Part shown: piece after piece, positions 1-64,000 of the stretch | Numbering within the stretch: position 1 is the stretch's first letter | Layout of the letters: each line of letters starts with the position of its first letter | DNA from: Pseudogymnoascus verrucosus | Lineage: Eukaryota | Direction: 5' to 3' (one strand) | NCBI GenBank assembly: GCA_001662655.1 | Contig: KV460218.1 | Length of the DNA: 64,000 nt | Program-made: the position numbers and the translations under genes | The notes under the pieces: model-generated | Told to the model about the DNA's origin: nothing | Databases searched by the model: none | Seen by the model: only the letters and a program-made list of their open reading frames with translations

Positions 1-20
1 GAAGATTGTGCTAATTCTAG

Positions 21-3000
21 GGCAGGAAATGCGCAAGGAAATGTGATACTATTCGAACCGTCGACGTCAGAACATATCTCGGCGAGGACGATAGACCAGG
101 TTCCAATTACTGCGCTTGCACCATCGGCGGATTGTCGGACATATGCCATTGGGTTTGTAACCCGGATCGGTTCGGAGGGCAATGGCTAACTTTTTCACAG
201 TTATCAAAATGGAAGCTTATTGATTGCTTCACTACAACCGCGATTTACCATACTACATAACTTAACTACCTCAAGAGCACCGTCTCCAATTGTCACCCTT
301 GCGTGGCACGCATCCTCCTCGCGGCAAAAATCGGACATGCTGGCAACTCAGACCCACGATGGTGACCTGCGCGTCTGGAGCATCGCGAAGTCGCCTTCGA
401 GTAATGACGCGGCCAAGGTCGTACGAGTTCTCAGGAGGAGTGAGAATTCTATACCGGGTCCGAACTGGCTCGCCTGGTCGAAAAACGGTCGCATTATCCA
501 GTATTCCGAGGGGTAAGAAACCCTTTTTTTTTAATCACGCACCTGTATGCGCGCGCTAAAAAACAAGTTTGCTGACTTATGAAACAATAGAGAGACATCA
601 TCATGGGATGTTCGGACGAAGAATGTCACATATGAGACTGTACCTACTCTGGAACATGTGAAAGGTATCGCTATCTACGGACCAGGGGCTACCCTTTTCA
701 CCCTTGGACGGAGTAACACGGCGCAGCAGTTCGATCTCAAGTCGCCCCCTGTGCTAGTAGCCAATGTCCAGCACCCGGCAAATCTCTTACCCCCCTCTCC
801 GCCTGTCTCCATCGAGGAGCAGCAGAAGGGCATAGTGGCGAGCTCAAGCTCCCTGTCGGAGATTCCAATCAATGTTGATGTCTCAGAGAGCGACGAGGAT
901 CACATGTCTCCGCTGGCAAGGATAGCGAGGGAGATGGACAAGCTGGAGGAGCGACAGCAGTACGGCCCTGACCGGAGTGGAACCCTGAGCCCCGCGTCGA
1001 GCGCCGCATCGTCGACGTCACGGTCCTCGGCAGGGTCTCGACCAGCCCGTCGACACGGCGGCTCCGTCTTATCCAAGGGCTATAGCGACCACACCCTCAT
1101 GTCGCCAGGGTCCTCCCTCCACTCCCGCGAGCCCTCCATCCTCTCCAGCCGCGACAGCTACTCTGTCAGCAGCGTGAGCTCCTCGCAGATGTCCGGCCGG
1201 TCTCGCCCTCGCGCCTCTCGCCTACGCCAGGAGGTCCTCCGTAGCCCCGAAGACAAGATCGTCGTCGACCTTTTCAAGTTCACCAAGAGCCGTCTCAGCG
1301 ACATCCCCTACGCACACCCACAGGTGCCCCAGAACAAGGGAATGTCTCACCACGAGCTGCGCCGCCAGATGCTCAATACGATCTTTGGGTGGAATGGTGA
1401 GGCGGATGATCTCGTTCGCGATGAGCTGAGTCGCCATCCGATGGGCTCCCCGAATCGGCTGCTGCTGACAAAGTGGCTGGGCGACATTGATACGGATATC
1501 ATGGCCACGAGCTCGGAGTCTATGACTGCCAGTGATTGGATGTTGCTTGCGCTCAGTGGGATTGGTGGGCAAACGTCGCAGCAGAAGGTAGCGCGAGCAT
1601 ACGTTCAGCGGCTACTAGAAAAGGGTGATGTGCACACGGCAGCAACGATCATGATTGGAATGGGCGACCAGAACGATGCCATCGAGATCTACGTCTCGCA
1701 CAAGTGCTATATGGAGGCGCTCATTCTTACGTGCATGGTGTACCCGGCTGATTGGGGTCGCCAGACTCAGTTACTCCGTAAATGGGGAGAGTGGGCCGTC
1801 CAGCATAGCCAGCAGCAGCTCGCCATCAGGTGTTTCTCGTGTACGGAAGAGTCGCCGGCTGAGTCGTCGTATGGGTCGCCCAACGCGCAATCCCTCACAT
1901 TCTCACCGCTCAACTCGAGTATTCCTGAGATGCTGAGCCCACCACTATCACCACCAGGTGTAGTTCCGCGCGGCCCGCAGCGCAATATGGCCAAGACTGC
2001 GGCGCTGAAGCTCGTAACAACATTCGGGGAGAAAGGTTCAACCAAGTCCAAGTTCTTTGGCGGGGAGGACGAGAGGACGCCAATGGGTAATGTTGGGACT
2101 CCGATCGCAGAGTCAGCACTATCGCCCAGCGGCGACGCATCAACTGCATTTCTCCGTCCTAGACAGCAGAGCACCCTGAACACCCCGGCGTCAGCACGAA
2201 CAGCTACACCCGGTGGATACCAGAGAAACCGATTGCCCTCCATCGGTGAGATGCCTACCGACGTAACGCCCATCATCAAGATGCCAACGGTCACCATGCC
2301 CACACCCCGCGACCAAACCGCCAACGACGCCATCGCCTACGCGCACGCACGCAAGTCTTCCCAACCCGAGACCATCCAGCTCAGTGCCACGACGTACCAG
2401 CCTACCTCGCGCGCTGCCACCGCGAGCCCCATGATGCAGCGCATGGTACGCACCGCGAATCCGCTGCCATCGCCCTCCCCGGACAACTTCACGGAGATCA
2501 AGAAAGAGAGCCGCGCGCGGAACGGGTCGAGGGGACGCAAACCCGATGGATTGCAGATTCAGTGGCCACCGATGGAGTCGATTATCACAGGGGATTATAT
2601 GACGACGCCTGAGTTGTCGGGGCCAAGTAGACGCGCGACGCCCTCAGCGAGGTCGGTTACAGGGTCGGTGAGCTCGGCGGGAGCATCGGCACGCAGCTAT
2701 AAGAGCCATGGCAGGGCTGGGGATGCGAGCCCTATGACAGGACGCAGTTTGGACCCTTATATCAGCAGCTTAGATTCCGCCACTCACTACGCCAAGCAGA
2801 AGGCCAAGCAGGAGCGCCAGGCGAGCCGTGACAAGAAGTCTCGCGGTCGTAGCAGCAGTGCCACGGGCAAGGGGCGCGATGCTTCGCTCGAGCGCGGAAG
2901 GAGTGGAGTGCGTTACATCAAGCCCGCCAAGCGCTCGCCGACCTCGCCAGTTCCCATGTCACCTGAGGATTTGCGCGATCTAGGCGCTATCGGTTTCGGT

Positions 3001-5145
3001 GATGAGCCAGACTCGTACTCCGTAACGTCCAGCAGGCAGAAAGGCCGCGATGGGAGCCAAGCCACCGCACGCCCAGGATCAAAATCCTCAAGCCGCATCC
3101 GTAGAATGTCTCCCGAACCCCTCAAGTTCACTGACAGTCGCCCGGGAAGCAGACTTGCAAACAGACAGGCAAGCCGCCGCGCGAGCCCCGACGCCAGCCT
3201 GAATGGGCGGGATGGTCGGGGAAGGAGCAAGGCCCGCGATGGGTCTCTGATGAGGTCTCCATCGTCGCCGCTGCCGATGTCGTCGGAGGCTGCGAAATAC
3301 CGCCGCGATGAAGACGATATGGATGATACCAGGTCAGCGTTCTCGAATAGAGAGCGCCAACGCTCTCGCCAGCGTAGTGCTTCGCGCCAACGTGAGCGGG
3401 CGTCGAGTCGTCAACCATCGCCAAGAAGGGAACGTAGGGATAGATCGACGAGCCGCCATACGAATGGGCGTAGCAGCACGAAGCCGGAGGACCAACAGCG
3501 TCGTAGACTCCGCAGCGTATCGCACGCACGCGCCTCGTCGGATTTGAAGGTCGGTGACTTGTCGCAAATTAAGACGGAGCGCCAGCTCAAGAAGGAGGCC
3601 GCAGCGCGAGAACTTGAAGAGCGACGCCGCTCCCTAGCTCGCCGGCCCTCCGCACCACCCATCCTTCACCCAGAGCAGCTATCCCCGCCTTTGCCGCGAC
3701 CAAACTCGCGCTCCGAGTTCCTGCGCAGCTCGACGTACCCGTCACCCCGTGACCTGCCACCGCGCAGTCAAACAGTCGATCCCGAGATGCAGCGCGGGTC
3801 ACCCCGTGGGTCTCCGTACATGTATGGCCACAACCGCTCGCAGTCTACTGTGCACCAGTCGCCGACATCCGTCGCGATTGGGCTACCAGCCACGCCAAAG
3901 GCGATGCAGCACCCGAAATTCGACCCAGAAGGCAAGGACGTTCCGGACGTCCCACAGATTCCAGAGAGCTACTCGCCCATCCCACAACTCTCAATGGGCA
4001 GTCTCAACGCCATGGCCTACGCTCCGGTTGAGGACTATGCGCCACTCCCACAAACTACATTTGCCCCTCTCCCAAAAACTACCTACCAAGCTGGCCCCCG
4101 CCACATCCCCCCGCGCAGCATGTCCGCCCCCATCCCCGAGGAACCAATCTCCCCGCGCGCTCTCCCCTCCGCACTCCCTACTCACCCGGCTTTCCACGCC
4201 GCCCTACCCCCCTCCGCACGCCGCCTCAACAACCCCTTACAAGACTATCGCGCTTCCAATGCCCCGGCAGCCCGCAAGGTAAACCCTAGCACCGACGCCA
4301 CCCCAGGGACTCTCGGGTACGGCACTTACGGTATGGGCGGGATCGACGCCGCATTGCACTCTGGCCCGGGGTCTAACAACATGATCCCCCCTCCGCCTCC
4401 ACCACCTCCCGCGCCACCGATCCTCAGGGAGTTGATGCATCTTGCGCAACCCCCTCCTCCACCGCCAGCGCCACTTTACCGCTACGGCGCAGCGGCGGAC
4501 ACGAATTCCCTCGTTTCGGGGGTAAGCCTAACGAGTTCGGGGAGCGGAGTTATTGAGATCGTGATGGACGATGAGGATGCCTCACCAGAGCACTCGCCGA
4601 AGCACTCTCCGAAGCACTCGCCGAAGCATATCCCTCACTCCCACCAGCACCCGCCTCCACCACCGCCACCTCCTGCTCCTCCAGCACCGGCGGCAGCGAT
4701 GCAGCAAGTGCCCCAGCCAGGGGGCCCACCGGTGTCCATGATGCGCCACTCCGTAGCTCAGTCCCTCGATGGACCTGCGCGGGGCCACAACCGCGGTAGA
4801 TCGGGAAATGATAACTCCCTCAGTGGCCGCATCCGCAGTGCCACCGAGCGCATGCGCAGCGCGTCCCGTGGCAGGAATGGGCAGAATGAAAAGAATGGGA
4901 GGACAATGAGTCCACCGATGGAGGTGAGTCCGTATGAGAGCTTGGCGCCCCAGGCGTGGGAGGGGCCGGGAGGTGGACAGGGGAGAAAGATGAGTTTGGG
5001 TGCGCAGGGAGGAGAGAGGATGATGGGTTTGGGCACGCCGGGTGGAGAGAGGAAGATGAGCGATGGTGGGATACAGGGGGAGAGGCGGGTGGAGAGGCAC
5101 CCGAGGGAGGTGGCGTCGAGTATGATGGAGGGGGGAATGATTTAG
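21..5145 (+). CDS. WD40-repeat protein with a central helical (Gemin5-like TPR) region and a long low-complexity Ser/Arg/Pro-rich C-terminus; 5' end lies outside the window
   Basis: Exons 21-152, 201-512, 591-5145 join in frame (introns 153-200 and 513-590, GT..CTRAC..AG). WD-like segments (IVTLAWH..LATQTHDGDLRVWSI; WLAWSKNGRIIQY; SSWDVRTK) and a helical segment LLEKGDVHTAATIMIGMGDQNDAIEIY. The Gemin5-like label is recalled, not searched. Confidence 0.8.
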
Positions 5146-6092
5146 GTGCAAGGCACAAATGAGCCGCCACGCATCGACCGAATCTCCGTCGGTCCGCCAA
5201 CCAGTCCCTCAATTTTATCCGCGCCGCATAGCTCGATCGATCGGATCATTCGTACATACTTCTTCTCAGCGAGCGACGGGTTATTTTTGATACCTTTTTT
5301 CTTCACTCACCCCAGCCTTTGAGCACAGGGGTGACGAACGACATTTATGACATATACCTTCTTGGAGATGGAGAGTTTATAGAGCGGGTGGGTTGGTGAT
5401 TGTACCTTTTTTTTTTTGAGCGACAGGAGTGAAATCGATGGACAAAAGCACGCACAAGTTCAAGGACGAGGCAAGGCAGAGTCAGAGTCATTGGGATTGG
5501 ATAGGAGGCGAAGGGAAATGGGGGAATTTATATATCGTTACAGGGGACTGCCTCACGGCAAAGAAGACTTCTTCTGGGGGGTGTTTACAGTTGGGGCTTT
5601 TCTTTGCTGGTGGATGATGGGATTTATTTTGGTAGGAATGGGGGAGTATAGTAGCGTAGTGTGATTAGTTGCTAATTTGAGGCGTTTTTTTGTGAACTGT
5701 TGTGTTGTTAGTGTGATATGATGTCTTCGAAGGGTTGAACGGCCCTTTGGTAGTTGATACCTTGCTACTCTAACCCCCACCGAAATTTACAAGGCAAGGC
5801 CAGAAAAGTATATAATCAGGTTGAGAACTAAAGCTAGCTATATGTTATTTCGATAAGCATATCTAGAAGCTTCATAAACATCATAAAAAATTGATTGTTA
5901 GTTTCCGTTACCGCAACCGCCTCACAGATGTCGTGATAGAGGCACGTGGGGTGGGGTGCTGTGGCTAATCTCCACCAGGAGCCAAGCCAAGACGAAGGAA
6001 CGGAACGATAACGACTGGCTATGTGACTGGTAAAACTCAGTCTCTCAACGCTTTGTTAGGCAAAATTCTTTGCCTACAGCGATTGTCTCAAT

Positions 6093-7802
6093 ATGTCGTC
6101 CTCCATATTGCTGACGCTGCGGAAGGCCGGTCAGCATCTCGGTGTTGACCCATCCAAGATGGCAGGCCCGGTGCGAGAGATGCTTTACCGGAACTGGTAC
6201 CTGGGGTTCACGTGTTTTGGAGGACCGGCAGTTCATTTTCAAATCGTGAGAATTCTACTGTCAATCTGTAATTCATATGAGCCGAGCTGATGCGAGTGTA
6301 GTTTCGGGATTTATTCGTGGACAAGTATCAATGGATCGATGATCAGATGGTGAGGAGTCTCGTCGCAAACGCCCCTATTTATCAGCTGACCTAACGCTCT
6401 CATAGTATAAGGAGATGTTTTCGTTGTGTCAGGCTCTGCCAGGACCGGGGAGCACGAAGATGATCTATGCCATAAATCTCATACATGGTGGGTTTATAGC
6501 CGGCATTCTCTCATTCTTCGTCTGGAGGTATGGATACATATTGAATGCGGTTGCCAAAGAGCAAGGCTGACAAGCTCCAGTCTTCCCGGTGCCATTGCTG
6601 CATACGGTCTCGCAATAGGTGTGAGCAAGATTAATGATACACTGCCAGCGCCAGTATACGCCCTCCTCTCCGGTTTGAACGCTGCCACTGTTGGGATTAT
6701 CGCTCTCGCAGCTGTGCAGCTCTCCCAGAAAGCCATCACTGACAAGTTAACGAGGATATTGGTATTCCTGGGCGGCAGCGCGGGAATGCTATATAATGCG
6801 CTCTGGTACTTCCCCGTCTTGATGATTCTGGGGGGATGCGCGACTATTTTCTGGGATTATAGATGGGGACACACAGCTGTCAAGGCTGTCAAAGCAGGTG
6901 TCTTTGGACCACGGGATCAGTCAAATGTTGACAACGAGGAACAGCAAGTTAGCGACCAGGTGGAGCTACAGGACATTTCGCAGTCCCGCCATGATTCAAT
7001 CAAGGACTCCTCGACATTGCGCAGAGCGCCAGGAAGAACGTCACTGGCGGAATCCTCTCCAGAGAACATACAAGACCAACCCACAGAAGACGATACCGCG
7101 CGCACCGTCCCCGCAAACCTAGAATTTCGCGTCTTCTCCTGGAAACTCGGTGCACTCATCACCGCCCTCTTCTTCACCACTTTCATCGCCATCATGGTCC
7201 TCCGCGGCACCCTCACTTCTCCTCCCATCGGTTTCAGCCTCTTCTCCAACCTCTACCTCGCCGGCACCATCATCTTCGGCGGCGGACCCGTCGTCATTCC
7301 TCTCCTACGCGAATACGTTGTCGCCGAGGGCTGGGTTTCCCCCCGCGACTTCCTCCTTGGCCTTGCCATCTGCCAGGCCTTCCCGGGGCCAAACTTCAAC
7401 TTCGCCGTCTATCTCGGTGCGCTCGCCGTGGCGGCGCATATGAACCCCGCTGCGGGCGCCGTCCTCGGGTACGTGGCGATATTTACCCCGGGAATCGTGT
7501 TGCATACGGGCACCATGGGATTATGGAAGGTGCTCCGTGGCTATCGATGGTTCACGTCGGGGCTGAGGGGCGTGAATGCCGTGGCGGTGGGACTCGTCTA
7601 TACGGCGGTTTATAGGTTGTGGGAGCAGGGGTTTTTGAGCGAGAAGTTTACGTCGGGGTCGTCGCTGGGGTTGGATCCGTGGTGGGTGGTTGTGACGGCG
7701 ACGTCTTTTGTGGGGGGTAGGTGGTTTAATGTGTCGCCTCCAGTGGCTATTATCTTAGGAGGAGTTATGGGGATGGTTTGGTATGGTGTGGTATCTTCAT
7801 AG
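6093..7802 (+). CDS. Chromate ion transporter (CHR family, two-domain long-chain type)
   Basis: Exons 6093-6245, 6302-6349, 6406-6527, 6581-7802. Duplicated CHR motifs: LGFTCFGGPAVH / CQALPGP in the N-half and IIFGGGPVVIPLL / CQAFPGP in the C-half; many hydrophobic helices. Confidence 0.92.
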
Positions 7803-8767
7803 GTTGTCGCTGGCAGGCGTGATGCCTTTACTGTTGCTGTGCAGTCAACATGTAGATTTGTATAGGATATGATAGACTAGACATTGCTCTTTGAGTATGG
7901 GAAAAAATGCTGGGATATTCTGACAACCTTAGATATGCTGTGAAACGGGCTTAGATGTTCTACTTAAGGACCTCAAACTTCATGGATGCATTCCAGCCGA
8001 CAAAGTAGGGTTTGGGAAGACCAAACAATCCCTCCTCATCGGCCTGTTGCATTTGATTCTGCATACAAAAATGAACAAGGAGCCTCTGGCAAAGCTTCTA
8101 GGACGGCCGAATGCCGCTGTCATCGCCGTTCAGTGTTGTTACTGTTGAGTGATCCTGTCGTCGACTGGTCCTGTCAACAACTGATATTGTCGCCGAGCAA
8201 CCCAGCCCAGTGGTTTTGCTACTTAGTTATCTGCCGTTGGGAGAGACCATGCAAGCTAGCGATCTTTATCACTTTGTGCCACAGAAACTAGGCGGTCGCG
8301 TCAGTTATTTATGATTGTTGACATTCCAGTCTTTTTTCAGCAGAGTGTTTATATTTATAGTAGATGAAAATGAAGCCTTGGGTCTCGTATGTACAAACCA
8401 CGGGAGGGCTCAACTGGGTGTGCCAAAGCAAGATGGCTTTTCTCGACTCTAAGGCTTCCTATGGCTGGTTTGGTAACTGTCGAAGACATGGGTCATGCTC
8501 GATATTCACATTTTAACTCCCACAACGCCCTGGCTGTTATGTCCCTATTGGCGATAGCGATTGGATAACGATGTAGAACTGGAAGGGAGCAGACATAGCA
8601 AGTATTAAACCAAAAAATATACTGAGTTTTCGAATGTAAAAGGTAATGTTAATAGTGTCTCACTGTTCGTCTCGTCCTTCAGAATATGAGGTTAAGCCCG
8701 CAAGTATGACATGTATGGATCTTGTTATATGTATATATACCGGTCTAGTTCTCCAATAATCAAAATA

Positions 8768-8867
8768 GGCACTTTGGCGGAGTGGTTAACGCGATGCCCT
8801 GCTATCTACATCACGTGGAAGTCAGGCATTTCCTTCGGGAGCGAGTGTTCGAATCACTCAGGTGTCG
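8768..8867 (+). tRNA. tRNA-Ser(GCT) with a 19-nt intron (8805-8823)
   Basis: Acceptor stem GGCACTT/AGGTGTC, D-arm TGGCGGAGTGGTTAACGC, anticodon stem ATGCC/GGCAT around CT-GCT-A, intron one base 3' of the anticodon, long variable arm TCCTTCGGGA, T-arm GAGTG-TTCGAAT-CACTC. Confidence 0.95.
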
Positions 8868-8869
8868 TA

Positions 8870-8887
8870 TTTTTTATATTTTTTTTT
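8870..8887 (+). terminator. RNA polymerase III oligo-T terminator of the tRNA gene
   Basis: T6 run then a T9 run starting 3 nt after the tRNA discriminator base. Confidence 0.8.
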
Positions 8888-9306
8888 GTCATTTATTCCG
8901 AGCGTTTAATTGCACGGAGGTCATCGGATGTTCTTCGGACAAGCTTTCTGCCAATCCAGAGCTCGTTTGGATGTTGCAAGCTTGTGGTGTTCGTGTTGTC
9001 GTTGACATGGTGTTTGTGCGGGGTAATATAGTAGGATTGTAATTGCTCAGAACGCGATGTTCGGATATCAGCAACTCTCGCCCATCTATTGAATACGGTA
9101 AGTCGTTTGATTATTTTCGATTTCTAAATAACATACAGGACAAATGAAGCATTCAATAACTAGTTTGTGGCATACCCTTTGTTGAATCCTGTGGCCGTTA
9201 CTTATGTGCAGCATTCCCATGCGGTCTTACAGCGGGGCTAGGCTCCTACTCTGACATCCCTCATGAGTGAGGCTGATGAAGGTTTCTGACGCAGTCACTC
9301 ACGATC

Positions 9307-9440
9307 ATTAGTCACTCACAATCATTGCATCTAGCCCAGTCACTTATAACCATCACACCTAACCCAGTTACTCACATTCATCACATCCAGCCCAGTCGCT
9401 CACACTCGTCCCATCCAACCCAGTCACTCCCAAAGCCAAC
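9307..9440. repeat. Degenerate 28-bp tandem repeat (about 5 copies) abutting the start codon at 9441
   Basis: Units begin at 9307, 9335, 9363, 9391 and 9419; core (CCC)AGTCACTCACA..CATC. Confidence 0.8.
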
Positions 9441-10748
9441 ATGAGTTCCAAACACCCACCCCCATCCCTCACGCCCTCAAATCTCAAACAGCCCCCCCTC
9501 GCCTTCCTGCGCTTCACAGGCTCTTCCTACCCCCTCCACCTCACCCGCGTCCTCCCCCTCCTCGGCAGCGACCCCCGAGCGTACTATCTCAACACGCCTC
9601 TCACCAGCCCCGCGCCCATCATCAGCGCCTCACCCTTCGTTCCGCACTCTCTAATCGCCCACCTCATGCGTCGCAAGAACGATAGCGCACTCGCTATCAA
9701 GTTCGCCCCCGGCCGGAAGGGCGTAATCACCAATATGGAGGGGGTGCTGCACACTTTCGTCACGCCGCTTGTGGTGGCGTTGATGCATGGGGATTATCGC
9801 TACCTGGGCGGTCACTATGTGGAGGAGTTCCCGTTGGTGGATGGAAGACAGTCGGCGAGGAGGGTGGTGGTTAGTGCGGCGGTGCAGATGGATTTTGAGT
9901 TTAATAGTGTGATGATGGAGGCCTGTCGGGTGGAGGTTGGGGAGGTCGTAGGGCGGGAGTTGGGGCCTGACTGGAGGATTTTGGGAGATCAGGATAAGTG
10001 GGAGAGGAGGGGGTTGGAGAAGTACGAGGATGGGCTTAAGAGCCACTTGGTGGCTAACCTGGTGACTTCGAAGAAGCTACCCCCTTATAAGGTGGTTAAG
10101 GATAAGGCTCTCAGCGATGCGGCAACGATTGAGTTCCTCGAGCGCCATATTCGAGATGGGTATTCGTCGCCAGTGGATTTCCACAATGTGTTTGCAGTGG
10201 TTGGGTCTCCGAAGAAGACTGTCGTTTCGCTGGAGTTTCTCTACAATACGGCTGTGCACCAGCTCCGAAATGAGTTATCCGCCCTAGAAGTCGCCTGCCC
10301 TCAAGGCTATATTTACACCTCTGACCCGCCATCTATCTTCGTCCAGGCCCTCGGAGGGGCAAAGATCGTTAATAGACTCCAGTTCGCCGCTCTCAAGCAT
10401 CTGGCATCTACGAGCAAGTATGAGAAGTTTGTCAATATGAAGTGCTTTGCGTTCAACGACTACTCTGATAACGGTGCGATTGAGCTGCTGAAAGAGGCAC
10501 TACGGACTCAGCGCCACGTTATTGTGTTACCGAAGGCGAAGCTGTTTAGGGGTCCAAAGGGCCGGTATGAACCTGGAGAGGAACTGGAAGACGGGTTACT
10601 GGTAGTGCATAATAACAGCGATGCCTTTGGTCAGAACATTGAGACTGAGTTCGCGACGGGGAGCTTGGATGGGGCGATTGGGGCGTCGACTAGTGCTGCT
10701 GCGTCGTTGATGAGGGACCGAAAGGACCTGCTGGATTGGGTTTTGTGA
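9441..10748 (+). CDS. Intronless hypothetical protein (435 aa), globular alpha/beta-like composition
   Basis: Long ATG-initiated ORF with good context (GCCAAC ATG) and normal amino-acid usage. A diverged paralogous fragment at 30158-30285 differs mainly by synonymous changes, supporting coding status. Confidence 0.8.
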   Translation: MSSKHPPPSLTPSNLKQPPLAFLRFTGSSYPLHLTRVLPLLGSDPRAYYLNTPLTSPAPIISASPFVPHSLIAHLMRRKNDSALAIKFAPGRKGVITNMEGVLHTFVTPLVVALMHGDYRYLGGHYVEEFPLVDGRQSARRVVVSAAVQMDFEFNSVMMEACRVEVGEVVGRELGPDWRILGDQDKWERRGLEKYEDGLKSHLVANLVTSKKLPPYKVVKDKALSDAATIEFLERHIRDGYSSPVDFHNVFAVVGSPKKTVVSLEFLYNTAVHQLRNELSALEVACPQGYIYTSDPPSIFVQALGGAKIVNRLQFAALKHLASTSKYEKFVNMKCFAFNDYSDNGAIELLKEALRTQRHVIVLPKAKLFRGPKGRYEPGEELEDGLLVVHNNSDAFGQNIETEFATGSLDGAIGASTSAAASLMRDRKDLLDWVL

Positions 10749-11808
10749 GACGGACGGATGGACAGTGATACTTTAGTTTTTGAGGGTGTTTTCATCGGAG
10801 GTTCGGTTTTAAAGCGTCGTTAGGGATTTGTTTTTAAGGTTGTGCTTTGTTCTGCCACTATCTATCACTTGATGCGTGCGGTTGAGACACGAGGAGGTGG
10901 TCTAGCCAATGGAGGACCCTCGTTGACATTTTGGCTGGGTTTATGGGTTTAGGGACTATTCATATGACATAGACGCTTAGTTACTGTTCTTTTTGCGTTC
11001 TCATCACAACTACTCATAGAGATCAGCGAGTAGAGAGTCATCTAAGTTGTGCTTATTCGGTGATGGAAACTACCTGATTCATTTAGCAGATACTGGCTGA
11101 ATATCGTTGGATGTTAGTTGACGGTCAGCCGCGATTACTCAGCATACCCAAATATCGTATTGAACAGGTTCCATTTATTGTTTGTAGAGTGTTTGTAGTG
11201 TTTGTAGAGATATACCGTTATAGAGCCGTAGGATGGCGTGGCTGGTACGTAGATTCCTAGATTCTTCCTACTCCACACTATCGAATTCACCCTATTCGTA
11301 CGTATTGTACGTATGTCTATGTATGTATCTCTGCAGAGACCCCATACTCCGTACAAATTTATCACCAAAACTCCAAACTCCAAACTCCGACCTATCGTAC
11401 CTGTATTACCCATTGCCACTGGACTCGTAATGATACATATTGTACCATAATCTCAAAATAGCGACACAGTTAACTGGCTGGGAAATGTCAGCGCTGTCCT
11501 CCGTATTTCTCCCCCCCAATCCATCTCCTCTGCGCCACCTTGGAATACATATCCGCCCCACCCGCCTTCCCCAGCGCCGGGACCAAGAAGCCGGGGCCTG
11601 ATTATCAACCAACCATCCTCCCCATTGAAACATAACGAACGACGACCAACCCACCGAAAATCCCCTCTCCAACCTCACCACCACCATAGAGTAACGCAGC
11701 ATTCAACTCAGCTGCAGATACTCTTTGGTGATGACCGCCCTCCTACACTTCAACACGTCGACACCGGGGTCTCCACCGAACGAGAAGCGGACCTTCTCTG
11801 GCCTCCCC

Positions 11809-13822
11809 ATGTCCTCAAGCAAGAGCGACAAGACGGCCGACAAGAACGTCAACGGCAACAGCCACTTTCCGACTAAACTCAAGAACTTCTTTCGCATCAA
11901 TTCGCTGGGGTCTGACAAGACCGAAGGCGTCAAAGATGCCCCGAAGCAGGAAGGCAAGAGTTTCCGCCAGTCCAAGTTCTTCAGCGGACGCAATCGATCA
12001 GCGACCGTTGCGAGCGAGGGCCACCCGCTGGACGATGGCGTCAGCCCCACAGCCCATGCGAACCCTTACTTTCAACACCAGGGCATGCCAAACTTCAGAC
12101 ATCACAATGAGGGATCCGTACCGAGTAGTCCGACTGGCACGCCTGCGTTACACATAAGTGCTGCATCGGGAGCGAACGATCAGGCCACAGCTGCGGGGAA
12201 AGAGGAGTTGGCGAGGAAATTGAGGAGGGTTGCCAGTGCGCCGAATGCGCAGGGACTGTTCTCAAAAGGCAAGGGGAGTGCAGAGAGGCCGAATACAGCG
12301 GAGTTGGGCAAGGAGCCGATTCACGGACTGGGAATTGAGGGTAAATCGGCTGTCAATCTTGCCGTACCGGGTGCCGATGAGCTGGGGGAGTTGCAGCCAC
12401 CAAGGGCTCCGGCTGCTTTCAGGAGGACGTATAGTTCCAACTCGATCAAGGTGCGGGATGTGGAGGTTTCACCGAGCAGTTTCGATAAAATCAAATTGAT
12501 TGGGAAAGGAGATGTGGGGAAGGTTTACCTGGTGAGGGAGAAGAAGAGCTCGAGACTCTATGCGATGAAGGGTATGTGCCTCTATATGATCGATCTGATA
12601 CACTTCTAACACCTGGCAGTCTTGAGCAAGAAGGAAATGATCAAGAGGAATAAGATCAAGAGAGCTCTTGCCGAGCAAGAGATTCTTGCAACGAGCAACC
12701 ATCCGTTTATCGTCACGCTATACCATTCTTTCCAGTCCGAGGATCACTTATACTTGTGCATGGAATATTGCAGTGGTGGAGAGTTCTTTAGAGCATTACA
12801 GACCCGCCCTGGAAAGTGTATACCAGAAGATGATGCCAGGTTTTATGCTGCAGAAGTTACAGCTGCGTTGGAGTACCTACATCTGATGGGCTTCATCTAC
12901 AGAGATCTGAAGCCAGAAAGTAAGCATTTCATCTACAGTTAAACGCGAGAGCTATATTAACCAATTACAGACATCTTGCTGCATCAGTCAGGCCACATTA
13001 TGTTGTCAGATTTCGATCTATCAAAACAGTCGGACCCAGGAGGAAAACCGACTATGATTATTGGCCGTAACGGAACCAACACGAACTCCCTACCGACCAT
13101 CGACACGAAATCCTGCATCGCGAATTTCCGAACTAACTCCTTTGTCGGCACCGAAGAGTACATAGCCCCCGAAGTCATCAAGGGATGCGGCCACACCAGC
13201 GCCGTCGACTGGTGGACCCTCGGCATCCTCGTTTACGAGATGTTATACGGCACCACGCCCTTCAAGGGCAAGAACCGCAACGCAACCTTCGCCAACATCC
13301 TGCGCGACGACGTCCCCTTCCCTGAAGGGTCCGGAAACCCCCAAATTTCCAAGTAAGTCCCTAATCCACCCCTTCCTACCTTCTACAACAATCCAACTAA
13401 CCCCCCACCCCAGCCTCTGCAAATCCCTCATCCGCAAGCTCCTCATCAAAGACGAGAACCGCCGTCTCGGCGCCCGCGCCGGCGCCTCAGACGTCAAAAC
13501 CCACCCCTTCTTCCGCACCACGCAATGGGCTCTTATCCGTCACATGAAGCCCCCCATGATCCCGCACCAAGGGCGCGCGATCGACACCGTCAACTTCCGC
13601 AACGTCAAGGAATCCGAGAGCGTCGATATCACAGGACGCAATCAGGATGCGCTGGGCGCGAATGGGCTGCCGAAGGGCGTGCCCCTTGATTCCGGACTGT
13701 CGACGCCGGGCAAGGATGTCGTGGATCCGTTTGAGGAGTTTAATAGCGTTACGCTGCATCATGATGAGGAGGTTGGGCAGCATGTAGATTTGAATAACGG
13801 GAGATATGATGGGAGGGACTAG
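11809..13822 (+). CDS. nrc-2: AGC-family Ser/Thr protein kinase, nrc-2/KIN82/FPK1 type
   Basis: Exons 11809 (or ATG 11731)-12571, 12620-12919, 12971-13352, 13414-13822. Motifs [28 protein letters not shown] (DFD variant of this subfamily), [13 protein letters not shown], plus LRRVASAPN and DPFEEF. Confidence 0.93.
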
Positions 13823-15459
13823 AAACTCGCATCTTTTGTCTGCTTCGACTAGATTGCAGTTGTAGGGCCCTTGGACCCTGCTACTACTACTACGATTATC
13901 CACCGACCTTCTGGGGGTTGCCGCACGCCCTGGGAGCCCTTCCGGATGACACAGGAGCACATTTCCAATGCCTGCCCCCTCACCACCACCACCCAGGGCA
14001 CCAGCACCCCCTACATTCACTCCTTTCTCGCGTCATTTGGCATCATTCGATTTTATCACCCGGACCGGCGTCTCTCAATGGAATTAGACATCGCGTCGGT
14101 CATTTCTCTCCCTCTCACTCCTTCTCACTCCCTTACAATTTGTATTTTGGCGCGCAAAGGCCCGGGCTTGGTTTGGTGATTTCTTTTTTTTTTGTGTCTT
14201 GTTGCATTATGGCGTTTTTTTTGTATTTGTTTTTTTGAGGGGGCGTGGCTTTGGTGGTTTTTTTCGTTGAGGATTGGGGGGGTTTGTTTGCGCTGTGCGG
14301 TTTTCTTGCGCGTGGTTTTTTGGTGGTGCTTGGTGGGTGGGGGGTGGGGGGTGGCTTGTCTGAGTAGATAGGCGGGTGAGGGGGAAGTTGGGGGGTGAAA
14401 AGTTGAGAGAGAAAGGGAAGGGGAGGGGATGAGAGGTGGGATGAGAGATGTGAATGTGGATGCGTTATGATGAGAACGATCGGAGAGGGAGTTAGCTAGG
14501 TTGAGGGTTGTCAGATGAAGAATGAATAGATATGATTTGACTCTGTATGCGATGGTTTATGATGTGTATCTGTCAGGGGTGCGGTTGTTGGCTCAACCTA
14601 TGTTGATAGACTCCTTCCTGGCTGGGGTTTCTTCTGGTGAATGGTGTTTGCATCTGCTAACGAGTGCATTTTCTACTATATAAAACAGACTTACGATGTC
14701 AAACAAGGGTCTTACTACGATAACGTGTCATGGACCACAGATCCGCTTATTACAGCCATTATAAGCTTCCTCGGCGCTGGTGGTGGTGCCCATTATCCAC
14801 AGGCATCAATCCCATCTTTGGGATGATCCCCTTTCTTTGTAGGCATGGACTATATTGGTCCAATATTTCCACCCTCGGAGACGGAAAATTGATGCCGATA
14901 AGTTGCGATACTACTATTCATTGGTTGAACGGCAGCAGCAGCGAGCGGTAGCAGGAACAAGCGACAGCAAGAACGATGCGGTGACGAGAAGTCCACAGTC
15001 GTGAGAATGTAAACCGACAGTGACCGAACTCCTTGTAATGCGAGCTAACCCCCAACCCAACACCCCACCCCCCCGCCTCTTCAGGCCCTCACTATACGTT
15101 GGTCCAGGACCGTGTCTACGGAGTAGAAAAAGTTTGGTGGATGGAGTTGGGAACTGGTTGGGGTGGTAGTAGACGCTTATATAGGGATATAATCGGAAGC
15201 TGGAAATCAGTAAGAGTATTAGAGGTTTATATCGGAGCCACCCTGGGTGGAAAGTGTAGCTGGTTGATTGGGTCCCATGGCTCTGAAGAACTTAAACTGC
15301 CGATAGCTGTTCTATTCTGGTTATACTGTGCTTCAATGAGGAAGGGCTATTATAGTTCTATCATTATTAAACAAGCCTTGGAGAGATATCAGTAGCTACG
15401 ATGAGTCCCGAAGTCCTGTCACCTCAACCCAACGCATCCAGCCCTGAATGCCCTGTATA

Positions 15460-17281
15460 TCACTTCGCCGCCGCAGGTCCCGTAGGAGCCGCAGGAGCAG
15501 CAGAGGCACTCGCCGCCGCCGAACCCTCCGCCGCTGACCCACCCCCACCCCCTCCTCCTCCACCACCACCACCACCCCCCCTCCCTCCCCGTCCTCTCCT
15601 CACACTCCTCCCGCCACCCGCACCTCCACCCCTCCCACCTCCACCACCACCACCACCAAACCCACCCCTCGCCCCCGCCGCCGGCGCCTCCCTCGCAGGT
15701 TTCGTATCCTTCCTCTCGAGCACCACCACCGTCCCCTGCGCAATCTTGGTCGGGTTCGCCGCGACCGCCTTCCGCAACCCCTCCGTATCCGCAAAATCCA
15801 CATACGCAAACCCCTTCCGCTTATCGATCTCGACGTTCGTCACTGCCCCGAAAACGGTCATGGCTTCGCGGAGGAGCGGCTCTGTGACCCCTTGCGAGGG
15901 GTTGGCGTGCTTGACGAAGGCGCGGGTGGCGCCTGCGGTCGGGACGGGGGAGGGCGCTGGTTTGCGGCCTGAGGGGGCGCTGGGGGGTTTAGCTTGTGAT
16001 GCTGAGGCGGGTTGGCGAGATGTTGATGCGGGTGCCGATGTACCAGCTGTCGGTTTTGGTGAAGCTGAAGGTGCTGGTGCTGCGGCTACGGGCTCGACTG
16101 GCTTCTTCAAGAGTGTGATCGCTGGAGGTGCCTCCTTCGCCTTGTTATTCTCCGCGCGTCCTTTACCCTTGCCGCCTCCGCCGGCATTTGATGGTCCGGC
16201 CTTTGGTCCTTGTGGCGCGGATGCGGCTGCTGCTTCGCTCTTTGCGGCTGCCCCGGCTTCGACCTTGGCGCGGCGATGTGCGTTCACTGGGCTTAGACCG
16301 AGGTCACGCTGTAATATGCGTGCTGCTGCGGCGATGCTTCCTCTTTCGCGAGTCGCTGCGCGGGGGTTCTTTAGCGCCTCGGTTGGTGCTGCGTTGGCTG
16401 GTTGAGCTTGCACCCCTGTAGTCTTTGATGCTTCCCTGTTGAGGACCCTGACTGCCTCTCGGGCGGCCTTCTCAACGAGTCTCTCTCTCTTCCCATCTTT
16501 GGGGGTCTTCTTGTGAGGTTCATCGGCAGCACCTTCTTTTGATTTTGATTTGCCGGACGCAGAGGCAGCCTGGGATTCCAGACGGCTCTGCTTTGCGGCT
16601 TTGGCGGCGGCTGCTTCTTTGCTCTTATTCGCCTTCTTATCTTTGAGGTATTGTACCAGGGGGGTTGTGGTTACTTTCTCTCCCTTCGTAGATGGCTCGG
16701 TATCCTCTTCCTTGGTGGATGTTGGGTTGGCCAGGCTCTCGAGAAAGTCCATGAATTCTGGATCGAGGTCAATCGTGCCTTGACGTGCATCGGTGCGGCG
16801 TTTTCCACTTGGGATGCGGGCGTAGGGTGTATATTCGAGGGAGGCGGGGCCAAGGAGGCATGGGTTCGTGAAAGTTTTTGCCGCGTCTTCGAAGGTGAGC
16901 TGGCGAACATGGTTCGACAGTTGAGTCAGGTATGGCTCGTTGACGAGATGCAGGTAGGCGCGGGACGGACGAGATGCTTTGGAAGGGCTGTGGTCGTTAG
17001 TATGGGGATTTCATTACATATCAGCCTCAATAGTAGGGCGCATACTCTGTTGAAACCTTCCCAGGCTTGTAAGAGAACCAATCCACTCTCCCTGCTCCAA
17101 CCTTCCACTCATCGCCAATTATCTTTATGAACTCTGCCTCGGTGAGGGCAGGCGCAAGTCGTCTCACAACTACTTTCAACGACGGGCCTGCCCTGTTCTG
17201 TGAGGCTTTCGACATTTTTGGTGCTGTCTGTGAAGCTGGTATGGGCAGTACGCCGTTTGTCTGAGCCCGAGAAGAAGCCAT
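15460..17281 (-). CDS. UPF3: Nonsense-mediated decay factor UPF3 (Smg4/UPF3 domain, C-terminal RRM-like segment and Gly/Arg tail)
   Basis: Exons 17281-17046 and 16987-15460 (intron 16988-17045). KVVVRRLAPALTEAEF..FSYKPGKVS-DPSKASRPSRAYL..EYTPY..DARQGTIDLDPEFMDFLESL..TTPLVQYLK. Confidence 0.9.
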
Positions 17282-17588
17282 CTCGAAGTTGTTTGAGTGC
17301 GTACACTTATTGTGATTGTTCAGTGTTGCGGATTCGGATTTCGTCCAAAGGCGTGTGTTATCGCCGGTGGTCTGTGCAGCACCACAATCAGTAACTCCAC
17401 TCCGTTTCGCTGTGGTGGGGTGGTGATTGTGGTACATCGACCAAGGAATTGTAAGCGACGAAGCGCGAGTAGCGCTCTCGGATTGCGCGCGTGCAGATCC
17501 ACATCAACAGCACCTCTGTGAGCTTGTTGATATCACTCCACGAGTTCACGCTCAGCAAATCCCTGACACACTTACAATTACTCTCAAC

Positions 17589-18948
17589 ATGGCGCCTGGA
17601 GTTCCAAAGCCAGGCCCGGCCAAACTTGGCCCCCGTGCTGGACTGGATGAGTGGCTGGAGCAAGCCAAGCTATGTCGATACCTCCCAGAGGGTGCCATGA
17701 AGCAGCTCTGTGAGATGGTGAAGGAGTGCCTTATGGAGGGTATGTTTGATTCAGATATATGGCTATTTGGTCGCTGACAATTTCACGCAGAATCTAACAT
17801 CCAACCCGTTCGTACGCCTGTCACAATCTGTGGCGATATCCACGGACAGTTTTACGACCTTCTCGAGCTCTTCCGAGTCGCTGGTGGTATGCCAGGGGAG
17901 ACAAATGTACAAGCCCCCACAACTATTATCACCTCTGACGATATTGAACCTCCGACCACTATCGGCGGCGATAAAATTGGCAGTGACAGCGGTATTGGGA
18001 GCAGCGTTGGAAGTGGTGCAGAGGATGATGTTGAGGAGCAGCCAAGGGGTCGACCCCGTACCGCCGGAAGCACTCGTTCTGGAGCAAGTTCAGCTGCTCA
18101 TTCGGCCAACACCAACGAAGTTACCGGCACAGGAAAGCAGAACTTTGTGTTCCTTGGCGACTTTGTTGACCGTGGTTATTTCTCTTTGGAGACCCTTACT
18201 CTCCTTATGTGCTTGAAAGCCAAGTAAGTACTTCGCGGGAGCCCTGAACTGACGCAATGCTGATTATCACAGATACCCCGACCGCATTACCCTTGTCCGC
18301 GGCAACCACGAGTCTCGTCAAATTACACAAGTCTACGGTTTCTATGAGGAGTGCCAACAAAAGTATGGCAATGCGTCCGTCTGGAAGGCTTGCTGTCAAG
18401 TTTTTGACTTCCTTATCCTTGCGGCTATCGTCGACGGAGCCGTTCTGTGTGTTCACGGAGGTCTAAGTCCAGAAATCCGCACTCTCGATCAAATCCGCGT
18501 CGTCGCCCGTGCCCAGGAAATCCCTCACGAGGGTGCGTTCTGTGACCTAGTATGGAGTGATCCAGAAGATGTGGAAACCTGGGCCATTTCTCCCCGTGGA
18601 GCTGGATGGCTATTTGGAGACAAGGTCGCAACCGAGTTCAACCAGGTCAATGGACTTAAGCTCATTGCCCGTGCCCATCAGCTTGTAAACGAGGGCTATA
18701 AGGTATGATAAGACAGTCTTTAACAGGAACGTGAACGAAATTCTAACGGCGTGCAGTACCATTTCCCGCAGAAGTCTGTTGTTACCGTCTGGTCTGCTCC
18801 AAATTACTGCTACCGCTGCGGTAATGTCGCCTCCATCATGAATGTGGGAGAGGACCTCGATCCCAAGTTTTCCATCTTCTCGGCCGTCCCTGAGGACCAA
18901 CGAGCTGTCCCTGCAGGTCGCCGCGGCGCTGGCGAATACTTCCTCTAA
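17589..18948 (+). CDS. SIT4: PP2A-like Ser/Thr phosphatase catalytic subunit, SIT4/ppe1/PP6 type
   Basis: Exons 17589-17739, 17791-18223, 18273-18702, 18757-18948. PPP motifs GDIHGQ, GDFVDRG, RGNHE, SAPNYC and C-terminal YFL; N-terminus [24 protein letters not shown] fits the SIT4 clade. Confidence 0.93.
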
Positions 18949-19431
18949 ACTACAACTGTTATTTACGTCACCAGGAGCGTTCTGGTCGACGATCAAACCC
19001 TTAGTTTTTGGAGTTTGTCCCTGCATACTGGCGTTTGGGCTTGGCATATGGCATGTGGTTGAGAAATACCCTGTATGAGTATAAATGGCGTTAGTGTTCC
19101 AGACTTTTCAGACATATCGAGAAGAGAACCCAATAAGGTTCATGCTGGAAACGGATATGAAATGTATGCATATATGATCATAAAGGAATATAGTTTTTTA
19201 CGTTTTTTAATCCAAGATGGCCAATCCAGGTTATAACTCTCTCTAACGTGAAATTTAAATGTAGATTAGCCATTCATTGGATGGCTACCAAATTGTAGAA
19301 TAATCGGTTGCTGTCCATTTGTTCTCACTTCATTGTCATTGAAACATGTAGGATTCTCTTTGGACATTAGACATCATAATTACAAGTACGTCGCATAAAT
19401 TATACAGTTCCTTCCATCTCCCAGGCCAGCA

Positions 19432-20188
19432 TCAGTTAGCTATCCTGAATTTCTGTGGTATATTCTCCAGCACAATGGATTGGCTATCCAACTTCGCTAT
19501 CCGATCAGCCTCTGCATCCATCTCGTCATGCTTCTTGAAATGCGCAATATCCTCCGGATGCGTCAGGTCTTCTTCCCTAGTATTCTCGTCATGATATCTG
19601 TACTCGTCAGTCTCTTTTCCCACCATCTAGCTGCGTCGCTCCCAAAAATGGTATAAACTTACTTCTCCCAATGATGTATCTCATACTCGTACTCATCATC
19701 CCCATGGTGTCCCGGCCCCATCCCAAAATCGGGAAGCTTCCCCCCACCTGCGACAAACGCCATCCACTCCTCTTTCGTCACTTGCCCGTCCTGGTTTCGG
19801 TCCAGAAGGCTTAACACCTGGCGGATCACGCCGTCCTTGCGGTCTTTCTCGATGTGGTTGGTGCTCTCGTGCTTGAGCCCATACGTCGTGTATATCTCGT
19901 CGAAGTCCCAGTACCCGTTGTCGTCGAAATCGTGTAGTTGGAAGAAGGCGCCGCCGTCGAAGTTGGAGATATGATGCTCATCTGGAAGAGGTGTAAGTAT
20001 GGGCTGTAGAATGGGTGCTGGGGGCGGGAGGCTGTAGTGGGGGGAGTCCGGGCGCAAGGGAACTTACCAGCCAAATGCTGCGTCGCCCAATCGGCCTGCT
20101 GCTCATCGTGCGCGCCATGTGCGTAGGCACTTTGTGAGAGAAGAAGTAAAGGCCCCAACAGGGAGAGGAGAAAGCGTCCTGGAGCCAT
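19432..20188 (-). CDS. SSP120: Secretory-pathway EF-hand protein Ssp120
   Basis: Exons 20188-20068, 19981-19663, 19597-19432. Signal peptide, two EF-hands (DFDDNGYWDFDE; DRNQDGQVTKEE), GPGHHGDDEYEYEIHHWEKYH, HPEDIAHFKKH, NIPQKF. Confidence 0.9.
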
Positions 20189-20596
20189 GGCCTAGAAACC
20201 CTGAGGCGAATCTGAGAAGTGTCGTTATGACGAAACGGTGTCCTTTGAAAGCAGTGCGATGAAGCAACTGATGCAATTGATTGACTCTAGTTCGTATATT
20301 CGTTATTCTTTGTTGATCAACGGGTCTTATGTACACCTCAACAGAGCATCTTCATATCAATAACAAAATACGGCTTATTCTAGAATCGCGCTGTCCTTTC
20401 AGGTTGTTCCTGGATCGGTCTCGGCCCGCCGTTGAACCCCTAATGTAGACTAGGCTAGCCTTGCGGGATCGACGTGGATCGCGGTTTGGTATCACCACCA
20501 GCCTCACCATTTCCACAGCAATTCCTTTGATATTTAGTTAATTATTACCCATAATACTCTATCCTTCGCCCACTAGATCACAAATACCAATCTGAA

Positions 20597-21790
20597 ATGA
20601 ACCGCTCCATCGAACAATCCCTCACATCTCTCCTCCCCCGCCTCACAACCGACCTCCCCTCAGACCTTATCAACCTTGCCTCCTCCCTCGTCGCGCAATC
20701 CCGAAGTGTAGCCAGCAACCTCAAGCAAGATGAAGAAATAGGCCGCGCCTACGTCTGCGCTCACATTGCCTGCGAGCGCCTCAAATCCACTCTCAACCTT
20801 CCTCTAATCGAGCCACGCCCTCCCGTCCCCCCACGCGTCTACACAAAGCTCTACACCTACCTCTCCTCCGCCCTCGTGGCGCGCCCCCAGCGAACACCCA
20901 AGAAAGTCCAGCGCCTCGAAGATGCGCAACTACCACCCTCCAATACCAAAACACCCACGCGACGGAAGTCCAACCCCACCTCGACGACCCCGGCAGGCCT
21001 CCCGCTGCCCAGCCGCCCAACGCCCTCAAAAGAGCGCTCGCTAGCCGCGTTTCGCCCGCAGAACAAGAGTCGCAAGTCGGAGCTGTCACATGGAGGGCGT
21101 GGTCGCGAGATAGCGGCGTGGATACGGCCTGTGGTGAGGGGGTTGTGCGCGAAGATGGAAGCGAGGGGCGCGATTGCGCATGTGCTTGCGGGTGTGGGGA
21201 GTGTGTTGACGCTGCCGACGCCGAAGCCAGAAAAAGGGGAAGCGAAGGAGAAGGAGAAGGTTCCGGCACTGGTGGCGGCGGTATATGTCTTGGTGCATAC
21301 TAGGTTGACTGGGAAAGAGGTTAATGGGAAGGAGTATGTGGCTCTACGGCGAGGTATTCTTGCTACGTTGAAGGCTTTGAGGGCAGATGAAGAGGTGGTG
21401 GGGAAGGTTGAGAAGGAAGAACCGGGCGAGAAAGGATGGGAGGGGTGGACAGATATTGTGGGGAAGGATGTGGATGCTTGGCTTATGCAGTTAAGCTCGA
21501 AGGGGTGGGTGGGATTGGACTGGTTTGAGAATATCGAGAGCGGCTCTGGCATCGAAGGACCAGAAGCACGTGATGAGCCGATGGATGATGCGGAAGACGA
21601 GGACGCCGATGGAGACGATAATGGAGAAGAGGATTCGATTATGGGGCTAGGAACTATGATGCAGGAACGCGTGGATTACCTGAGCACCAGGAAGAGAGAA
21701 GAATATCAGATCTGGAAAGACGGGATATTAGAGAAAATAGAAAGGATCGAGAGGGCAGAGGCTGGGGCGGATGATATGGATACGACTTAG
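20597..21790 (+). CDS. ORC6: Origin recognition complex subunit 6
   Basis: Intronless 397-aa ORF; LKQDEEIGRAYVCAHIACERL..PPVPPRVYTKLY and C-terminal GLGTMMQERVDYLS..EYQIWK, typical of fungal Orc6. Confidence 0.88.
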   Translation: MNRSIEQSLTSLLPRLTTDLPSDLINLASSLVAQSRSVASNLKQDEEIGRAYVCAHIACERLKSTLNLPLIEPRPPVPPRVYTKLYTYLSSALVARPQRTPKKVQRLEDAQLPPSNTKTPTRRKSNPTSTTPAGLPLPSRPTPSKERSLAAFRPQNKSRKSELSHGGRGREIAAWIRPVVRGLCAKMEARGAIAHVLAGVGSVLTLPTPKPEKGEAKEKEKVPALVAAVYVLVHTRLTGKEVNGKEYVALRRGILATLKALRADEEVVGKVEKEEPGEKGWEGWTDIVGKDVDAWLMQLSSKGWVGLDWFENIESGSGIEGPEARDEPMDDAEDEDADGDDNGEEDSIMGLGTMMQERVDYLSTRKREEYQIWKDGILEKIERIERAEAGADDMDTT

Positions 21791-22317
21791 AGTAACGGTA
21801 CTGATACGATTTGGCTTGTCAGAACCAGAAATTGGCAAAGGTGTGTTAATAAATCATTAATACCAAGGTCCACAGCGCTCACCTTTCAATTCTGTCGAGC
21901 TTCATGAATGAGAAAATCTAGCGAGACTAATACACGACTATTATAGTAGGTTCACCATTCGTACCACTCTTATTATCTTCCGATTCTATTTTATTGCAAT
22001 TCTTTGAGTCATATCCCCGCAATGAGCCGAGCGCGTGAAGCATATATCGAAAGTAGTGAGCCTTTAGTCAGGGGCTAAACTCTAGTTCGTCGCCGAAACC
22101 TCACTTATCACATTTAGTCGATGTTAGCCTCCACGCCCACAGGCGCCGGCCTTATGTCAAGATGGCACTTATTAAGAGTAGATACTATCATATTTCTCAC
22201 CTTTATTTTCTTCTTCCTATGTTCTTCTTATTACCGCACATTTTTCGTATTATATCGTTTGGCTGTCAAACGGAAACCGATTTTCTCATATCAAAGGTCT
22301 CATAAACACCAGCAAAA

Positions 22318-23622
22318 ATGCGAGTCTCAACTCTCTGCCGTAGCGTGCCTCTCCTCGCCCTCGCACTTGCCTCAGCGACCAAAGCCGCCCACGACGCCAT
22401 CGCGCAACCCTACCCAGCAGCCGAAGACGTAGGCAACTCTGAATCCGGTAATATTACCACAGGCGACGACCTCCCTGCTTCCTCCGGCTATATTCACTAC
22501 CGCATCAACGGCCCCGGCCAGATCGCCGTCATATATACCGAACCAAACTGTCCCCGTCGCCTCGGTGCCCAGCAGCTCTACGTTCCAGGAAACGACACCG
22601 ATACACCACCGGGGCTTCTGACGATCGAATACTGCTCTGCGCGCTGCATGAACCTCCCCGGGGGCGTCCGCGGACAGAGCATCGAGCTCAGTCTTGCAGG
22701 TCCTATCATCATCGGCGAGAGGCCTGACCGCCCATATGCGCGCTTGTATGAGACGACTGACTGCAGGGGCGTCGGGAAAGAGGCGTCGATTCGGAAGGGC
22801 AAGAACTGGGCGTGTACTGATATCGAGGATGGCTTTTGGAACCCCGCCCGTGAAGGAGGCTTCGACAGCTTCATGGTCTGGGAAGGGTGCAAATACCTAG
22901 AGACGGAGGAGCAGAAGGAGGAGAAACGGAGGAATGGGAGGTTGAGGAAGGAGAGGGAGAGGGCTAAGGCGGATATTGAGAAGACTAGATGGGAAGCTGT
23001 TGACAAGGAGCGCAAAATCCAAAAGGAGGAGGGAAAGATGGAGAGGAAGTTAGAGAAGCAGCTTCAGAAAGAGAGGTTGAAGCAATGGGAGAAGGAGCAG
23101 AAGGAGAGGAAGAAGCAAGACAAGCTAGATGAGAAGCAGAAGGAACGCAAAGAGATGCTGCGTGGGAAACATCGCAAGGCTGCTTGGGATGCTCGAAAGG
23201 CGCAGCGCAAGAAGGATATGAAGATTCAGTTTGAGGAGTGGAGACAGGACCGGCTTATGGAGTTGAAGGAGGATGGGGCGAGAGAGAGAGCAGAGCGCAA
23301 GGCTCAGCGCCAGAGGGACAAAGAGGATCGCCAGGCGGAGCTGCTCGAGATGGAGAAGCAGTGGGAACAAAATCGCAGGGATAAAATTGTTCAAGATGAC
23401 AAGGAGTGGGAGGAACAGCTAGCCAATGAGGCCATTGAGATGGCGAGGGATAAGGAAGAAGAGGAGATGCTGGAAGTGGCTGAGGTTGCGGCCGACGAAG
23501 AAAAATGGGCCAATAAGAATAGAAAACGGGGCGTCAAAGGGGTTCGCCTCAATATACCCCCTAGTGGATCATCGATCAGTAAAATCACATGGAAGTGGAT
23601 CGGTGTTGACGGCATCGTTTGA
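22318..23622 (+). CDS. Hypothetical secreted protein: signal peptide, Cys-containing domain, then a ~200-aa highly charged helical region
   Basis: 434-aa intronless ORF (CAAAA ATG); hydrophobic N-terminus VPLLALALASATKA; six Cys in the mature N-domain; E/K/R-rich C-half. Confidence 0.75.
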   Translation: MRVSTLCRSVPLLALALASATKAAHDAIAQPYPAAEDVGNSESGNITTGDDLPASSGYIHYRINGPGQIAVIYTEPNCPRRLGAQQLYVPGNDTDTPPGLLTIEYCSARCMNLPGGVRGQSIELSLAGPIIIGERPDRPYARLYETTDCRGVGKEASIRKGKNWACTDIEDGFWNPAREGGFDSFMVWEGCKYLETEEQKEEKRRNGRLRKERERAKADIEKTRWEAVDKERKIQKEEGKMERKLEKQLQKERLKQWEKEQKERKKQDKLDEKQKERKEMLRGKHRKAAWDARKAQRKKDMKIQFEEWRQDRLMELKEDGARERAERKAQRQRDKEDRQAELLEMEKQWEQNRRDKIVQDDKEWEEQLANEAIEMARDKEEEEMLEVAEVAADEEKWANKNRKRGVKGVRLNIPPSGSSISKITWKWIGVDGIV

Positions 23623-23934
23623 AACTGATAATTTAGATGCATCTGCTTGTTAATTTATTTTGTTTTTGTTTTTTGTCTTTCGCAGCTAGCACCTCTAGAT
23701 CACACGGCAAGCTGGAAAGGAACGGAACTGGTTCTAGGCCAGATGAGTCGCCAACTGCATGCATTTTCAGTCACAAGTTTTGTTATGACTTTGCCTGCAT
23801 GATAGGGATCAGAGTACGGAAGGGCAAAATTCTGTTGTTACTATATTATTATAGACTGCGAAACTTGTAGTCCGTTTTCTTTACTTGCGCAATATACATC
23901 TTTCATGCCATGATTAATGACCAGTCTTCTGCAA

Positions 23935-25364
23935 TTACAACACGAGGCCTCTCTTCCTGGCCTCAGTCAAGGGCACGCAGGGAACTCCGACGTCGGAGAT
24001 ACCATCGCAAATGATCTCAGCCTCGCCCTTCGGGCTGTGAAGGTCGATCTCGCTCAGGTTGATGTTGTCACAGACAGCGTTAGGGCTACAAGTAAGCTTG
24101 GCGACCTGGCGTCCATTCTTGCCGCTCGACATGCCGGTGAAGTTCTTGAAGACGATGTCGTGGATGTCGACCCTGGATGGGTACTGGGAGCAGATCTCCG
24201 GCTTGACGTTGAAGTAGCAAGCATCGAGAACGATGGGCCAGTCGGTGTTGTCAACGTAGAAGTTCTTGAAGGTGACATTCTTGATGTATCCATAGCCGGC
24301 GGTTGGGCCAGCCCATGCCTTAAGGCGGGCACCGTTCTAGAAGATTGTCAGTTATTTGCACTTGGTGGATTTTGGGCTGGTGACAAACCTCAGCGTTCAA
24401 CATGATCACGTTCTCGATGTAAGCGTTCTCTATGTAATCCTTGACGCCTTCATACTGGCCAATGCTGCCCATAGAGATACCGTGGGTGCCGTTGCAGTAG
24501 ATGTTGGAGACGAAGATGTTGGAGGTGTTGGGCTTGGGGGAGAAGCAGTCGTCACCAATGTTAACCCAGGCATTGCGAACGGTCAGGCCGTCCACATTGT
24601 AGGAATCCCAGCCGTCGGTGTTCTTGGGCAGGTTCTCGTTGGTGGACAAGTTCTCAATGATGACGTTGTCGTAAACAACATTCTTGGAGGTCACGACGAA
24701 GTTAGTCCAGATAGGAGAGCCGGTGAATTTGATACCCTCAATGAAGAGGTTGGTGGCGTTCTGTGCATAGAAGAGGATGGGTCTGAGGTAGGTGTTATCG
24801 GGGTCCTGCTTTTTATTAGTTATCATTCAGGAATTAAGACTTTCTGCAATAACTTACAAGGACTTCGAGTCCAGCAAATCCATCGTACCACTTCTGTCCG
24901 TTACCATTGAGAGTTCCGGTGCCGAAGATTCTGATGTCCTTGCCTCCCCATTGCCAGAAAGAGATACTCTTCTGGAATGGATGAGCAAAGTAGTTGTTTT
25001 GCCAGTACTCAATGTCGTCTGTGAACTTGATCTCTCCATCAAGCTGCACCTGGACGTCATCCAAGAAGGTCAAATCGAGCTTCCTGCCAATGACGAACTT
25101 CTTGCCCGCGGGGAGAACAAGAGTTCCACCGTGGTTGGCTTCCTTCAGTCCCTGGAGGAACTCGCAAGACCTGTCATCAGTGTCGCTGTGGGACTCTGGG
25201 ATGTAGACCTTCTTGCGCTTATCTGGGCCCGGGTGGGTGTACGGGTAGAAGCGGCGGTATTCGTCTACGGTGCGAGGGCCGAGATAGCTCGCATCCATAT
25301 GGGCTGCCTCGGTGATGGCAAGGAGAGAGGCAACAAGGCCTAGGGCGGGAAGTTTGAAAAACAT
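23935..25364 (-). CDS. Secreted glycoside hydrolase family 28, exo-acting (RgxB-like / exo-polygalacturonase-like)
   Basis: Exons 25364-24858, 24805-24389, 24336-23935. GH28 motifs NTDGWD, GDDC, GTHGISMGS, RLKAW; signal peptide. Confidence 0.92.
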
Positions 25365-28300
25365 GATGCCGATGAGGAGGAAAGCTGGCTCAGTGGACTG
25401 CGAGGCTGAAATAGCAAAAAGTGACGCATGGCGAGGCTATAAGGACCTGCCAAGATGGGTAATGAAGAGAGCAGTAATTCGGTTCTTCCCAGCCAAGCCA
25501 TATCGGAGATGGAATGATGAGAATGTCCACCTATCGGTGGATATGCCGCCTATATTGCCATGCCGCGAGAAGTTGGGGAGTTGGGGTAAAAGCGAGATAA
25601 GATCGCCATGTCTAACCTTACCCCTGCGGCTCGTTATTGGCATGCGGGGAAGGACCACACGGAAGCCAGGAGCACGCCGGGGATGACAAAAGCAGATGGC
25701 TTGATGCAAACGCGTGCATACCGCCAGTGATAAACAAATTGGAGAGAGACGCGAGTGAAAGAACGCAGTAGAAAGTACTCAACTGGAAACGCGCCTTGCT
25801 GGGAGTCACAAGCCGTCGTAATATCAATCGAGAAACTACCACTTACCAAGTATGTCGTCTGGGCACTGCACTGTATTGAGGTAGTCTAAGCAGACGCCAC
25901 GGTGAACCTCCTAGAGTACTCCACAGTTTATGCCAATCTCCGCCTTGGGGTAAGTAAGATTTTGCCTAGGCCGGCGTAAATATGACTGCCGTGGTTGAGG
26001 CTACGAAGCTTTGTTCACCCTCCGTCGTTCCCCACCGGGCGTCTGATTGGAGCGAAATTAGTGGTCCAGATATTATTCCGACGCCCACATCACATCAACA
26101 CTGCTGGCGGCTTGGTATTAAGTAAGGTATTCGATCCTAACCAGCCATTTTCCAACTTGAAGTAGAAATCCAACAGCTGGGCGGTTTCTAGAAGCGAAAT
26201 ACGAGATCCGGTGCCTGGATTTGGTTGTGGTCGGGCCATGCTTACCCCATACGCCACTGTCTCCCACAGCCGAAGATTTCCTCCGTCATTGCCAAAAGCG
26301 GGGGCGGGGCCACGGATTCTCGACTCCGTGGTAGTTGATATGGACAATCTTTATGGACTTAAGAGGCTCCAAGACTGCAATCTTAATATTTCTTTCCGTC
26401 TTCCTCGGGGTGGAGTCAATTGTAAAGAATGCCACGCTTCCAAGGCTCGGGTGGCAACTCTTGTGTGAGAAGTGCAGTTATCCGCTTGGTTCCCCGCGCT
26501 TTTGGCAGCGCCGAGATATCATTGTGCATAGGGTACTATAGAGTGCGTGCGTCGACAGCGGAAATGGTCCGAACAAGATAGAGACCAACAGTTTATTTTC
26601 CATATTGTATCCAGGCACAGTTGTACTCTGTGAGACGGTGTATTTTTGCTGACGTAGCTGGCGAAGCGACCATGTTAATTGGGAACGACCACTGCTCCTT
26701 CCTAGACACATATTGACCCTAAATATAACCCGCAGATCGCAGCTGTACGTGTAAACAAATCCAGTATAATAATATGGTCTCACGGAAGGAACGGCACGCA
26801 ACATTTTTCTGTTGTTTTGATCAAGTCCCAGGGACGGACTAGGACCCGACAATTTTAGGCGTGATATGTGATGGATGGGTGGTGCCATCATTCTGGTTCT
26901 TTGCAATTACATCCCCTCGCTATTACAACCCACACGAAGCCCAGCACCCAACCCCGTGTGCTATTTGTCCTCCTTGAAAGGCTTACACCATTTATGGCTT
27001 GCTATTTGCCAGTAATCGCGCGCTTCAACTCGTGTATTTATCTGCAGCTTACACGATAAGGGTCTTATGTGATACATAGCACAGGTCATACATACGAGTA
27101 CAGTACCCTGATTACAACAACACTCTGTTACTAACTCTGCATGATAGAAAACCATCAGCTCTACCGTCTATATCCCATCCTCATCTTTGCTCATTTTAAC
27201 AATACCTTGTCAAACTATAGAATTGGTCACAACCCTATAGTCGCATGGTTCTAAGCTGTGTGAAGCGAGGAACGCATGCATTCTACATGTGATGGTGGCA
27301 CGGGGGGCGTCAAGCCACTGAGCACCACATCAGCGACGCCGTGCTATTATACTGTACCTCCCAGTATTTTAGATCTAGATTTCGGGAGATTTTGCATCTG
27401 TCGTGACTATCTGCATGGTAACCAGGCATTTCCCCGAGTTTGGAGCGGAAACTAATGTTGTTCTCTCCTAACAGATGGATATCTAGGCTTTGAAAGCGCG
27501 AGGGGAAACAAATTTGACGGTAAAAATTGCAACCAGGGTTTATCTTCCCGTCATCGATTTTGCTTACGCACAGCGTTTCATCGGATTGGATGTTTCGATG
27601 CTTTTAATATATATTTCGAAGCTTCAAAATAGTCTTGGTCCACACAGGACCCATGGACCTTAATGTGGTTCACTGGGCCACTCTGACTTTTAATATGGTA
27701 CTCACGCCCTCTCAGCCGTTGTAACCACAGACTTAAGCTTGAGCAACAGAGTTGTCGTGCATTTCGACGGATGTGGGCGATGTCTTAAAATATGTTGGCT
27801 GTCAGTACCAAGGCTTGACACGGCCCGGATGTGGGTATTGGGGGGGGAGATAAACGAGACATTGACAGCGGCATCGGCAGTTGAAGACCCCCTTTCATCC
27901 GAAGTGAAAAGACATTCCTTACGGCTTCTACGAAAGAAAGTTTAAGATTATGGAGATCCAACAGATCCCACGATTCCGCGCTGCAAAGAACGATCGCCAC
28001 ATCTCGAATCCTCTCGTTATCTTGCCCATTCGTGCCTGTCAAATACGGTCCGAGAATGCCTCCGGACGTCGCCATCCCCACCACGTGGGGTTAAACATCG
28101 GTGATCATGCCCCAGGAATGGATGTCGCCGACGCATCTTTCATGGATTAGGGTGTGCACGGTGCTACGAGATAGCACAATACGCTTCACATGTGACTTCC
28201 CCTCCTGCCATCTTGAGCCGTTGTGAGACTGCCCTGCGATGTCGTGAGAGGATCTTAGAGCTAATATAGCCTCGCGACTGTCCTTTCGGCCCTGTTACCT

Positions 28301-28485
28301 ATCCACGTGGTATTGATAATGGCGGGCTATTATATACTATAAGGGAACGTTGACAGCGTCCCTCGGGCCTGTTAACGTTACACGTGGAGACGACTGGGCA
28401 GTATATATCTGACGAAGGAACCCAGCGGCAGGGAAACCGAATTGTCAAGATAAGCTGGAAGACTCTGAAAAATACCAGAGCCAAG

Positions 28486-29472
28486 ATGGTCGCCAACTCG
28501 TTTACCGCGAGATGCCTCGGCGTTGCCGCCCTCCTTACCGGGGCCCAAGCCGTCACCACCTTCACCGACGCGCAGATGAATGCCTATCTCAGCTCGGGAG
28601 GCACTGACCTGGCCTACGCTTACGCACCGTAAGGGTTCCTCCTCTGCCCCTCCTACCGCATCTCACGCCCCACAGTGTCTTCTTCTTCTCCCAATCCCAA
28701 AAGCAGGTCCCCACGTACCCCACCTGGGCCTTCCGCGGCTCGCCCGACACGCCCGACATCTACGACCTCGCGCACCAGACCATCCCAGCGCCGCAATGCC
28801 AGTACCCGAACGTTGGGTGCAACAGCCGCAACCCGGGCGTGCCGATTGGCAACCAGGGTCCACGCTTCCCGGTTTACTTCACCACGAAGAAATGCAGTGA
28901 CACCGAGGTTCGCGTCGTGTACAATCTGTACTACCAGAAGGACGGCGCAAAGGTCCTATTCGTCGACACTGGACACGAGCATGACTGGGAGCGCGTTATC
29001 GTCATCCACACCCGTGATGCCAGCTCTACCTGGATGCCCACCCGTGCTCTGTACTCCGCCCACAGCGGATACAGCTCCCACAACTGGAACGACATCCAGA
29101 ACACCTTGACGTAAACTCTCCCCCTCCCCCTATCAGCCAATCCCACTAACACCTCACAGCACTGCAGACGCCGAGGCTGGCAAGGGTCCCGAGCCCAACG
29201 GCCTGCGTGGCCTGGACCACCCCAAGGCGTACGTCTCGTGGTCGAAGCATGCGCACTACCACGACCGCAACACGGGGTGGAACGATGCCATCTCTCAGTC
29301 TACTGAGAACGCTTTCCGTGGCCAGGACTGGTGGAAGTTCGTCGAGAAGCGTGACTTCATCCAGTCGGATATCGAGACGGCGGCCGGGAAGGCGCTGGAT
29401 GCGGCGAATTGGGGGAGCGCGACGAGCGATCCGGTGATTGTTGAGGATCAGGTTTGCACGGCGAGTGGTTAG
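28486..29472 (+). CDS. Secreted NPP1-domain (Nep1-like) protein, probably divergent type 3
   Basis: Exons 28486-28628, 28676-29110, 29160-29472 join in frame. Signal peptide; YNLYYQKDG..GHEHDWE (variant of GHRHDWE), YSAHSGY, HPKAYVSWSKHA, NWGSA. Confidence 0.88.
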
Positions 29473-30157
29473 ATTTGTTGCGAGAGAGTGCGGGGGGAGC
29501 CTTATATCTATTTCCTTTTTTGCGAGTGTTGCGGGAAAGATAAAATCTATTATTTTATATACCTACGCTCATTTCTTGACGTCTGTAGCCATGGGGGGTG
29601 GTGATGATATACGTACGTGACTCATACGTTTATTTATATGACCTACGAAGCCTCCTCGGTATGGGATGCAGTCACAAGAGACCCAGGTAAATCCTGTATT
29701 TGGTGGCCAACCCTTTGGGAGTGGCGGCGATTCTGGAGGCATGGTGTTTAACTTGCATCACGTATAAGGGACATATCTCGGTCCTACAGCCCTTCCACTT
29801 GTTACGGGTAATGATGGCATACCGTCACTGTAATCTTGTCACTGTGCACTGGTCTCTCACCACCCCATACCCACCAGTGGGATCTTGTCACCGCGAGCCA
29901 GCCCCGCACCGAGCCAGCCCCGTAGCGTGCCTACCCTCACAAGACATTTCAGGGTAATGGCCGGCTACTACCCACAATCACGATTGTCTGGACTGCCTTA
30001 GATACGCAGAAGTCTGCGACACAGGTCTTATTCTCTAACTCTTTCCCTTCATTAAACTTGGAATTGAGATACGAACATCAAATGCATCGATTCTCTCGTT
30101 ATCAACCTTTGTGCACTCAATCATCTTCCATAAGAGTGGCTCGAATGCATTTCTCAT

Positions 30158-30285
30158 AGTTACTCTCTAGGCTCATACCGACCCTTTAGCCCTTTGAACA
30201 GCTTCGCCTTATACAGCACCACCACATGCCGCTGGGTCCGTAGTGCCTCTAACAGCAGCTCCATCGCGCCGTTACCAGGGTAGTC
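30158..30285 (-). pseudogene. Isolated fragment paralogous to the 9441-10748 gene
   Basis: Reverse complement aligns without gaps to 10458-10585 (102/128 identical by hand count). It reads DYPGNGAMELLLEALRTQRHVVVLYKAKLFKGLKGRYEPRE* versus DYSDNGAIELLKEALRTQRHVIVLPKAKLFRGPKGRYEPGEE. Confidence 0.9.
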
Positions 30286-32840
30286 CTTCTCCACCGCTAT
30301 ATGTTGTAGGAATCAGGGGACAATGGGTAGGCGAGATGGGAAGAGAAGGGGGTGAAGACAAAAATAAGAGATGGGGGAAAGAGGGGAAGGGAGAAGAGAA
30401 ACTATAACGAGGCGGAGATAAAGTAGAATAAACAGGGCGGAGAAAAGGTGTATACCCGAAATCAAAAACTAAATAAGCAACCGCTGATCAGGAATATCGC
30501 GTGTCTGAGTGTGTTGGTCAATTGGCGACATCTTCTGGGCATACATTGGACGTGGATGATTCAGACGGAAAAGTGGCTCGAGAGCCTGCAGAATCAACGA
30601 TGGTTCTCTCGTAGTGTGAACTTCATTTAGAAGCACTTGAGAGAGCACATTCATCTGTAGTTTGGTAATGTTGGACCTTCGACATAACAGGGGCATCTTT
30701 TTTTAGGTTATATATGGGTATGGGAATCGGTGGCGGTAGAGCTGGTGGGAAGGGAGACAGGAATGCGGGAGTATGACGAGAACATGGAGAAAAAGGGGGG
30801 AAATCGAGAAGAGAGAACTTTAGATATGGTGACAAAGTCGGAATTATACGAGATCTAGAGAAACGCAGCGAAAAGTCCCAGTACTAACTACAAATCCCAC
30901 AACCGATCATCCCTCCCTCACCCCCTTTACAAACCTCGGAGTCTATATATATCCACCCCCTCAACATTAACTTCACTTAAACCAACCAAGAAAAAACAAT
31001 ATTTCAAGCTTCCAGCAAGAGAAGCCACACCACCCGCCTCGATGAGCTCGATCCAGCGAGTCCATCATCGTCGGAGGAGAACACCTCCTTTTATTTTACC
31101 GCTACCTGAGAATGCTGTTGTTACGGGTATGCAACCGCTACTCTACGTTCCTGTCACCACTTCTCGCACCCACTGGTATAATCCTGTCACTGCACCCAAC
31201 CGTAAGATATGAGGCACAGACGTTAGGCATGGCGTCGTGGTATAGAGGACGTAGGATCCCGTGGCGTAGGGTGCGAATGCGTGTCTGTATAAAACGTGCC
31301 ATCAAACCAGTTGCTGTTCGGCGTTTTCTTGCGGATATCACGGACTCCATTTCTGATGTGTATTTAAGCCATATCAAAGGTGTCGGTCGTGTGCTCTGAT
31401 GTTCGCTCGGATGTTTCCAAGTACAGTATGTACTTTATATGTCACAGCTGCAATAGCGTAGGTTGGAATTTAGAGTCATAAAGTTAGCACTAGAGACGGC
31501 TGTGGTTGAAATGCCAAATGATCCTTGCTGCGCTGTCACCTGAGAATCCGATATCTACAAGACCTCCTGCGAGTGTGTTTGGAAGGTGTATCTTTGTCAT
31601 CCCTGTGTTATCTTGTCTTCTCTTGTCGCTCGGGGTGTGATTTAGGTGGATTTATTATTCTTGAGGGGGAAAAAATGCCAACACCCATTCATTGTTCTCA
31701 ACTATATTCGATTTGATAAATTAAAAAATATATATCTATTTAAACCACATACATCCTGGCTTCTTTCCCCTATCAAGATATGACAAAAAAACCCTAACAG
31801 ACCACCCACAGCGGGATCGCCTTGAGAGATACGAGTGCGCTTCTTTCGACCACCAGCATTGATATTGAGAGGTGTGTGGTGTTGTATGCGAAACACTTGT
31901 CGATATGATCCTGTCACCACCCACCATCTCACCTCCTCACCCCCCCACCACCGCTACACCCCCGTCACCGCAAACCCACCACCTCACGCCCAACTCACGG
32001 CATCCCGTCTTCTTCGCCTCCATAATCACGAGATTTGTCCCAAATGCCTGTTTTGCTTGACTCACGTAGAATAGGGAGTAATCCGCGAACCCAGAGAGGA
32101 TTCTCTCCTCACCCTCCACACCTCTCAATCCTGCGGAACTAATGATTTATCGCTCGGGTAGCACGTCTCTTGATTGATAGGAAGCTCATGGTTGGGTTGT
32201 CGCTCTTGCTACGTAAGGAGGGGTGTTATATATACGAAATCGAAGAAACTTCAACAGAGTGGCAGTAATGCAACTGATACCGAAGCGGCAGGCATTGAGA
32301 GAACAGATACCCTGACGGCTGCCATAAAGAAAGCCTCAAGAAAAGTGAGGAGGATGAAGCCCATTTCCACGACGCCCGAATTCTCGGTGGACGACGTATC
32401 CGCCCGCACAGTGTCAATCTACAATTCCATCCTAATTCTCACCGCTAAAAACTCTTGTCACCATCCAATCCCACCACCACCCACCCGCGTCACCACCACA
32501 CCCCTCCCGCCTCGCCGCCCATCCCATAACCTCGGCGTGGAAAAGGTCAACTGAAGTGCTCTGGCGCTCTGGCGCTCTGACACGGAAGAGACACAGCTCT
32601 GTCCGCACCCTTGTTCTTCCATCTGTTATGGAGCATTGTCCCAGATAGGAGGCTTGAGGATTAGATCGGCGGTTTGGGGGGGTTTATATTTTTTTTGTAT
32701 GGTTGTGTGTTTGGGATTGGATTTTTTTGGGGGATTGGGAGGTGTGTTTGAGGATCATTATTAAGTACAAATAGTACAATATTTACACACTATCCTCCCA
32801 TAGAACTTCATACAACAGCCTTATACAACCTTATACAACC

Positions 32841-34237
32841 TCAACTAGACTCAATACCATCCTCACCCACTACCCCTTCACCCACCACCGCCTCACCACT
32901 CCCCGCTCCCTCTCCCACTTCTGGACCAAATCCTTCTCCCCCATCTCCACTCTCCTCATCCTCACCCTCGCTCCCACTCTCCTCCTCCTCACTCTCCTCA
33001 TCCTCAGAACTACTCCCACTAGAACTAGTATCACTCACCACCACCTCCTCTCCCTCCTCCTCCTCCCCTCCCTCCTCCCCCTCCCTATCCTCCACCCCGT
33101 TCCCTCCTTCGATCTCGAAACACCCAGGTAAAGAGGCACCAGCAGGAAAAACATAGACCCTCGGGAACTCCAATATCACTCTCCCCCCTAATTGTGTGTC
33201 TAACCCTTCGTCGCTACGGAGGGGTATGAGGACCGTGGGGCCGGAGGAGAGGGTTAGGGGTCGGTGGAGGTAGAATGTGTAGGGGCTTTGGGGTTGGGTT
33301 TGTGGTTGTGTGGGTGCGGGTGCAGGTGTGGGATTTTGAGATTCCACTCCAGCATCGGCGGTGGTAATATCCGCCTGCACCTCTCCCTCCACCGTCGACG
33401 CCTCATCCGTACCCGTTCCTGCCTCCGCCCGTGGAGCCGCCTCAACACCAGGCGAAGCCGAAGGTGACGTCTTAACCCTCTCTCAGCAACTTCAACAGCC
33501 CTCCTCTTCTTCTCCCCCGCCTTCTCCTCCGGCGTCAAGGCTGCGCGACGTGTTTCCTCCAGGAAAGCGGTGTATGCCTCGTCGAGCGGGGTGGTGGCGA
33601 GGATTTTGCTTAGGGGGCCTAGCATCCCCGGTACAGTCGGTGTGGTTGCAGTGGGTACGGTAGAAGTGTTAGACGTGCTGGAGGCGTCGGCGGGAGCCAC
33701 CCACTCAACCTGCCACACCAGACATCCCCGTTTCTTACTCCAACTCGTCCCATTCGCCTTCCTCCTCCCCATCCCCATCGGCAACCTCTCCCACCTAACC
33801 CCCTTCTGGCTTATCTCCCTCCCAACCTTCCTCTCCGCCTCCCCTCCCTCCCCCCCATATCCCCCCCTCCCCCCTCCTCCTCCTCCTCCCCTTCCCCCCC
33901 TCCCCCCCCCTCTCCTCTCCTCCCTCCCAAACCCCGGACCCCCCCTAACATCCCCACTACCAACCAACCCCCCCTCAACAGCCACCTTATCACTCCTCTC
34001 CACACCCCTCTCAATTTTACTCAAGAAGTTGAAATCATGGTCTATCCCGGCCGGCGTAGCGAGGTCGCGCATAGGCTTGTAAACTGTTGGATCCCGGAGA
34101 CCGGAACAGTCTGCGCGGCGCTTGTGGGTTTGCACGCAGGTTAGGCTGCAGGAGCGGAGGGAGCAGCGGGGGCAGGTGTAGAGGGGGGGGAGGAGGTGGC
34201 AGGTTTGGCAGAGGGTGTGGAGGGGGGGGTCGTCCAT
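32841..34237 (-). CDS. BCD1: Box C/D snoRNA protein 1 (zf-HIT; BCD1/ZNHIT6) with an apparent frameshift near 33480
   Basis: HIT zinc finger CQTC..YTCPRCSLRSCSLTCVQTHKRRADCSGLRDPT, IDHDFNFL, WQVEWV in frame 1; C-terminal YTFYLHRP..VLIPL..GRVILEFPRVYV in frame 2. Confidence 0.85.
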
Positions 34238-37200
34238 TGTGTATGAGCGTGCCGTTGTGTGGGCGTGCGTGTGTTTGGGGGTTGTGAGGTGGTGGGCGTA
34301 CGTCTGGGTATTGTTTAGGTGGTGTTTGTGTGGGGGTATTGTGTGTGCTGGTTGTGTGTATAAACTGTATCGTCGTGTCTGTCGGTGCTTCGACTCGTAG
34401 CTTTGTAGGATCGCGCGTGTAGCTCTAGCTCAATGGCTCTTTCCTCAATTATATTCGTTCTCTGCCTCGCGTGAGATGAAGACTGTCGCTGTTCGATGAG
34501 AGGGTCTTGAGCTGTACAGATCGCTCAATGGGTATCTTTTGCCGTCGTCGTCTGTCTAGCTGTGTTGTTGTGTCGTCGCAACTGCCAAAACGATGATGAT
34601 GGTATTCGCAGAACTTTCTTCAAGAAACCTTCTTTCTCGGAATGTAGAATATAAACCCCAAATAACGTGCTCTTCCTCTTGCGCCTCCAATTCACAAAAT
34701 ATCCCTCTTGAACAAAGCACTCGTCTCGTTGTATCTACGTCGTCGTGGATCTCTAATCCTGCGCCTCTCCAAAAAAAGTCCCCGATAAGAAAACAACCTT
34801 CCAGTCTAATTTCTTATCGCCCTAATCCACTCATCACGTGACACAACCTCTCAAACACCGCAAACAACCACCCTTCGGTACGTACCTTCCCTCAACTTTT
34901 CCTGTCTGGCGGCCATCCATCAACTCCCGGCCGCCGTCCACGCTGGTGGATCCACCCCCGAACGAGAACCAGCACACAAAGCGCGCCCACACGCGTCTCG
35001 GATACTGCGACGACGGCGGACGGGCTGCCCCGTCCGTTCGTTGGTCGTTGTCTCGGGTGGAGGCGATTGGCCAATCGGGGGGAGGTTGGTTTATGGGCTA
35101 CGGGGCGTACGGGGGAGGAAGTGGGAGGAAGAGTGGGAAATCATGGCTGGAAAATGATGGATTGGGGATCGGCGCGGCGAAGGGGTGTTTTCTTTGCTAG
35201 TACGCAGCTGGAGGTGGAGGGAGCTGGAGGATGAGGCGGATTTGGGGTGGATGCAAGCACTTACCAATTACTGGAGACTGGAAGTTAGCGGCCTACCTTA
35301 GGCCCTAGGCTACGACTGCCGGGCTGGTTGATGAAGAATCCTCAGCTCACCTCGCATCTCCCACCCGACTCGTCAAGCCGGTCGTCGATCCCAGGGACGT
35401 GGTAGAGACGAGACAGACGGGCCTTGTTGGTGTCTTGCACAGTGTCTAGGACACCAACAGATGGGCTGGGGAACTGAATTCGTGGCGGTGGTCATGTATA
35501 ATACAGTGAGTTATGATATGGGAATGTGTGTGCTGTTTTGGATATCTCCCATGGCGTGGTGAGGGGGAAGGTTCTGTCATAATGACTGACTGATGCTCCG
35601 AGATGTCTTGTCTGATATCCGCTGTCTTTGGCTGGTCTGACGGGACCCTTGGGGTATCTGCACTTCCTCCCCGCTGTAGTATCCGGGGAGATACTGAAGG
35701 TGATGGCGGTGGTGGTGGTCGTCAGTTATCACCCTCTCTCCCGTCCGTCAGAGTCAGGACCCCGACATCCATCACCTGCATATCCAAGTTTATTTCCTAC
35801 AACTGAGTGAGCGAGTGAGTGCGTATACCGGCATAGCATAGCATATGCAGTTCTTCAGCACCACCAGCATCAACAACACCTGCAGTCGTTTCTATATCGC
35901 ATTACATTAGCACACTGCACAATACCACGCTGCTACGATACTTTACTGCGATACCCAGAATACCACGATACCGCGATACCAACCGGTACGTCCTGTAGTC
36001 TCGCCCCATCCATAACTGTTCATCCGTTTCACCCTCCCCCACCCACCGCGTCGACCGTGCGCGAGTGGCGCTGTATGTCAATCACCTCCCCCTCCCAGCG
36101 TAGCGAGCGTCGGCGGTGGTAAGTGCCGTGATAGACAGTAATCTCGGTTTCCTCGGTCCCCGTAGACCCTGAGATTTCGCCATTTTTGTGGTGAGTACAC
36201 GAGTAGACGGATCGGCAGGGTAGTGCGTGCTGCTGGGTGGACGATCAAACGTGGTGAGTTGCGCTGGGAGTGAGTGGATGGATGGGGATGGGGGTGCACG
36301 TGTGGAGGGAACAGTGCGATGATGGTGATAGGAACGGTGATTGAGAGGGTAGGGGGATGTGAGTGAGTGTGGTGAGATGGGGTGTGATGAGTGGTGTGAT
36401 AGGGGATGGGGGACGGGTGATGGGGTGTGATGGGGATGGGGATAGGGTGTGATGGGTGCGATGGGTGTGATGGGAAGAGACCGACTGGTCGTGGTGGTGC
36501 TCGGTAGGAGCCCGAGGGGAAGGATGAGGGATGGGCGAAGGATTTTTGAGGGGAGCTGGGGGGAGCTGAGACGATAAGGAGAGGAACACGGGGATTGAAT
36601 TGTGCTGCTATGCGAACTGTGCACTGTGCACTGGTTTATGCTCTACAGCGGCATATACCCATCCTCGCAAAAAGCATTACAAAAACACGTGACCCGCCCT
36701 CCTCCTCCTCCTCCTCTTTTTACCCGTATTATAAACCAGCGTCGTACTGTAGTGGAAAGTCGTTCCCAAGTCCCCGTTTACTTCCTCCCCCCTCATCCTA
36801 TACCTAATCCAGCCTAGCCCCACTGCAATCTTAGGGGATGCAACAGGGATGTAACAGGGATCCCACCACGGCCGGCTCAGGAACGGGCAGCAGGTGGGGT
36901 GGGTTGCAGCGGGGCTAGGCGGGATTGGGGATGGGGCGCGGGGGGAGCGGATGGATGGGAGGGTGTTTGGTGTGGTGGGGTGGGTGTGCTGCGACGCCCG
37001 TTTCTTTTAGTTGGGAGACGGTTGATGGGTTTGTAGGGGGTGGTTGTAGGGGAGCAGTGCTGGGGGAAAAGCAATTTTTTGGGTGGAGGCACTGGGAGAG
37101 ACAAACGGAGTGGCAAACGGGAGTCGGTGATGGCGATGATGTCTGAGATGCTGCGGGAGAGGGACGGCGGGATTGTTTATTGTGGGATAGTATGGAACAT

Positions 37201-37474
37201 AGTAGATAGATAGTAGAATAGTTGAGTAGAGTAAATAGAATGCGTATACAATAAATAACTCCTCATAACAATGGCACCACAGCAGCAACAACAAACAAGC
37301 AAAGGGGGCATACAGCATACAGTACAAAATGTCCGTGTAGTAGCACTACAGGTACACATTTCTAGCCCACTGCTGCTCTGCTAAACCTGTCGTGTACCTT
37401 ACAGCCGTACTAACAGGACAAGTATTAGCTGTACCACCACACAACACGGGGTTGTCAGTCAACCACTAGACCAC

Positions 37475-37542
37475 CTCCCCTACAATCCTCTACTCCCCTA
37501 CAGCCCTCTACTCCCCTACAATCCTCTACTCCCCTACAATCC
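37475..37542. repeat. 18-bp minisatellite CTCCCCTACAATCCTCTA, about 3.8 copies
   Basis: Units at 37475, 37493, 37511 and 37529; the second copy has two substitutions. Confidence 0.9.
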
Positions 37543-38713
37543 AATCCATCCTCTCCTAAACATATAGTACTTTCTCTAACTATCCAAGTATCTCCACGTA
37601 CCCACTGCTCCCAGCCACCGCATATCCACGCCTACCACGCGTAATCCACCCATGTCCGCTTCACGCAATGGTTGACTAGGCTAGAGGGAGGTACGGAGGG
37701 GTACTTAGGGGAGTAGGTAGGATACATGTGTCTCTCTACTCTAGCTGTCTCTAGATGGCTCATTGTTGTGTGTGACGAGCTATTTTACTATCTTGCTCCC
37801 TCCTCTCTTGTACACCCACCTACTAACATACCTAACCCTCTAAGTAAATACATACATCCATCCATCTAGCTGCTCCTATCTAACTCTCTCCCTCTCTCCT
37901 CTCTTATACAGCCACCTATTAACATACCTAACTCCCTAGCTAAATCTCTATCCATTCACTCCTGTGTGACAAGCTATCCTCCCTCCTCTCTTGTACACCC
38001 AACCCACCAACAGCCACCAGCTCCAAGCTTCCCTCCCTCTAACCCACCCAACCCCCCACAGCCAATCACACCCCCCCAATCCATCTCCCACACCTATCCC
38101 ACCCCCTCCCACCCACCGTACCTTTCCCATACGAGCCACATACCCCGGTACATTCAGGTACATGCACTCTAATAATCTCTCCAACCCACATCCACATCCA
38201 TCTCCACCCCCCCCCCCCCCCGGTCCCTCCCTCCCTCTCTCCTGTGCACACGCCCGTACCTGGGCAAAGCAAGAAGAAACCCGTTACAGAAAGCCTCATC
38301 TCCTCTCCTCCTCTCCCCCATCCCTCCCTCCTCACCGCCGCAAGAGAGAGAAGCAAACGAATCCTCACTCACTCACCCAGTGAGAGCAGGAATTCAATCC
38401 GCCGACTTGGTGTGTGTAGTAGTGTGTTGTGTACGAGAAAGAGTGAACTGCGTTTGCTACCCCCGATTGTCTTTGCCTACTCGCCGGCACCTTCTTCGAC
38501 GAGTTTAAAAAGAGTAGACTTCTTTCGCCTTCCATCCAGCGCAGTTGATCCTGTTCGTCGCCCTCATCAACAATTTCAGCTTTGAAGCTATCTACAGCCA
38601 TCGACTTCAATCAATCCCCCACCACCGTTCCGACCAAGCTCGCGAACCAGAGATCCGACCCAGCGTCTCTCACCCTCACCAGCACCTCCCAAATCCACAC
38701 GCAAACCCTCACA

Positions 38714-41598
38714 ATGGCTCCCTCCCTCAGCACACACACCTCCTTCGTGCGCCCGCGCACCGGCGACCGCGACGGCCGCCCCGGCACCCGCGACCAAAAC
38801 GACCAATCCCTCGTGATCCCCAGCCGGACCTCCTCGCTGCACTCGCGCATCACCCAGCCCATCCCCTCGACCCTGAACGTGAAGCCGCAGCAGCGCGCTC
38901 CCAAGACGCTCACGCATGCCTACATGGTGTGTGGTGTTGGGCGCGAGCCGGCACAGTGGGTGAAGGCGCCCGCGCCGGCGCAGGGCAAGATTGGACATAT
39001 GAAGGGGGCTGTGGGGCAGTTTTGGCTGCCGGAGATTCTGGGGAGTAGTCCAAGGTTGGAGCAGGATAATGAGAATGCTAGGGCGTTGCATTCGGCTATG
39101 AGGGTATGTTTTTGTATCGTTGGGTGGGAATTGGAGATGGAATGCTAATGTTGTGATTACAGGCTTGCTTCCCTCATGATGTCGAGATTTGCACTGGTAG
39201 AAGCCAGCCGCATTGCGTGCACCACTCTTTCGTCCTCCAGCAGGACTCCTCCCACACCCTCTACGGTATTGCCCTCCGCGTCTGGTCGAGGGCTGACGAG
39301 AAGCGCGCCGAGACCATCAGAGACCTCCGCAAGAGGACGGAATCCGACTTTTACGACTCCGCCGACGAGACATACTGGATCCCATACTGTCTCTCCTTCC
39401 TCTCGAGATACCCCCTCTACGACCTGCTCGGCGACTACCTGCGCGGCATGTGGATCCACTGGAACAAGGCCACCAACCTCTTCCACGCCGAGGAGGTCTC
39501 GCGCATCCTCAGCTTCCCCGCCCCGCGCCTCAACGACCTCGTCCGCATCGACATGAAGGATTACGCGCTCTGCTACCAGTTCCCCTCCTCCCCCACCGGC
39601 TTCCAGAACTTCGCCATGTGGCCCCTCTTCTCCTGTCTCTCCATCCCAAACATTGTGGGTGTCATAGAGGCCGCCTTGTCGCCAACCCGCCGCATCATCT
39701 TCGTTAGTCACTACGCTGCTATGCTGACTGTGGCTGCTGAGACGATCCGCTACTGCGTTCGCGTCTACGAGTGGAGCGGTCTCTACGTCCCGGTTGTGCA
39801 TGCTAGACATGCCACTGAGCTCGTCCAGGAGCCGGGCCCATATATCCTCGGTATCACCGCTGAGTGCAGGACTCTCTTCACTGCGCCCACCGACGCGCTT
39901 GTTGTCGACTTGGACCGCAACTTTGTCCTTACTTCCAGCCCACCTACCGCCCTCAATGCCGGCCAGCGCACCAAGATGGTTAACCGCATGACTCAGGCTC
40001 TTAACGGCGATATCACCCCGTCTGGTGTTCCCCAGCACCTCAGATCCGCATACGGAGGCGGCAAGCTCGTCCCAGCTGGCCAGATCATCGTCATGCGCGG
40101 TGAGGTCGAGTCGATCCAGGACCCCGAGTGGTGGAACCAGGATTCCATCATGGCGGTCATGGACCACGTCTGCGAGAAGATGGGCAGGAACACCGGCATC
40201 AAGGCCGTCTTCGGCGGCGCCGTCAAGAAGCCCCTCATGACCAAGGTGTCGATGCGCCACCTCAACGAGATCGTCAGGGAGCGCAACCAGTACTCCCGCG
40301 ACGCGCTGGAGGCATGGCAAGATTTCATCAACCTCAAGGGCAGAATGGACACCGAGCTCGGCAAGGTCACCAAGCGCAACAACTTCCTCGTCGAGGAGCT
40401 CGAGAGCTGGAAACAGCAGTTCCTCAAGTTCCAGGCCTTCGCCGAACAGCTCACCAAGGAGACCACAGACCTCAAAGCCAAGATCGAATCTCACAAGCGC
40501 GAAGCTCGCCGCCTCACCTCCCTCATCGAGCAGCACAAGGACGACAGCGCGCGCATCACCGTCCGCCTCTCCGGCACGGAGAAGCAGCGTGACGACGCTC
40601 TCGAGGCGCTGGTCTTGCAGCAGGAGATCGCCGAGGAGCTCGAGCGCGAGCGCAAGCGTAACAAGAAGGAACTGTCTCAGCTGCAGCACACTAACACCAC
40701 TATCCTCCGCCAACGTGACGAGGCACAGCGTGTGGTTCTTCACCTCCGCTCGCTCATCAGCGGCCAAACTCACCACATGGAGCATATCGTCCGCACTCTC
40801 GGCAAGGACGAGCTAGCCGAGTACATCGAGAACGGCTACGACGACGAGGACCTCGAGGACATCGCCGAAGAGGGCGCTGCTCCCCGTGACGCCGCTGCCG
40901 GCGAATCCTCCGCCCCCGCCGAACCCGACTCCCGCGCCTCCTCGCGCGCCCTCTCCCGCGGCGCCGACGTCAGCCCCGAAATGGAGACCCGCCTCTACAA
41001 CTCCCCCTCCGCCAGCGCGCGCAACTCCAAGCGCCTGAGCAACATGTCCATCATCGATGTGGCGGACCGCCATCTCCGCGACAAGACCGACGCCATCGCG
41101 CATATCATCCGCAACATCAGCGAGCAGTGCGCCGCGGCCGTCGAGGGGCTGCAGCTTGCTCATGACGCCGATGCGGAGGCGGAGGCGATCGCGAGACAGC
41201 AGCGTAGGCTAGCCGCGCAGAGTAGGCATTCTACGGCGTCAGTGGCCAGTGTGGCCAGTGTGAGTGGGCAGAGTGAGGATGGCGAGGCGGGGAGCGAGGT
41301 GGATGAGTCGTCCCTGCTGCACCCGGGGCGCGCGTCGAGTATCCCGCCTACACCGGATCTTATCCACAATCGTTCCAGCACAGCGATGTCCATTGCTTCG
41401 GTGACTACCACCCCTGAGCGCGGATCAGCGCAGTACTCCGACCTCCCCACCAAGATCGTGGAGGACTCCGACGAGGGGGAGGAGAGTTCCACCTCCACAC
41501 CGCAGCAGGTGGAGGAGATGCCCACCAAGGGGCGTCTGCACGAGTCCTTACTCCACCGCCCGAGTGGAGCGAGGATCAGTGCGCTGGGTGGACATTGA
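38714..41598 (+). CDS. DENN-domain protein (putative Rab GEF) with C-terminal coiled coil
   Basis: Exons 38714-39103 and 39163-41598 (intron 39104-39162). HSFVL..LYGIAL, WIPYCLSFLSRYP, RRIIFVSH, YVPV, EPGPYILG, LVVDLD, followed by a heptad-rich region. Confidence 0.88.
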
Positions 41599-43067
41599 CT
41601 CGTTGGGTTTAAACCGCAGAGGCCGGGGAGCGGGGGGGGACGGCCTGATAGCCCTATTTTTGGTAGGGCTGGTGGAGGGGGTGAGGTGGGTGTTAGTGGT
41701 GGGGGGCGGTTTGAACATGCTAGGGTGGCGGAGGTGGTTGGTGGTGCGGGTGTTGTTGTGAGGGAGATTGGGGTTAGAGAGGGGGGTGAGAGGGAGGTGT
41801 GGGGGGATAGTCCGACGCTTGCTACGTTTCGTCGGGAGTCGGTGAGGGAAATGCGCGAGTCTGCGAGAGAGCGCCGTGAACGCCGGCAGAGCAACTTGAG
41901 CATTTCCTCCTCCGCGCCGTCTCGGCGAGAGAGCGGGGTTAGTGTTTCCTCGCGCCGCTCTTCTAGACGCGAGAGCGTGGTGAGTGTTAAGGAGGGGGAG
42001 AGTAGTAGTGGTACGGAGACGGCGTCGAGTCCGCCGCCCGTGCCGAACTCGAGTAAGAATCACATCGAGAAGAAGGGCGGGTTGAGGCCGTTGAGTCTGG
42101 GGACGCATGAGGTGAGGGCGAGGAGGTGGAGGGATGCTATGGAGGAGTTGAAGAAGATGTAGATCTTTCTGCCTCTGTATGTGATGGGGGTGTCGATCCT
42201 TTGAGAGTGTACTGTTTTCCTTGTCTGAGTTTCTGAGTGTTGAGGGGAGAGGGAGAGGGAGAGGGGGAGAAAATGGGCGTCCGCGGCGTCTACGCAACTT
42301 TTGTATTTCTTTGTTTTTCTTCTGCTCGAGAGATGCCTACGGGTTGTGTCGTGCGAGCTGTTTATTTCAGTTCTTTTAGCGCCGAGAGAGAAGGGGGTGG
42401 TGGTGGCATGTCTGCTGTATTTCTGATCTCCTTGTTCCTGTTGCTGTTGTCGTTTTTTCGATACTGTATTGTTGTGTTTGTTTTGATATCTCACATCTTA
42501 TTTTAGCTGGCTAGTTTTTTAGTTGTAGTGCTTCTTTATATCCCCATTTCGAAATTCTTAGGCAATGTTTATTAGTTTTTACCAACTTACCCTACGGTCT
42601 TTACCATCTTACGTGACATTTGCCTGCTTCTACCGCTTGCTGATGCCTTTTTGTTAGACTTTCTTAAGTGAACCATATGTCTCCTGTCTGCTGTGTGTGC
42701 TATGCTCTGCTGTGCATGAAGAGAGATTTCCACCCACACACACATATATATATATATCAAAAAGACAACAACCCCTCAAAGTAGAAGTAAATCGCTGCCT
42801 TTCGGTGTGTCAGAAGCTAGGCGGGCCTGTGATGTGGCAAGGGTGTGTAGAAAGTAAACCCATCCATCCCCCCCACCCCCCTTATCTCACCCACCCACCG
42901 CACCTCAAAAGCATACATACCCCCTTCATCTCCCACATACGACCATAGATTCAAGAGAATTGGGCATCCCGTCCGCTCTGCCATACACAAGCTTGCGTAT
43001 CCTCTGGATAATAGTCTCAATCGTGCCAATAGGCATAGCGTGGAATCGCGGCCCCTTGCCGCCTGAA

Positions 43068-43127
43068 GGGTGAGGCGAGGGGTGAGCAAGGTGAGCAGGG
43101 TGAGCTAGGGGGTGAGCAGGGTGAGTG
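43068..43127. repeat. Six short direct repeats of GGTGAG(C) at the left edge of the accessory block
   Basis: ggtgaggcgagg ggtgagcaa ggtgagcag ggtgagctaggg ggtgagcag ggtgagtg. Confidence 0.75.
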
Positions 43128-43194
43128 GGACTCGGTGGCGTAACTTCTACAGTACCAAACTTCTTACAGTACAGCAATGGTTTCGGTGCTGTTA

Positions 43195-43698
43195 GCGGTA
43201 CGCTTCTCAGATGCCGTTATAGTTAGGTCGTTCTCAATGTACTTCGATAGCCCTTTAACATATTTTCTGTTGTACATCTGAGTTGCAAGTTCCATGAGCT
43301 GAATATCCTGAACAACGCAATTTGATGCCGAAGTGGCTGAACAGCGCATCTGAATCATTCTGTACATTAAAGAAGACCTTGGGGATAGTCACGGATTCTA
43401 AAACATCCTTTAGTGTCTGTCCTGCCTCCCCTGCTATAGTAAAGGCATTACCTTTGAGTACGTGGAAGTTGACTAGATAAGTCTTGTTAGGCAGTAGGAC
43501 GAGAATTTGCAGAATTGAGATAGAGCCAAATCTGTATAGATTTACCCCTTTAATATCGATATAGATAGACAGAGGGCTTGCCGGAAGATCAAGCAGAGAG
43601 TCGACGAGATTGGCAACAGCCTCCCTGCTGTCGACCAGGTAACCGCATCCTACTTCCTGGAGGTTGCTGACCTGGAACCGCCTAACAAGGTCTGGCAC
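43195..43698 (-). pseudogene. Degenerate DEDD-type 3'-5' exonuclease (EXD1/Egalitarian-like) gene
   Basis: IYIDIKGVNL..GSISILQI..TLKDVLES..IPKVFFNVQNDSDALFSHFGI, then a frameshift into VQDIQLMELAT..GLSKYIENDL. ExoI DxE reads DIK and FFD reads FFN (G-to-A changes); the sequence is 3'-truncated. Confidence 0.82.
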
Positions 43699-44193
43699 AT
43701 TATTCGCATCTGACCTTTATAGATTGTTTGTCAGATAGGGATCAAAAGAGGCTTCAATTACTTATACGAATCATCCTTACCAAGGCTGATAGACTTAAGG
43801 CTGCTTATAGTAGTAGAGATAAGCAGACTTAATATATATAAGGAGGCTTTTAACTTATGTCTACTAGTTAATATATACTAGCGTTAGTACTGTCTAAGAT
43901 GTTGTAGCCTTTATAGAGTTGGCCTACTTTGTATAGGGTGGTAAATTAGGTTTAAAGGGCTAGATGCACTTTAGAGGGCGGCCCTAGGTGCTTGTAGTTT
44001 GAACTGTAATTAAGTTATTACTGTTAGATTCGTCGAGCAAGTCGAACGAATTGCCCTTTCAACTATTCTAGCTTTTCTGGTTATTCTAGATGTTCTTGCT
44101 GCTCTTCGGCGTCTGTTTCTCTAGTCGAGCGTAGCATCACTCTATATAGCCTTAACATCTCACCAAGTCTGATTTATAACACAAACCGCGTGA

Positions 44194-44237
44194 CCATTTC
44201 AGCCGCACCATTTCAGCCACCACATTTCAGCCGCACC
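44194..44237. repeat. Three copies of CATTTCAGCC about 180 bp upstream of the NLR start codon
   Basis: ccatttcagccgca ccatttcagccacca catttcagccgcacc. Confidence 0.8.
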
Positions 44238-44416
44238 GAGCACCTTTGTGATCACCAACATCTTGTCCGACGCTATTCTTTAGTTGTTGTCGCCATTCTC
44301 GGTACTATATCCTTTACTTAGAGAAATTCAACTAAGTAGCTCTTCAACGTCACATAAACATACAATCTTGAGATCCTGCGTGTCTCACCAATCTTAGAGC
44401 CCTTATCTTGGTCAAG

Positions 44417-47400
44417 ATGCCTTTCGGTTGGATAAAGCCCCGCTTTACGACAAAGTCAAGAGAATCTTCAAAACACTATAAAGCCTCCAGACCTGTTGCT
44501 TCTGAATGCGTTGCCTCTGGATCTGTTGATTCCGGATCTGCTGCAGACAAGAATGGATTTGGCTTGCACATATTGTATGATTCTACAAAAGCAAACGAAC
44601 AACCTCTGCCAAGTCACCTTAGCCCAGATACTGATATATGCTATGAGGAAGTTGAGTATGTCTATTTGATTTTCTTTCAAGCTGTTCTCTATCACAACTC
44701 GTCTTAGTTTCCTCTCAGGCAAGATATTGCACATTGCTAACCTAGACGGTTTATAGCATCATTGCAATTCATGGACTTGGAGGGAGGCCTTTCGACACTT
44801 GGACGCATCCAAAAACAAAGAATATGTGGCTTCGCGATCTCCTTCCTTTGACAATGACGAATAGTCGCATTATGACGTATGGATATGATGCTGAAGTGTA
44901 TAAGAATAAAGGCACCTTGCGCATCCTCGACAATGCAGAAAACCTTTTGTTTTCAATTTTAAATACCCGGAAGACTGACCAAGTAAACGACCCTGCGCAA
45001 GCAAACCAATTTGCACATACTGATCCCTTCACAGAATCGCAGCCGCGCGATTGTCTTCGTTGGCCATAGCATGGGTGGGATTGTTGTAAAGAAGGTATGA
45101 GTCTTCCTATAGGTGTGAGACCTTCTAGTTGATGCATATCAGGCTCTAGTAATGGCTAGTGAGGAACAGCGGTACAAAAATATCGTTGAATCAACACGAG
45201 GTGTTATGTTCATGGGAACACCTCATGACGGAGCAGATGCCGCCAAACTAGCTCTGACTATAGCTAACATAGCAAATTCCGTGACAAGTATCAATACAGT
45301 CAATCTGGAGCTTTTACGGCGTGATTCGGAACCTCTTACCGAAATTGCGAGGTCGTTTGGGTTCCTTGCACAACGCCTGAAGATTGTGACTATCGTCGAA
45401 TCGAATACCACGCGGATACCGTACATGAGGACTCAAATCATGGCAAGTTAAGGATGCCGTTCGATGGGCCCAGCTGATGAAAGTAGATTGTGCCTCAACC
45501 TTCCGCCAGGTTGAATCTCGGAGACCGAGAAATCGTCTTTAGTATTATGGACGCAGACCACCATCTTGTCTGCAAATTCACGGGTGGAGATAGCCTCGAG
45601 TACCGGAAGGTTAGGAATGCTATTGAACTTCTAGCTACTTCACGTGATGGTATGTGAGTACATGACACGTCGATGTCGTGGTTGTAACAATATCTAATGG
45701 TTTGGGGGCTATCAGCCTCACAGGACCGCCTTCCACGTCTCCAGATTCCCTTTTCACCTGATCCCGAATTCGTTGGCCGCGAACCTGTGCTTCGGGAGCT
45801 ACATCAGAAGGTGTCTCTGTCAAATATTCATAGCCGCCATGCTTTGTACGGCCTAGGGGGCGTTGGGTACGCTTCACTATTCCTTATTATCAACACATGT
45901 CATGCTTACCATATCGCATAGAAAGTCCAGCATTGCAATCGAGTACGCAGTTCAACTCAACAGGCTCCAGCCGTCGACATGGATCTTCTGGGTACATGGA
46001 GCGAACTCCAGACGATTCAAACAGTCCTATCGAGAGATCGCCAATAGCTTGGAATTGCCAGGGCGCGACAACCCACAAGTCAACGTAGTCGAACTTGTTG
46101 TCCAGTGGCTTAGGAACGAAAAGAATGGTAAATGGGTAATGATTCTTGACAATGCCGACAATGAACACCTTTATTTTCCGAAGACCGAGTGCAGTCCTCA
46201 AGAACGGGAGGGAATGGAGCCATCCGAAGCCTTGTCGGCGTATTTGCCTCAGAGTCGACATGGCTGTATTCTTGTGACTTCACGGGATAGATTGACGGCA
46301 ATGGAGATGGTTTTTAATCGAAGCAGAAACATCACAATGATAGAGCCTATGGACGAGGAAACAGCACAAAGTCTAGTCAAGAAAAGGCTTTCTGCAGAAC
46401 AAATGGACGGGGCCAACCTAACTACATTCATTGAAATGTTGGGGCACATACCACTAGCAATCACCCAAGCATGCGCGTACCTCGAGCACTCGGCATTCGA
46501 TGAGTCGACGCCCATGACAATTGCAGAATATGAAGCACTTTTTCTTGAGACGAAGAGTACCCAGCTATATCTTCTGAAGACGGATAGAAGCGACGCGCGA
46601 CGAGACACCGAGCTACCAAGTTCAGTTGTCACGACATGGCAAATCTCGTTTGAACAGATCAAAAGAGAAGATCCATTAGCCGCTGATATACTTTCTCTCA
46701 TAGGTGTTCTGGATCGCCAAGGCATTCCAAAGTCCCTTCTCAGCCTCGACGACAATTCTGCAAAGACCAGGGAAGCACTGTCACGACTCCTGGCTTTTTG
46801 CCTCATTAAAGCCGAAAAGGGAAATAAGACGTTCGAGATGCATCATCTCGTGCAGCTCTCTTTACGTGCATGGCTGGATGACCGTTCGGAAACAACGAAA
46901 TGGATCTGCAAAGGAATTGAAATCCTATATGAAGCCTTTCCTAAGGATGCTTTTTTCACCCCCACCAATTGGCTCGAATGTTCCCAATATCTTCCTCATA
47001 CCCACGCACTTTTACTGTCAAATATTTTGACTACGAAAATTGAAGAGAGTGATATCGACATGAAGACAAAAGCGGTGTTCCATACAACGAGGCTCCTCAA
47101 TTATGTAGGAAATTATTTGGACACACAGGGCCTTTTCGAAGACGCCCTGTGCCAGCATCGTCGTGCCTACGAAATCATGGCAAAGTTCTGTGGTCCCGAA
47201 CATAAAGACACACTTATGCACTATAGCAATGTGGCACAGACCCTCTCGGAGCAAGGCAAACCAGCCGAAGCTGAGGCCATTGAGCGCGAAATCCTACGAA
47301 CTCTTTCGAATACACTTCCAGATGCCCAGGATGACGGATTGCACAGTCTCTCTGTGCTAGTTCATGCGAATTTAGCCCGGTCGCTTCATCGCCAGGGAAA

Positions 47401-48649
47401 GTATGCCGAAGCTTATTCTATCGACGAATACGTGCTGAAAGAGAGGAGGGTGAAGCCAGGCACTGAGAATAGAGACCTCTGGATTAGTATGAACGCAGTT
47501 GCGCAAAGCCTCGCAACAGCTGGTCAGCTGGAAGAGGCAGAAGCAGTTAGCCGTGACGTTGTGGCAAAGCAGACAGCGGGTCTCGGTCCAGGAAACACGT
47601 TTACCTTCGAAAGCCGGAGGGGCCTAGCAAGTATCCTAGTATTACGAGAAGACTTTAAGGAAGCAGAAGTCGAGATCAGGAACCTAATCGATATGGAAGG
47701 GAACGTACTTCCAGAAGGTCATCCGGAGAGGATGAGATCAGCGAAGATTCTGGCGGGCATTCTGTGCAAGAAAATGCAATTTTCAGACGCGGAGGACGTC
47801 CTCCGTGATGCACAGCGTTGTGGCGCGGGATTCTCATCAGAACCAACTCTGTTGATGGCCAACCTTGAGGCTGAGCTAGCTGGAACACTTCTACAACAAG
47901 AAAGATACGACGAAGCAATAAAGTTGTACAGAGCAAGCCTTTCCGTTCGAGACAAACTTCTACCAACGCGGGATCTAACAACCTACAATCTAACGGCGAA
48001 CCTAGCCACGGCTCTCGGCCTTGCGGGAAGGATCACAGAACAGCAGGATATGCTGTGGGAAACGCTGCAGGCGCTCACACAGCTCTCGGACCTCAACATG
48101 AGACCCGTACTTGATGCTCTAGTTACCCTCGCCAGCTCCTTTGGCGTTATTATAGACCCGAAAAACGTTCCAGATGCCTGCACGAGGATCTTAAAATCAC
48201 AACCAAGTCAGATATCCGATAACTGGGAAGTTTTCAAACCACGCGTGGCATCCCTCAGTTGCGTTTTGTTGGGTCTACGAATGAAGACCGAAGGGCTTGA
48301 GCTAAGTGTCCGCTTCCGCAAACGACCTGACCTGTCCACCATTCAACCTATCATGGCACTCATTGAAATCTACAAGGCGAGCGGTCGTTTCCGAGATGTG
48401 GTGCCGCTAGTGCAGGAACTTGTAGAAGACTTCACTCAGCTCCTTGGTCCTCAGCATCCCCTTACGACTATGCACGTTAGCCTACTCTCCGTGATGAGGG
48501 ATAGCGATTCTGAGGAAGCCGAGAAACTTGCTAAATCTGCTGCCAGCTTATCAGAGGAGCTTGGGAATACGGAATTAAGTGGTAATATCTCTCAGGACTT
48601 GGATAATGTTCCGGCTCTACTAGGAAAGCAGGAGGAGACGCAGAAGTAG
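44417..48649 (+). CDS. Fungal NLR: SesB-like alpha/beta-hydrolase - NB-ARC - TPR
   Basis: Exons 44417-44655, 44757-44982, 45035-45094, 45143-45442, 45487-45649, 45716-45866, 45922-48649. DIIAIHGLGG, WLRDLLP, TYGYDA, nucleophile GHSMGG, FMGTPH, DADHHLVCKF; FVGRE, Walker A GLGGVGKS (split by an intron), Walker B WVMILDNAD, LVTSR, GHIPLAI, MHHLVQ; degenerate ~42-aa TPR units. Confidence 0.9.
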
Positions 48650-49739
48650 TAGCAGCAGCCGTCGTTTTACCATTATTATAGCAGCAGCAGTAGCTGTAAC
48701 AGCTGCTCGTGCTAGCATGTAGTGTTTCCCGCTAACTGAGACCCTATATTCCAAACTTACATTATGGCTTTAGAAGTGAGAGTAATGTAGAGTGGTTCCT
48801 TCTGCCACAAGAAGCAATCCGTGGCACGTGATGTTCTTATGCAGCGTCATCTTTAGAGCTTCTACGATTTCAGAGTGCTCATTGCTGCGGTTATTGCTAA
48901 GTCAAAATATATTAATAAAGATTACGAGGTCTATTCCATTGTGGAGTAAGGCAACCTTTTGAAGAGTATCCAACATTGAGCAATTCATTGGCATGCTTGC
49001 ATATAGATGCAATTACGTTTAGGGCCGAGAAATCCGGCTGTTAGGCCTCACTATTGCGATATTTGTTCGAGCAGCAGCTCAGCCGGTGAATGGATTCTCC
49101 TTTAGTGGGGTAGAATTCAACCTACTGACTTGTATCACGTCTTTGAGTATTACGTATACGAATGGTATTTGTGGTTCACAGACATATCTTCTTCTGCTTG
49201 GTCTCACTATTGCGGCATTTGTCTGACGGGTAACTCGACCGGTGAAGGAATTCTGTTTAGTCGGGGTAGTATTTGGCTCTTGATTGTGAATCAGTATGCA
49301 TGCTTTACACAAGTGCTTTCACTCTACTATTGGTCTTGTATTACATTTCCCGGAACATCGATGGGGAGACTTTGAGCTGAAATGACACCTGCATGTAATA
49401 GCAAATCTTCTCAGTAACGACGACCATGTACAGTTATTAGAAATCATCATACATAGTAAACTGTCATACCTCGATATTGTCGAAGATCATCTTCGCAAAT
49501 GAGATTCGCTGTCTATTAAACATGCATAGCTGTATACTCTTTACACTTTTTTAACTAATGTTTCACCTAACTTTAATACAAAATCAATAGTTTAATAGTT
49601 GGATAAAACCTGTTCTTCGAATCTGCAGAGGCTATTTTGTATAGTATTACTTATATACTTAAGGTATATAAGTAATACTTTAGTAAAGAGAACTACTATG
49701 TATGTTCTTAGCTGTAATCGAAACTGTGATAATATCGCA

Positions 49740-50520
49740 CTCTACTGCTAAAAAGCATTGTGTCTTTCTTGCATATTACAGCTTGTTTTCAGGCGATAAT
49801 GCCAATCTTCAGTAGGCTAAGAAGATCTAGAAGCTAGTAAAAAAACATTTAAGTTTGTTTAAAGCACTCATTAAGGATTTTGGATCTTGCAAGACCGTAG
49901 ATATACTTAAGGGACTCCTAGAAATTTGTACTTTCGAATCAGATATTTAAGAAAAGATTGCGTTCCTAGAGCTCTTTTAAACTACTCTATCCTAAAGTGT
50001 GCAGTAGGCTACATTCGAAAATAAGGCAGCACGTTCTAAAGCAGAGGCTCTAGAAGAGCTAGTATTAGGAGGCAGAATAAATGGGTATAACAGAGATACG
50101 GGTGTAGAAGAGTGTATGTTATTACTGCTGAAATTATCTACCTGTACTAATTGCCTACAGTGCCTAAGCAGACGCTACTTAACTTAATAATGCTCAAAAC
50201 TCCTGTACAAGTGGAATCAAAAGTGCCTTTACTGCGTCCTGCGTCCATTCTATACAACGTACAGCATCTTATTCTAGGAACGACCCAATGTCTGTTAGAA
50301 CAGTGTTGCTTCGACTTTGCAGTCAAGTGGGCTCCTACTATAATCGAAAGCAAAGGTTGGGACTGCGCTGAGGCAGTATAGTTGACATTATAGATAAGGA
50401 CTTTAGCCAAGCTTTGTGATAAGCTTCCAGCAGATTCGATTTTTAACAACTCTGGGATTCCCCTTAGTATAGTCTTCTCCTCTACAGACTCAATTCGCCA
50501 TTCCACTGTTCATTAACTGT
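49740..50520 (+). pseudogene. Stop-riddled remnant of a spliced protein gene ending in an RxxxxH motif
   Basis: One frame reads NLQ*AKKI*KLVKKHL..FESDI*EKIAFLELF*, then an intron-like segment 50114-50160 (GTATGT..TACTAAT..CAG), then VQHLILGTTQCLLEQCCFDF..GWDCAEAV*LTL*I..IRHSTVH. Most stops are TAG/TAA, one transition away from CAG/CAA/TGG. Confidence 0.65.
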
Positions 50521-51445
50521 TAACAAGTGCACATGTTATGTCGATCCTAAGATTAGCCAGGTTTTTCGAACATAAATTGTGCTGCAGAGCGGCAACTCAC
50601 TTTCAAAAGACAAGATGCTGGGTCCATCAAATGCTCGCTGTATCAATACAGCCGCCTCGGCCAGAAGTAGTACTGTACCCCTCTATTGCAGTACGGTGTT
50701 GCATCCTAGGGTCATGGCAGATGTTTGAACTAATGATGATTGCTTTCTTACGTTTTATTCTACTCCTCTTTTCCTCTCATGATCCCTCCTCTACTTCGCT
50801 CTAAACAACCCCGCCATCACTACCCCCCATACCAACAATAAGCCCCCATACCAACAATAAGCAATCGGTAACCATAACCGCCAGCATTGCGTTCTCCCCG
50901 GACGAAAGATCACTAATATTGCCCGCGTCTTGGTGGTGGTGACTGCTGCAGAGTGACTGTTGTTTTGCCATTAAGAGTATTGTGATGGGAGTTTTGATAG
51001 GCGGTAGGGAGTGGGGCGTAGAATAATCTTTTAAGTTTTGGGTTTAGAGGGTATGATTTTTTTTGTCGAGGTTTTGAGGTTTGTTCTTCTTTCGTTTCTT
51101 GGGAGTGAGTGACTTGTTGTGAGATTTAGTATCGTGGTGGTTTTAATAGGTGGTAGGAGGCAAACGTTAGGGATTGGTAATTTGACTTGTCTAGGGAGTA
51201 GTCTTAATGTAACACCTCATTTTATTCCTCAGCAATGTTGTTTGATATCTTTTCCCTATAACATCTATAATCATTATCATACATCCCTAGATACTCTCAT
51301 CCCATGTTCTCCCCTAGCTACTGGTACACACACCGACCTCCTGACGGGGAAATCTGGTCTGATAACCTGCTCAAAATGGGCTGCTACACGCGACAAAACA
51401 AAGCGGGGTGAGATTCGGCTGGTTTATTTTATTTTGGAGATTAGG

Positions 51446-51671
51446 GGTGGGGGGGGGGGTGGTGACAGAGAGAGACAGGTTAACGAGGGGGTCCATTCTC
51501 GCTGACTTGATATTAGAAAAAGTGGGCGGGGGGGGGGGGGTGGGGGCGGGGGCGGGGGGGGGGCGGGGGGGGGGGAGGTGTGGAGGGGGGAAGGGGGGAA
51601 GGGGGGGCTGGGGCGGGGGATGGGGGGGGGGGGAGGGGGGGGATGCAGTGATCTACCTNNGGGGGGGGGGG
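51446..51671. other. Poly-G low-complexity tract with an assembly gap (NN at 51659-51660)
   Basis: Long irregular G runs flanking two N bases. Confidence 0.85.
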
Positions 51672-51834
51672 GATGAGGAGTGTAAAAAGAAGCCTTCATG
51701 AAGGAGGAAGTTTATAAAGATATTAGGGCTATCTCTGTTTGTTAGTAGCGGTTGACTGCCATACGTAGTTTCAGTCATATTTATTGCTCCTAGAGCTAGC
51801 TTGGCTGGACTATATATTGGTGATTTGTCCTTGT

Positions 51835-54800
51835 CTAGGAAGTAATCTCGATGTGATCCTCCGTTCGTGCCTTCTTCCTATCATCCGCTATTCGGTCGCT
51901 GAGCAGCTTTACGATTGCTTCGCGATTTGCGACAGTTTCGCGATTCTCCTCCGCCGTTCGCAACAATTTGTCATCGTCGTTCTCCTTCCCTGCCCACCAT
52001 AACGGCGTGTGGCCGTCGTTATCCTCCGAGTTTGGGTCGACGTTGTCCCTCTCAAGGAGCAGCTTTACTCCTGCCTCGAACCCTTGCTCTGCTGCTATTG
52101 ATAATAGCGTTCGACCCTCGTTGTTTTTCGAATCGACTATAACATCGTCCCTTTTAAGGAGTAGCTCCACGACTGCGTCGAGCCTATCTCTCTCTTTCTT
52201 TTCCCACGTTCCCCTCACTGCCACCGCTGTTCCCGCCCACCATAATGGCGCATGGCCGTCTTCATCCTCCGAGTTGGGGTCAACGTCGTTCCTCTCAAGG
52301 AACAACTGTACAACCTCCCTGTGTCCTTTTTCTACTGCTATTGATAGTGGCGTTCGGCCGTCGTTATCCTTTGAGTTAGGGTCAATGTCTTTCCTCGTAA
52401 GGAGCAGCTTTACAACTGCTTCGTGGTTGTTCGCAACTGATGGCACAACATTCCTAGCTGCTAACCATAGTGGCGTGTAGCCGTTATTATCCCTCGAGTT
52501 GGGGTCAACGTCGTCCCGTTCAACGAGCAGCTTTACAACTGCCTCGTGCCCATTTTCTGCTGCCCATGATAGTGGCGTCTGGCCCCTAAGGTCCTTTAGG
52601 TCGGCTACAATATTGTCCTGATCTATAAGTAGCTGTACGACTGCCTCGTGCCCCATCGCCGCTGCCTTTAATAGCGGCGTCTCACCGTAGCTGTCCTTTG
52701 AGTTAACTGCGACATCGTCCCGCTCGAGGAGCAGCTTCACAACTGCCTCGTGCCCACTACTTGCTGCCATTGACAGCGGCGTCCGACCTTCATCATCCTT
52801 TGAGTCCGCTACAATATCGTGTCTCATAAGGAGTAGCTTTACAGTTGCCTCACGCCCTCTCCACGCCGCCCTTAATAGCGGCGTCCGACCTTCATCATCC
52901 TTCGAGTCAACTACAACGTCACCCTTCTTTAAGAGCAGCTCTATGATTGTCTCGTACCCGTACGCCGCTGCCCAAGATAGCGGCGTCTGGCCAAAGTTAT
53001 CCTTCATGTTAGCTGCAACGTCGTCCCGCTCGAGTAGTACCTTCACAACCGCCTCGTGATTGCCTCGCACTGCCATTATTAGCGGTGTCCGGCCGTCTCT
53101 GTCTTTAGAGTCAGCTACGACGTCATGCCTTTCAACGAGCAGTTTCACAACTGCCTCATGCCCTCGGTCTGCTGCCCACAATAGCGGCGTCATATTGCCG
53201 TTGCCACATATGTCAGCCACAACGTCGTCCCGCTCGATAAGCACCTTCACGGCCGCCTCGTGCCCACGTTCCGCTGCCCACGTCAGCGGCGTCCAACCGT
53301 TAATGTCCCTTGAGTCAGCTACAACATCATCTCGTCCGGCAAGCAGCTCCACAATTGCTGCTTGCCCTGCCCCTGCTGCCGCTGATAACGGTGTCTGGCC
53401 CAGAACATCCCTTGAGTCGGTCACGACGTCGCCCCTCTTAACGAGTAGCGCCACGACTGCATCCTGTCCACTCTCTGCTGCCCGCCATAGCGGCGTCCGA
53501 CGACGCGAGTCTGGTGCATCTACACACCCGCATTTTTTATCTCCATCGCCATGCACTAGCTCTTTTAACAAGTATGTCATTCCAAAGACTGCAGCAACGT
53601 GTACACCTGTGAGATATATTGCCATGTCTTGACTATAGTCCTTATACCTATTCTTTGGAAGAAACATAAACTGGACTGAGCATGCAAGTTGATTCATGTT
53701 GGAGAGAAATGGTAGGGCTTGCTCTTTAATTGTTTGCTGGACGGTAAGGGCGTGGGTTCCCCAGTATCGAGCGGCGTAGTCTACGAAGGGGTTCTGCCTA
53801 ATCCTGCTCGCAAAGTCTTCGTCGTTAGTGCAACGGCCAGTGCTGAAAGTCTGGAAGGATAGGTAGGTTAAACATGTTGATGCGATTTCTTCCTGGGCTT
53901 TAGGATTCCAAACTTCTCGCACCCGCTCAAAGTACTCCTGAGTAGTGTAATGGACTAATCGAATGACGTCGCTTTCCTCGTCAACTGTAACTAGGCCTGC
54001 ACAAACGGAGATTACGTCTTCAATATCTGGAATATTGTCTTCGTCGAGTTCTGACTCGCCTGCCTCGACAGCAAGGGCATGAGCAAGCTCCTTGGTTGTA
54101 AGTTGTCTCATTGCGTAGGTAATCCAAGAAAGCACGGTTTTTGCTAGCTCAGATTCCTCAGGTAGTTGACTTTCGATCCTCTCAATCGCTTCATCGTATG
54201 CTTCGTTCAGTGCTGTCGAGCCTCTAGGCAGCTTTTTGAGAGTTGCTCTAACTGCCTTTTTCGTCGTTTTACCCCGTAGAGAATCTACGTGGAGGCGAGC
54301 AAGAAGAAACCTTATTATAGTAAGCTACCGTATTTGGAATAGGTCGAAATACTCACATGCCATCTACTGCTAGAACGATCCCGTCTTGTGTTTCTGCCTG
54401 TAATTCAGGATCGCGCTGGACGCACATTGGCAATCGATGCAACTGGCCGGCAACGAATCGCTTCACATCTGCCTCACTAGCTCGAATCTCCAACATTGGG
54501 GATCCTTCAAATAATTGCTCAATCCTAGAGACAAAACGAGATGTTACCATTAACCTTGTGTCGGTCTTGGCCTGTAGTCCGCGGAGTATAGCAAGAAGTT
54601 CGCTGCGAGTACCGTCGCTGTCCGAGCACTCATCTAAAGCATCGATAACGATATACGCTTTAGAGTAATTGCTAAGAACAGAGTCGAGTGCAGTGCAGAT
54701 CTCATCAAGCGATGGACGTGTCCTCCGGCCAGTATGAAGCATATGAAGAGCTGTAACTGGTTTTCCATATAATGGACGCTCCTGCACCAACTGTTTGAGA

Positions 54801-55653
54801 ATAGCAGCCAGTAGATCTGTAGTGGTCTGCGTTTCTCGTCTTTTGTAATTGCAGTATACGTAGGCAACACCGACGTTGTCACCTTGAAAGGCTTTCCATA
54901 TATGATCAACGGCGATCGCTGCGATCATTGTCTTCCCAGCTCCAGGAATGCCAGGGCAGAATAGGTCCTCCTTCGTTCCTTGAAGCCAGTTGGTGAACTC
55001 AGGAGATACAACGAACCATTGGCCTGTCCCTTCCTGTCTTCTGCCAATAAAGTCGGATTGTTGAGCCGGGAAATCGGTTGATGATAGCCAGTCCGTAATA
55101 ACGCGATATTGTTCGCTGACCTGACTCTCCTGTAGTGACCTGACTGTATTTGTGATAACAGTGGTATCGATCTTCAATGCTTGAGATAATTTGCTGTTCT
55201 AGTCAGTCATTCAGTTTCTATCTAGGGCAAATATCCTTACAAATGATCCATCTCCAGTGCGATTTGGGTGAGCGATTTAAGCCGTTCAATTCTCATTAGT
55301 ATGTTGGCAACCTCTTCTTTGCTAAATTTCCAGCTGAGCACACCGCCAATATTTGTTCTACTAGAAGCGGACGACGTAAATTTTGACTTCAGTTGCTCAA
55401 GGGCAGACCTATACTGATCAATAGGTCCGTTGGCAGCAGCAAGAGCTTGCACCTCCCCATACCAGCCGTCATTAGATGACACTTCATCGAGGCGGTACAT
55501 TAGCGTCACGAGTAGATTAGAGACGTTTGATATTTCAATTGCACATTGCGCACGATCCTTAGATGTGTCTTTCAAATCGTTTAGACATCCGATAATAACG
55601 CTGGTGAGCTGTACGACAGCAATAATGCTTGCGGTGATACTGAGTGGATCCAT
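51835..55653 (-). CDS. Fungal NLR: HeLo-like N-terminal helical domain - NACHT - ankyrin repeats
   Basis: Exons 55653-55241, 55193-54357, 54310-51835. N-terminus MDPLSITASIIAVVQLT..LSWKFSKEEV..RIERLKS; GTGQWF, Walker A GIPGAGKT, Walker B YIVIDALDEC, VTSR, GMFLLARLHVDSL (across an intron), LVHYTTQEYF; about 15 34-aa ANK repeats. Confidence 0.92.
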
Positions 55654-56057
55654 ATTGGGTGTTCGAATTCAGGGTTTCTCTAACGGCTATCAAAGTAACA
55701 GGGCAGCAAAGCAACTTCAGTAACTGGGAACCTCTGTCGTGAACGGCCTCGTCCGGTGGGGAGTATGTTCTCCCATTTCAGCCCAAGGCTGGCGTCTTGC
55801 GATGAGCCCCGCGGAAGGATGCCATTGCTTGGCGCGGTGACGGACGGGAGTATCCGCACCACCAATCGCGCCAGGGTCGCGCTTATATATTTTTTTGGCA
55901 TCAGTATCAATACCCCACTATATACCCCGCCATCACACGATACGCAAGCATAACGCCGCCCTTATACCACAAAATACCTCTCGCTAGCTGTACTATAGAG
56001 ATTGTACTGCCGTACGTGACTTTCTTCAACGTCACGGGACGGACAGCCAGGTGGGCG

Positions 56058-57842
56058 ATGGAAACAACCAATGCGCCGCCGCAAGGAGTAGAAGAAATAA
56101 AACAGCAGCTCGATGAAGCGGGCACGGATGAAACAGGCATGGGAGAGGAGATTGCGAGGTTATACCTAGACTGTCCTTCTCAATCCGCAAAGGACGTGAA
56201 ATCATGGCTCGAATCCACCTCCCACTTCCACCGCTTCGAGAAAATCTTTCACACCCCTTCAACACCCTCCTCTTCCGTTTCCGCGCCACACCTACGCATA
56301 CCGACTACCATCTTACTCCCCCTATCTTCATCCCCAGCTGAGGCGCGCGCGGTTCTTCCCTCACCACCCCCAGAACCAGGCCTCATGGAAAGGATTTCTG
56401 TTGTGCTACTGGCTGTTTCGCCTGCGAGCAACGCGCTAGGAGAACCGGGAACAGTATCAAAAGCTTCACACCACCTCTCCGAACCCTTTCTCACTTTTCT
56501 CTCTCACCCCGCTGTCAGCTCACTAGTTGACTCACAAACTCAAGAGTCTCTCCTCTCTAACCTCCCTAAACGATACACCGTCTACACCCCATTGGCCCTC
56601 CTACCCACCGGCAGCCTATCCTCAGACGCCTGGAAGGCCGTGCTGGATAAAGCTCCTCCTGCAGTGGTAGATGAGCTATGGACCGGCGTCTTGGCCGCCA
56701 TCATGCGACTTGGGGGAGAGAAAGTGACGCATCTAGCTATCAACCACCCCATCCCCGGTTCTGACGAAGATGAGAATATCATCCGCGCCCCCTCGCACCT
56801 ACACACTCTCTTCGGCGACTTCGGCCCCGCCATTTCCGCCGAGAGATGGGCGCTTGGTCCTGGGTTAACGGCAGGGGCTGGGGAGGGAGAGCCGATTGGG
56901 GAAGAAGATTTTGAAAACGCGTTCTGGGTGCGGACGAGACAGAACGGGATTTTCCAGTCCTGGGCCCCGCGCTGGACGATGTTTAGTCGTGGGAATGTGA
57001 CCGAGAAGGCGAGGGTCCTCCGCTTCGGCGATGCGTCGTGGTGGTCGAAGGCTATTAGTGCTGGTGGTGGCAATGCCTCTGGTGGCAGTGATGGGCGAGA
57101 TGGGGAAGATGATGTGCAAATAGCGGTGGATTTATACGCCGGGATCGGGTATTTCACACTGTCTTACCTCTCGCGGGGGTACGCGGTGTTGGCGTGGGAG
57201 ATTAATCCGTTTTCGATTGAAGGACTACGGCGCGGTGCGGTGGGTAATGGGTTTGAAGTGCTTGTGGTGAAAGGGGCAGTGGATTGGGAGGCGGTTAGGG
57301 AGACGGTGGAGAAGAGGGGTGTGGTTGTTTTTGCAGAGGATAATCAGTTTGCGTGGACGAGGTTTCAGGAGGGGTTGCAGGAGCTGGGAAAAGAGGGGAT
57401 GGCGGGAGGGGTGGAGGGGAGGTGGAGGGTGAGACATGTTAATCTAGGCTTATTGCCGTCGTCGAGGCTGGGGTGGGAGGTTGGAGGAATGTTTTTGGGA
57501 GGGGGTCAGGGGGGTTGGATGCATGTGCATGAGAATGTTAAAGAAACGGGTCGAAAGGAGATGGTGAGGGGAGAAGAGATTGTGGAGGTTGTTGAGGGGG
57601 TTGTTGGCGGTGGTGGAAGGGGGGAGGCGGAAAGAGAGGAAGAGGAAGGGAAAGAAGGAGGAGAAGAAAAGGGGGGGATAAATGTTGAGGTTAGGAGTGT
57701 GGCGATGGTGAAGGGATTTGGACCTGGGATTAATCATCTCGTTTTTGATGTGTGGGTTGGTCCAACGGGGGCGGGTTCGGAGATGCGTTGGGGGTTGTTG
57801 GGTGGGGACATAAGTCATATAGTATCTAGAAGAGTTGAGTAG
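56058..57842 (+). CDS. TRM12: tRNA wybutosine-synthesis protein 2 (SAM-dependent aminocarboxypropyl transferase); start codon uncertain
   Basis: QNGIFQSWAPRWTMFSRGNVTEKAR, SAM motif VDLYAGIGYF, WEINPFSIEGL, RHVNLGLLPSS, WMHVHENV, VKGFGPG. Confidence 0.9.
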   Translation: METTNAPPQGVEEIKQQLDEAGTDETGMGEEIARLYLDCPSQSAKDVKSWLESTSHFHRFEKIFHTPSTPSSSVSAPHLRIPTTILLPLSSSPAEARAVLPSPPPEPGLMERISVVLLAVSPASNALGEPGTVSKASHHLSEPFLTFLSHPAVSSLVDSQTQESLLSNLPKRYTVYTPLALLPTGSLSSDAWKAVLDKAPPAVVDELWTGVLAAIMRLGGEKVTHLAINHPIPGSDEDENIIRAPSHLHTLFGDFGPAISAERWALGPGLTAGAGEGEPIGEEDFENAFWVRTRQNGIFQSWAPRWTMFSRGNVTEKARVLRFGDASWWSKAISAGGGNASGGSDGRDGEDDVQIAVDLYAGIGYFTLSYLSRGYAVLAWEINPFSIEGLRRGAVGNGFEVLVVKGAVDWEAVRETVEKRGVVVFAEDNQFAWTRFQEGLQELGKEGMAGGVEGRWRVRHVNLGLLPSSRLGWEVGGMFLGGGQGGWMHVHENVKETGRKEMVRGEEIVEVVEGVVGGGGRGEAEREEEEGKEGGEEKGGINVEVRSVAMVKGFGPGINHLVFDVWVGPTGAGSEMRWGLLGGDISHIVSRRVE

Positions 57843-58240
57843 GGGAGTGGCTTTGTATATATCCTAGATGGCACGATACTTAATGGCTGCGAAGCCTATG
57901 TAATGGAGAGTGTAAGAGAAGGAGGCTGAGCCACCAAGTGAAAATGGCGGAGATTGACTAGACTAGGGGGGACTAAGAAAGGGTGAATCGTCAGAAGTCG
58001 TCTCACAACCTCGTAACCTCGCTTTTTTGTCACTACGAATAGGAATTATGGCAATCGCTTTCGATGGCATAGAATACTCAGATTATGATGATAATTTTGG
58101 ATGGGAGGTTAGCCCAACTGGTGCGATTGGCAACCTGATCGTATGACTCAATCAGTGGTCGAGTATGATGCCTATGCTATTCTATTAATTGGACTCGTCC
58201 TCTCTAAAAGTCTAGAGAGGGAATGTGAATAACAGCACTG

Positions 58241-58410
58241 TCTATAGTAGCTGTAATTCAGATAGGTTTTCTAAATTACCTGAGGTTACAAGCGCCGTTT
58301 ACAGCAACTGTAGTTCAAGTAGGTATGGTTAATCACTCGAGGCTACAACAATCACGCTTTGCAGCAACTGTAGTTCAAGTAAATGCGTTCAGTTACTCAA
58401 GACTCAATAA
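58241..58410. repeat. Degenerate ~59-60-bp tandem repeat, three copies
   Basis: CAGCAACTGTAGTTCAAGTA occurs at 58302 and 58362; a more diverged copy (TAGTAGCTGTAATTCAGATA) begins near 58245. Confidence 0.7.
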
Positions 58411-61400
58411 ATTATACGTAATAAAATGACGAAGCCACCGTAATATAGCCCACACTATCAAGGCTTTAACAATGTAGGACTCTACCATATTTGAATTAGA
58501 CTTTGTCATTGTCATCGGATATAGTACAATTCTGAGTAGTTATCATATTTATGAACATAAAGGGGCCATCGACTACCACGAAAGTCAGCAAAAGCTCAAC
58601 TCGACCTTAGTAATCAACATTCAGGGGCTGTTGACAGAGAATCACAAAGGGGCGTTGCCCATACCAGACGAGTGGCAAGAAAGAGCCCCTTTTCCTACTA
58701 CTACCACTAGACTTGGACTATAAAGCTGATAGGCATATAGAAAGACATCAGATGACGAGCAATAAAAACGCCCCCCTCCTCTCGACAACTCTTCACCTCA
58801 ACTACCGACCCAGTACCGAAGAACAACTATCCATCTACTTCCCAACCTCATCCATTCTCGGCACTCAGACCTATGCCTAGACCTATGTTGATCTGCATCA
58901 CCATCAACATCGCCGTCGCCACGTCACTCCTCGGGGTGCCTTTCCTCTGCAACCCCCTTCTTCGGCCCCCATGACACCCCTCGTGGCCTCCCCGTCACAA
59001 TCACCCTCAGAGTCCCAACCTCCCCAGAAACCCAAGGACCCAAGTCCCCCCCTCCCGTCCCACTTCGCACTCAATCCAAAACCGCATACCCGCTCCTCCC
59101 CCATCACCACCCATCACCTACACACCTCGCCACGAGCCTCCCCTCCCCCCTTCCCCGCCACTAATCCCCTTCCCTGCCCCTCCCCACGCGACCACACCCA
59201 CTCTCACCCCTCCATATCTTTCCTCGCCAACACCAGAGCTACTAGCATCGCCACCCTTCCCTAGCACATCAGCTAAGAAATCGCAGCCCAGCCCAGCCCT
59301 GTTCCACCCGCTTTTTTCATCCGATCTTTCTTCTCCCCCCTGCTACCCTCCTCTCCTCTCTATCACCCCTAGCCCAATCCAGTTTCCCAGCCCCCAAGAA
59401 CAGGAGGCCCAAGCTCGAATGATAGGCAATTGATCACGCCTCTCCTCCTTTTTCGCCTGTCGCGTGGCAAGGCGCACCAGTGCACGTCATCAGTGCATCT
59501 GTCATTCATGCATTGTAGTCCTCACCGCATCGCGGCGGGTCGGGACGGAGATGGATGTCGATTCAGCTTAGTAGTGTTAGTAGCGTTCGTAGTGATGCGC
59601 GGAGGGGCGGTGAGGTGGCGGGGAGCGTGCGCTGCTGGTAGATAGAAGGAGGAAGGAGGGAGGAGGGGGTGGGTATTGGATGGGGATGGAGGGCGGTAGA
59701 GGGGGTATAGGATGGGATATGCCGGTGAAATGAAGGACGGATTTGTGCGGGTATTAGGGGGTATTGGATGGGATTGAGGTGGTGTTATGGTGTTATGGTG
59801 TGCTATTTCTAATGATAATCCTCGTTGCCCTGCTCTACGATATATCGTATACGAATGGCTAGTGAAAGTGATTGTGTATCATTGGGAATTAATACTAGAG
59901 ATTTAAGCTCTTATAATACTTATACTCTTAGAATATATCTCTTTAACCCGATCTCTAAGCAGCTCATTTATCAATTGAACCCCTAAATGAACTCCTTCAC
60001 CTCAACCATAAACACTCCCGCCATCCAACCCCTCCACACCATTCCAGTCGTCAGCACAAGATCTCCCCCTCGGCATTGACACCTCCCACCCCTCCTCCCC
60101 ATCACACCACTCCATCGCCCAGCCCCCCCTCCGCCCCTAGCCAACCCATAGCCCCGATCTCCCCCTCGCTACACACCACACCACGTGGACGCCCACCCAC
60201 TACCGCGCGATACGATGCGATGAAGCGTGTGTGGGTAGGTGAGATGATAGATAACGGGCCTTAACGCGGGGGAAAACGCGGGGTGCGTGCGCGAGAGAGC
60301 GGGGGGCGGGCCGTTTGGACCTTGGGTCTTGATCCTTGGGGGGTGTTGTGTGGTGTGGGAGGTTATGGGGAAGTGGGAGATGAGGAGGGGTTGTGCAGAT
60401 CTGGGGTACTGGTGGATGGGATGGGACTGATGGGATTTAGGAAGGAGATGAGGGAGATGAGGGAGATTAGGGATAGAGAGGACGGGAAGAAGGTGAGTGA
60501 GGGGGTGTAGTGAGGCAGAGAGGGGAGATGAGAGGGGGAATGGGGAAACGGCCGAGGATGGAGGACTGGGTGGGAGGGAGAGGGTGTGGTGGGGGTTGGT
60601 GACCAGAGGCCCTTCCTGGAGTGAGTGTATAGGAACACGATTGAGGGAATAAGGCAGATTCTGATCCAAGAAACAAAACCCAATTCCTCCTCGCAAACAA
60701 ATAACCCAGCAAAATTTTCACCCAGCGAGCCTTACGCTCTACCCATCACATCACTAACCTCAGACCCCTCGTCAACCTGCATAGTGGGGGTACTGTACTG
60801 TAGGTCCGTTCGCCGGCTACCCCCCCAGACTCGGGTATACTTTTCGGTGCTGGCGTGCCTAGCGACTGTGATACCAGCTATATGGCGCATTTGGCTTGTG
60901 ATAGTATGGGGTAATAAACGGACGGATACATGGGGATGTGGTGGTGGCGGCGGTGGTGCTTGTTGTTTGTTAGTACGAAGAGCAGGAGGGAGGGCTTGAG
61001 AGTGATAGTAGTGATAGTAGTAGTGGTAAGAGATAGAGGAGAGGAGGGGTTGCCGGGGATACCCACTCCGTCTCCGTCTCCGACACCCACCACCGGCCAC
61101 ACCACTCACCACTCACCACCATTCCACCAAAGCTTCAACGTCCCCATCCCCATCCCCAGCTCGCGGTCGGTCATCAAGTCAGCCAGCCGTTTCTCCCCAG
61201 TACCCAGTTCCCCCGGACAAACATCGGAACCCCCTCCAAAAAACCAGCAGCCCTTCCTACCCTGTCCCTACCTCTCTGCACCCCATCCCTCCCCATCCCA
61301 TCCCATCCCCCTACCTCCCATCCAGACTCTCGGACGAACACACACCATATATGTGACCGAGAGGAGGGACGGGGGGTATAAGAGATCCCCATATCACATG

Positions 61401-64000
61401 CATCTCCAGGCCTCAACCCCGGACTGATGTCCGAGAGCCGGGCGCGAGCGGGTGGGTGGGCTACTGTGTGCCTGGCTGTCTGTCTGGTCATCACCCAAAG
61501 TTGGGCGGCTGGGTAAGTTGACTGCTGCCGTGTGTCTGGCTGGGTGTCTGGGTGCCTGGGTTGATAGATGGGTGTCTAGAGTTGTGTCTGTGGACCACCG
61601 CTCATCGCGATGCCTGTCCATATCGGCGCTTTTTATTTAGCGGGGACAACGGCGGCGGGTGGATGGATGGATGGGCTTACTTCCTGGGCTCACTTGGTTT
61701 GGTGCTGGGGGTACGGATGGGGAAGGGTTGGGGGGATGGGTTATGGATTGGGATGTGTGATGAGTGATATCCAACGGCGTGGCTTTGTGAAGCGCCCGCC
61801 TTCCTTCATCTCACTGCTGCATTGGATTGTATAACTGGATTGCGTGTGCGATGTGTGTATAAGTATGTCGTCTGTATAATTCTCTAAGAAGATGACAACT
61901 ATGCCATCTGTATAACTCTGTAAGAAAACGACAACGCCGTGCGTGCAGTATGTCCATCAAACAAACCCAACAACCTTTACAAACCCACACACCCCACCCA
62001 TCTACCAACTGCCACCTCCCGCCCCTTCCCATCTCGAACAACTTCCGCGACTTCTAACCTTCCATAGCCCACAGCGGAGATTACAACCTACACTTTCCTC
62101 TTCCTCTTCCGTCCCTCATCCCTCGTAAAAAAAACTCCTCCCTCCCCTCCGATATAGCTATAACCCACTAAGATTAGTCCCCTACTAGCTCAACGGCGGG
62201 CGGGCAAGGCAACCCACGTGGAAAACGCCCAGCCCAGCATGTGACCCCACTTTCCCTTCGTTTCTTCCTTCCTCCCAACAATCTAATCTCCCGATTCGGT
62301 GTTTCGAAACATTTGGGATCGGGAAGATGGGGGGTCACGTGAGGAGCCCCTTTGGGGGGGGTGCTGGATTGGGAAATTAGACAGATTAGACATGTTTTTA
62401 GTTGGTCGTGTGTGTGTGTGGTAAGGGATTGGTAAGAAAGCCTGGAATGGCGATGCGAGGGGGGATGGATGGGATGAGGTGTCGATTTCCGACATCTGGT
62501 GGCGGCGGCTAGAATTCCCTACCCAGCTGTGAGGATGATGTGGTGGTGAAAGATATCTTTCGTCAGCTCAGCGTATCGCCCACTCACTTGCCACCCCCCT
62601 ATTTTCTTATTCTCCCCCTTCCTCTCCCTCCTCTCCCTCCTCTCCCTCCTCTCCCTCTCCTCGCCTTCTCCCACTCTCCCTTTCCCTCCTCCCCTCACCC
62701 ACTCACCCAACTCGCGCACTCACCGAACTCGCGCACTCACCCAACTCACCCCTCCATCTTACGCACAGTACCAAAAAAACGACCTATCTCACACCCCCTC
62801 ACCTCCCTCGCCACAATGTCATGACACCTGTCTCACCAACCTCATCTGATCTTAGCCATGTCTCAGACCGCCCTTACTCGCCAAAGTACGCCTCACTTCC
62901 ATACATACCTACTTCCATACATCCATACATACACACTTCCACCCACCTACATACACTACCACCCGCCCCGTCCGCTTCGGGAAGAGGACCAAGACCTTCA
63001 AGGAGAGACGAAGCCTCGGCGTAGACCAAGAAGAAGCGTGTATCCCGCCCCTATAACCTCTCTAGGCATACGTGCGTCGCTCGATATGGTGTTAGACTAC
63101 GAAAGGGCGGCACGATGGGCTGGATTGGGGGTGATGGCGGGATAGGTGGTCGATCCCATCCGCGGCGGCGGCGGTGGTGGTGGTGGATGCGGTGGATTGG
63201 GGGGGTCCGCTCGCTGCTGGTGCTGGTGCTACTGCTGTATCCCTGAGAGGCGTAGAATGGGGTTGTACTTCTGGCGCGGCGCTGTTGTGCTTCCGTAGCT
63301 GCCGGTGTTGATGCTACTGACGCCTACTAACACTGTATTACCATACCAACACCACTGATGCTGCTTGCTACCATTACCAACAACGCACAGAGACCCTTCC
63401 TTCCTTCCCCACGGATCCCGTTCCCGCATCGCTTACACCAGACGACCACCACGTACCACCAACCAACCGTCCTCCCAACCCACGAATGCATGCAAGAAGC
63501 CACCCACCACCCACACCCACCCAGCCAGACAACCAGATCGGGACCGCGGATAAGTAGTTGTTGCATACGCCCGCCGCGCTATGGACTCGTTAGCGCCAGG
63601 GGGGGAGATGCATAACTCCTCCCGTGTGGATGCACTATTTTAGTGTTGCTTTTTTTTGCGGGAGGAGAGAGAAGAGAAGAAGGTGAGAAGTGATGGATTG
63701 GCGGGTATGGGGGGTTGGAGTCCGCGGAGGAGGGATGGGGGGGAGGGGGGTTATGCGGTATGATGGGGGTTATGTGATATGGGGGATAGGTTACGTGGAC
63801 TGGACTGGATTGGTGATACTATGACGGTGCGTGCGTGCTGGAATGGATGGAATGGATGGGCGGCTGTAACGGGGGTGTAACTTCTGTCATTAAAGGGCGG
63901 GTTGGTGATGTTACGAGTTTGTTATATGTAGTATTTAGTTTAGTTGTTGGTGGTAGGTAGGTAAAGGGCGTATGTAGACCACGGTATCTTTAGAGAAAAT

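Follow-up and report, generated by a model that had tools for sequence, protein, structure and literature searches.

Gene content of the interval

The 64,000-nt stretch of DNA analysed here (the window) derives from Pseudogymnoascus, and the spliced models of its two NLR genes match deposited P. verrucosus proteins letter for letter, NLR1 being P0242 (VE01_03707) and NLR2 being P0250 (VE01_03708). Both genes are intact and already annotated. They lie between a DENN-domain gene and TYW2/TRM12, the flanks named in the initial annotation, with PF02141 identifying the former and the latter recognized from the name borne by its homologues, tRNA wybutosine-synthesizing protein 2, together with a PF02475 score below the cut-off (Table 1). 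The interval was also correctly described as AT-richer than these flanks: GC is 0.45 over 42300-43058, 0.44 in the exonuclease relic, 0.48 in NLR1, 0.41 in the spacer and 0.50 in NLR2, versus 0.62 for DENN, 0.55 for TYW2 and 0.52 for the whole window. The two NLR genes are convergent, as first reported, and stand tail to tail, their stop codons 3.2 kb apart. The description of the interval as four defence-like genes and nothing else is inaccurate in its details, since it holds two genes and one relic, and in addition a 5S-rRNA-like pseudogene, a minisatellite and a poly-G tract interrupted by an NN assembly gap.

Table 1. Features of the DENN-TYW2 interval and its flanks, in window coordinates
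Feature	Position	Strand	Basis
DENN-domain gene, main ORF, left flank	39157..41598	+	PF02141 E 1.3e-40; uDENN E 1e-5
Degenerate 5S-rRNA-like pseudogene, high-copy family member	42935..43049	+	Rfam RF00001 14.5 bits, E 1.3
Low-divergence segment common to other lineages (relic, NLR1, spacer)	43059..51457		contig comparison, four assemblies
GGGTGAGCA-type minisatellite, left edge of the low-divergence segment	43067..43125		TRF
3'-5' exonuclease (DnaQ-like, PF01612) pseudogene	43170..43713	-	PF01612, tblastn
NLR1, alpha/beta-hydrolase (sesB-like)/NB-ARC-type NTPase/TPR	44417..48649	+	seven-exon model, 1288 aa (44417-44655, 44757-44982, 45035-45094, 45143-45442, 45487-45649, 45716-45866, 45922-48649)
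AT-rich spacer, gene not detected, locally RIP-like composition	48650..51440		ORF scan against Pfam, GC 0.41
Poly-G tract with NN (51659-51660)	51440..51672		sequence, N run, TRF
NLR2, N-terminal helical bundle/NACHT/winged helix/ankyrin repeats	55653-51835	-	three-exon model, 1241 aa (55653-55241, 55193-54357, 54310-51835)
TYW2/TRM12, main ORF, right flank	55806..57842	+	PF02475 23.8 bits, cut-off 28

NLR1 had been proposed to be a lipase-NB-ARC-TPR NLR on the plus strand, and the apparently intact gene bears this out. Its hydrolase region matches PGAP1 (26.6 bits, cut-off 24.3) and DUF676 (25.9 bits, cut-off 20.3), its repeats match TPR_12 (98.3 bits) and TPR_10 (65.4 bits), and its NTPase region gives sub-threshold scores for DUF7779 (22.0 bits, cut-off 27) and NB-ARC (15.0 bits, cut-off 23.5). 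A pattern search located the motif GHSMG (GxSxG) at residue 165 and the P-loop GLGGVGKS at 375, while the Walker B motif, ILDNAD, was identified by eye in the ORF because the search pattern missed it. Intron 4 is of the GC-AG type and the predicted reading frame hinges on it; two other deposited NLR1 models drop residues 269-294 or 269-283 instead. The domain order, GxSxG alpha/beta-hydrolase, P-loop NTPase and TPR, is that of the sesB-like/NB-ARC/TPR NLRs such as Podospora anserina Pa_2_10340, from which NLR1 differs in its sub-threshold Pfam NB-ARC score; sesB-like is reported as one of the four commonest fungal NLR N-terminal domains, at about 20% of those annotated (Dyrka et al. 2014, PMC4986451).

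For NLR2, Pfam returned NPHP3_N (118.1 bits), NACHT (27.0 bits, cut-off 26.7), GPIID_WHD (43.7 bits) and Ank_2 (348 bits), and the pattern search a P-loop, GIPGAGKT, at 219 and a Walker B motif, YIVIDALDE, at 318. The N-terminus scored 15.1 bits, under the cut-off of 27.2, against PF17111 (PigL_N), which we take to be the former Helo_like_N. Unlike HeLo-like NLRs, the N-terminus stays below this threshold, and the only matches to its model are helical bundles of a generic kind; of the proposed HeLo-like-NACHT-ANK protein, the NACHT/ankyrin architecture and the intact minus-strand gene stand, and the HeLo-like label, with sub-threshold matches only, is weak. A 102-nt unit recurs up to 12 times in the ankyrin array, which is rearranged between strains, with joints within 52335-53553 in assembly X2. 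Its units are just 60-78% alike, so that the array is not one of high internal conservation such as is described in Podospora (PMC4986451).

The exonuclease, a truncated and dead relic, borders the edge of the segment, so that its designation as a minus-strand pseudogene was correct. Its ORF scores 22.4 bits against PF01612 (cut-off 23.6) and is matched by 1101 representatives at E<=1e-3, with alignments ending at query residue ~133-134; all nine homologues scanned pass PF01612. In tblastn, homologues fit frame -2 over 43713-43318 and then frame -3 over 43313-43170, which reveals a frameshift. The active-site Glu is replaced (DIKG where homologues show DLEG or DIEG), and the 3' end is gone, with no counterpart to homologue residues past ~200 of ~287 and ~85 C-terminal residues missing.

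The ORF scan covered 87 ORFs, each 30 aa or longer, from 42590-44500 and 48650-51423, and among the 53 in the spacer no Pfam E-value fell below 0.057. We rejected the RxxxxH pseudogene previously placed here on the plus strand, as R-x4-H occurs three times in the three plus frames versus 4.5 +/- 2.1 in 300 shuffles, and each of these frames holds 36-78 stops. The composite RIP index of the spacer is +0.53 to +0.59 across 49501-50500, and an 80-nt direct repeat, its copies diverged, is present at 49038/49194.

Divergence and edges of the NLR1 segment

Contigs of four other assemblies (X2, X3, X7 and X10) diverge from the window by 0.45-0.85% in the segment, with 49/6512, 71/8335, 16/2545 and 2/447 differing letters per aligned bases, and by 2.7-3.6% in DENN, with 104/3796, 130/3796, 26/725 and 94/3194. 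In all four, the divergence of DENN exceeds that of the segment 3.6- to 6.6-fold (Fisher p 4e-15 to 7e-4). The TYW2/NLR2 side, covered in X2 and X7, diverges by 6.8-8.8%, about 11 to 12 times as much as the segment; X3 cover over 53175-58500 is almost nil. Protein-level selection cannot explain the low divergence of the segment, because pseudogene, introns and gene-free spacer share it (10/937 in X2; 9/934 and 14/1826 in X3).

NLR1 orthologues are patchily distributed. They form a single 90% cluster of eight members, comprising three named strains (P. verrucosus, VKM F-103 and 24MN13), four Logan assemblies and one JGI entry. One orthologue, P0247, is just 96.6% identical, so the distribution may be partly older or vertical. 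The next-best relative, from Elasticomyces elasticus, is 61% identical over 1224 aa and is followed by others at 47-48%; the other four Pseudogymnoascus rows among the 120 NLR1 matches listed are 35-41% identical.

The left edge of the segment adjoins the 5S-like copy, whose 14.5 bits fall short of the RF00001 gathering score of 38 and whose best fit lies over its first ~62 nt. The copy appears degenerate rather than split by an insertion, since its Rfam alignment covers all 120 model positions. Summed contig depth in the bin 42503-43169 reaches 2375 versus ~35 in X2 and 2592 versus ~57 in X3, and loose contig ends fall at 42934 and 42995. The adjacent minisatellite was resolved by TRF as 4.8 copies of period 9 and 2 copies of period 30. 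In X2 and X3, the long contigs on the block side terminate at 43059, and 42963-43059 is bridged by no contig in either assembly. At the other end, an X3 contig stops at 51457, inside the poly-G tract, which is an assembly gap or low-quality join linking the two halves of the window. As contigs end in repeats on both sides in X2 and X3, the segment would seem to occupy the same site in the other lineages. Judged from these alignments, we infer that it is an accessory stretch of at least 8.4 kb that was recently exchanged between lineages.

NLR2 beside TYW2

An NLR2-family locus tag is consecutive with the TYW2 tag in ten other named genomes (03VT05, 05NY08, WSF 3629, VKM F-103, F-3557, F-3808, F-4281, F-4513, F-4514 and F-4515), an adjacency judged from locus tags and not from DNA; a contig of the same size is reported for both genes in nine of the ten. 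By this measure, and by the initial annotation's own criterion for refutation, the NLR2 half of the interval is fixed and syntenic. The accessory character suggested in the initial annotation is supported for the left half (relic, NLR1 and spacer), which is patchy and of low divergence, but the block is not a single unit, since NLR2 stays beside TYW2.

The TYW2 tree contains the clades {verrucosus, F-103, 03VT05, 05NY08, WSF 3629} (support 100/100) and {F-3557, F-3808, F-4514} (100/99). In the neighbouring NLR, the first ~560 aa separate with 100/100 support into two other classes, {verrucosus, F-103, 03VT05, 05NY08, F-4281, F-4513, F-4514} and {F-3557, F-3808, WSF 3629, F-4515}, and each of the two TYW2 clades is rejected in AU tests applied to the NLR data (p 1.8e-4, delta lnL 243; p 2.8e-5, delta lnL 100). 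The family is multi-copy, and since each genome holds several paralogues whose NACHT identity is 78-87%, paralogue replacement or gene conversion could mimic ancient alleles. The pattern is that of allorecognition-type NLRs, and the trees suggest either balancing selection or a locus remade by exchange or gene conversion. NACHT and ankyrin domains, two allele classes in conflict with the adjacent-gene tree, and a repeat array rearranged between strains liken NLR2 to HeLo-like/NACHT/ANK NLRs and to trans-species-polymorphic allorecognition loci, as reported for Podospora NLRs (PMC13449251) and Aspergillus fumigatus het genes (PMC11138114).

Origin of the interval

The DENN-TYW2 interval is probably a composite of two unrelated NLR loci and not one defence system. 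NLR2 would be an old resident beside TYW2 throughout the genus, with two deeply split allele classes crossing the lineage tree, and the segment with the dead exonuclease, NLR1 and the AT-rich spacer would have spread recently between lineages by introgression, parasexual recombination or horizontal transfer, most likely entering the same site, edged by low-complexity repeats. Given such different histories, the two genes would form no working pair. Going by their families, each NLR may work alone as a STAND NTPase, in which a ligand is sensed by the TPR or ANK repeats and nucleotide-dependent oligomerisation then activates the N-terminal domain. The effector of NLR1 would be a Ser-hydrolase/lipase and that of NLR2 a helical bundle, perhaps acting on membranes, and the outcome would be cell death or defence.

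The initial suggestion was that the interval is a functional unit, either a paired sensor/helper NLR system or one combining NLR and nuclease. Two NLRs of different NTPase classes are indeed immediate neighbours, and in Sordariales two-gene clusters are frequent, at 225 of 272 (PMC12258605). However, the genes lie tail to tail and not head to head as in the plant-style layout of paired NLRs, and head-to-head pairs make up 13 of the 225 two-gene clusters (PMC12258605). The sole nuclease-like gene is dead, and among 28 metagenome loci carrying NLR1 relatives not one has an exonuclease or NLR2-like NACHT gene in the flanks retrieved. Moreover, measured against the same strain, the divergences of NLR1 and NLR2 are about ten-fold apart, and an NLR2-family gene adjoins TYW2 without an annotated NLR1 orthologue in eight named genomes (drawn from the ten above other than VKM F-103, less any overlap). 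The suggestion is thereby largely refuted, and we consider a functional unit very improbable. Vertical inheritance without exchange, with NLR1 lost in most lineages and the segment slow-evolving where kept, is improbable, if less extremely so. It is favoured by X2 and X3 contigs that stop at the window's own repeats, fitting one conserved site, by the more diverged orthologue P0247, and by the high synteny reported for the genus (PMC4438637), but is hard to reconcile with a segment several-fold less diverged than the neighbouring conserved DENN in every assembly compared, which constraint cannot account for in pseudogene, introns and gene-free spacer.

Somewhat less unlikely, yet still doubtful, is that the segment is a remnant or cargo of a mobile element, decayed Starship-like or otherwise cargo-carrying, inserted beside the 5S-like sequence and carried from lineage to lineage by transposition in place of homologous exchange. 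This sequence lies exactly at the left edge, the segment is AT-richer, locally RIP-like and near-identical between lineages, and it joins an NLR to a truncated gene, as though cut from a larger donor. Among curated Starship insertion sites 23% are reported in 5S rDNA, and NLRs are among four recurrent auxiliary gene families (PMC11162782), so that an NLR as cargo-type gene with a 5S-like edge recalls these elements. Unlike Starships as described there, the segment has no captain recombinase or flanking direct repeats and, at 8.4 kb, is far smaller than these elements, and the 5S-like copy beside it has no visible interruption. The scanned ORFs contain no tyrosine recombinase (DUF3435), DUF3723 or transposase, in agreement with the initial annotation; terminal inverted repeats and flanking direct repeats were searched and not found, and the right edge has no further 5S fragment close to it.

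As kinds of event, NLR clusters, introgression and trans-species polymorphism are already established, and the DENN-TYW2 interval presents a new case of them. Two NLRs within a few kb, with mixed NTPase types, resemble Sordariales clusters, 164 of 272 of which are reported to be of one NTPase type and 108 not (PMC12258605); the present case belongs to a different fungal class, and its two genes differ demonstrably in age at the site. NLR1, near-identical amid clearly diverged surroundings and patchy, is also reminiscent of introgressed Podospora NLRs such as hnwd3 (PMC13449251). Unlike the Podospora species complex, Pseudogymnoascus is reported to be predominantly clonal, and the NLR1 evidence consists of contigs of four assemblies, not population data. 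The mostly clonal lineages of the genus are described as swapping small fragments with ancestry off the clonal genome tree (Leushkin et al. 2015, PMC4438637), which is the behaviour suggested here for the segment. Whereas the 77 regions of that report are mostly non-coding and average 878 nt, the segment is ten times longer and carries a complete NLR gene.

Gene content of the interval between DENN and TYW2

The window is fungal, and the interval between DENN, the left flank gene, and TYW2 (TRM12), the right flank gene, lies among housekeeping reading frames on both sides (Gemin5-like TPR, chromate transporter, UPF3, ORC6, BCD1, DENN and TYW2). Its GC content is lower than that of its neighbours, at 0.41–0.48 vs 0.62 for DENN and 0.55 for TYW2. 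The initial annotation had described this interval as a candidate immunity island of two NLRs, an exonuclease pseudogene and an RxxxxH pseudogene. Both NLRs, the exonuclease pseudogene and the AT-richer composition were recovered, the RxxxxH pseudogene was not. The spliced models of the plus-strand gene (NLR1) and the minus-strand gene (NLR2) are letter for letter the deposited P. verrucosus proteins VE01_03707 and VE01_03708, so that both genes had already been annotated, as hypothetical proteins.

Features of the interval and its surroundings, in window positions
Feature	Position	Strand	Description
tRNA match	8768-8867		
DENN	39157-41598		left flank gene
Degenerate 5S-rRNA-like sequence	42935-43049		Rfam 14.5 bits, E 1.3
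NLR1 segment	43059-51457		exonuclease relic, NLR1 and AT-rich spacer
Minisatellite	43067-43125		unit GGGTGAGCA
NLR1	44417-48649	+	seven exons, six introns, 1288 aa
AT-rich spacer	48650-51440		
Direct repeat in spacer	49038-49117 and 49194-49273		80 nt, 71% alike
Poly-G/G-rich tract	51440-51672		NN at 51659-51660
NLR2	55653-51835	-	three exons, 1241 aa
TYW2	55806-57842		right flank gene

Pfam domain scores for NLR1 were taken from the full-length protein (P0242), as scans exon by exon were too weak. An alpha/beta-hydrolase (sesB-like) domain is recognized by both PGAP1 (26.6 bits, cut-off 24.3) and DUF676 (25.9 bits, cut-off 20.3), and pattern searches located a GxSxG nucleophile motif (GHSMG, residue 165) and a P-loop (GLGGVGKS, residue 375). 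The NTPase region is sub-threshold in Pfam (NB-ARC 15.0 bits, cut-off 23.5; DUF7779 22.0 bits, cut-off 27); a homologue with 61% identity (P0254) scores 23.8 bits for NB-ARC, barely above the cut-off. The C-terminus consists of TPRs (TPR_12 98.3 bits, TPR_10 65.4 bits), and the domain order as a whole is the sesB-like/NB-ARC/TPR one of Dyrka et al. (PMC4986451). The open frame of NLR1 requires that intron 4 be a 44-nt GC-AG intron, and the three deposited models conflict over residues 269–294 (window 45442–45487). Those of two other strains drop hydrolase-domain residues 269–294 or 269–283 (26 or 15 residues) and in this way avoid the GC-AG intron. Judged from the reading frame, NLR1 may carry a frameshift in place of this intron.

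In NLR2, the full-length protein contains a NACHT domain (NPHP3_N 118.1 bits; NACHT 27.0 bits, cut-off 26.7), in which pattern searches found both Walker A (GIPGAGKT) and Walker B (YIVIDALDE). A winged-helix domain separates it from the ankyrin array, which Ank_2 matches with 348 bits in 10 stretches and which is built from a 102-nt unit present in up to 12 copies in a single repeat family, 60–78% alike. The N-terminus is harder to assign. PF17111 matched exon 1 (the first 138 residues) with 15.1 bits and an E-value of 0.015, below the cut-off of 27.2, and gave no match at E ≤ 0.05 with the full-length protein; among 15 family members it matched four, all sub-threshold, and none passed. An AlphaFold (AF2) model from 44 aligned sequences predicts a five-helix bundle (pLDDT 74), which resembles generic bundles only (best Foldseek E-value 0.13; VIA Z 15 to de novo bundles). 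As the PF17111 matches are sub-threshold and the structural matches generic, a HeLo-like N-terminus is plausible but unproven.

The exonuclease pseudogene is real and dead. A search with its 153-residue reading frame matched 1101 representatives at E ≤ 1e-3, the matches ending at residue ~133–134, and PF01612 was found in all nine homologues scanned; the relic itself scores 22.4 bits, below the cut-off of 23.6. Alignments by tblastn with eight homologues start in frame -2 and continue in frame -3 after ~43313–43318, the Exo I motif (DxE) is DIKG instead of the DLEG or DIEG of homologues, and everything past homologue residue ~200 of ~287 is missing. The relic is a pseudogene of the DnaQ-like 3'-5' exonuclease family (PF01612) and lacks a complete one-frame domain with the acidic residues of Exo I, II and III. 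It runs up to the minisatellite at the left border of the NLR1 segment.

No supporting domain, motif excess or open frame for the alleged RxxxxH pseudogene was found in the spacer. Its 53 ORFs of at least 30 residues contain no HEPN domain and no Pfam match better than E 0.057, R-x4-H occurs three times vs 4.5 ± 2.1 in shuffled sequences, and all six frames are interrupted by 36–78 stop codons each. Both the Pfam scan and the motif count speak against a HEPN-type nuclease (Rx4-6H). The spacer also contains a diverged direct repeat (see table). The RIP composite index ranges from +0.13 to +0.41 over 43001–44000 and from +0.53 to +0.59 over 49501–50500, suggestive of a RIP signature that is local only.

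An Rfam search of the 14 kb interval returned nothing at E ≤ 1, and the 5S-like match appeared only when 181 nt were searched. The sequence is a member of a family with many copies (summed depth ~2400–2600 vs 35–57 nearby) and may be a 5S pseudogene or part of a 5S-derived repeat family. Its high-copy part is the first ~62 nt, for which the summed contig depth in two related assemblies is roughly 45–70 times that of neighbouring sequence, and the 3' part is related but more diverged in other copies. Elsewhere in the window, a tRNA match (Rfam 45 bits) spans 100 nt against a model of 71 positions, and is thus probably an intron-containing tRNA gene.

Two allele classes of NLR2 beside TYW2

Among the matches listed, the locus tag of a TYW2 orthologue directly adjoins that of an NLR2-family gene in ten other named genomes (03VT05, 05NY08, WSF 3629, VKM F-103, F-3557, F-3808, F-4281, F-4513, F-4514 and F-4515), and in nine of these the two genes have the same reported record length. 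P. destructans, P. australis and VKM F-4519, each with a TYW2 match, had no consecutively tagged NLR among the 120 matches listed.

The TYW2 tree groups P. verrucosus with F-103, 03VT05, 05NY08 and WSF 3629 (support 100/100), and F-3557 with F-3808 and F-4514 (100/99). The adjacent NLR, over its first ~560 residues, instead falls into two classes (100/100) that cut across both of these clades, and with the NLR data the AU test rejected each clade (p 1.8e-4 and 2.8e-5). WSF 3629, for instance, shares 91–95% identity with the verrucosus group in TYW2 and only 74–75% in the NLR, where F-4515 comes closest to it (84%). On sequence evidence, with synteny read from locus tags, NLR2 is probably an old resident of this site with two allele classes, and these cross lineages and are incongruent with the linked gene, as expected of an allorecognition (het-type) locus under balancing selection. 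The pattern is that of the trans-species polymorphism described for allorecognition NLRs (PMC13449251). Gene conversion or replacement by a paralogue could have produced the same two classes and stays an alternative to long-standing alleles, since the NLR2 family is multi-copy in each genome.

Divergence and boundaries of the NLR1 segment

NLR1 has a different distribution. All of its orthologues fall in one cluster at 90% (n = 8), the three named members being P. verrucosus, VKM F-103 and 24MN13, and their substitutions are scattered across all domains, so that no hot spot can be claimed. The dothideomycete Elasticomyces elasticus belongs to a fungal class other than that of Pseudogymnoascus. 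It supplies the closest relative outside the cluster (P0254, 61% identical over 1224 residues), below which further relatives follow at 47–48%; the four other Pseudogymnoascus proteins among the 120 matches listed are 35–41% identical. A second E. elasticus protein (P0005) is 69% identical over 671 residues, and the proteins of this species are nearer to NLR1 than other Pseudogymnoascus proteins among the matches listed. This likeness may stem from transfer between classes or from patchy retention.

A search of public sequencing runs with 39001–49000 listed 24 runs, six of them with at least half of the words; these six represent five organism codes and four studies, and one is a possible source of the window. 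For four runs of related strains (X2, X3, X7 and X10), contigs of at least 85% likeness were aligned to 38501–58500 and divergence was counted as other letters per aligned base.

Divergence of contigs from four related strains along the window
Run	DENN	NLR1 segment	NLR2/TYW2 side
X2	2.74%	0.75%	8.82%
X3	3.42%	0.85%	almost no cover
X7	3.59%	0.63%	6.78%
X10	2.94%	0.45%, one 447-nt contig	one 228-nt contig only

The difference between DENN and the segment is significant in every run (Fisher p from 4e-15 to 7e-4). Pseudogene, introns and gene-free spacer all share the low divergence, and protein constraint is therefore no explanation. We infer from these sequence comparisons that the segment was recently exchanged between lineages. 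Leushkin et al. describe Pseudogymnoascus as mostly clonal, with exchanged regions of 878 nt on average (PMC4438637), compared to which the segment is about ten times longer. X3 covers DENN and the segment at a depth of ~50 and has almost no contigs (likeness at least 85%) over 53175–58500, a gap that may be due to high divergence, loss or filtering. X10 has no cover over most of NLR1, and the holes in X3 and X10 are not evidence of absence.

On the left, divergence switches between 42963 and 43059, within the 5S-like/minisatellite stretch where the X2 and X3 contigs break. No contig crosses this edge in either run and no empty site was seen; we therefore infer, rather than observe, that the segment occupies the same locus, as well as the mechanism of its exchange. 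Two contig joints, 42996 to 57597 and 43074 to 56155, were rejected as repeat or low-complexity artefacts: their short sides are 31 and 24, and the former lands on a G-rich copy at 57583–57640. On the right, the switch lies at or past 51457, in the poly-G tract, where a contig of X3 likewise ends. This tract with its NN has the appearance of an assembly join or of low-quality fill, and the adjacency of NLR1 and NLR2 in the P. verrucosus record thus runs through it. The consecutive tags of the two deposited proteins come from that same record of 574,660 bp and so are not independent of the join. VKM F-103 has the tags 05572 (TYW2), 05573 (NLR2) and 05575 (NLR1), and, as NLR2 and NLR1 lie on separate records (7,959 and 13,177 bp), this assembly does not bridge the join either.

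Starships have a captain tyrosine recombinase (DUF3435) at one end and direct repeats at their boundaries. The segment has neither within the 64 kb window: no recombinase or transposase, DUF3435 included, was found in the scanned ORFs of the interval and the large ORFs of the window, and no inverted or direct repeats bound it. Its 5S-like sequence at one edge and the NLR inside do recall these elements, 23% of whose curated insertion sites are reported to lie in 5S rDNA, with NLRs a recurrent auxiliary gene family (PMC11162782). The right edge, however, has no second 5S fragment, and the copy on the left aligns along the entire Rfam model instead of being split. We thus consider it unlikely that the segment is the remnant or cargo of a Starship-like mobile element. 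Recent exchange might also be read in a bolder way, which we judge very improbable: the segment would be a small self-contained cassette that ferries an NLR between otherwise clonal Pseudogymnoascus lineages and lands at a repeat-bounded site beside a resident, ancient two-allele allorecognition (het-type) NLR locus. If this were true, a nearly asexual genus would renew its immune receptors horizontally, through a fixed "landing pad", and the segment would be a candidate vector of the kind on which Leushkin et al. (PMC4438637) speculated for the MAT locus.

Relationship between the two NLR genes

Plant-type paired (sensor/helper) NLRs are arranged head to head and both genes are inherited together. 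In contrast, NLR1 and NLR2 are convergent, tail to tail. The paired-NLR or NLR-nuclease system proposed for the interval finds no evidence here, and orientation, distribution and divergence all speak against it. NLR2-family genes adjoin TYW2 in genomes that have no annotated NLR1 orthologue among the matches listed, and the divergence of NLR1 and that of NLR2 from the same strains are ~10-fold apart. A metagenome search that used NLR1 aligned with its seven nearest relatives gave 110 pattern matches, 28 of which were confirmed as loci. None of the 28 had an exonuclease homologue or an NLR2-like N-terminus or NACHT domain in the fetched flanks at E ≤ 1e-5; with relatives only 25–52% identical to NLR1 and many contigs short, this result concerns the family and not the orthologue. 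The immunity-island reading keeps partial support for the NLR1 half, which is accessory and probably recently shared, and has none for the NLR2 half.

Both genes have standard fungal NLR architectures and are ordinary as a system, and other fungi are reported to have many two-NLR clusters, whose members often differ in NTPase type (PMC12258605). As a further example of known NLR evolution, the locus combines a cluster, trans-lineage alleles and introgression. Its value lies in the contrast within 13 kb. NLR2 has kept its place while the genus diversified, and its two allele classes do not follow the lineage tree; NLR1 next to it hardly differs between lineages in which the flanking genes are 3–9% diverged. 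This makes it a compact, testable case of two proposed routes of NLR diversification, namely polymorphism balanced over long periods and uptake from other lineages, in a genus that includes relatives of the bat white-nose fungus. The listing returned by a literature search included no paper on NLRs in Pseudogymnoascus.

Two of the metagenome loci show a split arrangement in which hydrolase and NB-ARC/TPR genes are divergently oriented. On the minus strand of both (L020, 8529–9245; L023, 8478–9197) lies a sesB-like hydrolase domain, 32–33% identical to NLR1 residues 78–321, ~0.8 kb upstream of an NB-ARC/TPR gene without a hydrolase on the opposite (plus) strand, the matches to which run from 10001 onward.
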